A stretch of 64,000 nucleotides of DNA, from the IMG/VR virus record IMGVR_UViG_3300031111_000011, positions 1 through 64,000 of that record. One strand, 5' to 3'. Both the position numbers and the translations under genes were made by a program. Shown here piece after piece: positions 1 to 64,000 of the stretch (within the stretch, counting starts at the first letter, position 1; every line of letters begins with the position of its first letter). Under the pieces are notes generated by a model. That model was not told the DNA's origin. It searched no databases and saw only the letters and a list, made by a program, of their open reading frames with translations. The DNA is from a virus.

Positions 1-94
1 GCAGGAGGGATCTTTGATCCCGTATGCCAGAATGGTGAACGAAAGTACCCCCAAGGTACTTTCGAATCACCTATGAAACTAATATACTAATAAA

Positions 95-126
95 CCCAGT
101 TCTTCAGGAACTGGGTTATTTTTTTT
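95..126 (+). terminator. rho-independent terminator hairpin (cccagttc/gaactggg) with T-tract
   Basis: 8-bp perfect stem, 5-nt loop, followed by ttatttttttt. Confidence 0.6.
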
Positions 127-281
127 GAAAAAAATAATATTATATTTTCTATTAGAGAACCCCTTTAGGGGTTCTAATAAATAATATTTAGTATTAATAG
201 AGCCGCCGCTCTATAAGCGGCGTCTATAGAGCCAACCTACCCCGACCCCCTATTTCCGAGTGTGTGCAGATCTGAGAACCA

Positions 282-311
282 GTTGCAAAAATTCCGTGTG
301 AGGGTGTATAT
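282..311 (+). promoter_or_regulatory. sigma70-like promoter TTGCAA-N18-TATATA
   Basis: Near-consensus -35/-10; a TGAGAA half-site lies just upstream at 266-276. Confidence 0.4.
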
Positions 312-340
312 ATACGCCTGAGAACTCGCGGGAGAACTTC

Positions 341-364
341 GGGGCACCCCCTCCGGGGTGCCCC
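341..364. repeat. perfect 10-bp inverted repeat GGGGCACCCC-ctcc-GGGGTGCCCC
   Basis: Strong GC hairpin in the non-coding leader; no T-tract, so not a classic terminator. Confidence 0.6.
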
Positions 365-370
365 CCCCAG

Positions 371-400
371 TATCTGACAACATCTGACAGTATCTGACCA
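371..400 (+). repeat. three tandem 10-bp direct repeats (t/c)ATCTGAC(a/c), iteron-like
   Basis: tatctgacaa / catctgacag / tatctgacca are head-to-tail; shares an ATCTGA core with the palindrome family. Confidence 0.55.
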
Positions 401-858
401 TCCTCATCCTCTCCGCACAAGGTGACTGGGCACCACACTGAGCCACCACTCACCCTGGTCATCATCCTGTACCACTACGACCACACCACACACAACACAC
501 TGAATACATGGCACATACTCACCTCTCACCCTGCGGTATTGTGACCACATTGTGACCTATGGTCCATAGACATCTAAAGGATCGGGAGAAGTGGGTTGTC
601 CTGGTCCTGGTATGGTCCAGGCTAATCACTGCTAATCGTGCGCCCTGGTACGTGAAATCGTATTTCATTATGACATGGCATGTGATGACATTTCACAAAA
701 AGTGTCTCACTATGTGTCTCACTGAGACAACACACCACACTAAGCACCTGATATTACAAGACCCACCTAAGTCACCTACTGGTGACTAATTACCTTCCTG
801 CATTTTATTTCATCTTTTTTGAGAAAAAGAGCATTTGTGAGGAAATCGGAGCTTTTTG

Positions 859-874
859 TGCTCATATCTGAGAA
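859..874. promoter_or_regulatory. palindromic element TGCTCA-tatc-TGAGAA (family copy 1)
   Basis: Matches 16-bp consensus TTCTCA-N4-TGAGAA; lies upstream of the ORF-free 880-1510 stretch. Confidence 0.5.
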
Positions 875-1477
875 GACACACCAAAAACCGGTCCTAATCG
901 GGTCTTATCAGACTTGAGAAGTTGAGTGGGGTTGCGTATAACCAAGCCACGTTGTGAGGGAAACCACAACGGACACGGCGCAAGCCACGTCGCTCTTTTA
1001 CATAGAAGGCCACACGGGATGAGAGGCACAGGGGAAACGGTGCCAGCGAGTAAACCCCATCAATAACATCTCACCTCGTGGCGATGACAAAGATCGGCAG
1101 GGATTTCCCCTGGGGAACGGCTACCCGTCAAGGTCTACTTACTCAAGCCTCAACTTGAGACGCCCAAAATAGTGGCTACGTAGATAAACGGTTAGGGCCG
1201 AGAGCCCAAACGATAACAAAACACACTCAACACGACTCACCATAGCTTGCTTACGGAAAAGTAAGGGATGCGGATGGTGGCAAGTTACTTGCCTTAATAT
1301 CCATTGAAAGCGTCATCCATCGGAAAAGTACGGGCTTCCTGGTGAGTTGTCTCTCCTCTGCTCTCTCATTGGAACATAGAACGGCGTCCCTTTTCATCCC
1401 TTGACATGGTTTCGACTAGGTCATGCGGACAGGATATCACGCCTCGTCGGTCCTTTCGAGGGAGTTGAGGGGAAACC

Positions 1478-1510
1478 AAAGCCCACCATTTAGGTGGTGG
1501 GCTCTGTTTT
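1478..1510 (+). terminator. rho-independent terminator (agcccaccat/ggtggtgggct + tctgtttt)
   Basis: 10-bp stem and T-tract just upstream of the first CDS; would end a non-coding transcript from the 880-1510 region. Confidence 0.6.
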
Positions 1511-1541
1511 CCCTTCAACCTAAGCACAAGGAGCACAGACT

Positions 1542-1847
1542 ATGAAAAAAACTGAACTCTACTTTGGCATGGAAGTCCACGGACGGGATGATGTTACCGA
1601 AGATGAATTCAACGAATTCCTGGAGAGGCATGTCTCCCCTGCTTTTCCTGACGGCCTGACCGTTACCGATGCGCAAGGCCAATGGCTTTCACCCGTGGCT
1701 GGTCTGGTCAAGGAAGGCTCGAAGATCCTGATTCTGCTCCACGATGGCGCGGACAACGCCATTGAATCCATCCGCAATATTTACAAAGCTCTCTTTGCTC
1801 AGGACAGCGTCCTTCGCATTGATCATGCCGTCAACGTCTCTTTCTAA
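1542..1847 (+). CDS. hypothetical protein (101 aa)
   Basis: ORF with SD aaggagcacagactATG. Confidence 0.55.
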   Translation: MKKTELYFGMEVHGRDDVTEDEFNEFLERHVSPAFPDGLTVTDAQGQWLSPVAGLVKEGSKILILLHDGADNAIESIRNIYKALFAQDSVLRIDHAVNVSF

Positions 1848-1857
1848 GGAGGAATCA

Positions 1858-2028
1858 TGACCACTTTTCTGCACTTCGCGGTCTGGATGACAATGTTGGA
1901 CGACCATCTCACTTTGGCAAGCACCAGCACCTGGACGGTCTATCGGTCTTTGCTTAGTCGGCAAACCAGCGAGGGAATCGACCCCTTCTGCAAAAGCATT
2001 GAGCGTTTCTACGGCGCGGATCGATAAC
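1858..2028 (+). CDS. hypothetical small protein (56 aa)
   Basis: Strong SD ctaaggaggaatcATG, 10 nt after previous stop. Confidence 0.45.
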
Positions 2029-2086
2029 CAAACACACCAGGGGAGCACCTTTAGGGGTGCTCCTCACTATGGAGGAGATCTACTAA

Positions 2087-2181
2087 TGAGCCCTGAGCAG
2101 GAGTACAAACGACAACGGGCGAAGATCCTGGCCGAAATCGAACGTAGACAACAACAGCAACAGAAGGAGCGAAAACGATGA
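2087..2181 (+). CDS. hypothetical mini-protein (31 aa, basic/Gln-rich)
   Basis: SD ggaggagatctactaATG; ATGA overlap with next gene. Confidence 0.3.
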
Positions 2182-2345
2182 AACACTTTTTGATCCACTA
2201 CAAGCGGCCCGACAGTGGCCGCATCTATCATGTCGAGGTCACGGGTGAAACCATCATGGATGCCTGGAAGTCCGCACCGGAGCGTGTTCAGTTCCTGGAA
2301 CGAGGGAAAGCGCACCGTCGCTACGGCATAACCGAAATCTGCTGA
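2178..2345 (+). CDS. hypothetical small protein (55 aa)
   Basis: ATGA start-stop coupling; SD aggagcgaaaacgATG. Confidence 0.4.
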   Translation: MKHFLIHYKRPDSGRIYHVEVTGETIMDAWKSAPERVQFLERGKAHRRYGITEIC

Positions 2346-2421
2346 CCGCTTTACGTCTCCGCATCGCCTGGGAATCGGTGCGGAGAGGCAAACCGATCAA
2401 CTCACTCAATAGGAGGTCATC

Positions 2422-2571
2422 ATGGATAACACCTGCGATCAATGTCTATGCAAGAATTGTGACCATCCGGACTGCCCGTACCCATGCAAGGCGCAGCACT
2501 GCTGCGAAGCACCAGTCACTCGATGCCAGGATCTGGAAGATTATCGAAATGCGAAGGGATACAACAAGTAA
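2422..2571 (+). CDS. Cys-rich mini-protein (49 aa, 8 Cys; zinc-ribbon-like)
   Basis: SD aataggaggtcatcATG; CxxCxxC...C...C motifs. Replaces the mis-framed long ORF 2378-2722. Confidence 0.45.
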   Translation: MDNTCDQCLCKNCDHPDCPYPCKAQHCCEAPVTRCQDLEDYRNAKGYNK

Positions 2572-2572
2572 T

Positions 2573-2722
2573 ATGACGGTACAAGACGCACTCGCCAAAT
2601 TGGAAGAGATCCACAGGCCGAAAGGCGAACCCAAAGAGGTGAAACCGTCCACCTTCCGCAGAACGTGGAATGTGAACGAATACCGACTCAGGAGGATGTC
2701 ATGGAAGAGAGGAAAATCATGA
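2573..2722 (+). CDS. hypothetical small basic protein (49 aa)
   Basis: In-frame ATG 2 nt after previous stop; C-terminal part of listed ORF 2378-2722. Confidence 0.35.
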   Translation: MTVQDALAKLEEIHRPKGEPKEVKPSTFRRTWNVNEYRLRRMSWKRGKS

Positions 2723-3003
2723 GCAATCCCAGACTGAACACTCACCTCAAAGGTGAGGAAAAAATCGGCAATTGCACAGTGAGAATGATCCGCAAAACTG
2801 CGAACGAGCAGACCTACGAGTATGTCATCGAGATCATCGGACCCATGCACGGGATCGGTGACACGTACCAGATGGTCAAGATCCACTTCAAAGCGGAGTG
2901 GGGAAACGTGGAAAGCGGCCAGGATGCAGCCATGGATGCGGCTCGAATGTTCCGGAATCTGCGGGAAAGCAACCTTTCCACATTCACCTTCAATGAATCG
3001 TAA
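2701..3003 (+). CDS. hypothetical protein (100 aa)
   Basis: SD aggaggatgtcATG; alternative ATG at 2719 with ATGA overlap. Confidence 0.5.
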   Translation: MEERKIMSNPRLNTHLKGEEKIGNCTVRMIRKTANEQTYEYVIEIIGPMHGIGDTYQMVKIHFKAEWGNVESGQDAAMDAARMFRNLRESNLSTFTFNES

Positions 3004-3019
3004 CCAGGAGGAGAGCAAC

Positions 3020-3175
3020 ATGAAGACCTACCGCATCAAACACCGTAAAGGCAAGAACACGAATCACTGGGCCATCTGGGAAGTCAAGAAGGGAAACAAG
3101 ACGGGACCGCCCAGGATCGTGGCAACGGGACCGTACAGCGAGGTCTGGGCCAAGTTCCAGGAGATCATCGGCTGA
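3020..3175 (+). CDS. hypothetical small basic protein (51 aa)
   Basis: SD ccaggaggagagcaacATG. Confidence 0.45.
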   Translation: MKTYRIKHRKGKNTNHWAIWEVKKGNKTGPPRIVATGPYSEVWAKFQEIIG

Positions 3176-3255
3176 TTGCCTTACGTCCCCACATGAGCGC
3201 TCAAGCGCTTGTGTGGGGAGGCAAGCCAATCAACACACTAAAAGGGGAGGATTTC

Positions 3256-3429
3256 ATGACGTACTGGAATTGGATGTTGGACCTGATCTTTGATTTCGCA
3301 CCATTTAACCATGATCTGGCTGCTTTTGTCCGGGATCTGGGAATGTCCGCTCAGGTCATGCCATTGCACCGGGATCACCACGAACTGTTCGGGGAAATCG
3401 TGGACAGTTGGCACGGTGACAACCGATAG
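3256..3429 (+). CDS. hypothetical small protein (57 aa)
   Basis: SD aaaggggaggatttcATG inside listed ORF 3193-3429. Confidence 0.45.
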   Translation: MTYWNWMLDLIFDFAPFNHDLAAFVRDLGMSAQVMPLHRDHHELFGEIVDSWHGDNR

Positions 3430-3438
3430 GAGGAAATC

Positions 3439-3831
3439 ATGGGACGAAGCGTAAGCACACCACCGAATTGCGAGGCCGTGGCCTACCAGCACATGGACTT
3501 TGAGGATGAAATCGACTGGGAAATGTTCGTTGAGGACATCCGCTTCATTGCCACCTCACTCTGGCCGTCTCTGGATGAGACGGACGAATGGGTGGGCCGT
3601 GAGGACCACGCACTCCTTGAGAATCAGCACTGCTACATCGGGGTGAGTGAGTACTGTGGACTCATCGCCATCTGGCTCCAGGTCAAGGAGGACATGAACA
3701 ACGATCATCCGGAGCTTTCCCGGCACTGGTGTGGTCAGATTAGCAAGCGGTTCGTGGAAACCTTCGGGGAACTGCGGAAGGTTGGAACATTCAGCAACGG
3801 GGAAGCCGTTTTCGAAAGGATCGCCGCATAA
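3439..3831 (+). CDS. hypothetical acidic protein (130 aa)
   Basis: SD taggaggaaatcATG. Confidence 0.55.
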   Translation: MGRSVSTPPNCEAVAYQHMDFEDEIDWEMFVEDIRFIATSLWPSLDETDEWVGREDHALLENQHCYIGVSEYCGLIAIWLQVKEDMNNDHPELSRHWCGQISKRFVETFGELRKVGTFSNGEAVFERIAA

Positions 3832-4010
3832 TGACCACCTATCTCATGTACATCGACTGGATGACCATCGGGTCAGGGCTGCTTTCTGCCGATGACCTGG
3901 ACTTTCTCACCCTAATGGTGGACCGATCCAGTCAGGTGAAGGTGCTCCTGGCTCAAAGGGATGCAGGAATTCAGAGAATCAGCAACCGATTCACGGGCAT
4001 TAGCCGATAG
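3831..4010 (+). CDS. hypothetical small protein (59 aa)
   Basis: TAATG start-stop overlap; ends with TAG just before an SD. Confidence 0.4.
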   Translation: MTTYLMYIDWMTIGSGLLSADDLDFLTLMVDRSSQVKVLLAQRDAGIQRISNRFTGISR

Positions 4011-4019
4011 GAGGAGCTA

Positions 4020-4439
4020 ATGGTATCAGCCCAGATAGCGGAGAAGATCCAAAAAGTCCACGCACTTGCCGAACGCGGCATCAACGGGGAAAAGGCAGCA
4101 GCAGAACGGCTGCTTGCCAGCCTACTCACCAAGCACGATGTCACCCTGGAGCAGGTGGGCATCTTCAATGCCAAGCGATCCTGGCACACATTCTCTTTCC
4201 AAGACAAACAACAGAAAGCTTTTCTCTCTCATATCATCGCAGCAGTAGTAAAACGGAAGTATAGTGCGGAGATAAATGGGAAGAAGTTTTTTGCATGGAT
4301 GACTGAAGACGAGGCCACAAACGCACGGCTTGCTTACGTTAAAGCGAAGAGATACTATAACCGGGAAGTAAAGTCTGCAAAAAACAGAACAGCGAATATG
4401 ATCATCAACTCACTCTACACCAAAGGAGAAGCACAATGA
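4020..4439 (+). CDS. hypothetical protein (139 aa)
   Basis: SD taggaggagctaATG. Confidence 0.55.
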   Translation: MVSAQIAEKIQKVHALAERGINGEKAAAERLLASLLTKHDVTLEQVGIFNAKRSWHTFSFQDKQQKAFLSHIIAAVVKRKYSAEINGKKFFAWMTEDEATNARLAYVKAKRYYNREVKSAKNRTANMIINSLYTKGEAQ

Positions 4440-5332
4440 CCCTCATGAAAAAGATCGAAAACGGAACTGATGCCATCCTCGCCATGGAAGAAGCCGGACA
4501 CAATTACACCGTCAGCAAGGTGCCCCTGGTTCTGCCCAACGGCGCGACGGTGCCCGATATGTGCGCCACGGTTACCGACGATGGCCGGTATCTGGGCACT
4601 GTGGGGCGGGACTTCCAACCCGTTCAGCCAGTGGACGTCTACGGGATTGCCCAGAACATGATCGATCTTTCCGGAGGCCAGATCACCAAGGTCGCAACTC
4701 TCCACGATGGTGGGTCGATGGCGATTTCCATCCACCTCCAACGGATGGAGCCGGTCACTGGGGACGTTGTGGATCTGGACTTCCTGCTCATGGCGGGGAA
4801 CAACGGCAAGATGGCGGTCCAGGGCCGATCCTTGTCAACCCGATTCTTTTGCATGAATCAACTTCCTTCGTCCACCTCACTCTTTTCCCTGAAGCACACC
4901 GTGAATGTTCTTTCTCGGATGGAGACGGCCACCAAGATGCTGGCCTACTACAACCGGGAACTCACCAAGTTCCAGGATGCCCTGCGGGTGCTCACTCGCT
5001 TCCGACATCCTGAAAAACAAGCGCTGGAATGGTTCACTGGGCTTCTCCCTGCTCCCCAGAAGGACAGCAAACGCAGTGCGTCCATCCACGAGAATACCGT
5101 GGAAACCTTCATCGAGCTACTCCACGACGGCCAGGGCGCAAATCATCCCGGTGTCCGTGGAACCGGATGGGGATCGCTGAATGCCCTGACGGAGTGGGTG
5201 AATCACCATCGGTCCACTCGTGTCCGGGGTGACCGTGATCCGGAGGAGGTCAAATTCACCTCCGTGACCATGGGGTCCGGTGATCAACTGATGCAGAAGG
5301 GGCTCAAGTCCCTACTCAAGATTGCCGTGTAA
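4436..5332 (+). CDS. hypothetical protein (298 aa), possibly DUF932-like
   Basis: ATGA overlap with upstream gene; size and composition resemble DUF932 proteins (unverified). Confidence 0.5.
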   Translation: MTLMKKIENGTDAILAMEEAGHNYTVSKVPLVLPNGATVPDMCATVTDDGRYLGTVGRDFQPVQPVDVYGIAQNMIDLSGGQITKVATLHDGGSMAISIHLQRMEPVTGDVVDLDFLLMAGNNGKMAVQGRSLSTRFFCMNQLPSSTSLFSLKHTVNVLSRMETATKMLAYYNRELTKFQDALRVLTRFRHPEKQALEWFTGLLPAPQKDSKRSASIHENTVETFIELLHDGQGANHPGVRGTGWGSLNALTEWVNHHRSTRVRGDRDPEEVKFTSVTMGSGDQLMQKGLKSLLKIAV

Positions 5333-5521
5333 ACCCGCAGAGGGTGCAAGGGAACCTCCACGGGGCGGGGTGGTCCTGCCCAGGCAACGTGTGACTCCCT
5401 GAGTGCCAAGAAGTGATGGGGAGGACCGGAGGAGCATCTCAGCAGGGTTCTTGCCAAACCCTGGCTCTTTGGATGGCTCCTCCCCTACTTCGCTCAAAAC
5501 CTACTAAATCGAGGAGGTACT

Positions 5522-5698
5522 GTGGAACCCGCACTGCTTGAAGAGATTCAAAACGGGCCAACTATTGATGGCTACAAAGAACTCGCCCGACAGATTGATT
5601 GGGTCCAGAGGCTTAATGGGATGAAAGATGATTTGACCATTAGTGCCCTGACCCACATTGTGGACAGGATGAAAAAGGGAGGTGTAAAGTGCCGCTGA
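5522..5698 (+). CDS. hypothetical small protein (58 aa, GTG start)
   Basis: SD aatcgaggaggtactGTG; overlaps next gene start. Confidence 0.35.
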   Translation: MEPALLEEIQNGPTIDGYKELARQIDWVQRLNGMKDDLTISALTHIVDRMKKGGVKCR

Positions 5699-5964
5699 CC
5701 AAAAACGATGCACGGGTACTTCGAGTGCTGGCCGATCATCTGAAATTCAACAAAGATTCTCCGAAGGTGGAAGCGGATCTTCGCCGCATTGCCGACGAGA
5801 TTGATCCTGGCCCATCGGTGCCCCTGCTGGAGCACCAGCTTGCCGCCGCCATCTCGAAGGTCCAGGAGGTTCCTGGTGTCTACATGTTGGATGCGTTCGG
5901 GCTCTTGTCCCAGATTCGAACCAAGATCATCCAGGGAAAGCTGCGGATCGATATCATCGAATAA
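5689..5964 (+). CDS. hypothetical protein (91 aa, GTG start)
   Basis: SD aaaaagggaggtgtaaaGTG. Confidence 0.5.
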   Translation: MPLTKNDARVLRVLADHLKFNKDSPKVEADLRRIADEIDPGPSVPLLEHQLAAAISKVQEVPGVYMLDAFGLLSQIRTKIIQGKLRIDIIE

Positions 5965-5974
5965 GGAGGAGTCC

Positions 5975-6331
5975 ATGGCCTGGACAGCACGGAAAAGCTA
6001 CATGATCAACGAGCGCTCAGATACAGATCTCAGTGTTCAGATTATTTTCTCACTGGAGAGCAACCTCCTCAACAACGCCTCACTCCCAAGAGTAATTCAC
6101 GAACTTCAGACGGTCCACACCAAGTGGTGCATCCTGAGTAACGAGCACCAGTGGAAGCTATTCGGTGGCAGTCCACGAGGGAAACTGGAACGTCAATACA
6201 AGGAGGACTGGATAATCTCACGCGATCCGTTCAAGGTGCAGATTACCTGCTGCTCTCGTGACTTCGACTCACTCGATGAACGTGACCGATACATTTCGTA
6301 TCTTCACACTCTGGGGTATATTCCCTGGTAA
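5975..6331 (+). CDS. hypothetical protein (118 aa)
   Basis: SD ataaggaggagtccATG within listed ORF 5789-6331. Confidence 0.55.
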   Translation: MAWTARKSYMINERSDTDLSVQIIFSLESNLLNNASLPRVIHELQTVHTKWCILSNEHQWKLFGGSPRGKLERQYKEDWIISRDPFKVQITCCSRDFDSLDERDRYISYLHTLGYIPW

Positions 6332-6468
6332 GGAGGAGCCACTGGCGAGACGTGCCCAGGTTGACAGTGTTGCCGCACCGGTTTTTCTGGAAGAGGTGCG
6401 GGACGAAGTCAGCGTCTACAATCTGAAACGGGCCAAAACCAGCATGGACGTGTAACCAAGGAGAAGAC

Positions 6469-6684
6469 ATGTTTTACATCAGGTTTCTTGAGCTATGGAA
6501 TCTGTCAACATCGGATTTTAGGATTTACGGGGCGACTTTTGCGACGGATGAAATCTGGTTTTTAATTGTGGAGAAAGGCCGTGGGCTCTCTCACTGGGGC
6601 CGATCTCTACAGGCCAGGATGAATCGTTACAACGGCGTTATCCACTCTGATGATCATCCCCTGAACAAACTCTATGGGAGGTAA
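6469..6684 (+). CDS. hypothetical protein (71 aa)
   Basis: SD aaggagaagacATG. Confidence 0.5.
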   Translation: MFYIRFLELWNLSTSDFRIYGATFATDEIWFLIVEKGRGLSHWGRSLQARMNRYNGVIHSDDHPLNKLYGR

Positions 6685-6686
6685 AC

Positions 6687-6974
6687 ATGAAAGAGCATCG
6701 ATTCACCATCGAAAGTGCGGCCCAGGTCAGAGCCAAGGTCAAGGCGTTTCAGGAACTGACCGATGCCAAGAAGGTTGAGGTTCGGGTTCGAGGCCCGTTC
6801 CAATTCGACAAGTCCAAGGATCAGCCCATCTTCATTTCCGCACCGGATGGGGATCTGGTCACCGTCTCGGATAAGGCGGGGACCGCTATCCACCGAGCCT
6901 CCAAGCAGGACATCAAACTGGGGGCCAATCCCGACCTGGATTTTCCCCAGGTCTGTATTCTGCGGGTCAGATAA
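6687..6974 (+). CDS. hypothetical protein (95 aa)
   Basis: SD atgggaggtaaacATG. Confidence 0.5.
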   Translation: MKEHRFTIESAAQVRAKVKAFQELTDAKKVEVRVRGPFQFDKSKDQPIFISAPDGDLVTVSDKAGTAIHRASKQDIKLGANPDLDFPQVCILRVR

Positions 6975-7041
6975 GCTCATTTCGTGGCGGGTCCGGTCCA
7001 CTGTGACCGGATCTGTCACACACACTCGATAAGGAGGATCG

Positions 7042-7176
7042 ATGCAAATAATCTATGTACACGACCAGAAAATTGTCATCAACGACAAAACGCCCAAACG
7101 ACGTGTCCGAAAACGTGTCAAACGACTGGAACCTTACCGACGAAAGGGCAAATACAAGGATCTTTTTGTTGATTAG
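7042..7176 (+). CDS. hypothetical basic mini-protein (44 aa)
   Basis: SD taaggaggatcgATG. Confidence 0.35.
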   Translation: MQIIYVHDQKIVINDKTPKRRVRKRVKRLEPYRRKGKYKDLFVD

Positions 7177-7179
7177 GGG

Positions 7180-7208
7180 TTGACCTACCGCCTGTAATTT
7201 ATATCATA
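7180..7208 (+). promoter_or_regulatory. sigma70-like promoter TTGACC-N16/17-TATCAT upstream of LuxR-family gene
   Basis: -35/-10 spacing; about 40 nt upstream of the ATG at 7249. Confidence 0.4.
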
Positions 7209-7248
7209 TTTCCAGTGAGTTGAACTCTCAACGGAAAGGGTCCAGGTC

Positions 7249-8028
7249 ATGGAAAAACTCAGAGAGGCAATGTCCAAGGTGCTACGAGACGTAGGCGAAG
7301 GGTACGAACTGTTCTTGCTGGTTACTTACCACAGTCAGACCACTGGGGTCACCATCTTGGACAAGGATCTGACCATCCTCTGGTACAACCCATATGTCCA
7401 AAAATACTTTGGCCTTGAGTTCATTAACACTAATTACCTTGACAGGTTTCCTGGGGAGCAGAGAGAGGCCACGAAGAGTCAACTGCGGCAAGCAGAAAGG
7501 ACCGGGGTCAGTGATCCTGCGCTCCTTCAGCCCCCAGGTGTTGAGATGGTTGTCGAAAGGCGCATCTGGGCAGTCTCAGGCGGGTACATCGCCGCATCCT
7601 ACGACCACACCGTACTCACTCAAGCAGAACAACGCACCAAGGATGTACAGACCACACTGACCCTCTTAGCTGAGGCGCGGGAGGGGCTGATACGGGATGC
7701 CCAACTCAAGACACTGGATATGATGGAAACTCACTGCAAGGCAATCTGCGGCAAATATGGGAACCGAAGCCCGTATGAGTGCAAGTCGAGAAAGAAAGTG
7801 CTGGCTGAGATCCTGGCAGGTAGGCCCAGGCTCCAGACCACACTCACTGACACTGAACTGGAGGTGGCTCGGCTCTACCAAGCGGGTCATCGGAGAAAGG
7901 AGGTTGCCGAGATCCTCGATGTGTCTGAGCATACGGTAAAAAATCATAGTACCTCCATCAGAAAAAAGCTTGGCATGAACAACCCAAGTGTGTCCCTTAT
8001 TGAGTATCTTCAACGGTTTACCTTATAG
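7249..8028 (+). CDS. LuxR/FixJ-family transcriptional regulator with N-terminal PAS-like sensor domain (259 aa)
   Basis: C-terminal HTH TDTELEVARLYQAGHRRKEVAEILDVSEHTVKNHSTSIRKKLGM matches the LuxR-type HTH signature; the N-terminal ~120 aa have PAS-like composition. Confidence 0.7.
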   Translation: MEKLREAMSKVLRDVGEGYELFLLVTYHSQTTGVTILDKDLTILWYNPYVQKYFGLEFINTNYLDRFPGEQREATKSQLRQAERTGVSDPALLQPPGVEMVVERRIWAVSGGYIAASYDHTVLTQAEQRTKDVQTTLTLLAEAREGLIRDAQLKTLDMMETHCKAICGKYGNRSPYECKSRKKVLAEILAGRPRLQTTLTDTELEVARLYQAGHRRKEVAEILDVSEHTVKNHSTSIRKKLGMNNPSVSLIEYLQRFTL

Positions 8029-8177
8029 GACCGGATTAGGACCAGAATGGGACTTAACAAAATATTCTGGCATTGTTAAGTATTTCCTAATCAGGTCGGA
8101 ACCCAGTGATTTAGAACCTTTGGAAGACGGAAGGAGGCAGACGCTCACTTAGGTCGATCTCCCATAAATGGTACACC

Positions 8178-8207
8178 TTGACATACGGAGATGTGAGAAG
8201 GTACAGT
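8178..8207 (+). promoter_or_regulatory. sigma70-like promoter TTGACA-N17-(G)TACAGT
   Basis: Consensus -35; the spacer contains the half-site aTGTGAGAAg of the palindrome family. Confidence 0.4.
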
Positions 8208-8268
8208 ACGTTGCTCTGCAACTAATAGCCAGAGAGCTACTACGCACTCACCAGAAAGGGAGTCAAGA

Positions 8269-8628
8269 ATGGAGATCCAAAAGAAAAAGGCCATCAAGAA
8301 TGTTCTCACTGCTTGCAAGCTCATCCGCAAGGAATTCGGTGACCTCCCCTACCCCCAGTTAATTTGTCTGCTGGAGGTCATGGTCGAGGAAGGGATTACA
8401 AAAAACCAAATCGGGGCAAATAACGATCCGACGATGCCAGTAAGCTCTATCAACAGATATGTTGCGAGGCTCACAGACGAGCACGAGCGCAGAAACGCAG
8501 CAGGAAAGCGGGTTCCCGGTCCCCTGACAGTGGATCGAGATCCTGACCTTCCCCAACGTCACCTCGTGAGTCTGACGTCTTTTGGCAAGTTGTTTCGGGA
8601 AGCCCTGGTCAATGAAATGGAGGCTTAA
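8269..8628 (+). CDS. putative winged-helix DNA-binding protein (119 aa)
   Basis: SD aaagggagtcaagaATG; helix-rich small protein downstream of a promoter and nested inverted repeats. Confidence 0.45.
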   Translation: MEIQKKKAIKNVLTACKLIRKEFGDLPYPQLICLLEVMVEEGITKNQIGANNDPTMPVSSINRYVARLTDEHERRNAAGKRVPGPLTVDRDPDLPQRHLVSLTSFGKLFREALVNEMEA

Positions 8629-8849
8629 TGACCAGCCAGGAAATCACTTTTCAGTTCGATGATAACACCCTTAGTGTTGAGGTGGCAGAGGACGGGATCA
8701 ACACTGAGGGTGCGCTATTCCGCTTGAATAAGATCTCTCTGGATGATCAAGAGGAATTGGGTAAGCTCAGGCGACACATAAATGATGCGCTCACCCGATA
8801 CCAAATGCTGCTCGAAAAATATCCAGAGGCAAAGGATGGAGAGATGTAA
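8628..8849 (+). CDS. hypothetical acidic protein (73 aa)
   Basis: TAATG overlap coupling. Confidence 0.5.
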   Translation: MTSQEITFQFDDNTLSVEVAEDGINTEGALFRLNKISLDDQEELGKLRRHINDALTRYQMLLEKYPEAKDGEM

Positions 8850-8865
8850 CAAAAGTGGTTTCGTG

Positions 8866-8898
8866 TGAGGAGGGGTTGGCACCTCTCCTCTTTTTTTC
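8866..8898 (+). terminator. rho-independent terminator (gaggagg...cctctcctc + T7)
   Basis: Stem followed by ttttttt; immediately precedes palindrome copy 2. Confidence 0.6.
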
Positions 8899-8906
8899 TC
8901 TTTAAC

Positions 8907-8922
8907 TTCTCATATCTAAGAA
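8907..8922. promoter_or_regulatory. palindromic element TTCTCA-tatc-TAAGAA (family copy 2)
   Basis: Between the terminator and the SD/ATG of 8937. Confidence 0.5.
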
Positions 8923-8936
8923 GGAGGAAAGCGACT

Positions 8937-9134
8937 ATGTCTATTTGTGATCGGTGTGCGACCGGGTGTTGGACAGCCCCGAGTGTCCGTTGTCAGGCTT
9001 GCAATGCAGGTAGTCTGTTCATTCCCAATGGGGAACCCCACAAGGTGATGCCCCCGGTGCTTCACAAGGAAACCGAGACGTTTGGGTGGATTCTCCGCAA
9101 ACAGCTTCGGGAGAGATGCTACGATGCAACTTGA
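8937..9134 (+). CDS. Cys-rich small protein (65 aa)
   Basis: SD aaggaggaaagcgactATG; CDRC...C..C...C motif. Confidence 0.5.
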   Translation: MSICDRCATGCWTAPSVRCQACNAGSLFIPNGEPHKVMPPVLHKETETFGWILRKQLRERCYDAT

Positions 9135-9942
9135 CGAGCGGTACTTCGACGTTGATGCACCCCAGGACGTGACGCTTCGGTATCTTCACGAAGGGTGCAG
9201 CGACGGCAAAGATACCTGTCTGGTAGTAACTAAGACCAACAGCGGGTGGGCGTACTATTGCCATCGGTGCAAACTCAAGGGGTTCAAGCCGGTACATGGT
9301 TTGCCGCCATCGAAAGTGGCAGCGCTCTTTCGAGCGCAACAGCGAAAGCAATCCACTCTGGTACGCCAAGTTCAGCTACCCAAAGACTTCACCACGGAGA
9401 TCCCTCCAGAGGGTCTGGTGTGGCTCTACCGTGTAGGGATCACTGATTATGAGATCTCCTTCTTTGGTATTGGGTGGAGCAAGTCCTACGGCAGAGTGAT
9501 CCTGCCGGTGTACCAAGGACGAAAGCTGATTTACTGGCAAGGCAGGTATGTAGGCAAAGACGAGAGCATGGAGAAGTACGTCAACCAGAAACAAGTGGGT
9601 CGTGAGGACACCTACTTTCGGAACGAACCTCGTGTCACCTCTGGTCGAATCGTCATGGTCGAGGACATCCTGTCTGCTATCAAGGTGGGACGGGTGAGCA
9701 ACTGTATCGGACTCCTCTACGCCTACGTCCCCGATGCCCTCGTGGTCAAGCTACGTGAACGATATGATGAAATCGTGATCTGGCTGGACCCTGACAAGAG
9801 CCTCTACACACTGCGCGTCCTGAAGCGTCTCAGAGCGTTTGGGCTACCAGTCCGGAGAGTCTACTCACCGAAAGATCCAAAATATTACAACGAGGAAGAG
9901 ATCGAAAGTTTTCTGGAAGGAGGACTGAATGGGAGGACGTAA
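9124..9942 (+). CDS. DNA primase (T7 gp4-like zinc-binding domain + TOPRIM)
   Basis: CxxC-x15-CxxC zinc ribbon (CSDGKDTC...CHRC) then TOPRIM-like VMVEDILSAIKVG...; SD gggagagatgctacgATG. Confidence 0.7.
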   Translation: MQLDERYFDVDAPQDVTLRYLHEGCSDGKDTCLVVTKTNSGWAYYCHRCKLKGFKPVHGLPPSKVAALFRAQQRKQSTLVRQVQLPKDFTTEIPPEGLVWLYRVGITDYEISFFGIGWSKSYGRVILPVYQGRKLIYWQGRYVGKDESMEKYVNQKQVGREDTYFRNEPRVTSGRIVMVEDILSAIKVGRVSNCIGLLYAYVPDALVVKLRERYDEIVIWLDPDKSLYTLRVLKRLRAFGLPVRRVYSPKDPKYYNEEEIESFLEGGLNGRT

Positions 9943-10222
9943 GAAAGGGAAGTGGGTAAATGAGTATGACGACCCAGATATGTATGACTCTGCTATCCCA
10001 AAACACCGGCACACCTGGGGTGGTGCCTACGACATGGTTCTGGAACTTGACGATGGTGATGACGGAAAGCTCACTCTCATGGAAACGGATGATTCCCCTG
10101 CGATTTACTTGGGGTCACTCGATGATGAAAAATTGCGAGGGTACTTCTGCTTTCACACTTCCAGGCATGTGGACTTGTTCTGCGAAAAGCTCAAGGAATT
10201 GCAACGTAAACTGAGGTCATAA
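9929..10222 (+). CDS. hypothetical acidic protein (97 aa)
   Basis: SD ggaaggaggactgaATG. Confidence 0.5.
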   Translation: MGGRKKGKWVNEYDDPDMYDSAIPKHRHTWGGAYDMVLELDDGDDGKLTLMETDDSPAIYLGSLDDEKLRGYFCFHTSRHVDLFCEKLKELQRKLRS

Positions 10223-10231
10223 GGAGGATAA

Positions 10232-10465
10232 ATGAAATATCCCACACTGGAAGAAGTGAATACGGCGAGTCACAGGGAGCTGGCCCGATGGTATCGGTTT
10301 CTACCCTCCCCCGGACTGAATGCCATCAATGATGGTCTTCCCAGGAAGGACTGGGAGAAAGTCGTGGAGCAGGAATGTGCCATCATGAACACCATCATAG
10401 AGCGATTCTCCGCAATGGGGGGTTTCAACCCCGCCCTGAGCAAGAAGATCGGGTGGAAGGCATGA
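10232..10465 (+). CDS. hypothetical protein (77 aa)
   Basis: SD taaggaggataaATG. Confidence 0.5.
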   Translation: MKYPTLEEVNTASHRELARWYRFLPSPGLNAINDGLPRKDWEKVVEQECAIMNTIIERFSAMGGFNPALSKKIGWKA

Positions 10466-10719
10466 GAATTCAACTCACTCCAGAGGAGATCGACGGACTG
10501 AAGACGTGGTTGGCGTACCCAAAGAAGGTCCGCAGAGGGGAATGTCCGTTTGTCTTTGTGCCGGGGAATACCTGTGCTCGTATCTGCCGCATGGTTTTTC
10601 CGGGTGATGAACTCGGCCTGTGCCCCTGTGACCAAGAGGGCGCAGACCATAAAAAAATCTATGAAGTTGCACGAGAAGGTGCGGAAAGGGGGTACATCAC
10701 AATTGGACTCGGACATTAA
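10462..10719 (+). CDS. hypothetical Cys-containing protein (85 aa)
   Basis: ATGA overlap; internal Met of listed ORF 10375-10719. Confidence 0.45.
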   Translation: MRIQLTPEEIDGLKTWLAYPKKVRRGECPFVFVPGNTCARICRMVFPGDELGLCPCDQEGADHKKIYEVAREGAERGYITIGLGH

Positions 10720-11713
10720 TGGCACGGTGATTTTTCTGACACCGTTTGGATCGCATCTCTACGGTACATCCACTCCGGAGTCGGATCTGGACTACAAGGG
10801 GGTGTATCTGCCGACAAAGGAGCAGATCCTGATCGGGAAGATCCCCAAGACTATCACTCGAAACACCAAGGTCGGAGAGGGGAAGAACAGCAAGGAAGAC
10901 ATTGACTTTCAACTTTATTCTCTCCCCTACTTTGTGGACCTTCTGGTCCAGGGTGAAACGTCGGCTATCGACATGATCCATGTCCGAAAGGATCAAGCTC
11001 TCGTGTGGACGGATGAGTGGGAACGGCTGCACCGCAACCGTCACATGAGCTACAGCAGAAATATGAAGGCGTTCGTCGGGTATGCCCGTAAACAAGCGGC
11101 CAAGTACGGGGTCAAAGGCAGTCGCCTTGCAGCCATGCAAGACGTCCTTGAATACCTGATGGCCTATATCCAGAAGGAGATTCTGTATGATTATGAACGT
11201 GATACCAAACTTCGAGACGTATGGGATGATCTTCCTGATGGTGATCATATTCATCGTCTTGATCCGACTGATCGAACTCCTTATCGCATGTATCAGGTCT
11301 GTGGGAAGAAGTTTATGGAGACAGTCAAGATTCGAGAAGTCTACGCTTCGATCAAGAAGTCCTATGATCAATACGGTCACCGGGCAGAACTGGCGAAGAA
11401 GAATCAGGGCATCGACTGGAAGGCAGTATCCCACGCACTCCGTGCGGCTTACCAACTGGTGGAAATCTTTGGGTCCGGGGATCTGGCCTTTCCACTCGCT
11501 GATGCGGCTTATCTGCGGAAAGTGAAGGAAGGCTCACTGGACTGGACCTCCTGGGTTCAACCCCACCTGGAGGAAATGATGGGCCGGGTGGAGTGTATGG
11601 CCTCTCTCTCCAAATTCCCAGAACAAGTGGACCGGACCTTCTGGAACAATCTGACTATCGACATCATGGAAACGTGGTTACTTACTCAAACTGTAGGAGG
11701 TGAATTATGCTGA
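10661..11713 (+). CDS. nucleotidyltransferase (Pol-beta/minimal NTase fold) of unknown specificity (~350 aa)
   Basis: TPFGSHLYGTSTPESDLDYKG fits hG[GS]-x9-13-D-x-[DE]; a third acidic motif EDIDFQLY lies ~45 aa downstream; start uncertain (ATG 10661 overlaps upstream gene). Confidence 0.55.
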   Translation: MKLHEKVRKGGTSQLDSDINGTVIFLTPFGSHLYGTSTPESDLDYKGVYLPTKEQILIGKIPKTITRNTKVGEGKNSKEDIDFQLYSLPYFVDLLVQGETSAIDMIHVRKDQALVWTDEWERLHRNRHMSYSRNMKAFVGYARKQAAKYGVKGSRLAAMQDVLEYLMAYIQKEILYDYERDTKLRDVWDDLPDGDHIHRLDPTDRTPYRMYQVCGKKFMETVKIREVYASIKKSYDQYGHRAELAKKNQGIDWKAVSHALRAAYQLVEIFGSGDLAFPLADAAYLRKVKEGSLDWTSWVQPHLEEMMGRVECMASLSKFPEQVDRTFWNNLTIDIMETWLLTQTVGGELC

Positions 11714-12774
11714 AGAACGTGACTATTTGTGGCTACAACGTGCGTGAAATCAATCTGGTACTGGCCGAGGACAACACCCCGCTTTACTCTGTGGGAGATC
11801 TCATGATGCCCATGGGGTTCACCCGCTACTCTGCGGCATCCAGGGTCAGGTCCATCCCGGAGCTTACCCACACCAAAATCAAGCTGCCCTCCACGGCCCA
11901 GGCGATTCATGTGGTGACCCCGGAGGGTGTCCTGGCCTTAGCCGAGACGGGGAAGTGTCGTACCAATTTCGTTTCGGAATTTCGATCCTATTGCCAGAAG
12001 GAGGGCATCCCCCTGCCCGATCCGGAAGTCACGCCGGATGGTCCCGCCGTCTTCAACGGCATCGAGATCACCTTCGAGGACGATGTCCTGGTGAGCCTGA
12101 CGGACATGTGGAAAGCGGACGGATCTCGTCAGGCCAAGAAACCCGTCCACTTCCTGAAAACGGATGGGACTGTGGAGTTTATCGAACAAATTCGGGAGGA
12201 AATAAAAGGTAAGGAATCTTACCTTTTACGATCTATCCCTGGTCGAGGTGGTGGAACCTACGCTCACTGGAAGATCGCTGTCCAGTATGCGGCTTTCCTC
12301 AGCCCCAAGTTCGCAAGCTGGATGGCCGATCTGGTCCGGGTCCGGTTCATCGAGATCAACGATCCGGAGCAGGGTGCCAAGCTGTACCGGGAACGTGCGA
12401 TCACCGACCGGATGAACAAGACCGGCTGCTCCCGTGAACAGGCAATCCACTATTTCGAGAAGAGCCTCGTCGCACGAAAAACGGTTTCGTCTCAGATCTG
12501 CCGGTTCGTTCCCAATGCGAGGAAACATATCGCTGAGATCACGGATCATCTCAATATGGGCTTTATCGGAATGAGAGCCCAGGACATCAAGAAAACCCGT
12601 GGGGTTTCCCAGACCCGTGAATCGTTTACCCTTGCGGAGCAGATGGGGGTGGCGTTTCTGGAACAGTGCATGATCGATCATATCGATCAAGTGAGATACG
12701 AAGCTGACCCGTACCACCTGCGGGATATGGCGTACTCCAACGGGCAAAAATGCCGAGCCATGATGGTGCGCTAA
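11707..12774 (+). CDS. Bro-N + KilA-N domain protein (antirepressor-like, 355 aa)
   Basis: N-terminal Bro-N-like LYSVGDLMMPMGF; central KilA-N-like GTYAHWKIAVQYAAFLSPKFASWMADL; SD ggaggtgaattATG. Confidence 0.6.
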   Translation: MLKNVTICGYNVREINLVLAEDNTPLYSVGDLMMPMGFTRYSAASRVRSIPELTHTKIKLPSTAQAIHVVTPEGVLALAETGKCRTNFVSEFRSYCQKEGIPLPDPEVTPDGPAVFNGIEITFEDDVLVSLTDMWKADGSRQAKKPVHFLKTDGTVEFIEQIREEIKGKESYLLRSIPGRGGGTYAHWKIAVQYAAFLSPKFASWMADLVRVRFIEINDPEQGAKLYRERAITDRMNKTGCSREQAIHYFEKSLVARKTVSSQICRFVPNARKHIAEITDHLNMGFIGMRAQDIKKTRGVSQTRESFTLAEQMGVAFLEQCMIDHIDQVRYEADPYHLRDMAYSNGQKCRAMMVR

Positions 12775-12794
12775 AAAAAATCGGGTTTCACCCC

Positions 12795-12824
12795 TTGACA
12801 ACTTACCAGATGTGATTATATTAT
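12795..12824 (+). promoter_or_regulatory. sigma70-like promoter TTGACA-N17/18-TATTAT overlapped by inverted repeat CCAGAT...ATCTGG
   Basis: Consensus -35; AT-rich -10 flanked by a 6-bp inverted repeat (operator-like). Confidence 0.45.
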
Positions 12825-12854
12825 ATCTGGTTTCGGGAAATAGTAATTAACTAA

Positions 12855-12881
12855 CAGACCCTTGAGGGTCTGTGTTTTTTT
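12855..12881 (+). terminator. rho-independent terminator (cagaccc ttga gggtctg + T7)
   Basis: Perfect 7-bp stem plus tgtttttttt; lies ~35 nt downstream of the promoter. Confidence 0.65.
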
Positions 12882-12890
12882 ACCTTCAAC

Positions 12891-12906
12891 TTATCAAATC
12901 TGAGAA
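12891..12906. promoter_or_regulatory. palindromic element TTATCA-aatc-TGAGAA (family copy 3)
   Basis: Between the terminator and SD aaggagg of 12918. Confidence 0.5.
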
Positions 12907-12917
12907 CAAGGAGGATT

Positions 12918-13223
12918 ATGAAAGAGTGTAACCGTTGCGGGAACCGGGAGTGTGACTTCATTCACGCTCCCAAGGAGCCGAAGGGCAAACCCAAAATGAG
13001 CTTTCCGAAGCTCCGGAAAGCCCCTCCAAAGGGGATCGCCCATGTTATGGGGCTTCCGTGCCCCATTTGGCGAAAAATCGACCCGATGCACAACCCTCTG
13101 TGGGAGAACCTGGACTCGGCCACCATCGTCAAGCTCCGGGATCTGCGGAAGGGGCTCGGCACACAGCGAAAAAACAAGGAGTGGAAAGGAGGCAAGAAGC
13201 GTAAACTTTGGAAAAACAGGTAG
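12918..13223 (+). CDS. hypothetical basic protein (101 aa)
   Basis: SD caaggaggattATG; Lys/Arg-rich. Confidence 0.55.
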   Translation: MKECNRCGNRECDFIHAPKEPKGKPKMSFPKLRKAPPKGIAHVMGLPCPIWRKIDPMHNPLWENLDSATIVKLRDLRKGLGTQRKNKEWKGGKKRKLWKNR

Positions 13224-14434
13224 TCTGTCTCCGTGGGCTGCTGGATCACGATGCGTACCTCCGCTACGGTCCAGCCCTCCACGGGCTTAAGGACACTGAG
13301 CGTGAAATCAAACAGATCTTGACAGCTATCCAGCAGTACTACAAGCGGTATCCTGAACAAAAGGCCATCTCAGTGGATGAACTGAGGGTCTTTTTCCACC
13401 AGCAGCATCCAGCACTCAAGGACAAAGATGTCTTTGACGTTCTGTTCGACCAGATCCAACACCTTGACATCTCAAATCCCGACCTATTGGAAGACGCACT
13501 GAGGGACGTAGTTGAGCAATATTACGTCGGAAAGCTTTGTGCTGTCGGACTCCCGTGTCTCAATGGGGAGTCCACAGGGGTCATCGAGAAAATGAAGGAA
13601 ATTCTCGAAGAGGGTCTTGAGAAGATGAGTAAGACCGGTGATCAGGACGATAACCGGTGCAATATGGATCTGGATTACCTACTCGATGAGACGTTCAAGA
13701 ACGGGCTCTACACACCTTTGAGGGATCTGCGGTCCCTCCTTGGGCCTATCTACCCAGGCACACTGGGCCACATCTTTGCACGTCCGGAGACAGGTAAGAC
13801 TTCGTTTGCTTCAGCGATGGCATCTGCCTTTGCTTATCAAGTGCGTGACACCTCCGACATCATCCTCTACCTCAACAATGAAGAGGACAAGCGGCGTATT
13901 GCACTTCGCATCTGGGTTTCCATGATCGGGCAACCGATCCAATTTCTCGACGGAAACCGAGAAGAGGCAAGGAGAATTTGGAGCGAACGAGGTGGTGATC
14001 GGATTGAAGTCATTGGTGGAGTCACACACATCTCGCAGGTCGAACAGTACATCAGTGAGTTCAGACCCCGTGCGGTGTTTGTTGACCAGGGGCCGAATGT
14101 TTCAATCCCTGGTGATATGTCCGGGACGGACAAGCTTACAAAGCTATACAAGACCTACCGGAAACTCGCAGGGAAGTATGAAACAATCTTCATCTCCATC
14201 GGACAGGCAGACAGTCAGGCTGAGAACAAACAATGGCTCACAATGAACAACATCGATTCCAGCAAGGTGGGTATTCCTGGCGCATGTGACTACATCATTG
14301 GCGTAGGGATGAAAGACGATCCGGGTATGGAAGAGATGCGGTACATCAACCTGCCGAAGAACAAACTCACTGGGCAAAAGGGAAGACTCGTCTGTAGGCT
14401 GGATGTTAACACGTCCCGGTACGTTTCTGTTTGA
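13208..14434 (+). CDS. replicative DNA helicase (DnaB/T7 gp4 helicase-like RecA-fold ATPase, 408 aa)
   Basis: Walker A ARPETGKTSF; Walker B-like FVDQG; TTG start overlapping upstream gene. Confidence 0.65.
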   Translation: MEKQVVCLRGLLDHDAYLRYGPALHGLKDTEREIKQILTAIQQYYKRYPEQKAISVDELRVFFHQQHPALKDKDVFDVLFDQIQHLDISNPDLLEDALRDVVEQYYVGKLCAVGLPCLNGESTGVIEKMKEILEEGLEKMSKTGDQDDNRCNMDLDYLLDETFKNGLYTPLRDLRSLLGPIYPGTLGHIFARPETGKTSFASAMASAFAYQVRDTSDIILYLNNEEDKRRIALRIWVSMIGQPIQFLDGNREEARRIWSERGGDRIEVIGGVTHISQVEQYISEFRPRAVFVDQGPNVSIPGDMSGTDKLTKLYKTYRKLAGKYETIFISIGQADSQAENKQWLTMNNIDSSKVGIPGACDYIIGVGMKDDPGMEEMRYINLPKNKLTGQKGRLVCRLDVNTSRYVSV

Positions 14435-14449
14435 TTTTTTACCATTTAC

Positions 14450-14465
14450 TTCTCACATTTGAGCA
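14450..14465. promoter_or_regulatory. palindromic element TTCTCA-catt-TGAGCA (family copy 4)
   Basis: Immediately upstream of SD taaggagag. Confidence 0.45.
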
Positions 14466-14478
14466 TAAGGAGAGTCAG

Positions 14479-14646
14479 TTGGCAGGAAAGCAGAAGAACA
14501 GCAAGAAGCCCAATGATACTCCCGCCCGTCGCCAGTACAAGCTGGAGAAACGAGCGGAGAAGAACAAGGAGCGGAGAGCAAAGCGTCAGGCGAAGCTCGA
14601 AGCAAAACACAAAGCCAAAAAAGAAAGGAGAAATGCTGATGATTGA
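14479..14646 (+). CDS. hypothetical highly basic mini-protein (55 aa, TTG start)
   Basis: SD taaggagag + TTG; KR-rich; overlaps next gene start. Confidence 0.3.
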   Translation: MAGKQKNSKKPNDTPARRQYKLEKRAEKNKERRAKRQAKLEAKHKAKKERRNADD

Positions 14647-15355
14647 GTTCAATAAAGGAGACAGGGTGGCCGTCAAGGATCTTGACATGTCCAATATTCT
14701 GTACTCGGTGTGTCCTGAGATGAAGCGGCTTCCTGGGAAGGAAGGCAAAGTCCTCGACACCTACCCCGTCTACAGCAGGGACGGCGCTCGGGTGGATTTC
14801 GACGGAGCAATCTACACCATCTACCTGGACGACCTACGGAAGGTTGAAACCTCCAAGAATCGCTTCAAAGACGGTGAACACGCTTTCGTGATCGGATTCC
14901 GAAATTCCCAGGCTGCTGGCATCCCCCTCACGGATGCCTTGAAAGCCCTCCGGAACAAGATTGTTCGATGCGCCGTGGGCAACGATGCTGTGGGCACCAG
15001 CAAGGTTTTCATCCAGCTTCCCACCGGGGCAACCCACCTGATCCATGCCGATGACCTGTGTGATCCGGAACAGATCGAGAAGGTCATCTACTACTACAAG
15101 CGGGACAAGAAGGGGAACCCCGTGGAAACCATCTGTCTCCTGATCAAGGACGGGGGGATGCACCGTGGTCGGTCCAAGTGCAATCGGGATGCCGGGGACA
15201 TCTTTCTCAAGAAGGAGGGCCGTCGGAAAGCTCGTGAACGTGCTGAGTTTGCCGCCCAGACCCAGTCGTCGGCCCGGTTCGCTCGTGGCGACCAGTTCAT
15301 GTTCGAGTACAAAACCAAACTCACCCCTCTGGAAAAGGAGATTGTCAAAGGATGA
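14633..15355 (+). CDS. hypothetical protein (240 aa)
   Basis: SD aaagaaaggagaaATG; trimmed from listed ORF 14459-15355. Confidence 0.55.
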   Translation: MLMIEFNKGDRVAVKDLDMSNILYSVCPEMKRLPGKEGKVLDTYPVYSRDGARVDFDGAIYTIYLDDLRKVETSKNRFKDGEHAFVIGFRNSQAAGIPLTDALKALRNKIVRCAVGNDAVGTSKVFIQLPTGATHLIHADDLCDPEQIEKVIYYYKRDKKGNPVETICLLIKDGGMHRGRSKCNRDAGDIFLKKEGRRKARERAEFAAQTQSSARFARGDQFMFEYKTKLTPLEKEIVKG

Positions 15356-15597
15356 AAATCAACACTGATATACCAAAACCTGGGGATCTGGTTCGTATTC
15401 TGAAAGTCTTTCGGACCAGTGCACACTTCGACGCATCTTATGATCTCCGTTTTCGGCAGCTTGTGGTGACGGATGTCCAGCGGTGCCACTGGGAAGGTCG
15501 TCACCTTCTGGCCTTAGTCGGCCACGCCCCTCTGGACCCGCTGAGTTCGTACTGCATTTTTGGGGTGGAGGTGGAGATCCTTCGGAAAGGAGAGTGA
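15352..15597 (+). CDS. hypothetical protein (81 aa)
   Basis: ATGA overlap. Confidence 0.5.
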   Translation: MKINTDIPKPGDLVRILKVFRTSAHFDASYDLRFRQLVVTDVQRCHWEGRHLLALVGHAPLDPLSSYCIFGVEVEILRKGE

Positions 15598-16151
15598 TGA
15601 ACCCTACTATCTTTTTGGATCTGGATGGAGTCGTTGTGGACTTCATCCAGGGGGTTATCGATTGGTACGGGCTGGATACCAGCTACGACCTGATGAACCA
15701 CTACCAGTCAATCCTGGAAGTCACTGGGATGAGCAAGTCAGCGTTCTGGAAGGGACTCACTGAGGAGTTCTGGAAGGATCTCAAGTGGACCTCAGAGGGC
15801 AAAGAGTTCTATTCCTGGCTCAAGACCTTGGGGGTTCCCATCGTGGTCCTCACAAAGCCCACGCTGAACCGTGCCACTGGCAAACAGCAGTGGATCATGC
15901 GGGAGATGCCCACCCTTTTCAAAGAGGGCCGATATCTCATTGGTGGTTCCAAGCACCACGTAGCCGGTCCTGGCAAACTGCTCATCGATGATGACTTCGA
16001 AGGCAACTACATCAAATGGAAGGAGCATGGCGGTACCGCAGTGCTCTATCCGCAACCTTGGAACCCGGAAAGGAAAACTCACTTCAACGGCAACAAGGTG
16101 GACAAGGTCAAAGAGGCGATCCTCACAACCTTGAGAGGTTGGGGGGTCTAA
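15597..16151 (+). CDS. HAD-family 5'(3')-deoxyribonucleotidase (184 aa)
   Basis: HAD motif I FLDLDGVVVDF; size fits phage 5'-deoxynucleotidases; TGATGA overlap. Confidence 0.65.
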   Translation: MNPTIFLDLDGVVVDFIQGVIDWYGLDTSYDLMNHYQSILEVTGMSKSAFWKGLTEEFWKDLKWTSEGKEFYSWLKTLGVPIVVLTKPTLNRATGKQQWIMREMPTLFKEGRYLIGGSKHHVAGPGKLLIDDDFEGNYIKWKEHGGTAVLYPQPWNPERKTHFNGNKVDKVKEAILTTLRGWGV

Positions 16152-16152
16152 T

Positions 16153-18165
16153 GTGCAACGCAATATTGGCCTTGACGTAGAGACGAGTAAGTTGCCTGTA
16201 TTTCGGCCCTGGCAGAAGGGTGCGTTCCTGGTTAGTGTGGGGATCGTAGACGAGTGGGGATTTAAGAAGACGTGGTACTTCAACCACCGGGATCTCCACA
16301 ACATTGATCAGGCCCAGGCCATCGCTGAAATTCAAGCTGAGATTAACTTATCCCACCGTATCGTGGGGCATAACCTTAAATTTGATCTCCAGTGGCTTGC
16401 TTCCATTGGGGTCAGATTTGACCACTGCAAGTTGTTTTGTACTCAGGTAGCTGAGTATCTGCTGAATGGACAGCAGAAGATCCCGTACACTCTCGCTGCT
16501 ACATCAGAGCGATACGAGATCGCCCCAAAGATCGACCGGGTCAAGATGTTCTGGGATAGCGGGTATGAAACCGACGAAATCCCAATCGAGATCCTCGATC
16601 CCTACTTGCTCCAGGACTGTATCAACACACTCGCCATTTTCCAGCGACAGGTCGTTAACATCAACCAGTTGGGGATGTCCAAGATTGTGTCACTCCAAAT
16701 GGAGTTGATGCGCGTCCTGGCCGAGATGGAAATGAACGGGGCTAAGTTTCACCCCCAACGTGCTCAACGATACGTCAAGGAATTGGACGATCAGCTTGAG
16801 GCTATCGAGAACGAGCTATTCACTCACTTCGGTGCAAGATTCAACCTGGGGTCTGGGGATGAGCTCAGTGCGTGGTTATTTGGTGGAGTGCTCAAACAGG
16901 ACGATGTCCAACCCTACGTCACCACCCGCAACGTCAAAATCAAGGAACCTTATGTGTTCCACTATGCAGATCCGAAGAAGCAGCCTGTGATCAAGTACAA
17001 GACCAGGACGTTGAAGGAACTGATTGTGAAAACCCGTAAGGTGAAGGTGGACGTTCCGATAGCTGGTGTGGGGTTTGAGCCTCCAAAAGGATCTGAACTC
17101 AAAAAGGAGGGATTTTACCGCACTGACAAGGACACCCTGTTCCGTCTCAAGTGCAAAAACAAAAAGCTGAAGGCTATCAAGAGACTCCTCGAAGAGAGGA
17201 GTGTCGTCGCAAAGGCAAAGGAGACTTTCATCGGGTCCGGTGAAGGTACAGGGCTCATCAACAAAGTCCAACACGACGGGCTGATCCATCCGAGCTTCAA
17301 TCAAACGATTGCCGCCACGGGGAGGCTGAGTTCGTCAAACCCGAATGGGCAGAATCTGCCTCGCAAAGGCACCTCGCCCATCAAAAAAACCATCATCCCA
17401 AGGTTCGATAAGATCCTGAATGCTGACCTTGCCCAGTTGGAGTGGCGAGTGGCTGCATTCATGTCCCAAGATCCAGTGGCGATGCAGGAGATCATCGACG
17501 GTGTGGACTATCACACTGACAACGCGATCAGATTCTTTGGCGCTGATCCCAATGGTGACCCTGCGGAGTTCAAGAAGCTCCGTACCACGGCTAAGATCTT
17601 CGGATTTCGTTTACTCTACGGTGGGTCTGCTTACGGGATGTACATGGACGCAAAGATGCCTAACTACAGCAAGAAGAAGTGGCAACGCATCGTTGATGAG
17701 TACTACGAGAAGTATGCTGTCTTGAAGGAGTGGCAGGAGAAGAATATTGCGATTACCAACCGAAACAAAGGGAAGCTCGTTAACCCCTCCGGTCGGTTCT
17801 TCCAATTTCCCATTCTTCCACCGAACCGTAGGAGTGAGGTTTATTCGGTAACGGCTATCAAGAATTACCCGGTTCAGTCGTTCGCCACTGCTGACATTAC
17901 TCCGCTTGCCATGGTTGTGATCCACAAGAGGATGAAAGCGAAGGGACTTCGGTCCCTGATGACCCTCCAGGTTCACGATTCGATTGTCATCGATGCTGTG
18001 GAATCTGAGATTCCCACTATCGCTGAGATCTGTGTCAATACCTTCAGAGAGTTGCCTCAGTTGATCGAGCAGTTCTGGGGGTTCGAGTTCAACGTGCCGC
18101 TCGATGGTGACGTTGAAGTCGGAGACGACTACGGGTCGCTGGAGGAGTACAAGATGGCTGCTTAA
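16153..18165 (+). CDS. DNA polymerase I family (family A) with 3'-5' exonuclease domain (670 aa)
   Basis: Exo motifs LDVET and GHNLKFD; pol motifs KLRTTAKIFGFRLLYGGSAYG and QVHDSIVID; GTG start. Confidence 0.9.
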   Translation: MQRNIGLDVETSKLPVFRPWQKGAFLVSVGIVDEWGFKKTWYFNHRDLHNIDQAQAIAEIQAEINLSHRIVGHNLKFDLQWLASIGVRFDHCKLFCTQVAEYLLNGQQKIPYTLAATSERYEIAPKIDRVKMFWDSGYETDEIPIEILDPYLLQDCINTLAIFQRQVVNINQLGMSKIVSLQMELMRVLAEMEMNGAKFHPQRAQRYVKELDDQLEAIENELFTHFGARFNLGSGDELSAWLFGGVLKQDDVQPYVTTRNVKIKEPYVFHYADPKKQPVIKYKTRTLKELIVKTRKVKVDVPIAGVGFEPPKGSELKKEGFYRTDKDTLFRLKCKNKKLKAIKRLLEERSVVAKAKETFIGSGEGTGLINKVQHDGLIHPSFNQTIAATGRLSSSNPNGQNLPRKGTSPIKKTIIPRFDKILNADLAQLEWRVAAFMSQDPVAMQEIIDGVDYHTDNAIRFFGADPNGDPAEFKKLRTTAKIFGFRLLYGGSAYGMYMDAKMPNYSKKKWQRIVDEYYEKYAVLKEWQEKNIAITNRNKGKLVNPSGRFFQFPILPPNRRSEVYSVTAIKNYPVQSFATADITPLAMVVIHKRMKAKGLRSLMTLQVHDSIVIDAVESEIPTIAEICVNTFRELPQLIEQFWGFEFNVPLDGDVEVGDDYGSLEEYKMAA

Positions 18166-18181
18166 TTTTTTTCACTTGTCA

Positions 18182-18197
18182 TTCTCAAATCTGAGAA
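18182..18197. promoter_or_regulatory. perfect palindromic element TTCTCA-aatc-TGAGAA (family copy 5)
   Basis: 13 nt upstream of SD aaaggagg of 18210. Confidence 0.55.
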
Positions 18198-18209
18198 GAA
18201 AGGAGGTGT

Positions 18210-18833
18210 ATGTACGCACACGTCGCAACCGCACAAGGCTTTGAGGAAGCCCTGTTTGGGATGGGTCTGAGCCATGGGGTGACGGATCTGAGCATGGTTT
18301 CTCACGGGGATCTCTCTCATGTCGCAGACAAGCTTCTCAAACGGGCAGATCTGCTGGCCCAGAAGGACGGGGGCCACAACAAGTTCCTCGAATCCATCCA
18401 GGTCTGGATTGTTATCCAGGCACCACGGTACTGGTGGCAGGAGTTTGACACCTACCGGATCGGGACCACCAAGCAGTCCGAATCTACCATGCACACCATC
18501 ATGGAGCGGGATCTGGTTCGGGGGGACTTCGAGGATGAGGAAATCTCAGTCTGCCAGTTGGAATACATCAACGACCTGAGAGCCGTTTATCTACGAGAGA
18601 AGACCCGTGGTGATCGGGAAGCCATGGACTCCATTTTCCTCCGCATGAAACGGAATCTCCCTGAAGGATTCCTCCAGACTCGCATGGTCAACGCCAACTA
18701 CAAGGTGCTTCGGAACATCGTGGCACAGCGAATCAATCACCGATTACCTGAATGGCAGGTATTCATCAACGCACTCCGAGAACTTCCGAAAGCGGAGTGG
18801 ATCAACCCCAAACTACTGGAAGGAGATGTGTAA
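18210..18833 (+). CDS. hypothetical protein (207 aa); weak ThyX-like resemblance
   Basis: APRYWWQEFDTYR...QSES faintly resembles the ThyX SRA..HQLVRHR...S region; not conclusive. Confidence 0.5.
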   Translation: MYAHVATAQGFEEALFGMGLSHGVTDLSMVSHGDLSHVADKLLKRADLLAQKDGGHNKFLESIQVWIVIQAPRYWWQEFDTYRIGTTKQSESTMHTIMERDLVRGDFEDEEISVCQLEYINDLRAVYLREKTRGDREAMDSIFLRMKRNLPEGFLQTRMVNANYKVLRNIVAQRINHRLPEWQVFINALRELPKAEWINPKLLEGDV

Positions 18834-18836
18834 CAA

Positions 18837-19454
18837 GTGAAGCAAGTGCAAGTGCGTATCACGAACGTGGAATTCGGAAAGAATCCCAGAGCGGGTAACC
18901 GTGATGGGGTGTTCGTCCATGCCTGGAATACCCGGCAGGACAAGCAGATCGCTCCAAAGTTCGTGTTCGCCAAACTTCCGAAGGGTGGAGACAATCCTCT
19001 CTACCAGCGGATCAAGAGTGAGTTGAGTGAAGGTGTGGAATGCACCTTTATCCTCGATGACCAGAACTACTGGAACCTGACGGACTTCCAGAATGTCAGT
19101 GGAGGTTCTGGTGGGCAGTCCAGCCCCCCTACTCCTGGTGGAGGAAACAAGACCTCCGGTGGTGGCGGGAAAGGACTGAGTGGGCAGTTCCGTAAGCCTG
19201 AAGAGATCTCTCGTACTGAGTGCCTCGTCATTGCGGAACGGATGGTTGCTAACGCCATGGGGAATGCCGAGCAGTTCGGTAAGGTCTTCAAAAAGACCTT
19301 GACCTTCGATCTGATTCGTTCCGAGGTTCTCTCCACTGCTGGTGAGCTCGTCAAGTTTGTGGAAGGCAAGCTCGACGTCGGTGCCCCCGAAGCATCCACA
19401 GGTGACCTGAATAGCCCTGGAGCCAACGCTCCTGACGACGACATCCCGTACTGA
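18837..19454 (+). CDS. ssb: single-stranded DNA-binding protein (205 aa)
   Basis: OB-fold-like N-terminus, Gly/Ser-rich linker, acidic C-terminal tail DDDIPY (bacterial SSB tails end DDDIPF). Confidence 0.75.
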   Translation: MKQVQVRITNVEFGKNPRAGNRDGVFVHAWNTRQDKQIAPKFVFAKLPKGGDNPLYQRIKSELSEGVECTFILDDQNYWNLTDFQNVSGGSGGQSSPPTPGGGNKTSGGGGKGLSGQFRKPEEISRTECLVIAERMVANAMGNAEQFGKVFKKTLTFDLIRSEVLSTAGELVKFVEGKLDVGAPEASTGDLNSPGANAPDDDIPY

Positions 19455-19642
19455 TGTCATTCACGCAGCTTGCTGCCTGGGTGGGTCTGCTCATTGGAAC
19501 CATCCTTATGTTCGGAGGGGTCATTGCACCCCTCCTGAACGCAACCGTTGATGTTCTTGTGATTGCCGGGATCACTGTCCTGGCTCTCACAGTCTGGGGA
19601 TTCTGCAAACTCGTCGTTCAGATCCTCGACAAACTCTACTAA
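19454..19642 (+). CDS. small membrane protein (62 aa, 2 predicted TM helices)
   Basis: TGATG overlap with ssb; hydrophobic throughout; directly precedes the SPFH gene. Confidence 0.5.
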   Translation: MSFTQLAAWVGLLIGTILMFGGVIAPLLNATVDVLVIAGITVLALTVWGFCKLVVQILDKLY

Positions 19643-19669
19643 TCCAACCAAAAAGGAGGACAACACACT

Positions 19670-20539
19670 ATGAAACGACTTTTTTTGATCGCTCTGACTA
19701 TCCTGATGGCCTTTTCCCTCTCCGCTTGCGGAGTTTCCCACGTCGATCCCAACGAGGAACTCGCCCTGGTGAGCAAACTGGGTGACGGCAAGGGCTCCAT
19801 CCAGGTCTACGGTACCGGGTGGCAGTTTTACAACCCGCTGAAGTGGACCGGCAAGACCTTCTCCCTGGCCCGAACCACCATCAAGTGGGTGACTGAAGAC
19901 CCCAACACCGGTGCTTTCACCTTCAACAGCAGCAAGGGGCTCAAGTTCCAAGTGGATGTCGGGGCTACTGTCCAGATGCGAAAGGGTGCGTCTGCCGAGG
20001 CGTACCGACTCTACAAGAAGGACATCAACGCTGTCCTGAACTCCGACTTCGGGAACAACCTGCGGGAGGCGTTCAACGACGCTGGTTCCCAACGCGCCAC
20101 AGAGGAAATCTACGGCGACAAGAAAGCCTTCGTGGATGCTGTCGAGGAAATCATGCAGAAGCGATTCTCCGTCCTCTTCCAGGACGTGGACATTTTCCTG
20201 CTCAATGACATGATTCTCCCGCCTTCGGTCAAGGCCGGTATCGAGCGTAAGGAAGCCGCCCGTCAGAAAGCCGAGCAGCGAGAGAACGAGATCGCTGAGG
20301 CCACCGCTGACCGGCTGAAGAAACAACAGGCCACCGATGCTGTTGCCTACGAGATCGAGCGCACTGCCCAGGCCAAGGCCAAGGAGATCACCTCCATTGC
20401 CGAAGCTGAGGCGAAAGCCATCATGCTGAAACGGGCTCAGATCACCCCTGAATACGTCGAGTACGTCAAGGTCAACGGATGGGACGGCAAGCTTCCCCAG
20501 GTCACGGGAGGCGCTGGCACCCTGATCGACTTGCGGTAA
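19670..20539 (+). CDS. SPFH/band-7 (HflK/HflC/prohibitin-like) lipoprotein (289 aa)
   Basis: Lipobox LSAC after a signal peptide; coiled-coil region QRENEIAEA...AKAKEITSIAEAEAKAI typical of SPFH proteins. Confidence 0.7.
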   Translation: MKRLFLIALTILMAFSLSACGVSHVDPNEELALVSKLGDGKGSIQVYGTGWQFYNPLKWTGKTFSLARTTIKWVTEDPNTGAFTFNSSKGLKFQVDVGATVQMRKGASAEAYRLYKKDINAVLNSDFGNNLREAFNDAGSQRATEEIYGDKKAFVDAVEEIMQKRFSVLFQDVDIFLLNDMILPPSVKAGIERKEAARQKAEQRENEIAEATADRLKKQQATDAVAYEIERTAQAKAKEITSIAEAEAKAIMLKRAQITPEYVEYVKVNGWDGKLPQVTGGAGTLIDLR

Positions 20540-20548
20540 CCCTCAACC

Positions 20549-20578
20549 GGGGAGGGGGAATCTGCCCCCCTCCCCTTC
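20549..20578 (+). terminator. terminator-like hairpin GGGGAGGGGG-aatct-gCCCCCCTCCCC
   Basis: 10-bp perfect GC stem after the SPFH gene; weak T-tract (ttctg). Confidence 0.5.
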
Positions 20579-20671
20579 TGAAAGGAAATAAAGATCCAAG
20601 ACTGTTTACCCCTCCGACTGGCATTCGAGGCATATAACACACCGTGGACTAAACCACGGAACACATACTAC

Positions 20672-21481
20672 GTGACGGAGCTTATCACTCCACCTCGAAT
20701 TGTTCAGCTTCGGACCCGACACAAGGACCGTATCCCGCTCACTTCCATCGATGATTCGGCCAAGGCACTTGAAGGTAACGGGTTCCATAGCATGATGGAA
20801 AGGTGGCTCTACCGTTCTCCCCGAAAGAGTGAGTTCCTGAACGAATTTCGTGTCTTCGACAAGATCCACGGAAGGAAGGTGGTCGGAAAACTCGATGTTT
20901 TCCATAAACCCTCCGGGACACTCTACGATTACAAATCTACGAGCATCTACAAGGCGATGTTCGGAGATGTCGAGGACTTCGAGAACCAGCTAAACATCTA
21001 CGCATGGTTCATGTCCCAGGAAGGGTACGATGTAAACGCCATCAAGGTCATCTTCTGGCACTTCATGTGGGACAAATTCCAGATGATGCGCGACCCAAAG
21101 TACCCTCGTCACAAGTATCATGAAATCGATATTCCCCTCTGGACTTTAGAAGAGAGAGAGGAGTTTCTTTTCAGCAAGGTGCGGCAGCACGTAGCGGCAG
21201 AGAGTCTTGCTGATGATGACCTCCCCTACTGCACTCCTTCGGAGATGTGGGAGAAGGACACCAAGTACGCCATCATGGAACCAGGAGCAAAACGTGCGGC
21301 GAGAGTTCTTGATACACCGGAAGACCTTGAGAAGTATGCGGAATGGAAGGAAACGTCGGGCAAACCACTCAAGAAAGGGTGGAAGATCGAAGAGCGGCCA
21401 GGGACTCGGATGCGATGTGAGCAGTTCTGCTCATGCAATGTCTTCTGCAACCAATACGCGGAGTGGCAGGGTGCGTGTTAG
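20672..21481 (+). CDS. PD-(D/E)XK nuclease with C-terminal Cas4-like Fe-S cysteine cluster (RecB/Cas4 family exonuclease, 269 aa)
   Basis: DVFHKPSGTLYDYKSTS (D...D-x-K) core; C-terminal CEQFCSCNVFC + upstream Cys; GTG start. Confidence 0.65.
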   Translation: MTELITPPRIVQLRTRHKDRIPLTSIDDSAKALEGNGFHSMMERWLYRSPRKSEFLNEFRVFDKIHGRKVVGKLDVFHKPSGTLYDYKSTSIYKAMFGDVEDFENQLNIYAWFMSQEGYDVNAIKVIFWHFMWDKFQMMRDPKYPRHKYHEIDIPLWTLEEREEFLFSKVRQHVAAESLADDDLPYCTPSEMWEKDTKYAIMEPGAKRAARVLDTPEDLEKYAEWKETSGKPLKKGWKIEERPGTRMRCEQFCSCNVFCNQYAEWQGAC

Positions 21482-21962
21482 AATTCCCTCTTCTTTTCGT
21501 TCACTGGCAAAGGCGATTGAGTTTTGGGAAAACGTCCCAAAGGGGCAAAGAACAAAGGCCAATGCTCGGAGGGTAGCCAATGTTGTAGGCTATCGTTCCA
21601 TGGCTGAAGTCAAGTTTGCTGCTGATCTGAAAGCAAAGAAGATCAAGTTTGACTATGAGCCGGAGAAGTTCCAGTACATCCCACCAGCGAAAAACTACAC
21701 ACCTGATTTCCGAATCAAGAAACGAAAGCGCTCTGGTGGGTATATGTACATCGAGTTCAAAGGGAATTTCAAAGGCTCTGATCGGACCAAAATGCTCTTA
21801 GTGAAGCGGGATCACCCAGAGATGGATCTTCGGCTTGTCTTTATGAAGGCTGACAACAGACTCAATCGGAACTCGAAGACCACTTATGCGAAGTGGTGTG
21901 ACAAAAACGGATTCAAATGGGCTGATGGTGGAGTGCTGCCGGATGCCTGGGCAAAGGAATAG
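21438..21962 (+). CDS. T7-type endonuclease I (Holliday-junction resolvase)
   Basis: FDYEPEKFQYIPPAKNYTPDF...IEFKG...KRDHPEMDLRLVF aligns with T7 gp3 (FEYEEWKVPYV...YTPDF...VETKG...REQHPELDIRIVF); only in-frame ATGs are 21438 (44-nt overlap with upstream gene) and 21600. Confidence 0.7.
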   Translation: MSSATNTRSGRVRVRIPSSFRSLAKAIEFWENVPKGQRTKANARRVANVVGYRSMAEVKFAADLKAKKIKFDYEPEKFQYIPPAKNYTPDFRIKKRKRSGGYMYIEFKGNFKGSDRTKMLLVKRDHPEMDLRLVFMKADNRLNRNSKTTYAKWCDKNGFKWADGGVLPDAWAKE

Positions 21963-21969
21963 GAGGTAC

Positions 21970-22404
21970 ATGCAACCTACCATTTACTTCAAGCAGTTGG
22001 ACAAGAGAGCCATCGTCCCTGTGTATCAGTCCCCTGGTGCCAGTGGGTTTGATTTCCATGCGCTCGACGGGGGCCAGATCCTTCCTGGTGAGATTGTCCT
22101 GTTTGAAACAGGACTCGCTTGTGAGATCCCGATTGGCCTGGAACTCCAAGTCAGACCCCGGTCTGGTCTTGCAGTGAAACACGGCATCACAGTGGTCAAC
22201 GCACCTGGGACGGTGGATTCAGATTACCGGGGTCCGATCATGGTCGGGCTGATCAACCTGGGTCGGACACACCACATGGTCAGGGCTGGAGATAGGATTG
22301 CACAGGGTGTTATCCAGGAAGTGAAAATCCCTCATATCCTTGTCGTAGAACATCTATCGGAGACGGAACGTGGATCGGGCGGTTTTGGATCAACAGGTCG
22401 ATAG
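21970..22404 (+). CDS. dut: dUTP diphosphatase (144 aa)
   Basis: dUTPase motifs PGTVDSDYRGPIMV, RPRSGLAVKHG, C-terminal RGSGGFGSTG; SD aataggaggtacATG. Confidence 0.9.
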   Translation: MQPTIYFKQLDKRAIVPVYQSPGASGFDFHALDGGQILPGEIVLFETGLACEIPIGLELQVRPRSGLAVKHGITVVNAPGTVDSDYRGPIMVGLINLGRTHHMVRAGDRIAQGVIQEVKIPHILVVEHLSETERGSGGFGSTGR

Positions 22405-22432
22405 AATTATCGAAGCTTCTGAGATCCTTCGT

Positions 22433-22528
22433 ATGAAGGGTACCAGCAACCCGACCCTGGATGATCTGACAGATCTTGCCGAAGAGCTTCAAGACGTCGC
22501 TGAAATTATCACGGAGGAATACCTATGA
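22433..22528 (+). CDS. hypothetical acidic mini-protein (31 aa)
   Basis: Fills the dut-next gene gap; stop overlaps next start; no clear SD. Confidence 0.2.
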   Translation: MKGTSNPTLDDLTDLAEELQDVAEIITEEYL

Positions 22529-22701
22529 ACGGAAAGAAAGCCAAAGCCATTCGGAAAGCGGTCTATCGAGATGTACCTGGAGGCTCCACTGGGGAGCAGC
22601 GCCGGTATGTCCAACACACCAAAACCAAGGTTGTCTACGTGACCGGCCATCGACGTGCCTACGTGGATGCCAAGAAACTCATCAAAGAAAGGGGGATCTA
22701 A
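22525..22701 (+). CDS. hypothetical basic protein (58 aa)
   Basis: SD cacggaggaatacctATG. Confidence 0.45.
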   Translation: MNGKKAKAIRKAVYRDVPGGSTGEQRRYVQHTKTKVVYVTGHRRAYVDAKKLIKERGI

Positions 22702-22916
22702 TGAAACACGCAATCAAACGCCGGGTCTTTTTCTGGAGAAACTTCAACTTCGTGATGCGGGGTTTTCGTCGGCTGAGTACCCGGCTGGAGCGGATTCAGA
22801 AGGAGCGAAAAGCGGAACTCATCGCCATGGCAATCAAGATGAATGCCCTGGAGCGGGAACATGAGGACACGTCGGTGACCCTCAAGAACCTCAAGGAGAT
22901 GTTTCCGGCCCTGTAA
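22701..22916 (+). CDS. hypothetical basic protein (71 aa)
   Basis: TAATG overlap; trimmed from listed ORF 22476-22916. Confidence 0.45.
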   Translation: MKHAIKRRVFFWRNFNFVMRGFRRLSTRLERIQKERKAELIAMAIKMNALEREHEDTSVTLKNLKEMFPAL

Positions 22917-24823
22917 TGTTCCCAACGCTGTACCAGGAGTTCATCTACAAGCGAACCTATTCTCGGTGGCTGGATGAACTCCTTCGGAGAGAGGAGTGGG
23001 AGGACACGGTAGCTCGGTACCAAGAGTTCTTCCTGGACGGTAAACTCAAGGATATTCCCGATGCAGCTAAGGTGGAATTCCTTGAGGCTACCGGTGCAAT
23101 CTACAACCTCGAAGTTATGGGGTCCATGCGGACCCTGTGGACTGCTGGTCCTGCCTTGGCCCGTGAAAACATCTGCGGGTACAACTGTGCTTACAAGGCA
23201 GTCAATACTGTGCGAAGCTTCGCTGAGATCCTGTACATCCTGCTCTGTGGTACTGGGGTTGGGTACAGTGTGGAGCGGCAGGAGATCAACCAACTCCCTG
23301 AAGTCCCGCCTTACTTCTCCACTCCAGAACGCACCGTTGTGTTCTCTGATTCGAAGAAGGGATGGGCTGAGGGATTTCTCAAGTGGATGAACGCCCTCTA
23401 TAAGGGTGAGTTGCTTGAGTACGACCTCTCCCGAATCCGTCCTGCTGGATCACGGCTGAAGACCTTCGGGGGCAGAGCCAGTGGACCTGAGCCCCTCCAG
23501 GAACTTCTGGAATTCGCCAAACGCATTTTTCTCAGTGCCAAGGGACGGAAGCTAACGAGCCTGGAATGTTACGACATCTGCTGCAAGATCGCTGAGGTGG
23601 TTGTCGTAGGAGGTGTGAGACGGTCTGCCTGTATTTGCCTCACCAACCTGTCCGATGACCGGATGGCTAAGGCCAAGACGGGTGAGTTCTGGCTTCTCAA
23701 CCCCCAGAGATCCCTGTCCAACAATTCGGTGGCGTACACCGAGAAGCCTCAAGTGCGGAAGTTCATGAGTGAGTGGCTCAAGCTCATGGAGTCCCAGACC
23801 GGAGAGCGGGGGATCTTCAATCGAAGAGCAGCAGAGGTTGCTGTGCAGCGCACCCTACGCCGAAAGGGAGGGTTCGCTTGGGGCTGCAATCCTTGCGGGG
23901 AAGTGATTCTCCGTCCGTCTGGTCAGTTCTGCAACCTGAGCGAGGCGATCATTCGGGCTGAGGACACTCTTGAAACAATTCTCAAGAAGGTCCGATACGC
24001 AACCATCCTGGGTTGTGTCCAGGCCACACTCACTGCGTTCAAATTTCTGGGGAGTTCATGGACAGTGAACACCGAGGAGGAGCGACTCCTTGGGGTGTCT
24101 CTCACAGGTCTTATGGACCATCCAATTCTTAGTGAGGTGTCGGACAAGGCCAAGGCATGGCTTGTCAAGATGAAAGGAGAGGCCATTGAAACAGCGGAAA
24201 GGTGGTCGGAGATTCTTGGAATTCCGATGCCGAAAGCGATTACGACCGTCAAGCCGTCTGGAACAGTCAGTCAACTGGTTGACTCTGCATCCGGACTTCA
24301 CCCTCGCTTTGCTCCTTTCTATGTACGCCGGGTTCGTGTCTCTGCGACAGATCCTGTAGCGAAGATGCTTGTTGACCAGGGAGTTCCCTGTAGCCCTGAA
24401 GTCGGACAGGACACGGTAAGTCCATCCACTTGGGTCTTTGAGTTCCCGGTTAAGTCTCCGGACAACGCGAAGGTAGCCAGCGCAATCACTGCTCTGGAGC
24501 AGTTGGAGTACTGGCTGATGCTCAAACAGCATTGGTGTGAACACAACCCCTCTTGCACGGTCTATGTGGGAGAGGATGAGTGGTTGGAAGTGGGTGCATG
24601 GGTGTGGAAACACTGGGATGAGATTTGCGGTCTTACCTTCATGCCTCGCAGTGACGCAGTTTACAAACTTGCTCCTTATGAGGAGGTAGATGCGAGGACT
24701 TACTACGATCTTGTTGACGCTCTTCCTGACATCAATTTTGGTGAATTGTCTCGATACGAAACCGAAGACCTCACTGAAGGGAGCAGAGAATTCGCCTGTC
24801 AGGGAGGAGCTTGCGAACTATGA
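22916..24823 (+). CDS. nrdJ: ribonucleotide reductase, class II (adenosylcobalamin-dependent NrdJ-like, 635 aa)
   Basis: N-terminal FIYKRTYSRW; active-site GCNPCGEVIL (NPCGE); size typical of NrdJ. Confidence 0.8.
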   Translation: MFPTLYQEFIYKRTYSRWLDELLRREEWEDTVARYQEFFLDGKLKDIPDAAKVEFLEATGAIYNLEVMGSMRTLWTAGPALARENICGYNCAYKAVNTVRSFAEILYILLCGTGVGYSVERQEINQLPEVPPYFSTPERTVVFSDSKKGWAEGFLKWMNALYKGELLEYDLSRIRPAGSRLKTFGGRASGPEPLQELLEFAKRIFLSAKGRKLTSLECYDICCKIAEVVVVGGVRRSACICLTNLSDDRMAKAKTGEFWLLNPQRSLSNNSVAYTEKPQVRKFMSEWLKLMESQTGERGIFNRRAAEVAVQRTLRRKGGFAWGCNPCGEVILRPSGQFCNLSEAIIRAEDTLETILKKVRYATILGCVQATLTAFKFLGSSWTVNTEEERLLGVSLTGLMDHPILSEVSDKAKAWLVKMKGEAIETAERWSEILGIPMPKAITTVKPSGTVSQLVDSASGLHPRFAPFYVRRVRVSATDPVAKMLVDQGVPCSPEVGQDTVSPSTWVFEFPVKSPDNAKVASAITALEQLEYWLMLKQHWCEHNPSCTVYVGEDEWLEVGAWVWKHWDEICGLTFMPRSDAVYKLAPYEEVDARTYYDLVDALPDINFGELSRYETEDLTEGSREFACQGGACEL

Positions 24824-24966
24824 AAATGATTCTGGAGTACGTCGCAGGGATTTTTATCTCACTTGGGGCCATCATCGGAGCGGGTGCGGTGATGGTTATT
24901 GCAACTTTGGCCGCAACGTGGCCCTTTTGGGTTGCTCTTGCCTGTATCGTTTACATCTTCTTTTAG
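24820..24966 (+). CDS. small membrane protein (48 aa, 2 TM)
   Basis: ATGA overlap with RNR stop; wholly hydrophobic. Confidence 0.4.
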   Translation: MKMILEYVAGIFISLGAIIGAGAVMVIATLAATWPFWVALACIVYIFF

Positions 24967-24975
24967 GAGGCCAAC

Positions 24976-25080
24976 ATGACAATCGAACGCTTTATGGAGT
25001 GGGTCATGGTGGGGATCATCGTTGTTGCGGGGATCTTCATCACTCTCGGTATCGACTCACTCTCCAACATCCTGAGTTAG
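24976..25080 (+). CDS. small membrane protein (34 aa, 1 TM)
   Basis: SD ttttaggaggccaacATG. Confidence 0.4.
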   Translation: MTIERFMEWVMVGIIVVAGIFITLGIDSLSNILS

Positions 25081-25089
25081 GAGGTGGCC

Positions 25090-25329
25090 TTGAATCAGAA
25101 GGGATTCACTTTGATCGAACTGATGATTGTGGTTGCGATCATTGGGATCTTGGGCGCTGTGGCCGTCCCCAATCTCGTTTCTTACAAGCAGAAAGCGGAG
25201 TCGGCAGCACTGGAAATCAAGATCAACCGAGAGAACATGAAAAAGGCGGGGGAGGATCTGAGGGACACCTTCAAGTCCCTCCTCCCCCGGAAGACTTACT
25301 CGAACGAAGTTATTGTGACAAGGGAGTAA
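25090..25329 (+). CDS. type IV pilin-like (prepilin-type N-terminal methylation motif) mini-protein (79 aa, TTG start)
   Basis: MNQKG|[22 protein letters not shown] matches the prepilin leader + N-methyl-Phe + hydrophobic helix signature; SD aggagg 5 nt upstream of TTG. Confidence 0.55.
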
Positions 25330-25331
25330 CA

Positions 25332-25862
25332 TTGGCAATTGACAAAGACCAGATGCGAGATCTGGTTCGGGATGTCCTGATGTACCTGGACCCTGAGATC
25401 CCCTTCTCTGCTGATGCAGTGGAGTTGATCATGCTCACTATGGCTCAGGAATCCCACATGGGAACATACATTAAGCAGCTTGGTACAGGACCGGCCAAGG
25501 GTGTGGTTCAGATGGAACCCTCTACTGAGGAAGACATCTGGGACAATTACCTGCGGTACAAGAAGGATCTGGCAACTAAGGTACGTGCGCTCTATGCAGC
25601 CATGCAAATCGGGCGTGACTTTGAGCTTGATCCTCTTCGACACAACCTCGCCTACCAGATCGCCATGGCGAGGGTTCACTATCGGAGAGTGAGTGACCCT
25701 CTTCCCAAGGTCCATTTCCAACTTCAGTTTGAGGCTGATGGGATCATCACAGAGAACAGTGTGAAGCGACTCGCTGAGTATTGGAAGGAGCATTACAACA
25801 CACCACTTGGAAAGGGAAAACCTGAAGAGGCGGTGTACAACTATGTGAGGTTCGCTGTATGA
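25332..25862 (+). CDS. putative lytic transglycosylase/lysozyme-like protein (176 aa, TTG start)
   Basis: MAQESHMG (catalytic E-S), GVVQM and AYQIAMA resemble SLT-domain motifs; SD aagggag + TTG. Confidence 0.45.
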   Translation: MAIDKDQMRDLVRDVLMYLDPEIPFSADAVELIMLTMAQESHMGTYIKQLGTGPAKGVVQMEPSTEEDIWDNYLRYKKDLATKVRALYAAMQIGRDFELDPLRHNLAYQIAMARVHYRRVSDPLPKVHFQLQFEADGIITENSVKRLAEYWKEHYNTPLGKGKPEEAVYNYVRFAV

Positions 25863-26383
25863 GGAACTGCGATAACTGTCGGTACTTAGAGGTTTCTCTA
25901 CGGGATGAGCCGTGCTTCGGGTGTGTAGGGTACAGTAACTGGAAACCCGAACTCCCTCCCAGTGGAGAGGGACAGAAAGGACGAGAAGTAATCGTGAATA
26001 ACTGTGTTCTCCCCGACAGCGGGAAACGAGAAGGGTTCGATAGTGGATCGATTCGAGATAGCCGAGAAGGGAAAGGCCGGTACGATCTGATCAGCCCCTT
26101 CGCTCTGAAGCGGATCGCAGTCCACTACGAAAATGGTGCCAAGAAGTACGCTGACCGGAACTGGGAGAAAGGCCAACCGATCATGCGGTACTTCGACAGT
26201 GCCGTGCGTCACCTCTTCACATGGGTCACAGACAAACTCTGTGGCCGTCCCCATGCGGAGGATCACCTCGCTGCTGCGGCCTGGAACGTCATGGCAATGC
26301 TGGACCACGAGGAACGTATCGCTATTGGCCGACTCCCTACCGGGATCGATGATAGCCCTGGTCCTGCATGGAAGCCCGAATAA
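25859..26383 (+). CDS. hypothetical protein with N-terminal zinc ribbon (174 aa)
   Basis: CDNC...CFGC ribbon; segment RIAVHYENGAKKYADRNWEKG recalls phage dATP/dGTP pyrophosphohydrolase-associated domains (unverified). Confidence 0.5.
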   Translation: MRNCDNCRYLEVSLRDEPCFGCVGYSNWKPELPPSGEGQKGREVIVNNCVLPDSGKREGFDSGSIRDSREGKGRYDLISPFALKRIAVHYENGAKKYADRNWEKGQPIMRYFDSAVRHLFTWVTDKLCGRPHAEDHLAAAAWNVMAMLDHEERIAIGRLPTGIDDSPGPAWKPE

Positions 26384-26393
26384 ACAACCCACT

Positions 26394-26422
26394 GGAAGGG
26401 GCATATATTTTTTGCCCCTTCC
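26394..26422 (+). terminator. terminator-like hairpin GGAAGGGGCA-tatattttt-TGCCCCTTCC
   Basis: Perfect 10-bp stem with T-rich loop, immediately followed by palindrome copy 6. Confidence 0.5.
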
Positions 26423-26438
26423 TTCTCAATATTGAAAA
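26423..26438. promoter_or_regulatory. palindromic element TTCTCA-atat-TGAAAA (family copy 6)
   Basis: Directly upstream of SD aaaaggagg of rtcB. Confidence 0.45.
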
Positions 26439-26446
26439 GGAGGACT

Positions 26447-27661
26447 ATGGAAAAGGTCATGTTTTCATCAGGCAGAATCCCTGCCTACTCATGGTTACCA
26501 GTGGACAAACTGGAGGAAGGCGCTCTGGAACAGATCCAGGCTTGCACTGCCCACCCCAAGGCTTACCACCACATGGCTGTGATGCCCGACTGTCACCAGG
26601 GATATGGGATGCCCATTGGCGGTGTGGTTGCCCTGGACGGCGCAATCAGCCCCAACATGGTGGGGGTGGACATCGGCTGTGGGATGAGTGTGGTCCGCAC
26701 CAACGCCAAATTCGTTCACACTTATCAAATCAAGGAAATCCTGAACCGACTCAAGACCATGGTTCCTGTCGGTGAGGGGAAGTTTCGATCTGACCCCGTC
26801 TCCTGGCCCAAGTGGGTGGAGTATCTGGACAAGGTCAAGGAGCGTCCTGACTGGATGAAGGGCTCTAACTGGCATCGGTTCAAGTGCAGCATGGGAACTC
26901 TGGGAGGTGGGAACCACTTTCTGGAGCTTCAGCGGGATGAAGAGGGTTACCTCTACATGATGCTCCACTCCGGTTCCCGTGGCCTGGGGTACGCCATTGC
27001 CAAGTACTACAACGAACTGGCCCAGACCTACTGCGTCAACCTAGACATCCCCAACAAAGATCTGGCTTACCTGCCGACCGATCACAAGTGGGGGCAAGCC
27101 TACATCCGGGACATGAACTTCGCCCTGGCTTTTGCCAAGGAAAACCGCAGGGTCATGATGGATGCCTTCAAATTCGCTTTCTTCCACGTTCTTGGATCTC
27201 CTGTCCGGGAGGACATTGATGTTGTCGATGAGATCGACATCCACCACAACTACGCGGCATTGGAGCACCACTTCGGCAAGGATCTGTGGGTTCACCGGAA
27301 AGGCGCGACTTCGGCCCAGTCTGGACAACTGGGGATCATTCCCGGTTCCATGGGAACCCACTCCTACGTCGTCGCTGGTAAGGGGAACCCGGACTCCTTC
27401 AAGTCCTGCTCCCACGGTGCTGGTCGAGTGAAGGGTCGGATGGCCGCTACTCGTGAACTCGACCGGATGGAGCAGGAGAGGAAGATGGACGGCATTGTCT
27501 TTGACGGGTTCAAAACCCTGAAGAAGGGTAAGCTGAAAGGTGCGTATGACCTGGGCGAAGCCCCTGATGCCTACAAAAATATTGATACTGTCATGTGGCA
27601 CCAGGGGGATCTGGTGGACGTGGTAGTAAAACTCAAACCGATAGGAGTCTTGAAAGGGTGA
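26447..27661 (+). CDS. rtcB: RNA-splicing ligase RtcB (3'-phosphate/5'-OH RNA ligase, 404 aa)
   Basis: RtcB signatures HMAVMPDCHQGYG, GGNHFLELQ, MLHSGSRGLG, CSHGAGR; ATG 4 nt after SD. Confidence 0.9.
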   Translation: MEKVMFSSGRIPAYSWLPVDKLEEGALEQIQACTAHPKAYHHMAVMPDCHQGYGMPIGGVVALDGAISPNMVGVDIGCGMSVVRTNAKFVHTYQIKEILNRLKTMVPVGEGKFRSDPVSWPKWVEYLDKVKERPDWMKGSNWHRFKCSMGTLGGGNHFLELQRDEEGYLYMMLHSGSRGLGYAIAKYYNELAQTYCVNLDIPNKDLAYLPTDHKWGQAYIRDMNFALAFAKENRRVMMDAFKFAFFHVLGSPVREDIDVVDEIDIHHNYAALEHHFGKDLWVHRKGATSAQSGQLGIIPGSMGTHSYVVAGKGNPDSFKSCSHGAGRVKGRMAATRELDRMEQERKMDGIVFDGFKTLKKGKLKGAYDLGEAPDAYKNIDTVMWHQGDLVDVVVKLKPIGVLKG

Positions 27662-28053
27662 TCCTTGACCACGAAAAGCTCTACGAGCATTCCGTAGAGT
27701 ATTGGGCGAAGCATAGACCTGACCCTCATCCGAGGGTCTTCTATGTGATGCTCGATGTTGCGAATCTTCTTGTAAAAGCAGGAGTAACAAACTGCCTCTA
27801 CGATAGATACAAACATCGAAGATTGGGGATGCACGTACCATACAAGTATGTGCTCACTCTTTCCGAGCCGGAAATTGAATCTGCGTTTAAGAAGAGGTTC
27901 TGTCATCTCAAGAAGGAGGATTCCGGCACGGAAACCTTCTACGCAACCAAGGAGCTACGGGACTGGATCGAGTGGGTTCAAGGTCTTCAAAATGCCAATC
28001 TTCTTCCGTTTGAAATCAGACACCGTATCTGGGAATCCCTCGAAGTGAAATGA
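27658..28053 (+). CDS. hypothetical protein (131 aa, GTG start)
   Basis: GTGA overlap with rtcB stop; SD taggag 10 nt upstream. Confidence 0.45.
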   Translation: MILDHEKLYEHSVEYWAKHRPDPHPRVFYVMLDVANLLVKAGVTNCLYDRYKHRRLGMHVPYKYVLTLSEPEIESAFKKRFCHLKKEDSGTETFYATKELRDWIEWVQGLQNANLLPFEIRHRIWESLEVK

Positions 28054-28328
28054 AACCAATCGAAACCTTCCTGCTACGAGGAGATAAACTCGCTCGTAGA
28101 CGGTACGGTTTTGTGTTCGACCCGGAATCTTGTGAGTTGGTCTTGTCCTACTACTACGAGGAGGACCGGCCAACTCCAAGACATCGGTGGACAATCCACA
28201 AACAATGGTCAACGGAACTCAGCGATATTCTCGTTGGGGGCATCACTCTGGAGAAGATCAAAATACCAGAACCAGTAGTGAATGCTGTTCGTCTGAAATT
28301 CGCTAAACAGATAGGAGTGAGAAAATGA
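28050..28328 (+). CDS. hypothetical protein (92 aa)
   Basis: ATGA overlap. Confidence 0.5.
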   Translation: MKPIETFLLRGDKLARRRYGFVFDPESCELVLSYYYEEDRPTPRHRWTIHKQWSTELSDILVGGITLEKIKIPEPVVNAVRLKFAKQIGVRK

Positions 28329-28483
28329 AAGTCAAAATTTATTACGGGTACTTCAGTAGCGTGGAAATGAAGTTTAATGAAGTTTTTGGGGAGCGAAAGG
28401 ACATACGCATCTCTCATGTCCGGCAGACTCCTATTGGAGACACCCGCTACATTATGCTCAGTGTCTTCTATGAGGAGGTCTAA
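28325..28483 (+). CDS. hypothetical small protein (52 aa)
   Basis: ATGA overlap; ends 2 nt into the next gene. Confidence 0.4.
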   Translation: MKVKIYYGYFSSVEMKFNEVFGERKDIRISHVRQTPIGDTRYIMLSVFYEEV

Positions 28484-28638
28484 TGAACTTCTGCAAGAAG
28501 TGCAAGCATTACCAGAAGCTTCCCAGGCATGTGAGCAAGTGCCCCAGTGAGAAGGTGGGCTGGTGTCAGCTTCTGGTCCGGTATGTCGCAGCAGAGGATC
28601 GGTTCAACAAATGCTTCGAGAAACGTGAGGAAGCATGA
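28483..28638 (+). CDS. Cys-rich mini-protein (51 aa, zinc-ribbon-like)
   Basis: TAATG overlap; CKKC...C...C...C. Confidence 0.4.
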   Translation: MNFCKKCKHYQKLPRHVSKCPSEKVGWCQLLVRYVAAEDRFNKCFEKREEA

Positions 28639-28937
28639 AGCTGATCTGCTGTCCCTCTTGTTGGGACGTGTTCAAACTCGCCAAGGAAGAGCGCACCTGC
28701 TCATGCGGACGGTGCTCAGGCAGGTACCTCAACAACACCTACGCCGAGACAAATGGTGAGGGAATCAACCTCGCCATTGGCAACGGGTCACTCCTGCAAG
28801 CGGCTTACAACCTCGACCACTTTGCGAAGGACGCAGAGCGTCACGAGTTCATCGACCACAACCCCGTGATCTGTTGGGTCCGTCCTCCAGAAGGACCGGG
28901 AAACCCACACACCACTGTACGAAAGGAGGAATCATGA
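28635..28937 (+). CDS. Cys-rich protein (100 aa)
   Basis: ATGA overlap; CCPSC...CSCGRC cluster. Confidence 0.5.
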   Translation: MKLICCPSCWDVFKLAKEERTCSCGRCSGRYLNNTYAETNGEGINLAIGNGSLLQAAYNLDHFAKDAERHEFIDHNPVICWVRPPEGPGNPHTTVRKEES

Positions 28938-30322
28938 ACCCCATTCTGAATACTGACTCTTACAAAGCGAGTCATTACAGGCAGTACCCTGAAGATGTGG
29001 CCTGGGTGAGTTCCTATATCGAAGCACGGGGTGGAAAATACCCTGAGACGGTTTTCTTCGGGCTGCAAGCCTTCCTGAAGGAGTACCTAAGCAAACCCTT
29101 CACCCAGGCTCATATCAATGAGGCAGAGGACTTCTGGGAGGCTCACGGCCTCCCGTTCAATCGGGGAGGGTGGGAATACATCCTCGCCAGATACCGGGGC
29201 TATATGCCTATTTTGATCCAGGCGGTGGATGAGGGCTCGGTGGTTCCCACTGGCAATGTTCTTGTTCAGATTATTAACACTGACCCTGAAGTTCCCTGGA
29301 TCACCAGCTACGTGGAAACCGCTCTGCTCCGGGCAATCTGGTACCCCACCACGGTGGCTACCCTTTCCCACTTCTGCAAGCGAGATCTCTACAACTACTG
29401 GAAGGAGTCGAGTGACGCTCCTATTGAGTCCCTGGACTTCAAACTTCACGACTTCGGTGCTCGTGGGGTGAGTTCCCTGGAATCTGCTGGACTGGGTGGG
29501 ATGGCCCACCTCGTCAACTTCAAAGGCACCGATACGGTGGAAGGGGTTCTCGCTGCAAGACGGTACTACAACGAGCCCATGGCAGGATACTCAATCCCTG
29601 CTGCCGAGCACTCCACCATCTGCTCCTGGGGCGGTCCAGGACGAGAAATGGATGCCTTCCGAAACATGATCAGCCAGTTCGGTGGAGACTATCCACTGAT
29701 CGCTGTGGTCAGCGATTCGTACAATATCTGGGACGCAGTGGATAACAAATGGCCTTACCTGGATACCGAGATCAGTGCCAGTGGGTCCACCATCGTGGTC
29801 CGTCCGGACAGTGGAGATCCCCACATCGTACCTGTCGAGGTGATCAGCCGTCTCATGCAGAAGTTCGGATTCACGGTCAATAGCAAGGGCTACCACGTCC
29901 TTCCGGATCGAATTCGAGTTATCCAAGGCGACGGGATTACCGGCGATAGCCTGAATCGCATCCTGTTCAACCTCCGGATGAAGCGTCTCAGCATCGACAA
30001 TATTGCCTTTGGTATGGGTGGTGGGCTGCTCCAGCAGATCAACCGGGATACCTGCAAGTTCGCCATGAAGTGCAGTGCGGTTGCTGGCAAGAGCAACCAA
30101 TGGCAACCGGTGTTCAAGCAACCTGTGGATCAGCCTGACAAGGTGAGCAAAAAGGGTCGGCTGAACCTGATCCGGAACTCGGATGGTGAGTTCGAGACGG
30201 TCCCGGAGAAGTGGGAAGAGTCGCGGGGGGTTATGCCCATCCGGAGCATTAACGGGCTCCGCTACCACACCACAACTTTCGAGGAAATCCGGGGACGGGT
30301 CCAGGAGCACCTCATTGCTTAG
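28934..30322 (+). CDS. nadV: nicotinamide phosphoribosyltransferase (NAMPT/NadV, 462 aa)
   Basis: MNPILNTDSYKASHYRQYPE N-terminus and overall length typical of NAMPT; SD aaaggaggaatcATG. Confidence 0.85.
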   Translation: MNPILNTDSYKASHYRQYPEDVAWVSSYIEARGGKYPETVFFGLQAFLKEYLSKPFTQAHINEAEDFWEAHGLPFNRGGWEYILARYRGYMPILIQAVDEGSVVPTGNVLVQIINTDPEVPWITSYVETALLRAIWYPTTVATLSHFCKRDLYNYWKESSDAPIESLDFKLHDFGARGVSSLESAGLGGMAHLVNFKGTDTVEGVLAARRYYNEPMAGYSIPAAEHSTICSWGGPGREMDAFRNMISQFGGDYPLIAVVSDSYNIWDAVDNKWPYLDTEISASGSTIVVRPDSGDPHIVPVEVISRLMQKFGFTVNSKGYHVLPDRIRVIQGDGITGDSLNRILFNLRMKRLSIDNIAFGMGGGLLQQINRDTCKFAMKCSAVAGKSNQWQPVFKQPVDQPDKVSKKGRLNLIRNSDGEFETVPEKWEESRGVMPIRSINGLRYHTTTFEEIRGRVQEHLIA

Positions 30323-30821
30323 AGTCGGAGTCTTTGTTGGCAGATGCCAACCTTTCCACAAGGGGCATGAGCAGATCATCCGTCAGATGCTCCATGAACG
30401 TGGAACAGAGCGGTGTGTCATTCTCTTGGGGAGCATCAATGCTCCCCTTTCCGCTAAGAACCCTTTCCCCTACCCCACTCGTTATCAGTGGGTGAAGAAC
30501 ACCTTCCAGTATGTCCATGTCTTGGGCATTCCGGACTTCCCCGACAATGATGACTACTGGCTCTTCCATATCATGCAAGTTCTCAAGCTCCCTTACGTGG
30601 AGAGTGTTGACCCTTATTTCTACGTAGGCAGTGAGAGAGACGGTCGGGTCTACCACGAGCGTGGATTCACAACCATGATCGTTCCGCGCAGTAAGCAGTA
30701 CAGTGGGACTGAGATCCGAAGACGGCTTGCAGCCGGTGAGGACTTCAGTGAATTGGTGAGCGACCCTGAGTACGCTCAGTCAGTGAAGAGTGTGTGGGAC
30801 ACTGTGAAACATGCAATTTGA
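30315..30821 (+). CDS. nicotinamide/nicotinate mononucleotide adenylyltransferase (NMNAT, NadM-like, 168 aa, TTG start)
   Basis: Nucleotidyltransferase (H/T)xGH motif VGVFVGRCQPFHKGH; size fits archaeal/phage-type NMNAT; only in-frame start preserving the motif is TTG 30315 overlapping the nadV stop. Confidence 0.7.
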   Translation: MLRVGVFVGRCQPFHKGHEQIIRQMLHERGTERCVILLGSINAPLSAKNPFPYPTRYQWVKNTFQYVHVLGIPDFPDNDDYWLFHIMQVLKLPYVESVDPYFYVGSERDGRVYHERGFTTMIVPRSKQYSGTEIRRRLAAGEDFSELVSDPEYAQSVKSVWDTVKHAI

Positions 30822-30834
30822 AAGGAGGAAACAA

Positions 30835-31128
30835 ATGGCAAATAAGGTCAAACTCACCCAAGAGGAACTCAACGACATCGTCTTTGAAGACGGCGGTGAA
30901 TTCTTCGAGATCATCGAAAAAAGCGAGTGGGAGGATAACGGTAAATGGCAACACCAGGACATCATCTTCAAGTGGAAAGCTGATGGCAAGATCTACTCCC
31001 TCGCCCATGGACGTTCAGGCTCCTACTACACGGATTGGTACTGGGAGGTCCAGGAGGGTGATCACGACGGAATGGTTACCGAGGTCCGTCAGGTCGAGAA
31101 GGTTGTCAAGACCTGGGAGGCAGTGTGA
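30835..31128 (+). CDS. hypothetical acidic protein (97 aa)
   Basis: SD gaaaggaggaaacaaATG. Confidence 0.5.
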   Translation: MANKVKLTQEELNDIVFEDGGEFFEIIEKSEWEDNGKWQHQDIIFKWKADGKIYSLAHGRSGSYYTDWYWEVQEGDHDGMVTEVRQVEKVVKTWEAV

Positions 31129-31343
31129 CGCACTTCTTCACCAAGGAGTCGATCCCAAGAGGACCGTGGGTGACGTACCGCAAGAAACACCTCACTCAGG
31201 CAATGAGGATCGACGGGCCTTTCGGAGTGGAAACCAGGGAGGGCCGAGTGCATTGCCCTGATGGTTATCTGGCAGTGGATGCCCACGGTTATCCTTATCC
31301 AATCGCAACGGATGAGTTCGAAATGATTTACGAGGAGGTGTGA
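31125..31343 (+). CDS. hypothetical protein (72 aa, GTG start)
   Basis: GTGA overlap. Confidence 0.45.
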   Translation: MTHFFTKESIPRGPWVTYRKKHLTQAMRIDGPFGVETREGRVHCPDGYLAVDAHGYPYPIATDEFEMIYEEV

Positions 31344-31720
31344 TGAAAACAATCCTATACGTGATTCAGCACAAGACCACCAAAGAGTTCCTGTCGGGGA
31401 GTGGAATGTACTCCGAGTTGACTTCAAATTTGGGGGAAGCCCGATACCACCACGCGCCAGGGTATGCCAAACTCCACCTGGGGCATTATCTCCGGGGTTA
31501 CCGCAACAGAAGCCACACCAAGGCTTCCTTCGAGATCGTCCCTGTGACGGTCAGCCTGGGGGAAGAACCCCCTGTCCCTGACGACTACGAGTACCTCCAT
31601 TGGTTTAGGGTTGAGGCTGATTTCGGTCCTGCTGACGGTGATGTGAAAGCCATCATGGACGAGCAGTACGAAGCGGAGACAGGGAATCCGGTTCCTGAAA
31701 ACTGGAGACGGGAGGAATAA
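31343..31720 (+). CDS. hypothetical protein (125 aa)
   Basis: SD gaggaggtgtgATG. Confidence 0.55.
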   Translation: MKTILYVIQHKTTKEFLSGSGMYSELTSNLGEARYHHAPGYAKLHLGHYLRGYRNRSHTKASFEIVPVTVSLGEEPPVPDDYEYLHWFRVEADFGPADGDVKAIMDEQYEAETGNPVPENWRREE

Positions 31721-31941
31721 TGTCAAAGATCAATTTACTGACCATGGTCTATGGCAATAAGAGGCTTGAGGTCAAAGCCTCGGACTGTTGGACCAAGAAT
31801 GACAGGCCCATCCTTTTCTGGTGCAAGCGGGTTCGTCAGGAGGGCTATGAGGACATCTGTTTGATTTCCTTTGTGTTCCTCATCTTTGCCATTTGGTTTG
31901 GGTGGAAAACCCCAGATGGCTCACCAGTGAGGATTCCGTGA
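31720..31941 (+). CDS. small membrane protein (73 aa, C-terminal TM)
   Basis: TAATG overlap; hydrophobic ICLISFVFLIFAIWFGW. Confidence 0.5.
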   Translation: MSKINLLTMVYGNKRLEVKASDCWTKNDRPILFWCKRVRQEGYEDICLISFVFLIFAIWFGWKTPDGSPVRIP

Positions 31942-32087
31942 TGCCCAAATACGTCTACGAACCACACACTCCCGTGAAGTTCAAGTGGTGCAAGTGGATG
32001 GTCTGTAAGCATTGTGGCCTTGTCTACTTGCGAAATAAATCGACCAAGAAAGCCGTCCAACTGGGATGCAACTGGAGGGACCGATGA
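31941..32087 (+). CDS. Cys-rich mini-protein (48 aa)
   Basis: TGATG overlap; CKWMVCKHCG. Confidence 0.4.
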   Translation: MPKYVYEPHTPVKFKWCKWMVCKHCGLVYLRNKSTKKAVQLGCNWRDR

Positions 32088-32251
32088 GCGAGAGTGAGTT
32101 GGACATTCTGATGAAAAGGTTAGAGCCCTTTGCAAAAGGACTCTTTTCGGGACAGGTCTGTGAGTGGCCCCAACTTAAGCCTCTTTTGGCAGATCTGTAC
32201 GGATATCTGGAAAGAGAAAAACGCAGGAAGGAGTTTGATGGAACGACGTGA
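32084..32251 (+). CDS. hypothetical protein (55 aa)
   Basis: ATGA overlap. Confidence 0.4.
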   Translation: MSESELDILMKRLEPFAKGLFSGQVCEWPQLKPLLADLYGYLEREKRRKEFDGTT

Positions 32252-33398
32252 AACTTTCCCCACCATATACACCTTATCCAGGGTGGGGAAGCCACAGAGG
32301 TGGCGTGTAGAAGTCAACGAGACTCCCGTCAACGAGTATGCCTTACTGGTAGTTCAGTACGGGCAAGTTGACGGCAAACTCACCCAGAGCGTCAAGAAGA
32401 TCAAAGGCAAGAACATTGGCAAAGCCAATGAGACAACCCCTTACGAACAAGCCCTGAAGGAAGCCAAGGCGAAGCACCTCAAGCAACTCACTCAGGGTGG
32501 ATACTTCGATCACATTCCCACCAAGCAGGAGATGGATGACCTCCTCCTGCCGATGCTGGCTCAACCCTTCGAGAAGCGTAAGAAACATATTGAGTACCCT
32601 GCCATCGTTCAGCCCAAGCTGAACGGAGTGAGGTGTATGGTTCGACGGGTCAGTGAGTCGAGGGTGATCTTCAGATCCCGCCTGGGGAAAAGCTATGACA
32701 AGGTAACGAAACATCTGGTCCCTCACCTTCTCCAGTTGCTTTCTGTTGGGGAAACCTGGGACGGGGAACTCTACGTCCACGGGTGGACCTTCCAGCGCAT
32801 CGTCCGTGCTGTCAAGAAGTTCAGAGAGGACGACACTCCAAAGCTTGAGTTCTGGGTCTACGACAAGGTTAGTGACGAAGATTACGCCGACAGATACAAC
32901 TACCTTTGGAAAAAGATCCTTGAGCACGGAGTACCCGATCTCAGTCCTGTCAAGTGGACTAACAGCCAGATTGTGATCAGGGAAGCTGAGATAAGACAGT
33001 ACCACGACTTCTACGTGCAGCACGGCTTTGAGGGGATCATCATCCGGAACCGGAAGGGTGGTTATCAGACCGTTTACCGGTCCAACAACCTCCAGAAGTA
33101 CAAGGAGTTCATCGACCATGAGTTCATCATTATCGATGGGCGGTCCTCCGAGGGGAACCAGGAAGGGTGTGTGGTATTCACTGTAGAGGGTGTTGCCATT
33201 GACGCCAAAAAGAAAGAGCACCCGGCTGGTGTGGTTCGGTTTGAGGTTGTGCCTCGTGGCACCTTCGAGCAGAGACGCAAATACCTCACCGATATCGATG
33301 ACCTGATTGGCGAGGAGATTACAGTACGTTACCAGGAACTCTCTGAAGATGGTGTGCCTATCTTTCCGGTGGGTGTAGCCATCAGGGACTATGAGTGA
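32238..33398 (+). CDS. ATP-dependent DNA ligase (T7 gp1.3-like, 386 aa)
   Basis: Motif I KLNGVRC (KxDG variant), nucleotidyltransferase motifs FEGIIIRN and EGCVVF; SD aggaaggagtttgATG. Confidence 0.8.
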   Translation: MERRETFPTIYTLSRVGKPQRWRVEVNETPVNEYALLVVQYGQVDGKLTQSVKKIKGKNIGKANETTPYEQALKEAKAKHLKQLTQGGYFDHIPTKQEMDDLLLPMLAQPFEKRKKHIEYPAIVQPKLNGVRCMVRRVSESRVIFRSRLGKSYDKVTKHLVPHLLQLLSVGETWDGELYVHGWTFQRIVRAVKKFREDDTPKLEFWVYDKVSDEDYADRYNYLWKKILEHGVPDLSPVKWTNSQIVIREAEIRQYHDFYVQHGFEGIIIRNRKGGYQTVYRSNNLQKYKEFIDHEFIIIDGRSSEGNQEGCVVFTVEGVAIDAKKKEHPAGVVRFEVVPRGTFEQRRKYLTDIDDLIGEEITVRYQELSEDGVPIFPVGVAIRDYE

Positions 33399-33604
33399 TG
33401 CAATGGATTCATAGGAGTTCTGTGCTGCGGAAGGCAGAATGGCACCGTTGGTTTGCTTGGCACCCCGTGGCTGTGAAAACATATCCGGATGGTTCCGAGA
33501 AGATGATCTGGTGGGAACCTGTTCTCCGTCGAGGAGAGCTTCAACTTGTATTGGATGGTGTCGAGTGGGTCTACGAATATAAGGAGATCGAAGGGGATGA
33601 CTGA
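33395..33604 (+). CDS. hypothetical Trp-rich protein (69 aa)
   Basis: ATGA overlap. Confidence 0.45.
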   Translation: MMQWIHRSSVLRKAEWHRWFAWHPVAVKTYPDGSEKMIWWEPVLRRGELQLVLDGVEWVYEYKEIEGDD

Positions 33605-33764
33605 AGAAAAGAAAAGTATCACCTGCAAGTGCGGTCACTTCAGTGAGTTTCCTGCCTACGTTTACGCTCACTGGTACCACCAGCTTGTTTGGAGATGCCC
33701 GGAATGTGGAACAAGATACGACCTGTTGGCGGGTGTCTACAAGGAGGATGAATATGAAGACTAA
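33597..33764 (+). CDS. Cys-rich mini-protein (55 aa, C4 zinc ribbon)
   Basis: CKCGHF...CPECGTRY. Confidence 0.4.
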   Translation: MTEEKKSITCKCGHFSEFPAYVYAHWYHQLVWRCPECGTRYDLLAGVYKEDEYED

Positions 33765-34032
33765 TCACATGAATGCCTGTTACAAGTGCAAGTGGAGCAG
33801 ACGGGTTCCAGGCAGCAGCCATCACCAGTGCTGCATCCTGGGGCTACATTATGTTGAACGCACTGAGGGTAGGGGATTCGTTGCTCCCACCAGTATGCAC
33901 CCTGTGGAGAAGGGTTGGTTCCTCTGGCCTTTCAACTTTGATCCGGTGTGGCTTGAGTTCTGTGTAGAGTGGGAACGCCAGCGTGAAATCCTGTTCCGGA
34001 AGTTTGACAATATTCTGAGAAAGGAGGCTTAA
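33751..34032 (+). CDS. Cys/His-rich protein (93 aa)
   Basis: CYKCKW...HHQCC. Confidence 0.45.
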   Translation, partial: NMKTNHMNACYKCKWSRRVPGSSHHQCCILGLHYVERTEGRGFVAPTSMHPVEKGWFLWPFNFDPVWLEFCVEWERQREILFRKFDNILRKEA

Positions 34033-34235
34033 TGCCTGTTCGACATCTCACTGCAACAAAGGATGGTCCAAAGGAAGTGGACCTGACTCCTGTCAAAGCC
34101 ATTCGCCTTCACTGCCTTGAGTGTATGGGGTGGGAGGTGACTGAAGTTCGTAAGTGTACTCGCCCAACTTGCCCTCTATTTCCGTTTAGACTTGGAAAGA
34201 ATCCTGGGCGTAAGGGTGTCGGCCCTCAGTCGTAA
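34032..34235 (+). CDS. Cys-rich protein (67 aa)
   Basis: TAATG overlap; CLECMGWE...C..C. Confidence 0.45.
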   Translation: MPVRHLTATKDGPKEVDLTPVKAIRLHCLECMGWEVTEVRKCTRPTCPLFPFRLGKNPGRKGVGPQS

Positions 34236-34250
34236 GTAGGACACTCTACT

Positions 34251-34367
34251 ATGAAGACCCACCGCTATAAGTGTCATAGATGCGGCTACGTGACCTACGT
34301 CACTTACCTGGACGGTGAGGATGGAGTTTGTCCTCATTGCCTCACTCCGATCATTCTACCTATCTAA
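34251..34367 (+). CDS. zinc-ribbon mini-protein (38 aa)
   Basis: CHRCGY...CPHC; last gene before the terminator. Confidence 0.35.
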   Translation: MKTHRYKCHRCGYVTYVTYLDGEDGVCPHCLTPIILPI

Positions 34368-34372
34368 TAGAA

Positions 34373-34409
34373 AAGCCCCCTTCCCTTAACCGGGTTGGGG
34401 GCTTTTTTG
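34373..34409. terminator. bidirectional intrinsic terminator (aagccccc...gggggctttttt)
   Basis: A-tract, 7-bp GC stem, T-tract; separates the + block from the - strand int module. Confidence 0.6.
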
Positions 34410-34420
34410 CGTTCCAGGGC

Positions 34421-34648
34421 TTAGTGGATGGGGTCACCAAGGAACACGTAGAAGGGCAAACCACAATGCTTACACCACGCATCCATGCCCCACGAACCAT
34501 CACCAAGTTCCCGGTACTCACCGACTTCAGTGATCATCTCAGAGCACTGGATGCACTCGATCTCGATGGATGCAACGGACATGTCGTCGGACATGTCCAC
34601 AGTCCCAATTTCCTGGCCGACCACATTAAGAGCTTTGTATTTTGTCAT
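34421..34648 (-). CDS. small Cys-containing protein coupled to integrase (75 aa)
   Basis: ATG overlaps the integrase stop (ATGA); CIQC...CKHC. Confidence 0.45.
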   Translation of the reverse strand: MTKYKALNVVGQEIGTVDMSDDMSVASIEIECIQCSEMITEVGEYRELGDGSWGMDAWCKHCGLPFYVFLGDPIH

Positions 34649-35940
34649 TAGCCCACCTTTCCGAAGAGGGGAATCACCTGGGCTGTCTTGGGTGCGTGGA
34701 CCCCGTCATCCTCCCAAGGATGGAACTGAGCAGCCCACTCATCGATGAGCCTCTTCCCCTCCTCCTTGAGGGTCTTCTCAAAGTGGATGTAGTCCTGGGT
34801 GATCAGTGCTCCCATCTGGATTGGGTCACCCTTCTTCTGGATCGTATGAGAGAGCATCACACTCACCAGACGTTCGTTCCCAGACACCTCATAGAGTTTG
34901 GTAGCCAGAGTGTGTCGGAACTTGTGGAAGGATTCACTCTCCTTCCTACTCTTGCCCTTCTGGACCCCAAACAACAGTTCCCTGGCCTGATTGATTGGTC
35001 GTCGAGAGTGCCATTTGAACCGGAACACCTTACCAGTGTATTTGGCCGATCCGTGTTTTTTGGACTGTACCAATTTAATAGCGTCCTTGACGATCTCAGG
35101 CATGTAGAACCATGCCCACTTCCCGTCATTCGGACCCTTTCGCAGGAACTTGAGGGTTCCTTCCTTCCAGTCGATCCGGTCCCACCACACTCCCACATCC
35201 TTCTTATGGTTCCCGTTCCCAGTGAGTTCATGGACTCGGAACCCCATGAAGAAGCCCAGGCAGACCTGGGCGTAAGCTTCGGCCCATCGGAGTCCATCCA
35301 CCCCCTCAGTTTGTCTGTACAGGAACCGTAGCAGCTTGGCTACTTCCTCATCCGTGAACGTCCGGACATCCTCCATCAATTCCTCCTCAGTAGGTTCGGT
35401 GCTGACAGGTTTGACCAGATCAGCCGGGTTAGCCCCGGCGTACAGACCCTCCCCAAGGGCAAACTTGTACAGGTTCCGGATCGTGCTGATGAAGGCGTTG
35501 ATCGTGGTCGGTGCGTAGTGCCCCTCCTTGACCAAAGCCCTCTGAAACACCCGGAGCTTGCCTGGGGTGATTGCCGCCAGGGGCTCATGTGCGAACCATT
35601 TCTTAAACCGCTGGTTGTACTTGGATTGGTAGTTCGGCACAGCCGATGCTCCCACCTTTTCCATGTGCTCCAGCCACAACTTGTACGCCCGACTGAAAGT
35701 GATCGCTTCGAGCTTGTCCGGGATGGCCTGTCCCAGTTTGAGCTTCTGAAGCATCTTATTCCGCTCCTCCTCAGCGATCTGAAGGGAGAATCCGTTGTCC
35801 TCCCTGCCCACCTGGAACCGCTTGTTCTTACCATCCACCTTCACCATGAAGCTGAAGGTCTTGCCATCCCTGCCGTGGTAGGTGTAACAGCCCCGGTGCC
35901 GCTTGCTTGCTACGTGTGTCCCGATTTTCCCCTTTGCCAT
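34648..35940 (-). CDS. int: tyrosine-type site-specific integrase (431 aa from SD-supported start)
   Basis: C-terminal catalytic motifs R...HKFRHTLAT...LSHT...Y; start set at MAKGK with SD aaaggaggtagaATG (listed ORF extends 23 codons further upstream without an SD). Confidence 0.85.
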   Translation of the reverse strand: MAKGKIGTHVASKRHRGCYTYHGRDGKTFSFMVKVDGKNKRFQVGREDNGFSLQIAEEERNKMLQKLKLGQAIPDKLEAITFSRAYKLWLEHMEKVGASAVPNYQSKYNQRFKKWFAHEPLAAITPGKLRVFQRALVKEGHYAPTTINAFISTIRNLYKFALGEGLYAGANPADLVKPVSTEPTEEELMEDVRTFTDEEVAKLLRFLYRQTEGVDGLRWAEAYAQVCLGFFMGFRVHELTGNGNHKKDVGVWWDRIDWKEGTLKFLRKGPNDGKWAWFYMPEIVKDAIKLVQSKKHGSAKYTGKVFRFKWHSRRPINQARELLFGVQKGKSRKESESFHKFRHTLATKLYEVSGNERLVSVMLSHTIQKKGDPIQMGALITQDYIHFEKTLKEEGKRLIDEWAAQFHPWEDDGVHAPKTAQVIPLFGKVG

Positions 35941-36107
35941 TCTACCTCCTTTCGTGGGGTAACAAACCCCGGTTTGATTGTGACTTTCTTGTGACTTTTG
36001 GCCCGTCATGACTTACTGCAATAATTCAATTTTTCAAGTCTGGGCAAATATAACAACTCCGCAAACCTTTGTCAATAGCGAACTTCTCGTGTGTTATCAG
36101 TACCTTC

Positions 36108-36123
36108 TGCTCACATCTGAGAA
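36108..36123. promoter_or_regulatory. palindromic element TGCTCA-catc-TGAGAA (family copy 7)
   Basis: In the int-structural intergenic region. Confidence 0.45.
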
Positions 36124-36173
36124 GCTCGATTCGTTACCCCTGCGTCCAGAACCACTCACTCTAATTTACTCAA

Positions 36174-36212
36174 TAAAAAAAGGGACATAGCCTATAATTT
36201 GGCTATGTCCCT
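36174..36212 (-). terminator. intrinsic terminator at the end of the minus-strand structural operon (agggacatagcc...ggctatgtccct + T7 on - strand)
   Basis: 12-bp stem; the aaaaaaa on + is the U-tract on -. Confidence 0.65.
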
Positions 36213-36244
36213 CGTGTGTGTTTGTGACCTATAGGTGACTTTAG

Positions 36245-36260
36245 TTCTCAATATTGAGAA
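36245..36260. promoter_or_regulatory. perfect palindromic element TTCTCA-atat-TGAGAA (family copy 8)
   Basis: Abuts the stop codon of the last minus-strand gene. Confidence 0.5.
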
Positions 36261-36587
36261 TTAGGAACCACCCTCTGGTTGGGCAGGTTGGATAATGGCT
36301 GGTGGAGTGGATGGTAGGACAACTGGGGGCAGTTCCTTGACCATCGTGAATCCCATACCCACAAGTCCAGCAATGAAAGCGGCCAGTCCACCGAACAGTA
36401 CCTTCCGCTGATTACCCCGGAGTGTGTCTACCTCACCCCTGAGATCCTCAATGTGAGCCCGGTTGGTCGCGCACCGACTCCATCCACCGTTATTGGCTTT
36501 GGCATGAATCTCATCCACCTTGCTCTGGACAGACATAAGCCTTTCGTCAATGCGAACCAGGAGTTCGCCCATCTCAGCAGGATTCAT
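36261..36587 (-). CDS. membrane-anchored protein with coiled-coil N-terminus and C-terminal TM (108 aa); lysis/spanin-like candidate
   Basis: TM LFGGLAAFIAGLVGMGFTMV then Pro-rich tail; ATGA overlap with upstream gene. Confidence 0.5.
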   Translation of the reverse strand: MNPAEMGELLVRIDERLMSVQSKVDEIHAKANNGGWSRCATNRAHIEDLRGEVDTLRGNQRKVLFGGLAAFIAGLVGMGFTMVKELPPVVLPSTPPAIIQPAQPEGGS

Positions 36588-36997
36588 TACACCCCCTTCT
36601 TGAGCGCCATGAAGTCAGCGATCTTGCGGTAACCGAAAGCAGATCCTACGGCGATGCCGAGCATCCATTGGTACCACTGTGGGCAGGTAGCCAGGGCAGC
36701 AAACCCGACTGTGACCCACCCTGCTCCGGTTGGAAAGAAACAGAGGATGGCAGGAATCGAAAGGACAATGGTAAACCATTCATCCTTCCACCCGCTCTGG
36801 TTGATGGAGGTGTTCTCCCAGGCGATGTCCCCCTGCTGTTGGGTGAGCATCTTATTAATGGTAGCTTCGGTTTTCGCCTCAGTCACCTTGACCTTGGATT
36901 CAACCTCCACCTCTTTGATACGTTGCCGATGTCGGAACCAATCTGTGACGGGGGCCATCAGACCCCCGACCAGATCACCAAGGATCTTACCGACCAC
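36587..36997 (-). CDS. putative holin/membrane protein (136 aa, C-terminal TM helices)
   Basis: Hydrophobic segments FTIVLSIPAILCFF, WVTVGFAALATC, MLGIAVGSAFGY; last of the structural cluster. Confidence 0.5.
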   Translation of the reverse strand: MVGKILGDLVGGLMAPVTDWFRHRQRIKEVEVESKVKVTEAKTEATINKMLTQQQGDIAWENTSINQSGWKDEWFTIVLSIPAILCFFPTGAGWVTVGFAALATCPQWYQWMLGIAVGSAFGYRKIADFMALKKGV

Positions 36998-39900
36998 TTC
37001 GTGACTCCTTCATAGTTTCCTTGATGATGTCGTGACGCTCCAGGATTAACAGGTCGATCTCTTCCCGCTTCTCCTGGGCAGTCATATCCTCATCAAGTTG
37101 GATAGCATCGATTTCCTTATTGATGGCTCTCACCTGTTTCATTGAGGCATTCATCAGTGGTCGGAGTTCGATCTTATCCTGGTTGTTGTCATAGTAGTTG
37201 TCAGCTTCAAGATCATCCTTTGCACTCCAAGATCTGAACGCTGTGTCTACCTCGGCAGCGAGGTCGTAGAACCGTTCGTAGTGCTTGGTGTACCCAGGAG
37301 TGTCGTGTCGCATCATTCCACCATTGAGCAGGTAGTAGTCCTCTTTTACGAGGGCTGGATCGGTTGGGAAGGACATCAGGTGCGGCATCACAATGTGGTC
37401 CGTCAGGGTGAGAGCGAGACGACCCACTGTTGCGAATTGGCTGTTGATGAAGTGGTCAAGGCGCTGTGGTGAAATAAACCCAGTGAGTTTACCAATGCCA
37501 CGAGCGGTCTTGCTGGTGCGGTGAGTCCACTGCATGTCAGGGTCAAGACTCTGTTTGCTCCGACTTACAATAGGAGCCCCCGTGTACCCGTCCTCACCCC
37601 CTTCACCGTCAGTCTGGGCCAGGACTTCCTCCATGAGAGGAGGAAAGCCAACTGCGAAGGTTTCCCGGAGGGTCTTCCAGGCAAACTTACCGACACTACC
37701 GTACTCACCTTCCTGCCAAGCTTCTGCCATGGCAGTTGGGAGTCCACTGAAGATCGCGCCTACCTCGAAAGGCATCGGGATCTGGAAGCGTTCTCCAAAG
37801 GCGTAGACATGGTAGTATCCCCACTTCTGGTGATACGGCAGATCACGATACTTGACCTTACGGTCTTCATCGTCATCGTGTGCCGTGTTCCATGCGTGGA
37901 GTGCCAGGGTCAGAGCCGAGAGCATTGCCCCTTTGTAGAGGATCTGCTTGCGGATCATCCCCAGAGCCCGTTTATCTTTACGGGCTTCACGAGCAAGTTT
38001 GTACAGACCCTGGATTCGAGCGTTGAGGAATGGGACCGTTCTTGTGAATACAGCAACGAATCCACTCTCTCCGCTCAGTCCGAAGTCCAGGATGTCCTTC
38101 GCTTCGAAAGCAGCCTCGAAGGAACTCTTGCCTTGAGCTTTTGTATTCTGGTAGAGGGCAACTCGCGTTGCCGACTCACTGAGCTCCATGAGCTTGCCCA
38201 GTTTACCTTCGCCCTTCATTGCCTTCTTGATTGCCTTCTGAGCACCCAGTGGATTGTCCGCACGGTAGTACCCACCAGAGAACCCACCACCCTGACTCAT
38301 CATCTCGACAACGTCTGGATGATTCCGCAGAGTAGCCCACATCCCCTTAGCCGTATCCACAACAGGAATGAACCCGTCCTTCATCACACCGGTAGCCATG
38401 GTGTCCCTGGTCATGTTTCGAACATGGAACCACGGGTTAGCGGTCACACCAAAGGTGAGCCCTCGCTTGAGTCCACCCATGATCTGGAAGACGGTGTTGT
38501 TCAGCCCCTTATGGTTAAGCTCCGTGAGAGCCTGGAACACATCGTTATCCTCGACCTTATAATACCGGGCCTTACCATCCACCCGAATCGAAATCAGATC
38601 GTTGCGTTTGGCAAGATCCTTCGGGTTACCCAGTACCCTGGTCATGAATGCCGATGTCCCCTTCTTCTCGCTCACCATGCCATTGGCTTTCAGTGAGTTG
38701 TAGAGCTTCTTGCGGGAGATGTTCTTGAGACTCTGGTCGATCAGGTACGTGTAGTTCATGACGAGATTCTCGATAGGATCACCGATCATCCCTTCCTTTT
38801 CACCTTCCTTGAGAGCCTTCACCGTACCCACGAACTTGTCGAGGGCTGTCGGTGCTTGGCTACCAAAGACCCCCTCTTCCTCCAGGTCGAAGACCCGGTT
38901 CAGAGGAATGTACACGTCCTTACGCCATGCCTTTTCCCATTCAGGATTCCAGATACCCGCCTTCCGGCAGAACTCTTTTACCGATTCATTATACTCCTTC
39001 AGGTGAGCCTTGACTTTGTCGTACTCACCGGCCTTGAGTTGATTATCAGCAGCCGCTCTGAGCTTTGCGATCTCAGCGTCAGTGTCGATGCCTTTACCAA
39101 AGATCCCGTCAGCAAACTCGCTACCTTTGACCCGTTTCAGTTCATCCACGGTGTCGGCAACAAGCCGAGCTTTGACGGCTTTCATGGTCTGGGCATCCAT
39201 ACCTTCAAACACACTGAGGAGCCCCTTCGAAGCATCCGGACGAGTAATGACCCAGTGGGTTGCCTTGTTGTACATTGGCTTGCCATGATGCAGGATCGTA
39301 CCCATGATTGCTGGCATCGATTGATGGAGACGACGGGACATGTACGCCGACATCTCAGCACCAACCCCAAGCTTCTCTTCGAGGGTCTTGAGCTTCCGGA
39401 ACCGGTCAACGCCCGTCAGGATTGTCCACTCCTTGAAGGCAGTGGCTGTGTCCACGGGATGACTCACTCCATCCAGGATCTTGGCAGCAGCACCCTTGAT
39501 GGTGTCCATCTTGGTTTTCCCCTCGCTCAGAGCGAGGTTCTTGGTAGCCTCATCCAGATCACGGGCCTTAGAATACTTACCCTTGATCCCTCGATCTTCA
39601 AGATGCTTGCGGTAAAGCTTATCCAACTCACTCTGGTCGCTGTAGAGCTTCTCAGGCAGGTTGAACTTCTTATGGAGTTGACCAATAGGGTCACCACCCG
39701 CCTCTCGTTTGAGGTATTCAAGCGGAGTCAGACCATCATGTTTCCATGGATTTCCTTTCACCTTAGTAGATCGGTGTTCAGTAAGGCCGTACTCGAAGTC
39801 GTATTTAAAGTCCTCCAGCGTTTTTCCTTGGGCTTCGGCAACGACCTTCATCCAGATAGCAGCCTGAACCTCTCTCGGGGACCACTCGTGATCAGTCTCC

Positions 39901-42900
39901 TCGCTGAGTTCATGAGCAAGTTGAAACAGCTTACGACGAGAAGCAGTATGCTCATCAGCCAGGAAGTTGGAGTCCAGAGTGGCAATCTCGAAGTTATGAG
40001 GAGCCTCTTCACCGTCCTTGAGAAGCCCTGCGTCCTTCCGCTCTCTGTACTCAGTCACCTCATTCCTGCTCTTGATGGCTGCGCGTACATTGGAAGCTGA
40101 GAGCAGAACGTGGCCGAAAAAGGCCCGATGCATCCACATATCATTCGTGGTTGCCTCAGTGTCACCTGTGAGAGCCCGGATAAACTCATCGACCTTATAA
40201 TTCTTGCTGAACGTCAGGTCGCCTGACAGAATCCGATCAAGGGCTTTCTTAACATTGGATGGGTATTTGCCTCCTGGTTTGTCACGCTTACCCATAAGGT
40301 AGAGGTACGTGTCCACCGCAAACTGGGTGTTGGTAGTAGCCTTCGCGTTAGGCGAAGTGAGCCCAAGGAGAATGTTGAAGAGAGGGGCATCCTTACCGAA
40401 GACCCTCTTAACTGTCTCCTGGTGGTTACTATACCATGTGACGGCTCGTGGGTTCTCCACGAGAACCTGCTTACACCAGTCCTTGTACTCTTTGTCAGTG
40501 TGTTTAAACTCACTCCACTCTCGCATATCCTTATGGATCAGCCGGTTCTTAGCAACCTCAAGGAGGTTGTCGATGTCCTTCATAGTAAGGGACACTTTGT
40601 CATCCGAGAACCCCATCACCTTTTTCAGCCATGCGTTCATGAACTCAAGGAACTTCTGGAAAACTTGCTTGCGCTTCATCGGGTTAAGTTTTTCGGCCCG
40701 ACGAGCGATCACCTCTTCGACAATGAGTCGGCGTTTCTCGATCTCCTTCTGTTCAGGAGTGAGGTCTTTCCGACCAGCGATATTCTTAAGGTCATCAGCA
40801 TAGAGATCCTTGACCTCCGCGTAAGCCTTCTTGGATTTCCTGATAGCAACATAAGCGCTGTCAAGGAACTCCTTGAAGAGTTTACCCGCCTCGTCCTTGG
40901 TGCTGCGAGTGTCAAACAGCTTGAGAAGCCCCCGGTGACCCACTTGCTCGTGGAGCCACACTTGGGTTGCACGTTTGGTGTCAGACAGACTGTCGGCCAC
41001 AAAGTAGATCTTGTCGGCCTCTTCATCCCACACTGCTTCCACACGGACCCCATTATTGGTGTCCTCTTTGGAGAGACGGTGCTTCTCAGGAAGCTGGTCA
41101 TGAGACTCAACCAATTCAATCTTGGCACCGCGACTACCCACCAGCTTCTGGAGTGTGTGGAGCTTGTCAAAGATCTGCTTTGAGGACTCTTTCTTGAGTT
41201 TACTCCGAGCCATCTTAGCAGCCTTGCTGTAACGAGGATTCCCTTCCTCGTCGTACTTCAGAGGGGTCTTCCTGTCGTTTGTCCCTTCAGGAGCAACATT
41301 CCCCGAACTATCCTCTTCGTAGGTCACACCTTCCTTGAGATCGTGTTTGACTTTAACCTTGCCCGATCCCTCGTACTTCTTCCTACCCCACTCCCTAAGA
41401 GGTTTCTCCTCAACCTCCCAGGTTCCATCAGCCTGTTCCACTGGCTGGTGCGTAAGTGGGTCTTCAAATTTCCGGATAGCTCGTTTGGCTGCTTCCTTGT
41501 TCTTATAGACCTTGCCTACGGTCTTGCTGACCGTAGGGGCTGGTTCGGATGTGACATTCGACGGAACATTTTCAACCTGCTTAGACTTCGGAGTGAGGAT
41601 TTCCTTGGTCTTGTCACCCAGGCCGAGCTCCATGTTGGCTTTCTCAGCCAGAGCCTCAGCGTCAGCTTTACGTTGAGCATCGACCTTCCTGCTTTCCTCA
41701 GCGGCTTTCCGTTTTTCAACAGCAGCTACCTGGGAAGGATGGAGGGCTGGTTTCGCCTCAAGCTTTGCGCCTTCTTTTTGGAAGAAGGCAGCATCGCTCT
41801 TGGCCTTCTGATCCACGACCTTGGCTTGTTGACTTTGTTGTTCTGCCTCGATGCCAGAGCGCACCTCTCCCGCCATCTGGGATTTCTGGACAGATCGTTT
41901 TTGCTCACTTGCCCGTTTAGTAGTCGCTGCTTTCTCAGCGATCTCAGCACGGGCTTTCTCGTTGGCACGAGCTTCACGTTCAGCCTTCCCTCGTGTCGTA
42001 GAAGGGTTCCCAGGTTGTTTACTTGCTTCCTTACGCGCCTGTTCCTGACGAGCTTGAACCTCAAGACGATCCACTTGCTCTTCGAGACGTTGGGCAAGAC
42101 CATCTGTGAGGACACCCATCCGAGGATCTCCAGTGGATGCTTTGAGAGCACTCAGGTCGTACATGACTCCCTTGAGTTTTGGGATACTCTCCTCACCAAC
42201 CACGAGAGCCCGGTGAGCAGCACGGAGAGACTTGGCAGCAGCCTTGTGCTCCTTAACCTCACTACCTTCCAGAGCGGGGAGCATGTTGTGGACAGCACCC
42301 ATCAGCCCTTTCGGAGTAGACACAAAGTCAACGAACTGCTGGAACTTATCTCGTTCCGCAGCAGCAGCGTCCATCTGAGCTTCACGGTTCGCACGTTGAA
42401 GTTGCTCCTCCTGCATACGAGCCTCAGCAGCCATGGTCGCTTCGATCTGGCGCTGACGATCACGAGCAGTCTGTTGACGGGCTACCTCAGCCTCTGCTTG
42501 GAGTTGTTCCTTGGTTTTCGCCTCGACCTTTTCTTCAGTAGATCCTCCAACACTGAAGGCTCCAGCGTCCTCCTCGACCTTGATTCCACCTTGGTCATCA
42601 TCCTTAGCAAAAGCCGTATCCAAATCTTCAGGAACTGAAGGCGCAGTTGTCTTGTTGGTTTCCGCATCAGCATTGGTTTCACCCTCCGCATCTGCTTCGG
42701 TTTGTTTCTTTGCCTTGACATGGGCGATGACATCGAATGGAGCTTTCACAGCAACACCGGCACCTGGGAGAAGCATACCGCCCACTGCACCGATCTTCAT
42801 GCTCTCGTTCCGGGAAGCTTTGAACTCCTCAGAACCTACCACCTCTTTGAAATCGTCAATGAGTTCCCCAACAGGAGCATCAGGGTTGGCCGCATACACA

Positions 42901-43694
42901 TCAGCAGCAGCCTCAGTGTACGCCTGGATTCCTTCTTCAAGACCCTCTCCAGCAGCACCTTGCATAAGCTTGCCGATGTAGAGCTTGAGCTTGTCACCCA
43001 TTTTCAGGGATTTTCCGAAGGCTCCTGCGACACGCTTCAGTGAGTTGATTTGGAGAAGGTTCCCGGCCATTTCAGCAGGGGTTCCAAGGGCAGCGTGAAT
43101 CAGAGCAGCATTGAACCGCACGTCCTCATCCTCGATCCCCTTGTCAATGAGATCCTTGTCCTTTTCCCCCATCATCTGCATGAAGGTAGTGGCTGTTCCG
43201 ACTGGAGCACTGAGTGCAGACGCAACCATAGAGGCACCATAGCGGCTCAGGCCAACACCAGCTTCTTCGATGGTTCCGAGAATGGTCCCTTTTTTGGAAG
43301 GGTCCATTTCATCCACTTTGTCTGGAAGGGCTTCTTCTACAGAGCCAATGTCCTCAACAGCTTGTTTACGCTTTGCTGTGTGTGGGTCATCCTGCGCAGC
43401 TTCAGCGGATCGCTTACGCATCTGAGCAAGATATCCACCGGAATTTAGTTCGACAGGCTTACCATCAAGGGTCCGATCCTGGAGCACCTTTGTGCCGTGG
43501 ATTGCATCTGAAAGGCCAACCCCAAGGGATTGGCCCATTCGTTTCAGGGCACCTGAGTGTTCTTCTTCGGGTTCGGATGTATTGAGTTGCTCGATCTCAG
43601 ACTCATCCACGTCCTCGATCACAAAGGTTTGTGTTTTTGGTTTTTCAGCTTCAAACTCGTCTTGATCGATATCCTCAATAATGAACTTTGCCAC
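36987..43694 (-). CDS. giant internal virion/ejection protein (2235 aa), T7 gp16-like position
   Basis: Acidic N-terminus, glycine-zipper-like hydrophobic patch, long coiled coils; follows two gp14/gp15-like proteins. Confidence 0.7.
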   Translation of the reverse strand: MAKFIIEDIDQDEFEAEKPKTQTFVIEDVDESEIEQLNTSEPEEEHSGALKRMGQSLGVGLSDAIHGTKVLQDRTLDGKPVELNSGGYLAQMRKRSAEAAQDDPHTAKRKQAVEDIGSVEEALPDKVDEMDPSKKGTILGTIEEAGVGLSRYGASMVASALSAPVGTATTFMQMMGEKDKDLIDKGIEDEDVRFNAALIHAALGTPAEMAGNLLQINSLKRVAGAFGKSLKMGDKLKLYIGKLMQGAAGEGLEEGIQAYTEAAADVYAANPDAPVGELIDDFKEVVGSEEFKASRNESMKIGAVGGMLLPGAGVAVKAPFDVIAHVKAKKQTEADAEGETNADAETNKTTAPSVPEDLDTAFAKDDDQGGIKVEEDAGAFSVGGSTEEKVEAKTKEQLQAEAEVARQQTARDRQRQIEATMAAEARMQEEQLQRANREAQMDAAAAERDKFQQFVDFVSTPKGLMGAVHNMLPALEGSEVKEHKAAAKSLRAAHRALVVGEESIPKLKGVMYDLSALKASTGDPRMGVLTDGLAQRLEEQVDRLEVQARQEQARKEASKQPGNPSTTRGKAEREARANEKARAEIAEKAATTKRASEQKRSVQKSQMAGEVRSGIEAEQQSQQAKVVDQKAKSDAAFFQKEGAKLEAKPALHPSQVAAVEKRKAAEESRKVDAQRKADAEALAEKANMELGLGDKTKEILTPKSKQVENVPSNVTSEPAPTVSKTVGKVYKNKEAAKRAIRKFEDPLTHQPVEQADGTWEVEEKPLREWGRKKYEGSGKVKVKHDLKEGVTYEEDSSGNVAPEGTNDRKTPLKYDEEGNPRYSKAAKMARSKLKKESSKQIFDKLHTLQKLVGSRGAKIELVESHDQLPEKHRLSKEDTNNGVRVEAVWDEEADKIYFVADSLSDTKRATQVWLHEQVGHRGLLKLFDTRSTKDEAGKLFKEFLDSAYVAIRKSKKAYAEVKDLYADDLKNIAGRKDLTPEQKEIEKRRLIVEEVIARRAEKLNPMKRKQVFQKFLEFMNAWLKKVMGFSDDKVSLTMKDIDNLLEVAKNRLIHKDMREWSEFKHTDKEYKDWCKQVLVENPRAVTWYSNHQETVKRVFGKDAPLFNILLGLTSPNAKATTNTQFAVDTYLYLMGKRDKPGGKYPSNVKKALDRILSGDLTFSKNYKVDEFIRALTGDTEATTNDMWMHRAFFGHVLLSASNVRAAIKSRNEVTEYRERKDAGLLKDGEEAPHNFEIATLDSNFLADEHTASRRKLFQLAHELSEETDHEWSPREVQAAIWMKVVAEAQGKTLEDFKYDFEYGLTEHRSTKVKGNPWKHDGLTPLEYLKREAGGDPIGQLHKKFNLPEKLYSDQSELDKLYRKHLEDRGIKGKYSKARDLDEATKNLALSEGKTKMDTIKGAAAKILDGVSHPVDTATAFKEWTILTGVDRFRKLKTLEEKLGVGAEMSAYMSRRLHQSMPAIMGTILHHGKPMYNKATHWVITRPDASKGLLSVFEGMDAQTMKAVKARLVADTVDELKRVKGSEFADGIFGKGIDTDAEIAKLRAAADNQLKAGEYDKVKAHLKEYNESVKEFCRKAGIWNPEWEKAWRKDVYIPLNRVFDLEEEGVFGSQAPTALDKFVGTVKALKEGEKEGMIGDPIENLVMNYTYLIDQSLKNISRKKLYNSLKANGMVSEKKGTSAFMTRVLGNPKDLAKRNDLISIRVDGKARYYKVEDNDVFQALTELNHKGLNNTVFQIMGGLKRGLTFGVTANPWFHVRNMTRDTMATGVMKDGFIPVVDTAKGMWATLRNHPDVVEMMSQGGGFSGGYYRADNPLGAQKAIKKAMKGEGKLGKLMELSESATRVALYQNTKAQGKSSFEAAFEAKDILDFGLSGESGFVAVFTRTVPFLNARIQGLYKLAREARKDKRALGMIRKQILYKGAMLSALTLALHAWNTAHDDDEDRKVKYRDLPYHQKWGYYHVYAFGERFQIPMPFEVGAIFSGLPTAMAEAWQEGEYGSVGKFAWKTLRETFAVGFPPLMEEVLAQTDGEGGEDGYTGAPIVSRSKQSLDPDMQWTHRTSKTARGIGKLTGFISPQRLDHFINSQFATVGRLALTLTDHIVMPHLMSFPTDPALVKEDYYLLNGGMMRHDTPGYTKHYERFYDLAAEVDTAFRSWSAKDDLEADNYYDNNQDKIELRPLMNASMKQVRAINKEIDAIQLDEDMTAQEKREEIDLLILERHDIIKETMKESRSGR

Positions 43695-43705
43695 TGTAGT
43701 CCTCG

Positions 43706-44800
43706 TTACTGTTCATTTGCGGTTTTATATACCTGCCACTGGCCGCGCACCTTCTTGTAAAATTGATCACCAATTTTCTTCATCGCCCCGTCCGGAGAAT
43801 CCGGAAAAGCTTTGGCGAGTGCACCTTCAGGGGTGTCTGCGTCAACCTCAGCAGGTTTCGGTTTCCCTTTACCACCCACTCCGTAGCCGCCACCTCCCTT
43901 GAGATCCTCCCTGGTGAAGCCAGTGAGTTCCAGGGCATCATCGATGATTTGCTCTCTACGGTTTCCGCGAACATCTTTAGCTCCGGAAACGAGACTCTTC
44001 AGGATTGCCATCCGATCACTCCTGTCTTTCTTAGAGAGTGTCCGGATGATGGCTTCCTTACGTTTGCTTCCGTCAGGAAGATTGAGAGCCTCTTCGAGGA
44101 GAGCGGCGTCTTTCGCAGCAGCACCCTTGTTCGGGTCAGTCTTACGAGCCTTAGCGTTGATACCTGCAACACCAAGAGAGGTTTTCGAACTGAGCTTCGC
44201 ACGGTCCATCGCGGCAGTGTTGTTCGCATCAGCAATATTTTCACGGGAGGTACGATCTGCGGCTCTCTCTGTGGAATCATGTTTCAGCTTGTCGTCCTGG
44301 AGTTTCTTGGCGTTCTTGTGCTTCATGTTCAGCACTTCCTGCTGGAAAAACAGCTTGCCGTCAGACACATAGTTATCCATCTGTTTCTGCATCTGTTCCA
44401 CTGTTTGGAACTGCATCACTGGTTTTGCCTCTGGATCGTAGACTGCATTTCCGTTCTCGTCGTATTTCCCTTTATAGAAGCTTATGATCCCATTTTCACC
44501 GACTTCACCAGGGACAACGGTCTGACCATCTTCGAGGTGAGTGTTGTAAACCTTTGCAGCAGCGTTGGCACTGCGATCACCAAGCATCCAATCCTTACGA
44601 GCAGCGAGACTTTTCTGAGCAGCACGTTGAGCAGCGATTTTCATCTCATGCTCATCCTTCTTCATCTGATGCGTTTCCTCTTGCATCTCCAGAAGTTTGT
44701 CGTCTTTCTTCTTCTTCTGTGCGTCTTTGTAGCCTTGGATTCCGATCTTAAGACCGCTATCAAAACCTTCAGCCATTGAATCCCAAATTCCTGGCATCAT
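43706..44800 (-). CDS. internal virion protein (364 aa, charged/coiled-coil; gp15-like position)
   Basis: KE-rich coiled coils, Gly-rich C-terminus. Confidence 0.6.
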   Translation of the reverse strand: MMPGIWDSMAEGFDSGLKIGIQGYKDAQKKKKDDKLLEMQEETHQMKKDEHEMKIAAQRAAQKSLAARKDWMLGDRSANAAAKVYNTHLEDGQTVVPGEVGENGIISFYKGKYDENGNAVYDPEAKPVMQFQTVEQMQKQMDNYVSDGKLFFQQEVLNMKHKNAKKLQDDKLKHDSTERAADRTSRENIADANNTAAMDRAKLSSKTSLGVAGINAKARKTDPNKGAAAKDAALLEEALNLPDGSKRKEAIIRTLSKKDRSDRMAILKSLVSGAKDVRGNRREQIIDDALELTGFTREDLKGGGGYGVGGKGKPKPAEVDADTPEGALAKAFPDSPDGAMKKIGDQFYKKVRGQWQVYKTANEQ

Positions 44801-44807
44801 TTACTCC

Positions 44808-45668
44808 TTATCCCCCAAAGAGGCTTGCGCCATAAGCTGAACCAGCGCCACCGGCCAGGGCACCGAGCCCTGTTCCTGCGACCTTTCCAAGGAGACTTCC
44901 AATGCCTCCTCCACCAGATGTGCTCTGTGTGGAACTCATGACACGAGATGCCAGAGTGCCGTAAGACCCGGCTGCTCCCTGCATACCGGCCATGGCACGA
45001 TTGGCTGGATCTGCGGTGGCGAGTTGCTGAGTTCCGTTACCTTGGGTGGATTGGATTCCAGGCAGTCCTTGGGCTGACCGGTTGGCGTTCATAGCAAGTC
45101 CCAGACGGCTGAAGCTTTCAGTTTCAGCGGCCTTACCTGCTGCATACCGAGCACCACCGATGGCTTTGGCTCTTTCCAGACCAGAGGTCTTGAGCATAGA
45201 TGCCATCTTGCTACCATCGACGTTGATGCCCATTCTGGCCGCATCCCGACGTGCTTGCGCTTCAGAGGCACCCAGTGCCTGGGCTACATCCGCTTGAGCC
45301 TCGTTCTGCCAATCAGCTTTATTCACACCCCTGAGTGCCTCATCATAGAACTTAGACGAGATCTCCTTCCCACGGGAAAGTTCTGCCGCTTGGTTTTCAC
45401 GCATCAGGTCTTTGATTGGCTGATTCAGTTCCAGGTCACGGACCTGTTCCTGCATCGTCAGTTTCGACGCTTCAGTAATGTACGGTAGGAGTTCTTTGTT
45501 TGCTTCAGCAGCCTGGATTTCGTAATCCTGGAAATACTGCTTATACATTTCCCATTGATCTTCGGCCATGTCTTGCTGACGTTCAGCGACAGCGGCCATC
45601 TTCCGGGAAGAAACAGCATCGTAGGTATTCGTTGTGGTTTGGCTACTACCTTTTCCACCACCACCCAT
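44808..45668 (-). CDS. internal virion protein (286 aa; gp14-like position)
   Basis: Gly-rich termini (MGGGGKGSS..., ...GAGSAYGASLFGG). Confidence 0.6.
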   Translation of the reverse strand: MGGGGKGSSQTTTNTYDAVSSRKMAAVAERQQDMAEDQWEMYKQYFQDYEIQAAEANKELLPYITEASKLTMQEQVRDLELNQPIKDLMRENQAAELSRGKEISSKFYDEALRGVNKADWQNEAQADVAQALGASEAQARRDAARMGINVDGSKMASMLKTSGLERAKAIGGARYAAGKAAETESFSRLGLAMNANRSAQGLPGIQSTQGNGTQQLATADPANRAMAGMQGAAGSYGTLASRVMSSTQSTSGGGGIGSLLGKVAGTGLGALAGGAGSAYGASLFGG

Positions 45669-45672
45669 TGAT

Positions 45673-46203
45673 CTACTCCTTATAGAAATCCCTGGTGACG
45701 TAACTTACGACCCCAGGAACAGATGTTGTTTGGTCATCGATCCAACAGGCATTCGGAACCTCTCCAACCTTCTTCATCCCAGTCAGGAAGATCCACTTGG
45801 CTGCTTTGATCGTGGTAGGTGTAAGGCCGGTGATCACATCGAACAGGAAGTATCCATCCCTATCCTTTAGGTGGATCAGTTCCTTGACAACCCACTTACC
45901 TACTTCCACACTCTTCTCTCCCCACACCTCTTTGAATAGACAGAAGTGAATCTGTGCGCTTCGTTCTCGCATATTGTTCAGCCAAACAATTCCTACTGGA
46001 ATACCGGCATCGGTAATGACCCAGAGTGCGTTGTCCGGATTCTTGAACATGGCGAGGAAGGTTGGGAAGGTAATCTTGCTCTCATAGAAAACGGTGTCCA
46101 GTGTTCCGTCTTCTTCCATCTTCTGAAAGATGCGGAGAAGCTGACTGTCTTTCAGTGTGGGGATTCCATCGTTTACGATGTACGGATAAAGAGAGAGTTC
46201 CAA
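45673..46203 (-). CDS. hypothetical structural-module protein (176 aa)
   Basis: ORF with tight upstream/downstream coupling. Confidence 0.55.
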   Translation of the reverse strand: MELSLYPYIVNDGIPTLKDSQLLRIFQKMEEDGTLDTVFYESKITFPTFLAMFKNPDNALWVITDAGIPVGIVWLNNMRERSAQIHFCLFKEVWGEKSVEVGKWVVKELIHLKDRDGYFLFDVITGLTPTTIKAAKWIFLTGMKKVGEVPNACWIDDQTTSVPGVVSYVTRDFYKE

Positions 46204-46204
46204 T

Positions 46205-46447
46205 TTACTCCTTCGGAAAGCGTTCCTTCACAGCTTGACACTGCGAGATATATGTTTCAATCTGAATGGCATCGTTCTTTACGATGCCGTCCAGGTAGTC
46301 AGCCATTGGTGGGTAAGCGAGTTGTCGGAGAAGAACATAATTTTCGACTTTCCACGCTGCCACATTGTTGACGTAGTTTGAAAGATAACTGTCAAGGAGA
46401 GTTGTAGTACTCTCCTTTGCATATTTAGCAATCAGTTGTCCGTCCAT
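46205..46447 (-). CDS. hypothetical protein (80 aa)
   Basis: 1-nt intergenic spacing to neighbours. Confidence 0.5.
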   Translation of the reverse strand: MDGQLIAKYAKESTTTLLDSYLSNYVNNVAAWKVENYVLLRQLAYPPMADYLDGIVKNDAIQIETYISQCQAVKERFPKE

Positions 46448-46448
46448 A

Positions 46449-48368
46449 TTATTTCCCCATTATAATCCAGGCCACTTGCCCGTCTGTAGAAAGAGACGGG
46501 GAAGTACCAAGTACAACAGTTCCAGAAACACTCGGCAAAATAACTCGGTAATAATATGTCGGGGATGCAGGAGGAGATAGAAAGGAAGTTGTCGTTCCGT
46601 TACTCCAAGTAGAGCACCACGAACTGATTGTGATGTAAACCCTCATATGGGTAATAGCCGACGCTTGAGTTCCTGTATCAAAAGAAACCAAAAGCTGGTC
46701 CGGACCAAAAACCCCCGGCCCGTTAGTACCAGTGTTTGTGCCACTACCACAAGTGGTCCACGATGACCCATTGTTCAGAGAGTACTGAACATATGCCGAG
46801 TACGTGCAGTTGCGGGTTCTGTAGTAAAGCCATGTCGGGTGTGACCCATCAGGAGCCTCATATCGCCCGTAGACCATAAATACGAGATTCGTACCATAAA
46901 ATCTTCGGACATCAGAAATATGCACTGGATCATCGGCAGCAGCGCCGGAACTACTTGGCCCGTAGTACGTGCCAGATTGGGCAGAAGACCCCTCAACGAA
47001 TCTGTCTGTATCAGCGCTGTTCGGATAAACAGTTGATCCAAGTTCGAGAGTTGCTACTACGTCGAACTCCCACTTAGCGGGTGAACCGGCGCTGTAGCCA
47101 CTTTGTCTCTGAACATTCATCGGCTGGAGATTGAAAGTCTGGTCGTACCCGCTATACGTTTGATCGTAGACTGGCACGATCTTCGGCATGAGCATAATCT
47201 TCGGTTGCTCAATGAACAGGGTATCAGGTTGAACCGTATCCCCGTTGTCTGCTTCCCCATATTCAATACCAGTGACCATACCTTGCGTAGCATGGAGCCC
47301 AGTAGTGGTATCATAGTACTTCTGAGAAATTTGGCCCTCATCGATCAGGACATAGTTCTGACCCGAAATTCCTCCATTTGGGGCAACAATAATCCGTCCC
47401 TCAGTATCCCCATTATCGCTCGTTTCGATAATGACATTGCTGTCACCGAAGGTGGCTTTCCCTCCTTCAGAGAGGTTGATCTCGGCAGAGGCATTGAACT
47501 CATCACCAGTGAATGTTCCAGCCTTGACGTGTCGAGCCAGGATCGTGTCATCGACAATGAGATTCCCGTCAATGGCTACTGTAGGAGTCCCGTCAACATC
47601 ACCGGTCATGAGGATTCCAGCACGTTCCCAATACGCTGTGTCTGTGCCGGGAAGTTTAGGGTCAGCAGATCCATTGGCCTGGATACACCGGTACCGGCGA
47701 ACAGAGGTTCCGGTGGTCACCTTCACCAGATCCGACACGGAGTACTCATTCCCGCTGTTGTACTCACTTGGATCTGTCCCCTTCAGGATGTCCACAACAC
47801 CATCGATGGTTTCACCAATGGATTCGTCCCCCGGAATCACATACCCACCTTGAGAGGGTCTTGGGGTCCAGGGGCTGTACACACCGGAGTAAGCAATGGC
47901 CCGAATCCAGTAGTAGTGGTCGTTCGTGTAGTCACCAAAGGAGTGTTCGTAGGTGTTGGCTGGACCTGTGACAATCGCCACACGGGTGGCTGAAGTCACA
48001 CTGTCGGTAGTGTTCACCCATACTTCGATATGGCTAAAGTGGACGTCTGTTGGGTTAGTCCACGAGAGGTGGTTCTTCCACACACCCTTAGTTATGGAGA
48101 GATTGGTAGGAGAATTGATCGGAGAGGAGTCAGCAATGAGTGTGTCGTCCTGATCCTTAGTGAGTCCGAGTGAGGTGTAAGCTGAGGCTGCTTCGAGGTT
48201 ATCGTAGGTGACGAAGCGGTCCCCGCTTTCCCCACGGGTGCCTTCACGAGTCTCCACCACCTCCTTGAGTGCAAGGAGAAAGTTCTGGAGTTCGGGTGAG
48301 GCATCCGCAGGGACATCAGGAATTGGAGGGAGGTTAGACATGTGATAGCTCCACTGGAGACGCCGCAA
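46449..48368 (-). CDS. tail fibre/receptor-binding protein with fibronectin-III-like domain (639 aa)
   Basis: FN3-like VWKNHLSWTNPTDVHFSHIEVWVN; Gly/Ser/Thr-rich beta-rich C-terminus. Confidence 0.65.
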   Translation of the reverse strand: MRRLQWSYHMSNLPPIPDVPADASPELQNFLLALKEVVETREGTRGESGDRFVTYDNLEAASAYTSLGLTKDQDDTLIADSSPINSPTNLSITKGVWKNHLSWTNPTDVHFSHIEVWVNTTDSVTSATRVAIVTGPANTYEHSFGDYTNDHYYWIRAIAYSGVYSPWTPRPSQGGYVIPGDESIGETIDGVVDILKGTDPSEYNSGNEYSVSDLVKVTTGTSVRRYRCIQANGSADPKLPGTDTAYWERAGILMTGDVDGTPTVAIDGNLIVDDTILARHVKAGTFTGDEFNASAEINLSEGGKATFGDSNVIIETSDNGDTEGRIIVAPNGGISGQNYVLIDEGQISQKYYDTTTGLHATQGMVTGIEYGEADNGDTVQPDTLFIEQPKIMLMPKIVPVYDQTYSGYDQTFNLQPMNVQRQSGYSAGSPAKWEFDVVATLELGSTVYPNSADTDRFVEGSSAQSGTYYGPSSSGAAADDPVHISDVRRFYGTNLVFMVYGRYEAPDGSHPTWLYYRTRNCTYSAYVQYSLNNGSSWTTCGSGTNTGTNGPGVFGPDQLLVSFDTGTQASAITHMRVYITISSWCSTWSNGTTTSFLSPPASPTYYYRVILPSVSGTVVLGTSPSLSTDGQVAWIIMGK

Positions 48369-50025
48369 TGAGAAGACGATCTACCTGGGGCTTTCCTTCG
48401 AGTTGGAATTCCCAGTCATTGGGTCGGGAACCAGCGGGTAGCCGAAACATTTTCTCATCGCTAATTGTAGCTGTGTGAACAAGAGATCCGTTCAGGTAGA
48501 CCTTCAGGGTCAGATTCCCGTTTGTGAAATCCCCGTGGACACGACCACAACTGTAAAGGTTGCGGTCTTCAAAGACCTTTGATTTCCAAGTGAAGTCCTT
48601 GTACCCAGTGCCACCTTCCCACTTACGGATCGAGTAGGTGGTCCCACTCTTATCCACCACATAGAGGTCGTTCTGGTCTGGGTGGATGAATCCGCAGTAG
48701 ATAGGATCACCTCCTGTGACGTCGATCAGGGAGGGTGTGTCTGCCATGTCAATGACGATCCCGGTGTTGGTCCCTTGGAAAAACCCGTAGTAGGAGTCGT
48801 CGTAGAAGAACCCAATCAGTGTCTCAGGACTGAGGGCTCTCCACTGTTTTGCAGTGAAAATCGCTTCAGTAGCGTTAACAGCTTGACCAGCGCTTGTGAC
48901 TTGGTACAGACCTTCAGGGGATGGATAGAAGACTCCATACGGTGATGAAACGAGCCCTCGTTTGCTGAGGCACTTCTGTTTCACCTCGATCCGCTTCTTC
49001 GTCATGGTGCTTGGGTCAGAACCCTGGATGATATACGGGTAAGCATCCGTAGCGACCACCAGAGTTGAGCCATGTACGCCCAGAGCGACGATCTCGTAGT
49101 CAACCGTATGTCGGTATGCTTCAGGCCATGCGTATGGAATATGGGGCTCTGAGACGCAGACTTCTTGCCCAGAAAATCCCGCCAGGATTCCGTTCTGAAA
49201 CTGGATCAAACCGGCCATGTCGCTCGGTGGCACAACCCAAGACTCTGTTGGACACACTTCTCCGAGATCCGAGGTCAGGGCTGTGGGAGAGGAATCATCG
49301 TCGGCATCATAGACGTAGATTTCGTCAGATGTGACAAGAGTAGCCGGGATATCCCAAACGGGAGTTCCGGAGAGGTTTACAGGACGTGCCTTTACCAGTT
49401 GGTAGGCAGCAGTCCCAGAAGTGCCAGTAAGAAGGCGATACAGGCGAAAATGAGTGATATCGTTTCCATTGGACACCAGAGTTGGTTTCACAAAACCCTT
49501 GAGCCGGATGTGTTGATCTTCCTCCAGAGTACTCACACCAGTTACGGGACTTGGGGCAGACTCCTCACCCCAGGCTGTCACATAAGTATAGATGTAGGAG
49601 TAGGTCACACCCAGTTCCCCGCTACCGGTGCCTTGAGGCTCTACGGTGAGAGCAGCGTCCGGAGGGACAACTCCGAGTCGGCGGGTTTCAGTTGGGTAGG
49701 TGGAAGCTGCCCCGGACGTTGCCAGGGTCAGGTTGGTCTGTTTCGGGTACCCGTCCCCTGTGAAATACGACCGATAATCAGAGTCTTGGACCTGGGCTTT
49801 TACCACATCCACATCTGAGTCCCAGGCAAGCCATGCGGTGTTCAGTTTGTGAACGGTTCGGATGTCTCCCGCCTGGGCAACCGTTTGGATCAGACTCAGA
49901 TCTTTGATTGGCTTGAGATTCCCCGACTGGAGGTCACAGTTAGTGGCGACCTGGGCGAGGTTGCTTTCGAGCAGTTTGGCTGAGATCCGTGGGATTCGTT
50001 TCCCAAAGACGGTAACATCGATCAT
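48334..50025 (-). CDS. tail protein (563 aa; tail tubular protein B-like position)
   Basis: Large beta-rich protein between gp11-like and fibre genes. Confidence 0.55.
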   Translation of the reverse strand: MIDVTVFGKRIPRISAKLLESNLAQVATNCDLQSGNLKPIKDLSLIQTVAQAGDIRTVHKLNTAWLAWDSDVDVVKAQVQDSDYRSYFTGDGYPKQTNLTLATSGAASTYPTETRRLGVVPPDAALTVEPQGTGSGELGVTYSYIYTYVTAWGEESAPSPVTGVSTLEEDQHIRLKGFVKPTLVSNGNDITHFRLYRLLTGTSGTAAYQLVKARPVNLSGTPVWDIPATLVTSDEIYVYDADDDSSPTALTSDLGEVCPTESWVVPPSDMAGLIQFQNGILAGFSGQEVCVSEPHIPYAWPEAYRHTVDYEIVALGVHGSTLVVATDAYPYIIQGSDPSTMTKKRIEVKQKCLSKRGLVSSPYGVFYPSPEGLYQVTSAGQAVNATEAIFTAKQWRALSPETLIGFFYDDSYYGFFQGTNTGIVIDMADTPSLIDVTGGDPIYCGFIHPDQNDLYVVDKSGTTYSIRKWEGGTGYKDFTWKSKVFEDRNLYSCGRVHGDFTNGNLTLKVYLNGSLVHTATISDEKMFRLPAGSRPNDWEFQLEGKPQVDRLLIAASPVELSHV

Positions 50026-50673
50026 TTATCCGAAGCTCCGAGGGTAGACCATCGAAGACTGGTTGGTGGCGTTTTTGCCCACCTTGTTTCGGGCAGACAC
50101 CACACCCCTACGAAACTCTCGCTGATTCTCAGGAACCAGTTCGAAATTCGTCCAGGTCTTTCCTGGCATCTTGAACAGCCTCTCTCTGGCTCCAGCCAGG
50201 ATTGGGTCGAGCCAATCATCAAAAAGGATGTCCTCGAATGTGGTTGCCGAGCCAAGAGGGGCTACCGCGACGTCAAGATAGATGTCACAAGCAGCAGTGA
50301 TGGGGTACACCAGGGCAGTCTGATAGTCTGGAAAGTAATAGAATTTCTTGGTGGATTCACTGGCAACGTGATCAGCGTGATTAACAACCTCTCGCTTTTC
50401 AAGTTCCCAGGCGACACTGTTGACGAGGAACCCGCTGATCCCAACCGGCTTCCGGGTGGATGCAACGAGTTCCCCAAGGTCAATTTCGATGCTGTTGTTC
50501 AGAGAGGTGTCGATGTCCGATTGGACAACAGATTGGACCATCCCTTTGCTGAGAATCCAAGTCTTGGTACAGAACTTCGTAATGGAATCCCTGATCGCAT
50601 TCTCCACCATGGGAGTTGGGCAACCGAGAACATCGGGAAGAACCCGTTTTACAAATTCACTGATGGAAATCAC
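50026..50673 (-). CDS. tail protein (215 aa; tail tubular protein A-like position)
   Basis: Size and order as T7 gp11 relative to MCP and gp12. Confidence 0.5.
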   Translation of the reverse strand: MISISEFVKRVLPDVLGCPTPMVENAIRDSITKFCTKTWILSKGMVQSVVQSDIDTSLNNSIEIDLGELVASTRKPVGISGFLVNSVAWELEKREVVNHADHVASESTKKFYYFPDYQTALVYPITAACDIYLDVAVAPLGSATTFEDILFDDWLDPILAGARERLFKMPGKTWTNFELVPENQREFRRGVVSARNKVGKNATNQSSMVYPRSFG

Positions 50674-50681
50674 GATGACCT

Positions 50682-51401
50682 CTACTTAAGGGATGGGGAA
50701 GGGTTGACTCTGAGATTGGGATCTACTTCTTGTTCTTTAAGATCCTGTCTCCCAAGTGTGTCGAGGAAGGTGTTGTAGTAAGCTGCTGCACGACCAGCAC
50801 TGTCCGCAGCATCTCCGTCTTTCGAGTAGGCTCGATAGAGGATGTAATCGATCAGAGCAGATTCATAATGATCAGGCAGATCAATATAAGTGCTTGCTCC
50901 ATAAGATGCACAGGCAGTTGGCAGAGCAGAGTATACAATCTCGACATAACCTTGTCCGGAAGTGGGTTGTGGTGGGTAAACAGAAAAGATCTGCGGAAGT
51001 TTCTCATTATACATGTAATGAGAGACAACCGCTGATGCGTCAGCCGATGCCCAATCCGGGTCCATGGCATCCAGTAGATCTTGATCGATGATACGGATTG
51101 ACTTACCAGGAGTGGTGCCACCGACACCCAGATTCCTTGTCAGGGCAAGCAGATAAAGACCCGCACGAAGGGTAGCACCACTATGATCCTGGTAAGTAGA
51201 GGAGCCATCAGGAAGGGACTGACTTGTTCCAGCCGCAAGCTGGACATCAGTCTTAACAACGTTGGCATCGGGCTTGAGGATGACAATCACCCCCTGGCCG
51301 ATGTTCAGCCATCCGAGAAGCTCATCCGTAGACCATCGAACATTGCTCGTGTCCTGGAGAAGGATCGACACCTTGTCAATGATGGTCTTGGTGGAAATCA
51401 A
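50682..51401 (-). CDS. virion structural protein (239 aa)
   Basis: In head-tail module downstream of MCP. Confidence 0.5.
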   Translation of the reverse strand: MISTKTIIDKVSILLQDTSNVRWSTDELLGWLNIGQGVIVILKPDANVVKTDVQLAAGTSQSLPDGSSTYQDHSGATLRAGLYLLALTRNLGVGGTTPGKSIRIIDQDLLDAMDPDWASADASAVVSHYMYNEKLPQIFSVYPPQPTSGQGYVEIVYSALPTACASYGASTYIDLPDHYESALIDYILYRAYSKDGDAADSAGRAAAYYNTFLDTLGRQDLKEQEVDPNLRVNPSPSLK

Positions 51402-51848
51402 TTACAGGGTTCCTTTATCAATCACCTGATAGGAGAGTTGCGGGACTCTGATACTCTGCCACTTGATCTTGCCGTCAGAAGTTGTGGTCATAACACTCTT
51501 GTAAGAAACAGCATCTTTGACCACACTCATGAACTCAGCCGGGATACGGCAGACAACCTCACGAGGCAGATAGAGACTCCGACCATTTAGGCCGAGGAAA
51601 ACATACTTGGGCTGTCCCTCTTGGTTGTTGAAGATGATATCCACGTACTCCCGCACAGGTTTTGGTTTCTCATCGAGTTCAACAGCTTCACCAAGGTTAC
51701 CCGCTTTCGCATCCGCTTCGATCAGCATGGGGATAACAGTTTTTCGGTCCAGGTTGTCCGGATCGACCGGCACATCCCGCTCTGCACAAGCAGCGAGAAG
51801 GTCTTCCTTCTTCATTCTCCAATAATCGGATTTGGTTGGTTCGGTCAT
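51402..51848 (-). CDS. structural-module protein with Rho-N/SAP-like N-terminal motif (148 aa)
   Basis: KKEDLLAACAERDVPVD resembles a Rho N-terminal/SAP helix-hairpin. Confidence 0.5.
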   Translation of the reverse strand: MTEPTKSDYWRMKKEDLLAACAERDVPVDPDNLDRKTVIPMLIEADAKAGNLGEAVELDEKPKPVREYVDIIFNNQEGQPKYVFLGLNGRSLYLPREVVCRIPAEFMSVVKDAVSYKSVMTTTSDGKIKWQSIRVPQLSYQVIDKGTL

Positions 51849-51870
51849 TTGCTCCTCTTGTCAGTTAAAT

Positions 51871-51900
51871 ATTACAAAAGGGGAGGCCGAAGCCTCCCCC
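51871..51900 (-). terminator. strong intrinsic terminator after the major capsid gene (ggggaggcttcggcctcccc + U-tract on - strand)
   Basis: 8-bp GC stem + tetraloop, then ttttgtaat on the minus strand; analogous to T7 T-phi after gene 10. Confidence 0.7.
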
Positions 51901-51909
51901 CAGGTTGTG

Positions 51910-52971
51910 TTACGCGAGGTCGGAAACAGCCACCTCAGCCCGTGCCATAAAGTGCTGGTTCAGGATGACGGTTGCGCTGTAAGCCTTCCATCCGGCGTGG
52001 CCTCTCTGACCCAGAGGGTCGCTGTCGGAAGGAGTGTTAGGGTTGATCACCATAGGAGTGATCGCACTCTTTCCTTTGAGAGGAACGATGCCGAAAGCGT
52101 CACGAGCGAAGAAAAAGATAGGATAGACGTAAGCCTTGTCCCCTGTTCCTTCGAGCACGTCTGTTCCTCCGGTTGCACCGACTGCGCCGAAGCTCTTCAC
52201 CACGGTGCTAACGATGTACCGCACACTTTCGACCTTGCCGATTTCGCCTTCCCAAGCTGTCATGGTTCCGTACTTTTCAGCCGGAACGAACCCTGCGAGG
52301 CCACGGATGTCCGCTTCACAGTCAGGGTGGCAAACAGCGACGAATGCCGGACTGATAGCTTCAGTTCCGTAGTTCGCAGTGGAACGAACAACATTGGTGA
52401 TAGGTTTGGCGAGGTTCCGCTTGAGTTGACGAGTGATCTGACGCTGGAGGTTCAGGGTCAGGCCGCTGTTCACCTCATCCCGTGCATCCCCGTTGGCGTA
52501 GAACACGTTGGTTCCACCCACCAGGGCGTTGTACCGGGTCATCTCGATCAGATAAGCGGCTTGTTCTCCGAGGATCTCAACAGCTTCCTGGAGAACAGGA
52601 TCTTCGTGTGTATCCTCGACCACGTCAGAGATCTCGGTACGGTCACCGTACTGAGTGAGAGTAGCGGTGATGTCTTCACTTTCAAGATCCGTTGCATCAG
52701 GCGTGATACCTTCGCTCAGGGTCTTGGCAGTGAGGTTGAAGATCTCGTCAGTCCCGTCTTGACCGTAGTATTCATACGGATTGAAGCTCGAACCCGTGAA
52801 TGGGTTGGAGTTCAGGAAGTACCGTCTGAACTTGATGGTCTTGGAACTGCGTTTCGGCAGAGGCCGAGCTTGTCCGAATTTCTCGAAAACGAGGTAAGGG
52901 GTACCTCGTTTCAGCAGGTCACGAACAACGTAAGCAGCGGTACGGGGAGAAAGAGAACCATAGGTATTCAT
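51910..52971 (-). CDS. major capsid protein (HK97-fold, 353 aa)
   Basis: Size and position (after scaffold, before terminator); Gly-rich beta-strand composition. Confidence 0.75.
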   Translation of the reverse strand: MNTYGSLSPRTAAYVVRDLLKRGTPYLVFEKFGQARPLPKRSSKTIKFRRYFLNSNPFTGSSFNPYEYYGQDGTDEIFNLTAKTLSEGITPDATDLESEDITATLTQYGDRTEISDVVEDTHEDPVLQEAVEILGEQAAYLIEMTRYNALVGGTNVFYANGDARDEVNSGLTLNLQRQITRQLKRNLAKPITNVVRSTANYGTEAISPAFVAVCHPDCEADIRGLAGFVPAEKYGTMTAWEGEIGKVESVRYIVSTVVKSFGAVGATGGTDVLEGTGDKAYVYPIFFFARDAFGIVPLKGKSAITPMVINPNTPSDSDPLGQRGHAGWKAYSATVILNQHFMARAEVAVSDLA

Positions 52972-52996
52972 TTGTTACTTGTGCCTTTCTATCAGC

Positions 52997-53932
52997 CTAC
53001 TTGACAGCTTCTTCCCAAGCAGCGTCAAAGTCTTCTTTGGCTGGACCGTCCTTTGGGGGTCCACCAGATGACCCTGGCACTGCCAACAGGTCTTGGGCTC
53101 TCCTGCTGGCCGATGGAGTTGGTTTTGGTTTTGGTTTGGATTGAGGAGACGGGGTGTTGACTCTCTTGTAAGAGTCGAACATCTCGATAACCTCTGAAGC
53201 GGACCCTGATTGGGCAACTCTCTGGAGCCCTTCCCGGAGGAAGGCAGGTTGGGCGTTGATCCAAGCTTCGAGTTTTCCTGACTCTACAATTTCGGAGAAG
53301 TCAGGGTGTTTCTCGGCAATGGCATCAAAGTGTGCCTTTGTGTCGTCTGCCTGTGATCTCTGCTCAATAGACTCGATCTTCGGGGTGATCTTCTGGAGAC
53401 GTTCATCGACCAGTGCTTCCGCTTCCTTACGTGCCAGAGCACGGAACGGACTTTCCAGGTCAGGATATTCCTTGAAGAATGCTTCAAGGTCTTCCTCACT
53501 GGCTCCATCAGGGAGGGTTGGTGTTTCACCCTTAGCCTTCAGTGCTTCAGCGAGTTTCGCTTCCGCTTCTTCAGCCCGTTTGTTGGCTGCGCGGATGCGT
53601 CCTTCCCAAGAACTGGTGCGTTGTTTCTCCTTCTCATACAGATCCTTGTAGTCTGTCTCATCAGATGACTCTGGGTTCTCCTCCTCCCCGTCACTTGCCT
53701 GACCGTCGTCAGGGGTGCGGTTGAAAAGTTCAGTGTCTTCCTCTTGAGGGACTTCAGTGTCCGTACTTTCCTGCTCAGACGTTTCCTTCTCAGAGGGATT
53801 GGCCGGTTCCTCTTCAAATTCTACGTCATCAGCAGGAGTCTCCTCCTTGATCGCTTCATCGAAAAAATCTTCAAATGTGGGGTCTTTCTTTTTTTCGTCC
53901 TTCTCCAAAGTGTGCTCCTCTACGGGGTCCAA
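52997..53932 (-). CDS. scaffolding protein (311 aa)
   Basis: Highly acidic, alpha-helical/coiled-coil; lies between portal and MCP. Confidence 0.7.
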   Translation of the reverse strand: MDPVEEHTLEKDEKKKDPTFEDFFDEAIKEETPADDVEFEEEPANPSEKETSEQESTDTEVPQEEDTELFNRTPDDGQASDGEEENPESSDETDYKDLYEKEKQRTSSWEGRIRAANKRAEEAEAKLAEALKAKGETPTLPDGASEEDLEAFFKEYPDLESPFRALARKEAEALVDERLQKITPKIESIEQRSQADDTKAHFDAIAEKHPDFSEIVESGKLEAWINAQPAFLREGLQRVAQSGSASEVIEMFDSYKRVNTPSPQSKPKPKPTPSASRRAQDLLAVPGSSGGPPKDGPAKEDFDAAWEEAVK

Positions 53933-53992
53933 TACGGATATCCCTGGTTATTGGGTGATAGGTGTCCAGGCAGGAAACCTGGGCCGGGGTGG

Positions 53993-54241
53993 TTACAGAC
54001 CGAGTGGGTTGTCGATAGTCGGGGCAGATTTGTAGGCGGGATTCGAAGACCTTCGGATACTCTGAATGAGTTGCTTATGTTCTCTGATTGCGCCTTGATT
54101 TTTCATAACGTCTTCAGTAGACGCCGAATCGTTTGCCCTGCGAAGTTTTTCAATGCGGAAGTCAAGAAGCTTCATGAAGACCTGAAAACTTTCGGTCCCA
54201 CTATGCCTACTGACTTCCCGCATCAGTTGTCTCTCATCCAA
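53993..54241 (-). CDS. hypothetical small protein (82 aa)
   Basis: Fills the portal-scaffold gap; start overlaps portal stop by 8 nt. Confidence 0.35.
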   Translation of the reverse strand: MDERQLMREVSRHSGTESFQVFMKLLDFRIEKLRRANDSASTEDVMKNQGAIREHKQLIQSIRRSSNPAYKSAPTIDNPLGL

Positions 54242-56291
54242 CAGTCACCTCTGGGATTGCGCCCTGTTCAAGTTGCTCAGGTGGTAGCTGCTCCATGTGG
54301 GGAAGCCCAGGCCGCTCTGTTGACCCTTCGTCGTTAACATGGCCGCTTGATTTAGCCTTCATGAGTTCCAGTTCGCGCATGAACTGTTTTTCCTCCTCAG
54401 CAGCGGCAGCAGCCCTTTGCTGCTCATCAGCAACCTGATCCGGATTCTTGATGAGGTTCATCTCATCCAAGTCAAGTGCCTTGGCGATTTCTCGGAGGAT
54501 CGCATCACGATTCACGAACTGCATATCGATCTCGTTGTTCGTGAGGGCAAGGAACTGGTTAAGCTGTTCGGCTCGAACTTCTTTAGCAATCAGAGAGGCA
54601 GATCCCTCGGCATTAACGCTGAAGTCGCCCTTGATTTCCGGTTTCGGATTGAACTCCATGTTCCAGAAATACATGCTCTTGATGAAGGGCTTTGTGATCC
54701 CATCATCGAAGTTCTTGACCTGATCCTTAATGGTGATGTTGGCTGATCCCATCAGGAGGCTTAGGCCAGTAGCTGTCTTGCCAGCACCTCCGAGGTGCGC
54801 CTGATCTCCGTACATATAACGGGGAACAGTGGTAACCTCGTCAGCAGTCTTCAGGAAGAATTCCACCATGGTGAGAAATTCAGAGGTATGTGACGGAATC
54901 TGGTTGACATTGATTGCCTTGGCTGAGGCTTCCATGCCCTGGCCGTTACGTCTGAAAACTCTGAATGGGTAGATGTCTTGCGGATCTTCAGCCGAGTCCA
55001 GAAGGTCGATGTTGGCCTCGATAATAGGACCGGCAGAGATGGCAGCATTATCGAGCAGAGCACGAACACTGGCGTTGAACAGGCTCTGCGGATCACGCAT
55101 GATCCGGGGGATGCCTTCACCGAAAATGCTCGTCTCGTCCTTCTCGTAGTAGTAGGTGAAATATGGGAAAGTGACCCCTTCCAGGGGACTGATCACCGCC
55201 TTGATCACTACGTCACCGAGAAGCCACACGTTGGCAGCAACCTCCATACCGAGCCTTTCCTCATCAATCTCAACGCCGTAATCCTTGAGATCCTGAGTAC
55301 TTACGAACCCCCAAAACTCAAGGAGTTCATATCGGCCTTTGGCCCCCATCTGAGTAGCCGCCTTGCTCTCACCATCCTGGCTGAGGGTCCGGAGGTCACT
55401 CTCATGGTTCTTGTACTCGACATCGCCGTCGTGGTGTGCTCGAAGGTATGCTCGAATAGCGTCCCCTTTGAAGTCCTTCCGGCCAGCAAGCTGGTAAACC
55501 TGATGCCGGTTCTTGACGTGTCGCTGGAACACAAATCGGGCATCGTCAACCCGGTTCACAGACATGTCAGGGTAAAAGTCCCAAATAGGGACAAACTCAC
55601 AGTAAGGTGAGTAGGACGTCATGGACATTGTGGCCCAGGTACCACTCTCATGTGGAACCCATCGTTTCGCCACGTTCTGTTTAATCAGTGGGCCTTTGAG
55701 AATACCCGTTCCGTAAACATTCCCGGAATGGATGACATTCCGAATGATCTCTCGATACTTGATCTCAGCGAGTTGATCTTCGATCTCCTTTTGCATCGAA
55801 TCAGATCTACGTTTCGCTTCATCAAAAAGAACTTGCTTGATCTGGTGAGGAGATGGCTCCTGGCCGTTGATTTCGGTGAGTTGGGCGTAAATCTGTTCGA
55901 CCAAATCTGGGCTCAACTCCGGAAGCGGAGTCGGGGTAATCCCCCAGTTACGGTCCCCGTTCGCTGGAAAGAGTATGTCACACACCCTGGCACTGACTGT
56001 TTTGACCTTTGTGCGTGTGATGGAAAGATTCGCCTTCGACCGTTTTGGGTGCATTTTTGAGAGAATACCAGGGTCATACTGCCCCTTGTATTGGCGAAGA
56101 TCCTTGATCCACTCCTGTTCGATTTGACGACGATCTGATTCCACTTGATCGAAGAGCCCACGGATATACAGGCCGAGAGGGGACATATAGTCCGCATACA
56201 TCGCTTTCTTTTCAGTGAGTTCTGGACTTGCCTCTTCCTCTTTCACAGCAGCGACGTAGGTCTTGTCAAACATCTGCTTTTCATGTTCCAT
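54234..56291 (-). CDS. portal (head-tail connector) protein (685 aa)
   Basis: Size and position immediately upstream of scaffold-MCP; acidic helical protein. Confidence 0.6.
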   Translation of the reverse strand: MEHEKQMFDKTYVAAVKEEEASPELTEKKAMYADYMSPLGLYIRGLFDQVESDRRQIEQEWIKDLRQYKGQYDPGILSKMHPKRSKANLSITRTKVKTVSARVCDILFPANGDRNWGITPTPLPELSPDLVEQIYAQLTEINGQEPSPHQIKQVLFDEAKRRSDSMQKEIEDQLAEIKYREIIRNVIHSGNVYGTGILKGPLIKQNVAKRWVPHESGTWATMSMTSYSPYCEFVPIWDFYPDMSVNRVDDARFVFQRHVKNRHQVYQLAGRKDFKGDAIRAYLRAHHDGDVEYKNHESDLRTLSQDGESKAATQMGAKGRYELLEFWGFVSTQDLKDYGVEIDEERLGMEVAANVWLLGDVVIKAVISPLEGVTFPYFTYYYEKDETSIFGEGIPRIMRDPQSLFNASVRALLDNAAISAGPIIEANIDLLDSAEDPQDIYPFRVFRRNGQGMEASAKAINVNQIPSHTSEFLTMVEFFLKTADEVTTVPRYMYGDQAHLGGAGKTATGLSLLMGSANITIKDQVKNFDDGITKPFIKSMYFWNMEFNPKPEIKGDFSVNAEGSASLIAKEVRAEQLNQFLALTNNEIDMQFVNRDAILREIAKALDLDEMNLIKNPDQVADEQQRAAAAAEEEKQFMRELELMKAKSSGHVNDEGSTERPGLPHMEQLPPEQLEQGAIPEVTVG

Positions 56292-56626
56292 TAGACAACT
56301 TTGACCTTGTAGAAGTAGAAGACGTGCTTGGCCCCTGAGTCCAGAGTTACTTCAAAGAGAAGTGTGTTGCTGGTTCCCTTGTAAGTGTCTCCTGGATACT
56401 GAAATGTGACCGAAACTGCGTCAGTGTGGACAGTAACCGTGTCAATAATGTCTTCCGTAATCTCTGTAGTGAGATCATCCCCTGGTTTGACTTTCCCCGT
56501 GTAGCACTTCACGTCACAACTACTGAGAGCCGTTCCGTCTGGAAGAGAGTCACTGAAGTCAAACCGGAATGGACCCCACTCATCCGAAAAGTATCGGATC
56601 TCAATGGTGTCGTTAGGGAAATCCAT
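56291..56626 (-). CDS. hypothetical protein (111 aa)
   Basis: ATGA-type coupling. Confidence 0.5.
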   Translation of the reverse strand: MDFPNDTIEIRYFSDEWGPFRFDFSDSLPDGTALSSCDVKCYTGKVKPGDDLTTEITEDIIDTVTVHTDAVSVTFQYPGDTYKGTSNTLLFEVTLDSGAKHVFYFYKVKVV

Positions 56627-57096
56627 TATGCGTACTCTACGGTGATGCCAAAGGTGTCGTTGGCGAGGTTCGGAGCACCCGCAGTGACAGTCCGACGAAT
56701 CCAGACACGTTGAGCACCTGATGCCGCAATATCGCTGATAGAGAGCTTCGAACCACTAAGAGGATGGGAGAACGAAACTCCGGAAGGTGCTGATCCTTCA
56801 GCCCCAATAGTCTGGGTTGTGCTGTCCAGGCCGATATCAAACTGGGTGTAGGAACTGGTTGACTCTGTGTCGATCCAGATCTTAACCACCACAGCGGTGG
56901 CATCCCCGGCGTTGTAAAGGTCGATAGCCCGATACTCAACATCGCCAGCAATAGCCTCAGCGGGCTCCACGTTGTCGAACAGGTTGTTGAGAGCGGTTCC
57001 ACTTACCTGATTTGAACTCCCGACACCTCCGAGAGAGGCATCGGGGTCAGAGTTAGATGCACCACCAGTGAGCCGAAACTGGAGAGAAGCAGCCAT
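56626..57096 (-). CDS. virion structural protein (156 aa)
   Basis: MAASLQFRLTGGASNSDP...; Gly/Ser/Thr-rich beta protein coupled to the 978-aa gene. Confidence 0.5.
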   Translation of the reverse strand: MAASLQFRLTGGASNSDPDASLGGVGSSNQVSGTALNNLFDNVEPAEAIAGDVEYRAIDLYNAGDATAVVVKIWIDTESTSSYTQFDIGLDSTTQTIGAEGSAPSGVSFSHPLSGSKLSISDIAASGAQRVWIRRTVTAGAPNLANDTFGITVEYA

Positions 57097-57108
57097 TGTT
57101 TCTCCTTA

Positions 57109-60045
57109 TTAATTTGGAAATGGTGTCACGCACCCGAAGGTGAACGGGATACTCTTCCCTGGCCCGATGGCCGTGGGAAGAATCAGTCCGGTGTTCTGGA
57201 AGGTGACAGGTTGTGATTCGAAACCGGCAGCAAGAGCCTCAGCTACCCGTTCGAGTTGAAGGACATTTGGTGGATTCACCAGGAACTGCTTCGAGATCGT
57301 GGAAACAATCCCTACCGCATTCGGATAAATGTTCGAAAAGATTTTGCTATTCGAGATCAACTGGAGCCAGAGCGGGATGTGGTAAGCAAAGTCCCTCGTG
57401 ATCTGGTTCAGTAGATGAAGAGCGAAATCAGAATCCACCTCTGTGAGGATGTGAGAGGCGATCTGGTTTGCGTCTACCCGGAGGATATGGGACGCACCAG
57501 GGATGCTTTGTGACTCCAGAATATGAGCCCCTGAGAGCCCTGTGGTAGCCCTCAGCAGATGAGCCGCCGAATCCATTGCTCCACTGATGAGAATATGGCT
57601 ATCAAACGACTTGGACCCGTCCACCAGGAGGTGTACCGATCCGCTCATCTGAGCAGCAGCCAAAATATGGGCAGCAGCCGAAAGGAGTGAGTTGTACCGG
57701 TCAAAAACCTGTGCGGCAAAGTCTTGTGAAACTTGATTCAGGATATGCGAAGCACCATCAATTGATCCACCCACCAGAAGGTGGTTGGCAATGTCCCTGG
57801 ACACCCCATTCAGAACGTGAGCAGCACCGTCAAAACTCTCACCAGCCATAATATGTGCTGCAAGGTCCAGATAGCGGTATTGGGTAGAAAGCTCAAAATT
57901 GGCAGTGTAGCTTCGATTCTGGTAAACACTCGTTGCAGTGAGTGGGTTGCTCGTTGTAGTAGCGTACCCTGTCCAGTTGACAAAGGCATAGCCACTGTTC
58001 GGGACAGCCGTGACAGCAGTGGAGTTGCCACCGTAAGAAACGGTTTGACTGGTGGTCCCGCTTAGTGTCCCACCTGTTCCAGCAGAAAAGGTCACATTAT
58101 AACTGGGAAACGTAGCAGTGACACTAAGGTACAGTTGGTTCGCAGTGCCATCTGGACCGTAGAAAATCGAGACAGGTTTAGGGGTTGAGGTCGGGGGCGA
58201 ATTAACCGCATCGTGGTAATCCCTGAGACAAAGCTTGGTGTCCCCGGTCTTGTTAATGTGGGATCGTCCAGCAGCGTTAAAAGTGATCGTTTTCCAAACA
58301 TTCGCCGTGGTACCGGATGCTACTGTCCCAAAAATAGTTGACCCGAAACTATTGTAGTCACTGGTTGTAAGTGACGAACTCTGTGTACCTGCGTAGCAAT
58401 ATACAGTAGAGCCTGTGGTTACTGCCGAGTCTCCTTGATTCGTGTGTGTCTTTGCCTTGAAAGAAACCGCAGTAATCGTAGCAGCACTTAAGGCCGATGT
58501 ATCGTGACGTGTGAAAGCTCGGACAATTTGGTACTTAGTACCAGCGTACGTTGACTTACAAGAGATATTGGTTGCGCTATCGACAACATACCCACCAGTA
58601 CTCCTGGCGACTCCCCAACTTGAATCCCCCAACATAGTATTACTAATTGTGCCAGCACCAGTGAGTTCCCCGTAGTAGGTGTAAGCATCAATGTATGAAG
58701 TGTTACGCAGAACTCCTGAAGTAATAGTCTCAGAAGTTGGGTATTTCACATACTCAAGAGTCCCATCGGGATTGTCACAAAGAGTATGTAGAACTGTTGC
58801 TGTAAGGGGAGTAAACTCCGCGTCAATAAGAATTGGTTGGCGAATGGTAAACTTAACGCTTCCATCCATGTCAGTGATAATGTACCTGCCGAATTCATCC
58901 GGTTGGTAATACTCCCCTGTAACTGACAGGGAATTGGCCTTCTTAACCCGCGTAATAATATGATCCTGAACAACTTGAACAAATTGCTCATAGGTTGTAT
59001 CCAGGTAACCAACCTTGCTAATATCCCACCATCGGTTTGGGTCTTTGTATACCTTCGGGATTTCACCAGTGAGGTCTTTGGTGTCAATCGCAGCACCGAT
59101 CCAACCGGGGCCACCTACGTACCCACCGATCAACTTACCGTCGCAAATGTAACCATACCCCTCAGTGGTAACGGGCTTACCGGCCAGAATCGATAGCGCC
59201 TCACAAAAAATTCGATTGATACCTCGCTTCATTGGAGCGTCTTTGATAAGAATATGGATCTTACCATCATTCATGTAGGAGGTACACGCACCAACTTGAG
59301 TCTGGTCTACAAAGTAGCCCTCTGGAAGTGTTTCGCAGATATCATCTTCAGTCCCTTTTGTTACGGACTTCCCAACCTGTTGACCAAAGCTAATTGAAAA
59401 GCGAGACTCTGCCATACGAGCAAAGACAACATTGTACCACTCAGCCGTGGTAACAATCCCGTGGGCAGACACGTCTGGATCGATAAAAGCCTCCCGAAGC
59501 ACCTGTGTGCCGGATACTTTTGGATTCTGGACTTTCAAACCCTTAAGGTGAATCTTGTATGACACCTTAAAGTCTTCAATAGGCCGGTCAACCTTAACCA
59601 TTTGGCGGGTGGAGACACGGCTGTTTTGTACAACACAATTACCGAGGTCAATAGTACATGGGTTTACTTGTGTGTTCTTTGTGAGATCTACCGGAACGTC
59701 TTGACCGTCAAACTCAATGCCCTCAATCGAAAACTCAAGTTGTTCGGTCCCAAGCTTCTGGTTTTCATCAGGTCGAAGTCCAAGGTACTTCGTTGGAGTG
59801 CCATCCGTTCGAATACCAGCACTAACAATGTTCTTATCACGTAGAAGAATCCTACCGACAGTGCTCTCAGTTTGGGCAACTTCCTCTAAAATGATTGGTC
59901 TGAGAGTCCCGTTTTCATCCTGGTAGTACTCTGGAGAACTCACGTCAAAGCACCGGTACTCCGCAAAGCCATCGTCATACGGAAGTACATCAGTAAATCT
60001 ATTTACAGGAGCATGTGAAGGAAGAAGAGGGGTTCTCTCGGTCAT
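57109..60045 (-). CDS. large repeat-containing virion protein (978 aa): beta-rich N-terminal region + InlB-B-repeat-like domain + 13 tandem 12-aa A-H-[IL]-L repeats
   Basis: Listeria/Bacteroides-repeat-like NVTFSAGTGGTLSG...SGYAFVNWTGY; then (x7-[AS]-H-[ILV]-L)x13; sits between TerL and portal. Confidence 0.7.
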   Translation of the reverse strand: MTERTPLLPSHAPVNRFTDVLPYDDGFAEYRCFDVSSPEYYQDENGTLRPIILEEVAQTESTVGRILLRDKNIVSAGIRTDGTPTKYLGLRPDENQKLGTEQLEFSIEGIEFDGQDVPVDLTKNTQVNPCTIDLGNCVVQNSRVSTRQMVKVDRPIEDFKVSYKIHLKGLKVQNPKVSGTQVLREAFIDPDVSAHGIVTTAEWYNVVFARMAESRFSISFGQQVGKSVTKGTEDDICETLPEGYFVDQTQVGACTSYMNDGKIHILIKDAPMKRGINRIFCEALSILAGKPVTTEGYGYICDGKLIGGYVGGPGWIGAAIDTKDLTGEIPKVYKDPNRWWDISKVGYLDTTYEQFVQVVQDHIITRVKKANSLSVTGEYYQPDEFGRYIITDMDGSVKFTIRQPILIDAEFTPLTATVLHTLCDNPDGTLEYVKYPTSETITSGVLRNTSYIDAYTYYGELTGAGTISNTMLGDSSWGVARSTGGYVVDSATNISCKSTYAGTKYQIVRAFTRHDTSALSAATITAVSFKAKTHTNQGDSAVTTGSTVYCYAGTQSSSLTTSDYNSFGSTIFGTVASGTTANVWKTITFNAAGRSHINKTGDTKLCLRDYHDAVNSPPTSTPKPVSIFYGPDGTANQLYLSVTATFPSYNVTFSAGTGGTLSGTTSQTVSYGGNSTAVTAVPNSGYAFVNWTGYATTTSNPLTATSVYQNRSYTANFELSTQYRYLDLAAHIMAGESFDGAAHVLNGVSRDIANHLLVGGSIDGASHILNQVSQDFAAQVFDRYNSLLSAAAHILAAAQMSGSVHLLVDGSKSFDSHILISGAMDSAAHLLRATTGLSGAHILESQSIPGASHILRVDANQIASHILTEVDSDFALHLLNQITRDFAYHIPLWLQLISNSKIFSNIYPNAVGIVSTISKQFLVNPPNVLQLERVAEALAAGFESQPVTFQNTGLILPTAIGPGKSIPFTFGCVTPFPN
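57379..57849 (-). repeat. in-frame tandem repeat (about 13 x 36 bp) encoding the A-H-I/L-L dodecapeptide array
   Basis: Periodic motifs atatgggc/atgtgagc in the DNA; protein period 12 aa. Confidence 0.55.
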
Positions 60046-60047
60046 GG

Positions 60048-61646
60048 TTAGTATCCTGCTCCGCTATCAGCGGGGGTGTTGTATCTGCTGTGACTGGACG
60101 GTCGGGCTTTGCGCTTCATTGTCCGTCCCTCACTCAATTCGAGACAAGCATACTGAAGGGCATCGTGAACGTGGGAATAGATGTTCTTCTCTGGCTTTTC
60201 CTTGTACTTCTCACCGAGACGTACACTCTGGACCACCTTTGCAAATTTGTACTCGCTGATGAATCCCTTACGAAGTGTGTTGGCAGTGAGTTGAGAAAGC
60301 TGGAATCCACTCTGCTTACGAAGAAAGAAGTTCACCGCTTCACGACGAGCCAGTTCGTTGTTTGTCTTGGCGAGTCGAGTGGGTAGTCCCGCCTGGACCA
60401 GAATGTCCATGGCAGACCGCTTGTCATTCTGCGACCTGTTCCGGGCAGCAGGGTCAATGACAAGCTCAAAGTTGAACCGCATGTACTTGTTCTTGATCAG
60501 GGGCCAAAGGTGATCTTCTGCAAACTCCTGAATAGAGGTGTTCTCTGTGACAATCTCGTCAAGGATTATCAGAGATCCTGTCGGAGTGAGTTGGCAGAAA
60601 GCCGCAGCAGGAGTGAGCCCAACGTCCACACCGATGGTGATTGGCAGACCTTCAAGGGGTTTGATTGGGCGGTCGGTCGCGTGGTACTTGTCTTGGTAAG
60701 CCTTGTAGACAGGTCTTCCCTGTCGCAGAGCGCCATAGTTATTCAGGATGAAAATATTCACCCAGTCGGGGTCAGCACCCGCTACCTGATCCACGTAATA
60801 GTCTGGATCAAGATGTTTGAACCAGACGTCAATCAAATCCCCAGTGAGTGTTCCGGATGGGTTCCTTCGGAGTGGAGTCCCGTCCTGGGTGTAGGCTGCT
60901 GCCTGGGCTGGAGGACAAAGCTCAAACAAACCACGGTCTACCGCTTCCCAGTGTCCGAGGTTGTCAGCTTCAGGATTGATCCGATAAAAGTTGTTCTCGG
61001 CATCAGCTACGATCCCATCAGCCTCACTGCACATGAGCAGTGCGGGTGGTTGGTGATAGAAGCTGTGGCGATTGGGCTGCACCTCTTCGGCAAGTCTGTA
61101 CAGCCAGTGATCCACGTCTACAGAGTTGTAGTCGCAGATAATGAAGGGATCGATGGCACCCCCGTCCATAGATGCAGGAAACCGATTGACACGGGATTTG
61201 AGCATCTGGTGGACTCCAGGAGGGATTTCAGCCGCCTCGTTGATGTGGCTTGCGGTCAACTCCAGGGACTGTAGCTTATTGACATCTTCCTCCCGGTCGA
61301 GAGCGATGAAGTTCAACTCCATGTTGACCCTGGTTCCGTCCGGAAGAGGCAACGCAACAGTCCCACGGATGGGCGCACCCATCACGATTTTGATCATGTC
61401 CTTGAACCACTGTTTCCAGGACTTCACGACTGTCGTTGCAAGAGCCGGGTAAGACGCACGAATGATCGCATATCGACTATTCCGAACCCCATCCGAGTCG
61501 GGTACCTGCTTAAGAGCATTCATGAACAGATGAAGGATACATCCACTGGACTTCCCAGATCCCACCGGGCCTCTAACGAAGAGGAACCTGTTGGGATCAC
61601 GATGGACTTTCATGAACGTATTGTTTGCGACATAGTTGATTTGCAT
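60048..61646 (-). CDS. terL: terminase large subunit (532 aa)
   Basis: Walker A VRGPVGSGKSSG near N-terminus; nuclease-domain acidic residues C-terminal. Confidence 0.85.
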   Translation of the reverse strand: MQINYVANNTFMKVHRDPNRFLFVRGPVGSGKSSGCILHLFMNALKQVPDSDGVRNSRYAIIRASYPALATTVVKSWKQWFKDMIKIVMGAPIRGTVALPLPDGTRVNMELNFIALDREEDVNKLQSLELTASHINEAAEIPPGVHQMLKSRVNRFPASMDGGAIDPFIICDYNSVDVDHWLYRLAEEVQPNRHSFYHQPPALLMCSEADGIVADAENNFYRINPEADNLGHWEAVDRGLFELCPPAQAAAYTQDGTPLRRNPSGTLTGDLIDVWFKHLDPDYYVDQVAGADPDWVNIFILNNYGALRQGRPVYKAYQDKYHATDRPIKPLEGLPITIGVDVGLTPAAAFCQLTPTGSLIILDEIVTENTSIQEFAEDHLWPLIKNKYMRFNFELVIDPAARNRSQNDKRSAMDILVQAGLPTRLAKTNNELARREAVNFFLRKQSGFQLSQLTANTLRKGFISEYKFAKVVQSVRLGEKYKEKPEKNIYSHVHDALQYACLELSEGRTMKRKARPSSHSRYNTPADSGAGY

Positions 61647-61648
61647 AG

Positions 61649-62065
61649 TTACTTAGTTCCGGAGAGTGGAATAACCTTCCCTGCGATAGGAGGAGCAGCC
61701 TTTGGTTGCTCTTGGGTAGGATTGCCAAGCATGAGATTGAGAACAGTTGTGTCCCCAGAACCCAGATTGACTTCGGTGGATTTGAGACGAGGAAAGCAGT
61801 ACCCCATCAGATCTTTCTCGATTGAGCGTCTCCACTTGATCTGATCTTCCAAACCTTCGAGTTCACCTGCCATCATGTAAGTGAAAAGAACCTGATCAAT
61901 CAGATCGAACTGATGGTCTTCCTTCAGTTGCTTCAGGAGAACTTTGGCCCGTTTCTGCTTATTATAGATCTGAGGCTTACGAGGTTTGCGTTTCGCTGCT
62001 TTCTTCTTCGGGGCTTTTTTCTTCGGAGGGGATTGACCTTCAACGGTCCACTCTTGGTCAGACAT
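61649..62065 (-). CDS. terS: putative terminase small subunit (139 aa from Met16)
   Basis: Basic KKKAPKKKAAKRKPRKP DNA-binding-like region; precedes terL with 2-nt spacing; start trimmed to avoid tRNA-Gln. Confidence 0.5.
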   Translation of the reverse strand: MSDQEWTVEGQSPPKKKAPKKKAAKRKPRKPQIYNKQKRAKVLLKQLKEDHQFDLIDQVLFTYMMAGELEGLEDQIKWRRSIEKDLMGYCFPRLKSTEVNLGSGDTTVLNLMLGNPTQEQPKAAPPIAGKVIPLSGTK

Positions 62066-62076
62066 GAAGTTCCTTT

Positions 62077-62151
62077 TGGAAGGGGCAGAAGGAATCGAAC
62101 CTTCCTGCACAGGTTCAAAGCCTGTTGGTTAAGCCGCTCACCCATACCCCT
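62077..62151 (-). tRNA. tRNA-Gln(TTG)
   Basis: 7-bp acceptor AGGGGTA/TGCCCCT, T-arm GGTTCGATTCC, anticodon loop CTTTGAA, CCA encoded. Confidence 0.7.
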
Positions 62152-62157
62152 ATAAGC

Positions 62158-62232
62158 TGGTCAGGGATGCTGGAATCGAACCAGCCGCCCCAAGCTTCCA
62201 AAGCCCAGGAGACTCCTTGCCGTTATCCCTGA
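62158..62232 (-). tRNA. tRNA-like gene, anticodon uncertain (possibly Pro-TGG); irregular stems
   Basis: Good acceptor TCAGGGA/TCCCTGA and T-arm GCTGG-TTCGATT-CCAGC, but D and anticodon arms pair only with several G-U wobbles; possible pseudo-tRNA. Confidence 0.4.
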
Positions 62233-62243
62233 TGATTTGCAGA

Positions 62244-62318
62244 TGGCTCCAGAACCTGGACTCGAACCAGGATTTCAACGGTTAACAGCCGCGCGTGTTA
62301 CCTTGACACTATTCTGGA
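62244..62318 (-). tRNA. tRNA-Asn(GTT)
   Basis: Acceptor TCCAGAA/TTCTGGA, D-arm GTGT-CAAGGTA-ACAC, anticodon loop CTGTTAA, T-arm CCTGG-TTCGAGT-CCAGG, CCA. Confidence 0.7.
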
Positions 62319-62329
62319 GTGAGGAGAGA

Positions 62330-62406
62330 TGGTTGGAGCGAGAGGATTCGAACCCCCACTTAACGGGTTAAAAGCCCGTTGTGCTAACCGTTGACACTAC
62401 GCTCCA
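62330..62406 (-). tRNA. tRNA-Lys(TTT)
   Basis: Acceptor TGGAGCG/CGCTCCA, anticodon arm ACGGG-CTTTTAA-CCCGT, T-arm GGGGG-TTCGAAT-CCTCT. Confidence 0.75.
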
Positions 62407-62416
62407 ACAAAAAAGA

Positions 62417-62492
62417 TGGTCGCACCACCAGGACTCAAACCTGGGTCTGTCGCTTATCAGGCAACTGTTCTAATCTGTTGAACTATGGTGCA
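62417..62492 (-). tRNA. tRNA-Ile(GAT)
   Basis: D-arm GTTC...GAAC, anticodon arm GTTGC-CTGATAA-GCGAC, T-arm CCAGG-TTTGAGT-CCTGG. Confidence 0.75.
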
Positions 62493-62495
62493 ATG

Positions 62496-62569
62496 TGGCA
62501 CCCCGCTAAGGAATCGAACCCTACCAATGCACCGGGTTGGAACCGGGCCGCACCCATGTGCTGCGAGGT
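62496..62569 (-). tRNA. atypical tRNA (possible Trp-CCA) with truncated D-arm
   Basis: Acceptor ACCTCGC/GCGGGGT (1 G-U), T-arm TAGGG-TTCGATT-CCTTA, candidate anticodon loop TTCCAAC; D-region only CAC-ATGG-GTG. Confidence 0.4.
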
Positions 62570-62583
62570 GTGAGATGTAGAAA

Positions 62584-62659
62584 TGGGGTGAGCGGAGGGA
62601 ATCGAACCCTCTACAACAGGGCCACGACCTGTCGGCTCAACCTTTTGCTCTTCGCCCAC
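62584..62659 (-). tRNA. atypical tRNA (possible His-GTG) with short D-arm
   Basis: Acceptor GTGGGCG/CGCTCAC, T-arm GAGGG-TTCGATT-CCCTC, candidate anticodon arm ACAGG-TCGTGGC-CCTGT (C33); a 6-bp hairpin sits in the downstream spacer. Confidence 0.4.
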
Positions 62660-62696
62660 AGTTGGACCACTCACTAAGAGTGGCTCACCCCACGAA

Positions 62697-62796
62697 ATGG
62701 ACGATGACCGTGGGACTCGAACCCACGCTCCCAAGAGGTGTCTCCCGGCGATCAACCCGTAACTGCCCCCCAGTGTGTTATCCAGCTACACCAGAC
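62697..62796 (-). tRNA. ~100-nt tRNA-like gene with ~25-nt internal insertion (isotype undetermined)
   Basis: Acceptor CGATGTC/GTCATCG (6/7), family D-arm GTGT-AGCTGGATA-ACAC, T-arm GTGGG-TTCGAGT-CCCAC and encoded CCA, but the anticodon/variable region is ~25 nt too long. Confidence 0.4.
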
Positions 62797-62808
62797 ATCG
62801 ATATTTGT

Positions 62809-62883
62809 TGGTACTCCCTGATGGAATCGAACCACCCTCTACTGCTTGTAAGGCAGTCGTTATAGCCACTCTACTAAGGGAGT
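62809..62883 (-). tRNA. tRNA-Val(TAC)
   Basis: Acceptor ACTCCCT/AGGGAGT, anticodon arm ACTGC-CTTACAA-GCAGT, T-arm GGTGG-TTCGATT-CCATC, CCA. Confidence 0.75.
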
Positions 62884-62954
62884 ATGTGCCGGTGGCAGTG
62901 ATTAACGACCTTTGCTCTTATCATCGGGACGGTCATGCGAGGACCGGCAGAAAA

Positions 62955-63028
62955 TGGACTCCCTGAGAGGATTCGAACCTCCATCCAACGGTTCGTAGCC
63001 GAATGCTCATCCGTTGAGCTACAGGGAG
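62955..63028 (-). tRNA. tRNA-Arg(ACG)
   Basis: Acceptor CTCCCTG/CAGGGAG, D-arm GCTC-AACGGAT-GAGC, anticodon loop CTACGAA (3-bp stem + 2 mismatches), T-arm GGAGG-TTCGAAT-CCTCT. Confidence 0.6.
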
Positions 63029-63075
63029 TGAGTTGGTTTTGCCCTAAAAATAGGGGCGTTTTTGTGGCAAAACTA

Positions 63076-63151
63076 TGGTCTGCCTGGGAGGAGTCGAACC
63101 CCCTACTCTGGGGGTAGAAACCCCAAGCTCTGTCCGATGAGCTACAGGCAG
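63076..63151 (-). tRNA. tRNA-Arg(TCT)
   Basis: Acceptor CTGCCTG/CAGGCAG, D-arm GCTC-ATCGGACA-GAGC, anticodon arm TGGGG-TTTCTAC-CCCCA. Confidence 0.75.
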
Positions 63152-63156
63152 TGAAG

Positions 63157-63231
63157 TGGAGCCTCGTGGAGGACTTGAACCCCCGTCCCAAGCTTACAAG
63201 GCACGTATTCTACCAGTTGAACTAACGAGGC
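63157..63231 (-). tRNA. tRNA-Thr(TGT)
   Basis: Acceptor GCCTCGT/ACGAGGC, anticodon loop CTTGTAA, T-arm GGGGG-TTCAAGT-CCTCC, CCA. Confidence 0.7.
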
Positions 63232-63238
63232 AAAGAAG

Positions 63239-63312
63239 TGGAGCGGTCACCAGGAATCGAACCTGGATCTGCCATCGGGGAGACAGCTATGCTACCATTA
63301 CACCATGACTGC
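63239..63312 (-). tRNA. tRNA-Gly(CCC) (tentative)
   Basis: Acceptor GCAGTCA/TGACCGC (1 mismatch), D-arm TG-GTGT-AATGGTA-GCAT, anticodon arm GCTGT-CTCCCCG-ATGGC, T-arm CCAGG-TTCGATT-CCTGG. Confidence 0.55.
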
Positions 63313-63323
63313 TCAAAAATTGA

Positions 63324-63400
63324 TGGAGCGGATACAGGGACTCGAACCCTGACCATCTGGTTGGAAGCCAGATATGCTTGCCGTTGAACACCATACCCGC
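63324..63400 (-). tRNA. tRNA-Gly(TCC)
   Basis: Acceptor GCGGGTA/TATCCGC, anticodon arm TCTGG-CTTCCAA-CCAGA (perfect), T-arm CAGGG-TTCGAGT-CCCTG. Confidence 0.75.
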
Positions 63401-63404
63401 TCAG

Positions 63405-63488
63405 TGAGCCAAGGGGAGACTCGAACTCCCAAACCTTCCAGATCAGGGCCATGGTGACCTGGATATGCACCCTATACACCAGCTTGGC
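63405..63488 (-). tRNA. atypical tRNA-like gene with 17-nt anticodon-region loop (10-nt insertion)
   Basis: Acceptor GCCAAGC/CTTGGC, family D-arm TG-GTGT-ATAGGGT-GCAT, T-arm GGGAG-TTCGAGT-CTCCC; anticodon stem TCCAG/CTGGA closes a 17-nt loop containing CCATGGTGACC. Confidence 0.4.
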
Positions 63489-63496
63489 GTGTTCGA

Positions 63497-63572
63497 TGGT
63501 GGACCAAGAGGGACTCGAACCCTCAGCGTCCTCCTTGCAAGGGAGGAGTGTTCCCGATTACACCACCGGCCC
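63497..63572 (-). tRNA. tRNA-Ala(TGC)
   Basis: Acceptor GGGCCGG/TTGGTCC with G3:U70 Ala identity pair; anticodon arm CCTCC-CTTGCAA-GGAGG; T-arm GAGGG-TTCGAGT-CCCTC; CCA. Confidence 0.75.
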
Positions 63573-63661
63573 ACAGGACAGATTTCCTTTTTGACGTCTT
63601 GGGCCAGGAATACTGTCTAAGAACCCAATGGAACCACAGGGGTATCTCCCCATGGCGGTTT

Positions 63662-63735
63662 TGGCGGTCCATACGGGACTCGAACCCGTCTTGCATGATC
63701 GACAGTCACGCACCTTCCCTGATGGCTAATGGACC
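63662..63735 (-). tRNA. tRNA-Asp(GTC)
   Basis: Acceptor GGTCCAT/ATGGACC, anticodon arm CGTGA-CTGTCGA-TCATG, T-arm ACGGG-TTCGAGT-CCCGT, CCA. Confidence 0.65.
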
Positions 63736-64000
63736 GAAAATGTTACCCTGTGTAAAACTCCTCCGCGTTTCCATGGTCACCAGAGGAGAAAACCCGGTCG
63801 CACAGGGGTATCGAAGACTCCGGGTTTTGGCTTATGGCTCGACTCAGGGGAGTTTCACCCCCACACTCTATGGTCACTTTGTCTGACCAGGACCAGGGAC
63901 TTCCATTGGAGTGTTTAAGCAGTGAGCGGTCTTACGGTCATCCGCACTGCGAGTCGCATATGCTTGCTCTCCACTCATAGCGAGAATACTTACAACCATT

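What the first reader, a model, noticed from the sequence alone, without database searches (positions are those of the whole stretch)
62496..63488. Atypical tRNA-like genes within the array: two with insertions, two with truncated D-arms, one irregular
Eleven tRNAs fold canonically (Gln, Asn, Lys, Ile, Val, Arg x2, Thr, Gly x2, Ala). The remainder are unusual.
- 62697-62796 is about 100 nt: perfect T-arm, family-type D-arm and CCA, but about 25 extra nt in the anticodon/variable region.
- 63405-63488 has a 17-nt loop closed by TCCAG/CTGGA.
- 62496-62569 and 62584-62659 have 3-bp D-stems with tetraloops.
- 62158-62232 has irregular stems.
- These could be intron-containing tRNAs, suppressor/decoy tRNAs, or decaying pseudogenes.
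- The tRNA at 63405 carries CCATGGTGACC in its insert, and a near-copy CCATGGTCACC recurs at 63771-63781.
Basis: seen in the sequence. Interest (0 to 1): 0.6.

Follow-up and report, generated by a model that had tools for sequence, protein, structure and literature searches.

The report
Odd tRNA genes in a phage
Three of the five odd genes in this phage's tRNA cluster are real tRNAs (proline, tryptophan, histidine) built on an unusually compact frame, and they complete a set covering all 20 amino acids. The other two are tRNA-shaped RNAs with no usable anticodon arm and no known role.

Summary
The minus-strand array at 62077-63735 carries 17 T-arm-bearing genes. Default ARAGORN and misses exactly the five that were flagged.

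**Three are genuine tRNAs:** Pro(UGG) 62158-62231, Trp(CCA) 62496-62569 and His(GUG) 62584-62659.
- They supply the only three amino acids missing from the phage's other 21 tRNAs.
- They have counterparts in related metagenomic phages, with compensatory base changes in every stem.
- Pro and Trp carry the expected acceptor-end identity bases.
- Their oddity is a clade-wide compact build: a mini D-arm that keeps GG, a 6-7 bp anticodon stem and mostly a short variable loop. This resembles mitochondrial tRNA-Ser(UCN) and tRNA-Pyl.

**Two remain unresolved.**
- 63405-63489 is a clean cloverleaf, apparently related to the neighbouring Gly tRNAs. Its anticodon arm is 9 bp with a 9-nt loop, its acceptor branch is one nucleotide short, and it ends in CA rather than CCA.
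- 62698-62800 has a textbook acceptor stem, D-arm, T-arm and U73-CCA, but 46 poorly structured nucleotides where the anticodon arm should be.
- Neither matches any Rfam family or has a counterpart in about 0.9 Mb of related phage DNA.
- They are most likely non-decoding tRNA derivatives, either recently disabled copies or mimics.

The phage also encodes RtcB and RlaP RNA-repair enzymes.

The parts
62077..63735 (-). tRNA array directly upstream of terS/terL. It holds 12 canonical tRNAs (Asp, Ala, Gly UCC, Gly CCC, Thr, Arg UCU, Arg ACG, Val, Ile, Lys, Asn, Gln) and the 5 atypical genes.
   Evidence: ARAGORN, Rfam tRNA hits, 17 T-arms. In my reading of the sequence, 16 of the 17 genes encode CCA.
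62158..62231 (-). tRNA-Pro(UGG), compact build. C1-G72 and A73-CCA; 3-bp D-stem GGC/GUC with 5-nt loop AAGGA; 7-bp anticodon stem CCUGGGC/GCUUGGG; loop UUUGGAA; 3-nt variable loop.
   Evidence: Relaxed and mitochondrial-mode ARAGORN. The minimum-free-energy fold is this cloverleaf. The L003 counterpart is 82.7% identical. In four phages every pair is kept, with 2-4 pair types at 11 of 22 pairs.
62496..62569 (-). tRNA-Trp(CCA), compact build. A1-U72 and G73-CCA; one connector nucleotide (A8); 4-bp D-stem GCAC/GUGC with tetraloop AUGG; anticodon stem of 4 inner and 2 outer pairs with a bulged U (a C27.U43 mismatch if drawn the standard way); loop UUCCAAC.
   Evidence: ARAGORN at the relaxed threshold and in mitochondrial mode; minimum-free-energy fold. 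L003 and L163 Trp genes share the build, with compensatory changes. No Rfam tRNA hit at E<=10.
62584..62659 (-). tRNA-His(GUG). C73-CCA but T at position -1, so no encoded G-1. 3-bp D-stem, 6-bp anticodon stem, loop UCGUGGC (C33), 3-nt variable loop.
   Evidence: Rfam tRNA 35.9 bits, above the gathering score of 29. Mitochondrial-mode ARAGORN calls His(gtg). Counterparts at L006 7426-7499 and L003 7162-7236 have the same acceptor ends and U33.
62698..62800 (-). tRNA-shaped gene 'X100'. Standard acceptor stem, U8, D-arm, T-arm and U73-CCA, but 46 nt of ill-defined structure in place of the anticodon arm and variable loop. The 3' acceptor/T strand is one nucleotide too long.
   Evidence: Sequence and folds (z = +0.33, with no dominant fold for the centre). 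Best Rfam match is tRNA-Sec at 20.8 bits against a gathering score of 47. ARAGORN solutions are mutually inconsistent. A covariance model finds no counterpart in 0.9 Mb; the nearest hits are Glu-type tRNAs at 23-24 bits.
63405..63489 (-). tRNA-shaped gene 'X84'. 6-bp acceptor stem, D-arm GUGU/GCAU with GG in the loop, 9-bp stem with 9-nt loop (CCAUGGCCC) in place of the anticodon arm, canonical T-arm. The 3' end reads U-CA, so there is no CCA.
   Evidence: Folds. ARAGORN reads it either as Gln(CUG) with a 10-nt insert or as undetermined. No Rfam family matches. The best non-self covariance-model hits are the adjacent Gly(UCC) and the L077 Gly(UCC), at 25 bits. Its D-arm is closest to the two Gly tRNAs.
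63771..63781 (-). Second copy of GGTSACCATGG, in the spacer upstream of tRNA-Asp. The first copy, at 63449-63459, lies inside the X84 arm.
   Evidence: 2 matches against 0.10 expected; absent from all related loci.
26432..27661 (+). RtcB RNA ligase (context: tRNA repair or splicing ligase).
   Evidence: Pfam PF01139, E = 7e-105.
10550..11713 (+). RlaP, an RNA-ligase-associated Pol-beta nucleotidyltransferase (context).
   Evidence: Pfam PF10127, E = 2e-10. Its role alongside phage RNA ligases is described in PMC7824862.

Best explanation
The five atypical genes fall into two classes.

**Class 1: working tRNAs.** These are 62158-62231, 62496-62569 and 62584-62659, decoding Pro(UGG), Trp(CCA) and His(GUG).
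- Inferred route: they are transcribed with the rest of the minus-strand array, cut out by host RNase P and 3'-processing enzymes, already carry CCA, and are charged by host synthetases.
- Together with the phage's 21 canonical tRNAs they give at least one tRNA for each of the 20 amino acids.
- They look odd because this phage clade builds some of its tRNAs on a compact core. [quoted passage not shown] - This is the same structural trade-off seen in mammalian mitochondrial tRNA-Ser(UCN) and tRNA-Pyl.

**Class 2: tRNA-derived genes that cannot decode as they stand.** These are 63405-63489 and 62698-62800.
- Their acceptor, D and T arms are intact, so they are probably excised like tRNAs (inferred).
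- The anticodon branch is replaced by a 27-nt hairpin in one and by a 46-nt poorly ordered segment in the other. Each also has a one-nucleotide error in the length of its acceptor/T strand.
- Most likely they are non-decoding RNAs, either recently disabled duplicates or tRNA mimics. X84 appears to be related to the neighbouring Gly genes.

Shown here: sequence, folds, complementation of the amino-acid set, and covariation. Inferred: expression, processing, charging, and what Class 2 does.
For: **Class 1**
- Default ARAGORN on the phage's own contig gives 21 tRNAs for 18 amino acids, lacking only His, Trp and Pro. Relaxed or mitochondrial-mode ARAGORN reads the three genes as exactly those. Rfam tRNA scores His at 35.9 bits against a threshold of 29.
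- Pro in four phages (window, L003, L077, L045): all 22 stem pairs are standard in all four. Covariation reaches the two 'extra' anticodon-stem pairs and D-stem pair 2.
- The compact build recurs with different sequences and anticodons. Examples are Trp in the window, L003 and L163; the CAU tRNAs at L001 6187-6259 and L077 426-499; and Cys at L162 5201-5271. Their stems are standard-paired apart from the initiator-like C1.U72 and an A.A in L001.
- Identity bases fit what is established for E. coli (my own knowledge): Pro has C1-G72 and A73, Trp has A1-U72 and G73, His has C73 (sequence).
- The review PMC7609411 lists the defining features of the mt-tRNA-Ser(UCN)/tRNA-Pyl type.

**Class 2**
- No Rfam family matches at a meaningful score.
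- ARAGORN gives contradictory anticodons depending on which bases are removed.
- The centre of X100 has no dominant fold.
- X84 is the only gene in the array without CCA (sequence).
- X84's best non-self covariance-model hits are Gly(UCC) tRNAs, and its D-arm is closest to the two Gly genes next to it.
- No counterpart exists in 78-79 related loci, about 0.9 Mb, or in GenBank phages beyond the T-arm.
Against: - There are no expression, processing or charging data for any of the five.
- Covariation rests on only 2-4 counterparts per tRNA.
- Trp gets no hit at all from the Rfam tRNA model.
- His lacks the encoded G-1 that bacterial HisRS normally needs, and it has C33 where its counterparts have the near-universal U33. 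Its efficiency as a decoder is therefore uncertain.
- For Class 2, the 'disabled copy' half of the statement sits uneasily with how intact the stems are. By my count from the folds, 20 of 21 pairs hold in X84 and 15-16 of 16-17 in X100. The acceptor stems are fully diverged from any paralogue yet still paired. That pattern suggests long-term selection on the fold.
- The absence of counterparts may simply reflect the lack of close relatives: the best TerL identity is 62%.
Confidence: 0.6

Rival explanations
1. X84 and X100 are functional, non-decoding tRNA mimics. They would be excised and stabilised like tRNAs and then act as decoys or cofactors. One possibility is soaking up host anticodon nucleases or other tRNA-targeting defences. 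Another is working with the phage RtcB/RlaP RNA-repair module. This would make them analogous to the tRNA-like Y RNAs of Ro60/RtcB operons, or to the stable non-tRNA RNAs in the T4 tRNA cluster.
For: - Nearly all stem pairs are intact despite complete sequence divergence from any paralogue.
- X84 folds into one dominant cloverleaf, 44% of the ensemble.
- The genes are packed tightly in the array with tRNA-like spacing.
- The phage encodes RtcB and RlaP.
- Relatives carry TROVE/Ro60 genes next to tRNA-like elements.
- Bacterial Y RNAs mimic tRNAs and can be cut by RNase P and receive CCA (PMC4201824).
Against: - There is no counterpart in any related locus, so there is no evidence of conservation.
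- The centre of X100 has no stable fold.
- X84 lacks CCA.
- This genome has no TROVE gene, and the module order differs from YrlA.
- No target or partner can be named.
Confidence: 0.22
2. X84 and X100 are intron-bearing pre-tRNAs. The extra 10 nt and roughly 25 nt would be cut out by an endonuclease that leaves 2',3'-cyclic phosphate and 5'-OH ends. The phage RtcB would then join the halves into decoding tRNAs, for example Gln(CUG) from X84.
For: - ARAGORN in intron mode turns X84 into a good Gln(CUG) by removing ACCAUGGCCC. Eight deletion variants give that call at the default threshold.
- The phage has no Gln(CUG).
- RtcB, the tRNA-splicing ligase family, is encoded at 26432-27661.
Against: - There is no bulge-helix-bulge motif, and the inserts are far too short for group I introns.
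- The insert would lie inside the anticodon, not at position 37/38.
- Other deletions in X84 give Val, Leu, Gly, Arg and more.
- X100 yields no convincing tRNA under any single deletion; the best solutions have mismatched stems and no U33.
- No splicing endonuclease was found among the 30 ORFs scanned against Pfam, ten of them also against PHROGs.
- The 9-bp stem of X84 is what any insert at that site would produce, because positions 32/38, 33/37 and 34/36 of GUCUGAU are already complementary (my inference from the sequence).
- RtcB with RlaP is a known phage tRNA-repair pairing (PMC7824862).
Confidence: 0.05
3. All five are decaying pseudogenes left over from an older, larger array.
For: - Default ARAGORN rejects all five.
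- Rfam tRNA rejects four of the five.
- Folding-energy z-scores are unremarkable.
Against: - Pro, Trp and His are the only genes for those amino acids in the genome.
- Their odd build is conserved, with compensatory changes, across phages whose TerL is only 51-62% identical.
- All their stems are fully paired, and CCA is retained.
Confidence: 0.03
4. The Trp(CCA) gene is a recoding tRNA. Its unpaired C27.U43 leaves a 4-bp anticodon stem, like the tRNA-Trp(CCA) variants that read UGA. The phage would use it for UGA readthrough.
For: - C27.U43 is present in the window and conserved in L003.
Against: - Two further outer pairs, with a bulged U, restore a 6-pair helix in both phages.
- The L163 Trp has a clean 6-bp stem.
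- TGA ends 11 of 47 long ORFs, including the portal gene, so there is no sign of wholesale UGA reassignment.
Confidence: 0.07

Closest known systems
Phage tRNA gene clusters (T4/T5-type arrays)
   Same: Densely packed, co-oriented tRNA genes with short spacers, next to the structural and packaging genes. The phage also carries RNA-repair enzymes (RtcB, RlaP), as described for many large phages (PMC7824862).
   Different: This is a phage of about 67 kb with 26 tRNA(-like) genes covering all 20 amino acids. Eight of the 26 fall below the Rfam tRNA threshold. No GenBank phage shares more than single-tRNA similarity.
Compact-core tRNAs: mammalian mitochondrial tRNA-Ser(UCN) and tRNA-Pyl
   Same: One nucleotide between the acceptor and D stems (Trp). 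A 4-5 nt D-loop. An anticodon stem lengthened to 6-7 bp. A 3-nt variable loop (Pro, His). G18G19 and the T-loop are retained, as in mt-tRNA-Ser(UCN) (review PMC7609411; structures).
   Different: These come from a bacterial virus and carry Trp, Pro, His, CAU and Cys anticodons. Not every feature is present in every gene: Trp has a 5-nt variable loop, Pro has three connector nucleotides, and His has a normal-length D-loop. There is no sequence relationship; this is an analogy of architecture.
Bacterial and phage Y RNAs (YrlA) with Ro60/TROVE and RtcB
   Same: These are tRNA-like non-coding RNAs linked to RNA-repair genes. Relatives of this phage carry TROVE genes flanked by tRNA-like elements.
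   Different: This genome has no TROVE gene. X84 and X100 have the normal tRNA order with their ends in the acceptor stem, whereas YrlA runs T-arm, then acceptor-like loop, then D-arm (PMC4201824). There is no GNCGAA motif.
Allo-tRNA-like and other irregular tRNAs (Mukai et al. 2017, as reviewed in PMC7609411)
   Same: Irregular cloverleaves with extra arms or loops. They are found in polycistrons with tRNAs, are not chargeable in E. coli, and have no known function.
   Different: Allo-tRNAs are defined by an 8/4 or 9/3 acceptor/T branch of 12 bp. X100 has 13 positions (8/5 or 7/6) and X84 has 11.
Stable RNAs C and D (species 1 and 2) in the phage T4 tRNA cluster
   Same: From memory, not tested here: these are non-tRNA stable RNAs encoded within, and processed with, a phage tRNA cluster, and their function is still unknown.
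   Different: No sequence or structure comparison was possible with these tools. The T4 RNAs are longer, about 120-140 nt.
[quoted passage not shown]
   Same: C27.U43 is unpaired at the top of the standard 5-bp stem in the window and in L003 (PMC13092985).
   Different: The helix continues beyond the mismatch, and TGA is used as a stop codon.

Membership tests
Canonical bacterial-type tRNA (Rfam RF00005 cloverleaf) | Scores at or above the family gathering score (29 bits). | tested here: inconclusive
   His scores 35.9 bits (met). Pro, Trp, X84 and X100 do not reach it; Pro and X100 appear only as weak tRNA-Sec matches (26.9 and 20.8 bits). Four ARAGORN-called tRNAs of the same phage also fail, so the model under-calls this clade.
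Canonical bacterial-type tRNA (Rfam RF00005 cloverleaf) | 7-bp acceptor stem, 5-bp T-stem with a T-loop of GTTCRANYC type, discriminator base, CCA. | tested here: met
   Met by Pro, Trp and His. X100 has one extra nucleotide in its 3' strand. X84 is one nucleotide short and ends in CA (sequence).
Canonical bacterial-type tRNA (Rfam RF00005 cloverleaf) | 5-bp anticodon stem with a 7-nt loop carrying U33 and a purine at 37. | tested here: inconclusive
   Pro, Trp and His have 7-nt loops with a purine at 37. Their stems are 6-7 bp, and His has C33. X84 (9 bp with a 9-nt loop) and X100 (no defined arm) do not meet this feature.
Compact-core tRNA (mt-tRNA-Ser(UCN) / tRNA-Pyl type) | A single nucleotide between the acceptor and D stems. 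| tested here: inconclusive
   Met by the window Trp, the L001 and L077 CAU tRNAs and the L162 Cys. Pro has 3 connector nucleotides and His has 2.
Compact-core tRNA (mt-tRNA-Ser(UCN) / tRNA-Pyl type) | Small D-loop (4-5 nt) and an anticodon stem longer than 5 bp. | tested here: met
   Trp has a 4-nt loop and 6 pairs. Pro has a 5-nt loop and 7 pairs, conserved in four phages. His has a 6-bp stem but a 9-10 nt D-loop.
Compact-core tRNA (mt-tRNA-Ser(UCN) / tRNA-Pyl type) | 3-nt variable loop. | tested here: inconclusive
   Pro and His have 3 nt. The window Trp has 5 nt; the L003 and L163 Trp genes have 3 nt.
Compact-core tRNA (mt-tRNA-Ser(UCN) / tRNA-Pyl type) | L-shape maintained and active in translation. 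| not testable with these tools
   This needs structure probing and charging or translation assays.
tRNA-Sec (RF01852) | 13-bp acceptor/T branch, 6-bp D-stem with 4-nt loop, UCA anticodon, long extra arm, score of at least 47 bits. | tested here: not met
   Best scores are 26.9 (Pro), 20.8 (X100) and 14.7 (X84) bits. No UCA anticodon is present, and X100 has a 4-bp D-stem with a 9-nt loop.
YrlA-type Y RNA | Encoded beside a Ro60/TROVE gene. | tested here: not met
   tblastn with the L003 TROVE protein finds it in L003, L005, L006, L008, L077 and L078 but not in the window. L001 covers the 2.9 kb missing from the window and also has no hit.
YrlA-type Y RNA | Permuted module order (T-arm, acceptor-like stem-loop, D-arm) with a Ro60-binding stem formed by the RNA ends. 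| tested here: not met
   X84 and X100 run acceptor, D, centre, T, acceptor, like tRNA. The family definition comes from PMC4201824.
Intron-containing tRNA (archaeal/eukaryal protein-spliced, or bacterial group I) | Bulge-helix-bulge motif or an intron at 37/38, or a group I intron core. | tested here: not met
   The X84 arm is an uninterrupted 9-bp helix. ARAGORN places the insert at 34/35. The inserts are 10 and about 25 nt, and there is no Rfam intron or ribozyme hit.
Intron-containing tRNA (archaeal/eukaryal protein-spliced, or bacterial group I) | Removing the insert yields one unambiguous, well-scoring tRNA. | tested here: inconclusive
   For X84, Gln(CUG) is the commonest outcome (8 of 34 calls), but Val, Gly, Arg, Ser, His and Leu also arise. 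For X100, 309 variants are called with more than 20 different anticodons, and the commonest (Cys GCA) has a mismatched stem and no U33.
Allo-tRNA | 12-bp acceptor/T branch in an 8/4 or 9/3 configuration, with a long variable arm. | tested here: not met
   X100 is 8/5 or 7/6, and X84 is 6/5 or 7/4. The definition comes from PMC7609411.
[quoted passage not shown] | The 27-43 pair is absent, and the organism carries in-frame UGA codons. | tested here: inconclusive
   C27.U43 is present in the window and L003. However, outer pairs extend the helix, and TGA terminates 11 of 47 long ORFs. Readthrough itself cannot be tested here.

The most novel reading that the evidence does not exclude
X84 and X100 are split-anticodon pre-tRNAs of a bacterial virus. 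Short non-group-I inserts would be removed by endonucleolytic cuts and the halves joined by the phage's own RtcB. That would be a protein-dependent tRNA splicing pathway in a phage, of a kind known only from archaea and eukaryotes. The inserts might keep the tRNAs invisible to host anticodon nucleases until they mature.
Probability: 0.04. Interest if true: 0.9.

Novelty: new variant of a known kind. Interest (0 to 1): 0.5.

Why it matters
**Annotation.** Standard tRNA finders miss a quarter or more of this phage clade's tRNAs, so a phage that in fact covers all 20 amino acids looks incomplete.

**tRNA biology.** A compact-core build was previously associated with mitochondrial tRNA-Ser(UCN) and tRNA-Pyl. 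Here it is used, and conserved, for ordinary amino acids (Trp, Pro, the CAU initiator-like tRNA, Cys) in bacterial viruses.
- This raises the question of whether the altered shape helps phage tRNAs escape host tRNA-targeting nucleases while still being charged.
- It also offers natural scaffolds for orthogonal tRNA design.

**Anti-defence context.** The full tRNA set sits alongside RtcB and RlaP, and relatives also carry Ro60 with tRNA-like RNAs. This points to a small-genome phage lineage heavily invested in protecting or replacing the host tRNA pool. The two tRNA-shaped RNAs without anticodon arms are candidate new parts of that toolkit, if they prove to be expressed.

Tried and rejected
1. 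**GenBank phage search.** The whole array, and X84 and X100 alone, gave only single-tRNA or T-arm matches. The T5-like 'tRNA-OTHER/Sec' hit is a 73-nt UCA tRNA that shares just the T-arm.
2. **Closer relatives.**
   - The best TerL homologues are at most 62% identical.
   - IMG/VR, JGI metagenomes and GTDB genomes gave 69, 80 and 63 loci, mostly without arrays. Genome hits are at most 39% identical.
   - Eleven contig look-ups were made.
   - The only other copy of this phage (L002) is 100% identical, so there is no population variation to use.
3. **Exact-pattern scans of IMG/VR.** Patterns for Pro, the X100 D-arm and X84 with or without its insert returned nothing.
4. **Y RNA idea.** Rejected because there is no TROVE gene and the module order is wrong. 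The GGCAGTTA...GGGTT string in X100 resembles the 5' module of the relatives' Ro60-linked elements only superficially.
5. **tRNA-Sec and allo-tRNA.** Rejected on scores and on stem geometry.
6. **Code change (UGA to Trp).** Rejected because TGA is used as a stop codon.
7. **Antisense targets.** The X84 loop has none in the window. The GGTSACCATGG repeat is only weakly above chance and is not conserved.
8. **Promoter and terminator scan.** The array shows nothing above background.
9. **Folding-energy z-scores.** These are uninformative for all five genes, as is usual for tRNAs.
10. **Splicing endonuclease or Thg1-like enzyme.** None was found among the 30 ORFs scanned against Pfam, ten of them also against PHROGs.


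Full report
**Setting**

The window is most of a circularly permuted phage genome of about 67 kb.
- Its own contig (L001) overlaps both ends of the window at 100% identity. Only 2.9 kb is missing from the window.
- The structural genes are of the SU10 type: portal, adaptor and Phage_capsid_4.
- No GenBank phage resembles the array beyond single tRNAs.
- The closest TerL homologues, all metagenomic, are at most 62% identical.
- The tRNA genes lie on the minus strand at 62077-63735, directly upstream of terS (61649-62110) and terL (60048-61646).

**Checking the observation**

Default ARAGORN tRNAs in the window. A scan for 5-bp T-stems around a TTCRANY-type loop finds 17 in the array and no other convincing tRNA-type T-arm in the window.
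- The 'irregular' gene at 62158-62231 is regular once its anticodon stem is drawn as 7 bp.
- The gene at 62496-62569 has a 4-bp D-stem with a tetraloop.
- The 17-nt loop at 63405-63489 can zip up to a 9-bp stem with a 9-nt loop.
- The motif GGTSACCATGG does occur twice, against 0.10 expected, with 1 of 100 shuffles reaching two.

**Three of the five are real tRNAs**

*They complete the set.* On the full contig, default ARAGORN finds 21 tRNAs for 18 amino acids. The missing three are His, Trp and Pro. Relaxed or mitochondrial-mode ARAGORN reads the genes as follows:
- 62158-62231 as Pro(UGG)
- 62496-62569 as Trp(CCA)
- 62584-62659 as His(GUG)

The Rfam tRNA model scores His at 35.9 bits, above its threshold of 29. 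That three 'defective' genes happen to supply exactly the three absent amino acids is the strongest single argument for function.

*Their acceptor ends fit.* The following agree with established E. coli identity rules (my own knowledge):
- Pro has C1-G72 and A73.
- Trp has A1-U72 and G73.
- His has C73.

All three encode CCA.

*Comparative support.*
- The L003 phage (TerL 62% identical) has a Pro gene 82.7% identical to the window's. It also has Trp and His counterparts.
- I aligned Pro from four phages (window, L003, L077, L045) by structure. All 22 stem pairs are standard pairs in all four. Eleven pairs show two to four pair types. These include both 'extra' pairs that lengthen the anticodon stem to 7 bp, and the middle pair of the 3-bp D-stem.
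- Trp in the window and L003 differs by compensatory changes in the D-stem and the anticodon stem. Both keep the same oddity: C27.U43, followed by two more outer pairs with a bulged U.
- His in the window and L006 shares a 6-bp anticodon stem and a 3-nt variable loop.

**What makes them atypical**

They share a compact core.
- Trp reads: 7-bp acceptor, 1 nt, 4-bp D-stem, 4-nt loop AUGG, 1 nt, 6-pair anticodon stem, 7-nt loop, 5-nt variable loop, standard T-arm.
- Pro has a 3-bp D-stem, a 5-nt loop AAGGA, a 7-bp anticodon stem and a 3-nt variable loop.
- The same build appears in other tRNAs of this clade, with unrelated sequences:
  - an initiator-like CAU tRNA of this phage (L001 6187-6259)
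  - a CAU tRNA at L077 426-499
  - a Trp in L163 that ARAGORN misses
  - a Cys at L162 5201-5271
- The small D-loops usually keep GG, and the T-loops are standard.

A single connector nucleotide, a small D-loop, a lengthened anticodon stem, a short variable loop, and retained G18G19 and T-loop are the features that the review PMC7609411 lists for mammalian mt-tRNA-Ser(UCN). tRNA-Pyl shares most of them. I found no report of this build in phage tRNAs in four literature searches. Those searches cover open-access text only.

Several ordinary-looking tRNAs of this phage also fall below the Rfam threshold: Met, Leu GAG, Ser UGA and Tyr. The clade as a whole has drifted from the general tRNA model.

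**Caveats on the three**
- There are no expression or charging data.
- His has T at position -1 in the window, L003 and L006, so the G-1 that bacterial HisRS normally requires is not encoded.
- The window copy of His has C33 where both counterparts have U33.
- The C27.U43 in Trp recalls the tRNA-Trp(CCA) variants with a 4-bp anticodon stem that read UGA (PMC13092985). However, the helix continues beyond the mismatch, and TGA ends 11 of 47 long ORFs. I rate recoding as unlikely.

**The two unresolved genes**

*X84 (63405-63489).*
- It folds into one dominant cloverleaf. The parts are a 6-bp acceptor stem, a D-arm GUGU/GCAU with GG in its loop, a 9-bp stem with loop CCAUGGCCC, and a standard T-arm.
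- Its 3' acceptor/T strand is one nucleotide short.
- It is the only gene in the array without CCA; it ends U-CA.
- A covariance model built from it finds no counterpart in 0.88 Mb of related phage DNA. Its best non-self hits are the adjacent Gly(UCC) and the L077 Gly(UCC), at 25 bits.
- Its D-arm is closest to the two Gly tRNAs that follow it.
- In the register G1-C72, C2-G71, U73 it carries Gly-type acceptor features. This rests on my knowledge of identity rules.
- ARAGORN's intron mode makes it Gln(CUG) by deleting ACCAUGGCCC. Other 8-11-nt deletions give Val, Leu, Gly, Arg or Ser.
- The extended stem is not evidence of design. In a loop GUCUGAU, positions 32/38, 33/37 and 34/36 are already complementary, so any insert at that point produces it (my inference).

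*X100 (62698-62800).*
- It has a textbook acceptor stem, U8, a D-arm with A14, G18G19 and A21, a T-arm and U73-CCA.
- Its 3' strand has one nucleotide too many.
- The 46-nt centre has no dominant fold (z = +0.33). Competing options include a hairpin like a variable arm (CCGGGAG/CUCUUGG) or an 8-bp stem (CUGGGGGG/CCUCUUGG).
- ARAGORN's solutions (Arg ACG with an 'intron', Cys GCA, Ile GAU) all need mismatched stems or lack U33.
- Its model finds no counterpart. The nearest hits are Glu-type tRNAs at 23-24 bits.

*Both genes.* Neither matches any Rfam family.

**Weighing the readings of X84 and X100**

Against simple decay:
- Nearly all stem pairs are intact although the stems share no sequence with any paralogue. 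This implies a long period under selection for the fold.

Against function:
- No conservation can be shown.
- The acceptor-branch length is wrong in both genes.
- X84 lacks CCA.
- The centre of X100 is disordered.

Against splicing:
- There is no bulge-helix-bulge motif.
- The insert in X84 would lie within the anticodon.
- The 'spliced' products are ambiguous.
- No endonuclease was found.

The phage does encode RtcB (26432-27661, Pfam E = 7e-105) and RlaP (10550-11713). This pairing is already described as a phage tRNA-repair module (PMC7824862), so it does not by itself argue for splicing.

The Y RNA reading fails for two reasons. The genome has no TROVE gene. YrlA RNAs also have a permuted module order (PMC4201824). 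Several relatives do carry TROVE with adjacent tRNA-like elements.

**Verdict**

The finding is real.
The 'truncated D-arm' genes are functional members of a conserved compact-core tRNA type in a phage clade, and they complete a full 20-amino-acid set in a 67-kb genome.
- The two genes with enlarged central regions remain unexplained. They are best described as non-decoding tRNA derivatives. I put roughly even odds on recently disabled copies versus functional mimics, and a small chance that they are spliced.
- I rate this as a new variant of a known kind, of moderate interest.

Noticed in passing
window 26432-27661 (+) and 10550-11713 (+): The phage encodes an RtcB RNA ligase (Pfam E = 7e-105) and an RlaP nucleotidyltransferase, a known phage tRNA-repair pairing. 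Together with a full tRNA set, this suggests heavy investment against host tRNA-targeting defences.
   Followed up: partly
L003 4817-5079 and 5235-6764; L006 5010-5364 and 5590-7074; L077 1-427; L005 1-452: Related phages carry a TROVE (Ro60) gene flanked by tRNA-like elements. In these, a conserved 5' module (GGCAGTGA...GGGTTACTTCG) replaces the acceptor 5' strand and D-arm, so they are likely Y-RNA-type partners. The window phage has no TROVE gene.
   Followed up: partly
L001 6347-6422 and 6532-6609 (outside the window); L003 7709-7785; L005 2183-2260; L077 739-816; L162 1775-1851: Every tRNA-Leu in this phage clade is 76-78 nt long, so it lacks the long variable arm that bacterial tRNA-Leu normally has.
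   Followed up: no
window 62584-62660 (-); L003 7161-7236; L006 7425-7499: tRNA-His has C73 but T at position -1 in all three phages, so G-1 is not encoded. The window copy also has C33 instead of the near-universal U33. No Thg1-like enzyme was seen among the 30 ORFs scanned.
   Followed up: partly
L001 6187-6259 (outside the window); L077 426-499: The only CAU tRNA of this phage looks like an initiator: it has a C1.U72 mismatch and three G-C pairs at the base of the anticodon stem. It uses the same compact build. No elongator Met or Ile2 tRNA was seen.
   Followed up: partly
window 1-1540 (= L001 3173-4714): About 1.5 kb has no ORF longer than 76 aa and no Rfam hit at the gathering score. A non-coding stretch of similar size lies at L003 2374-4285. 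Its function is unknown.
   Followed up: no
window 63449-63459 and 63771-63781 (-): The palindrome-rich 11-mer GGTSACCATGG occurs once inside the X84 arm and once in the spacer upstream of the array (0.10 expected). It is absent from all related loci. It could be a protein-binding or endonuclease site, or chance.
   Followed up: partly
window 34648-36009 (-) and 36987-43694 (-): The first ORF is integrase-like (Phage_int_SAM_1 and Phage_integrase domains), which hints at a temperate lifestyle. The second is a 2235-aa ORF next to the tail and structural genes.
   Followed up: no
window 62660-62697, 62884-62954, 63029-63075, 63573-63661 (-): Four spacers in the array are much longer (38-89 nt) than the usual 5-12 nt, and each can form a hairpin. 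They may be processing or termination signals, or remnants of lost genes. None passes the simple terminator scan on the correct strand.
   Followed up: partly
window 28874-30322, 22916-24823, 21886-22404, 25859-26383 (+): Auxiliary metabolism genes: a NAMPT-like nicotinamide phosphoribosyltransferase, a class II ribonucleotide reductase, a dUTPase, and a dATP/dGTP diphosphohydrolase domain protein. The last hints at modified DNA nucleotide metabolism.
   Followed up: no
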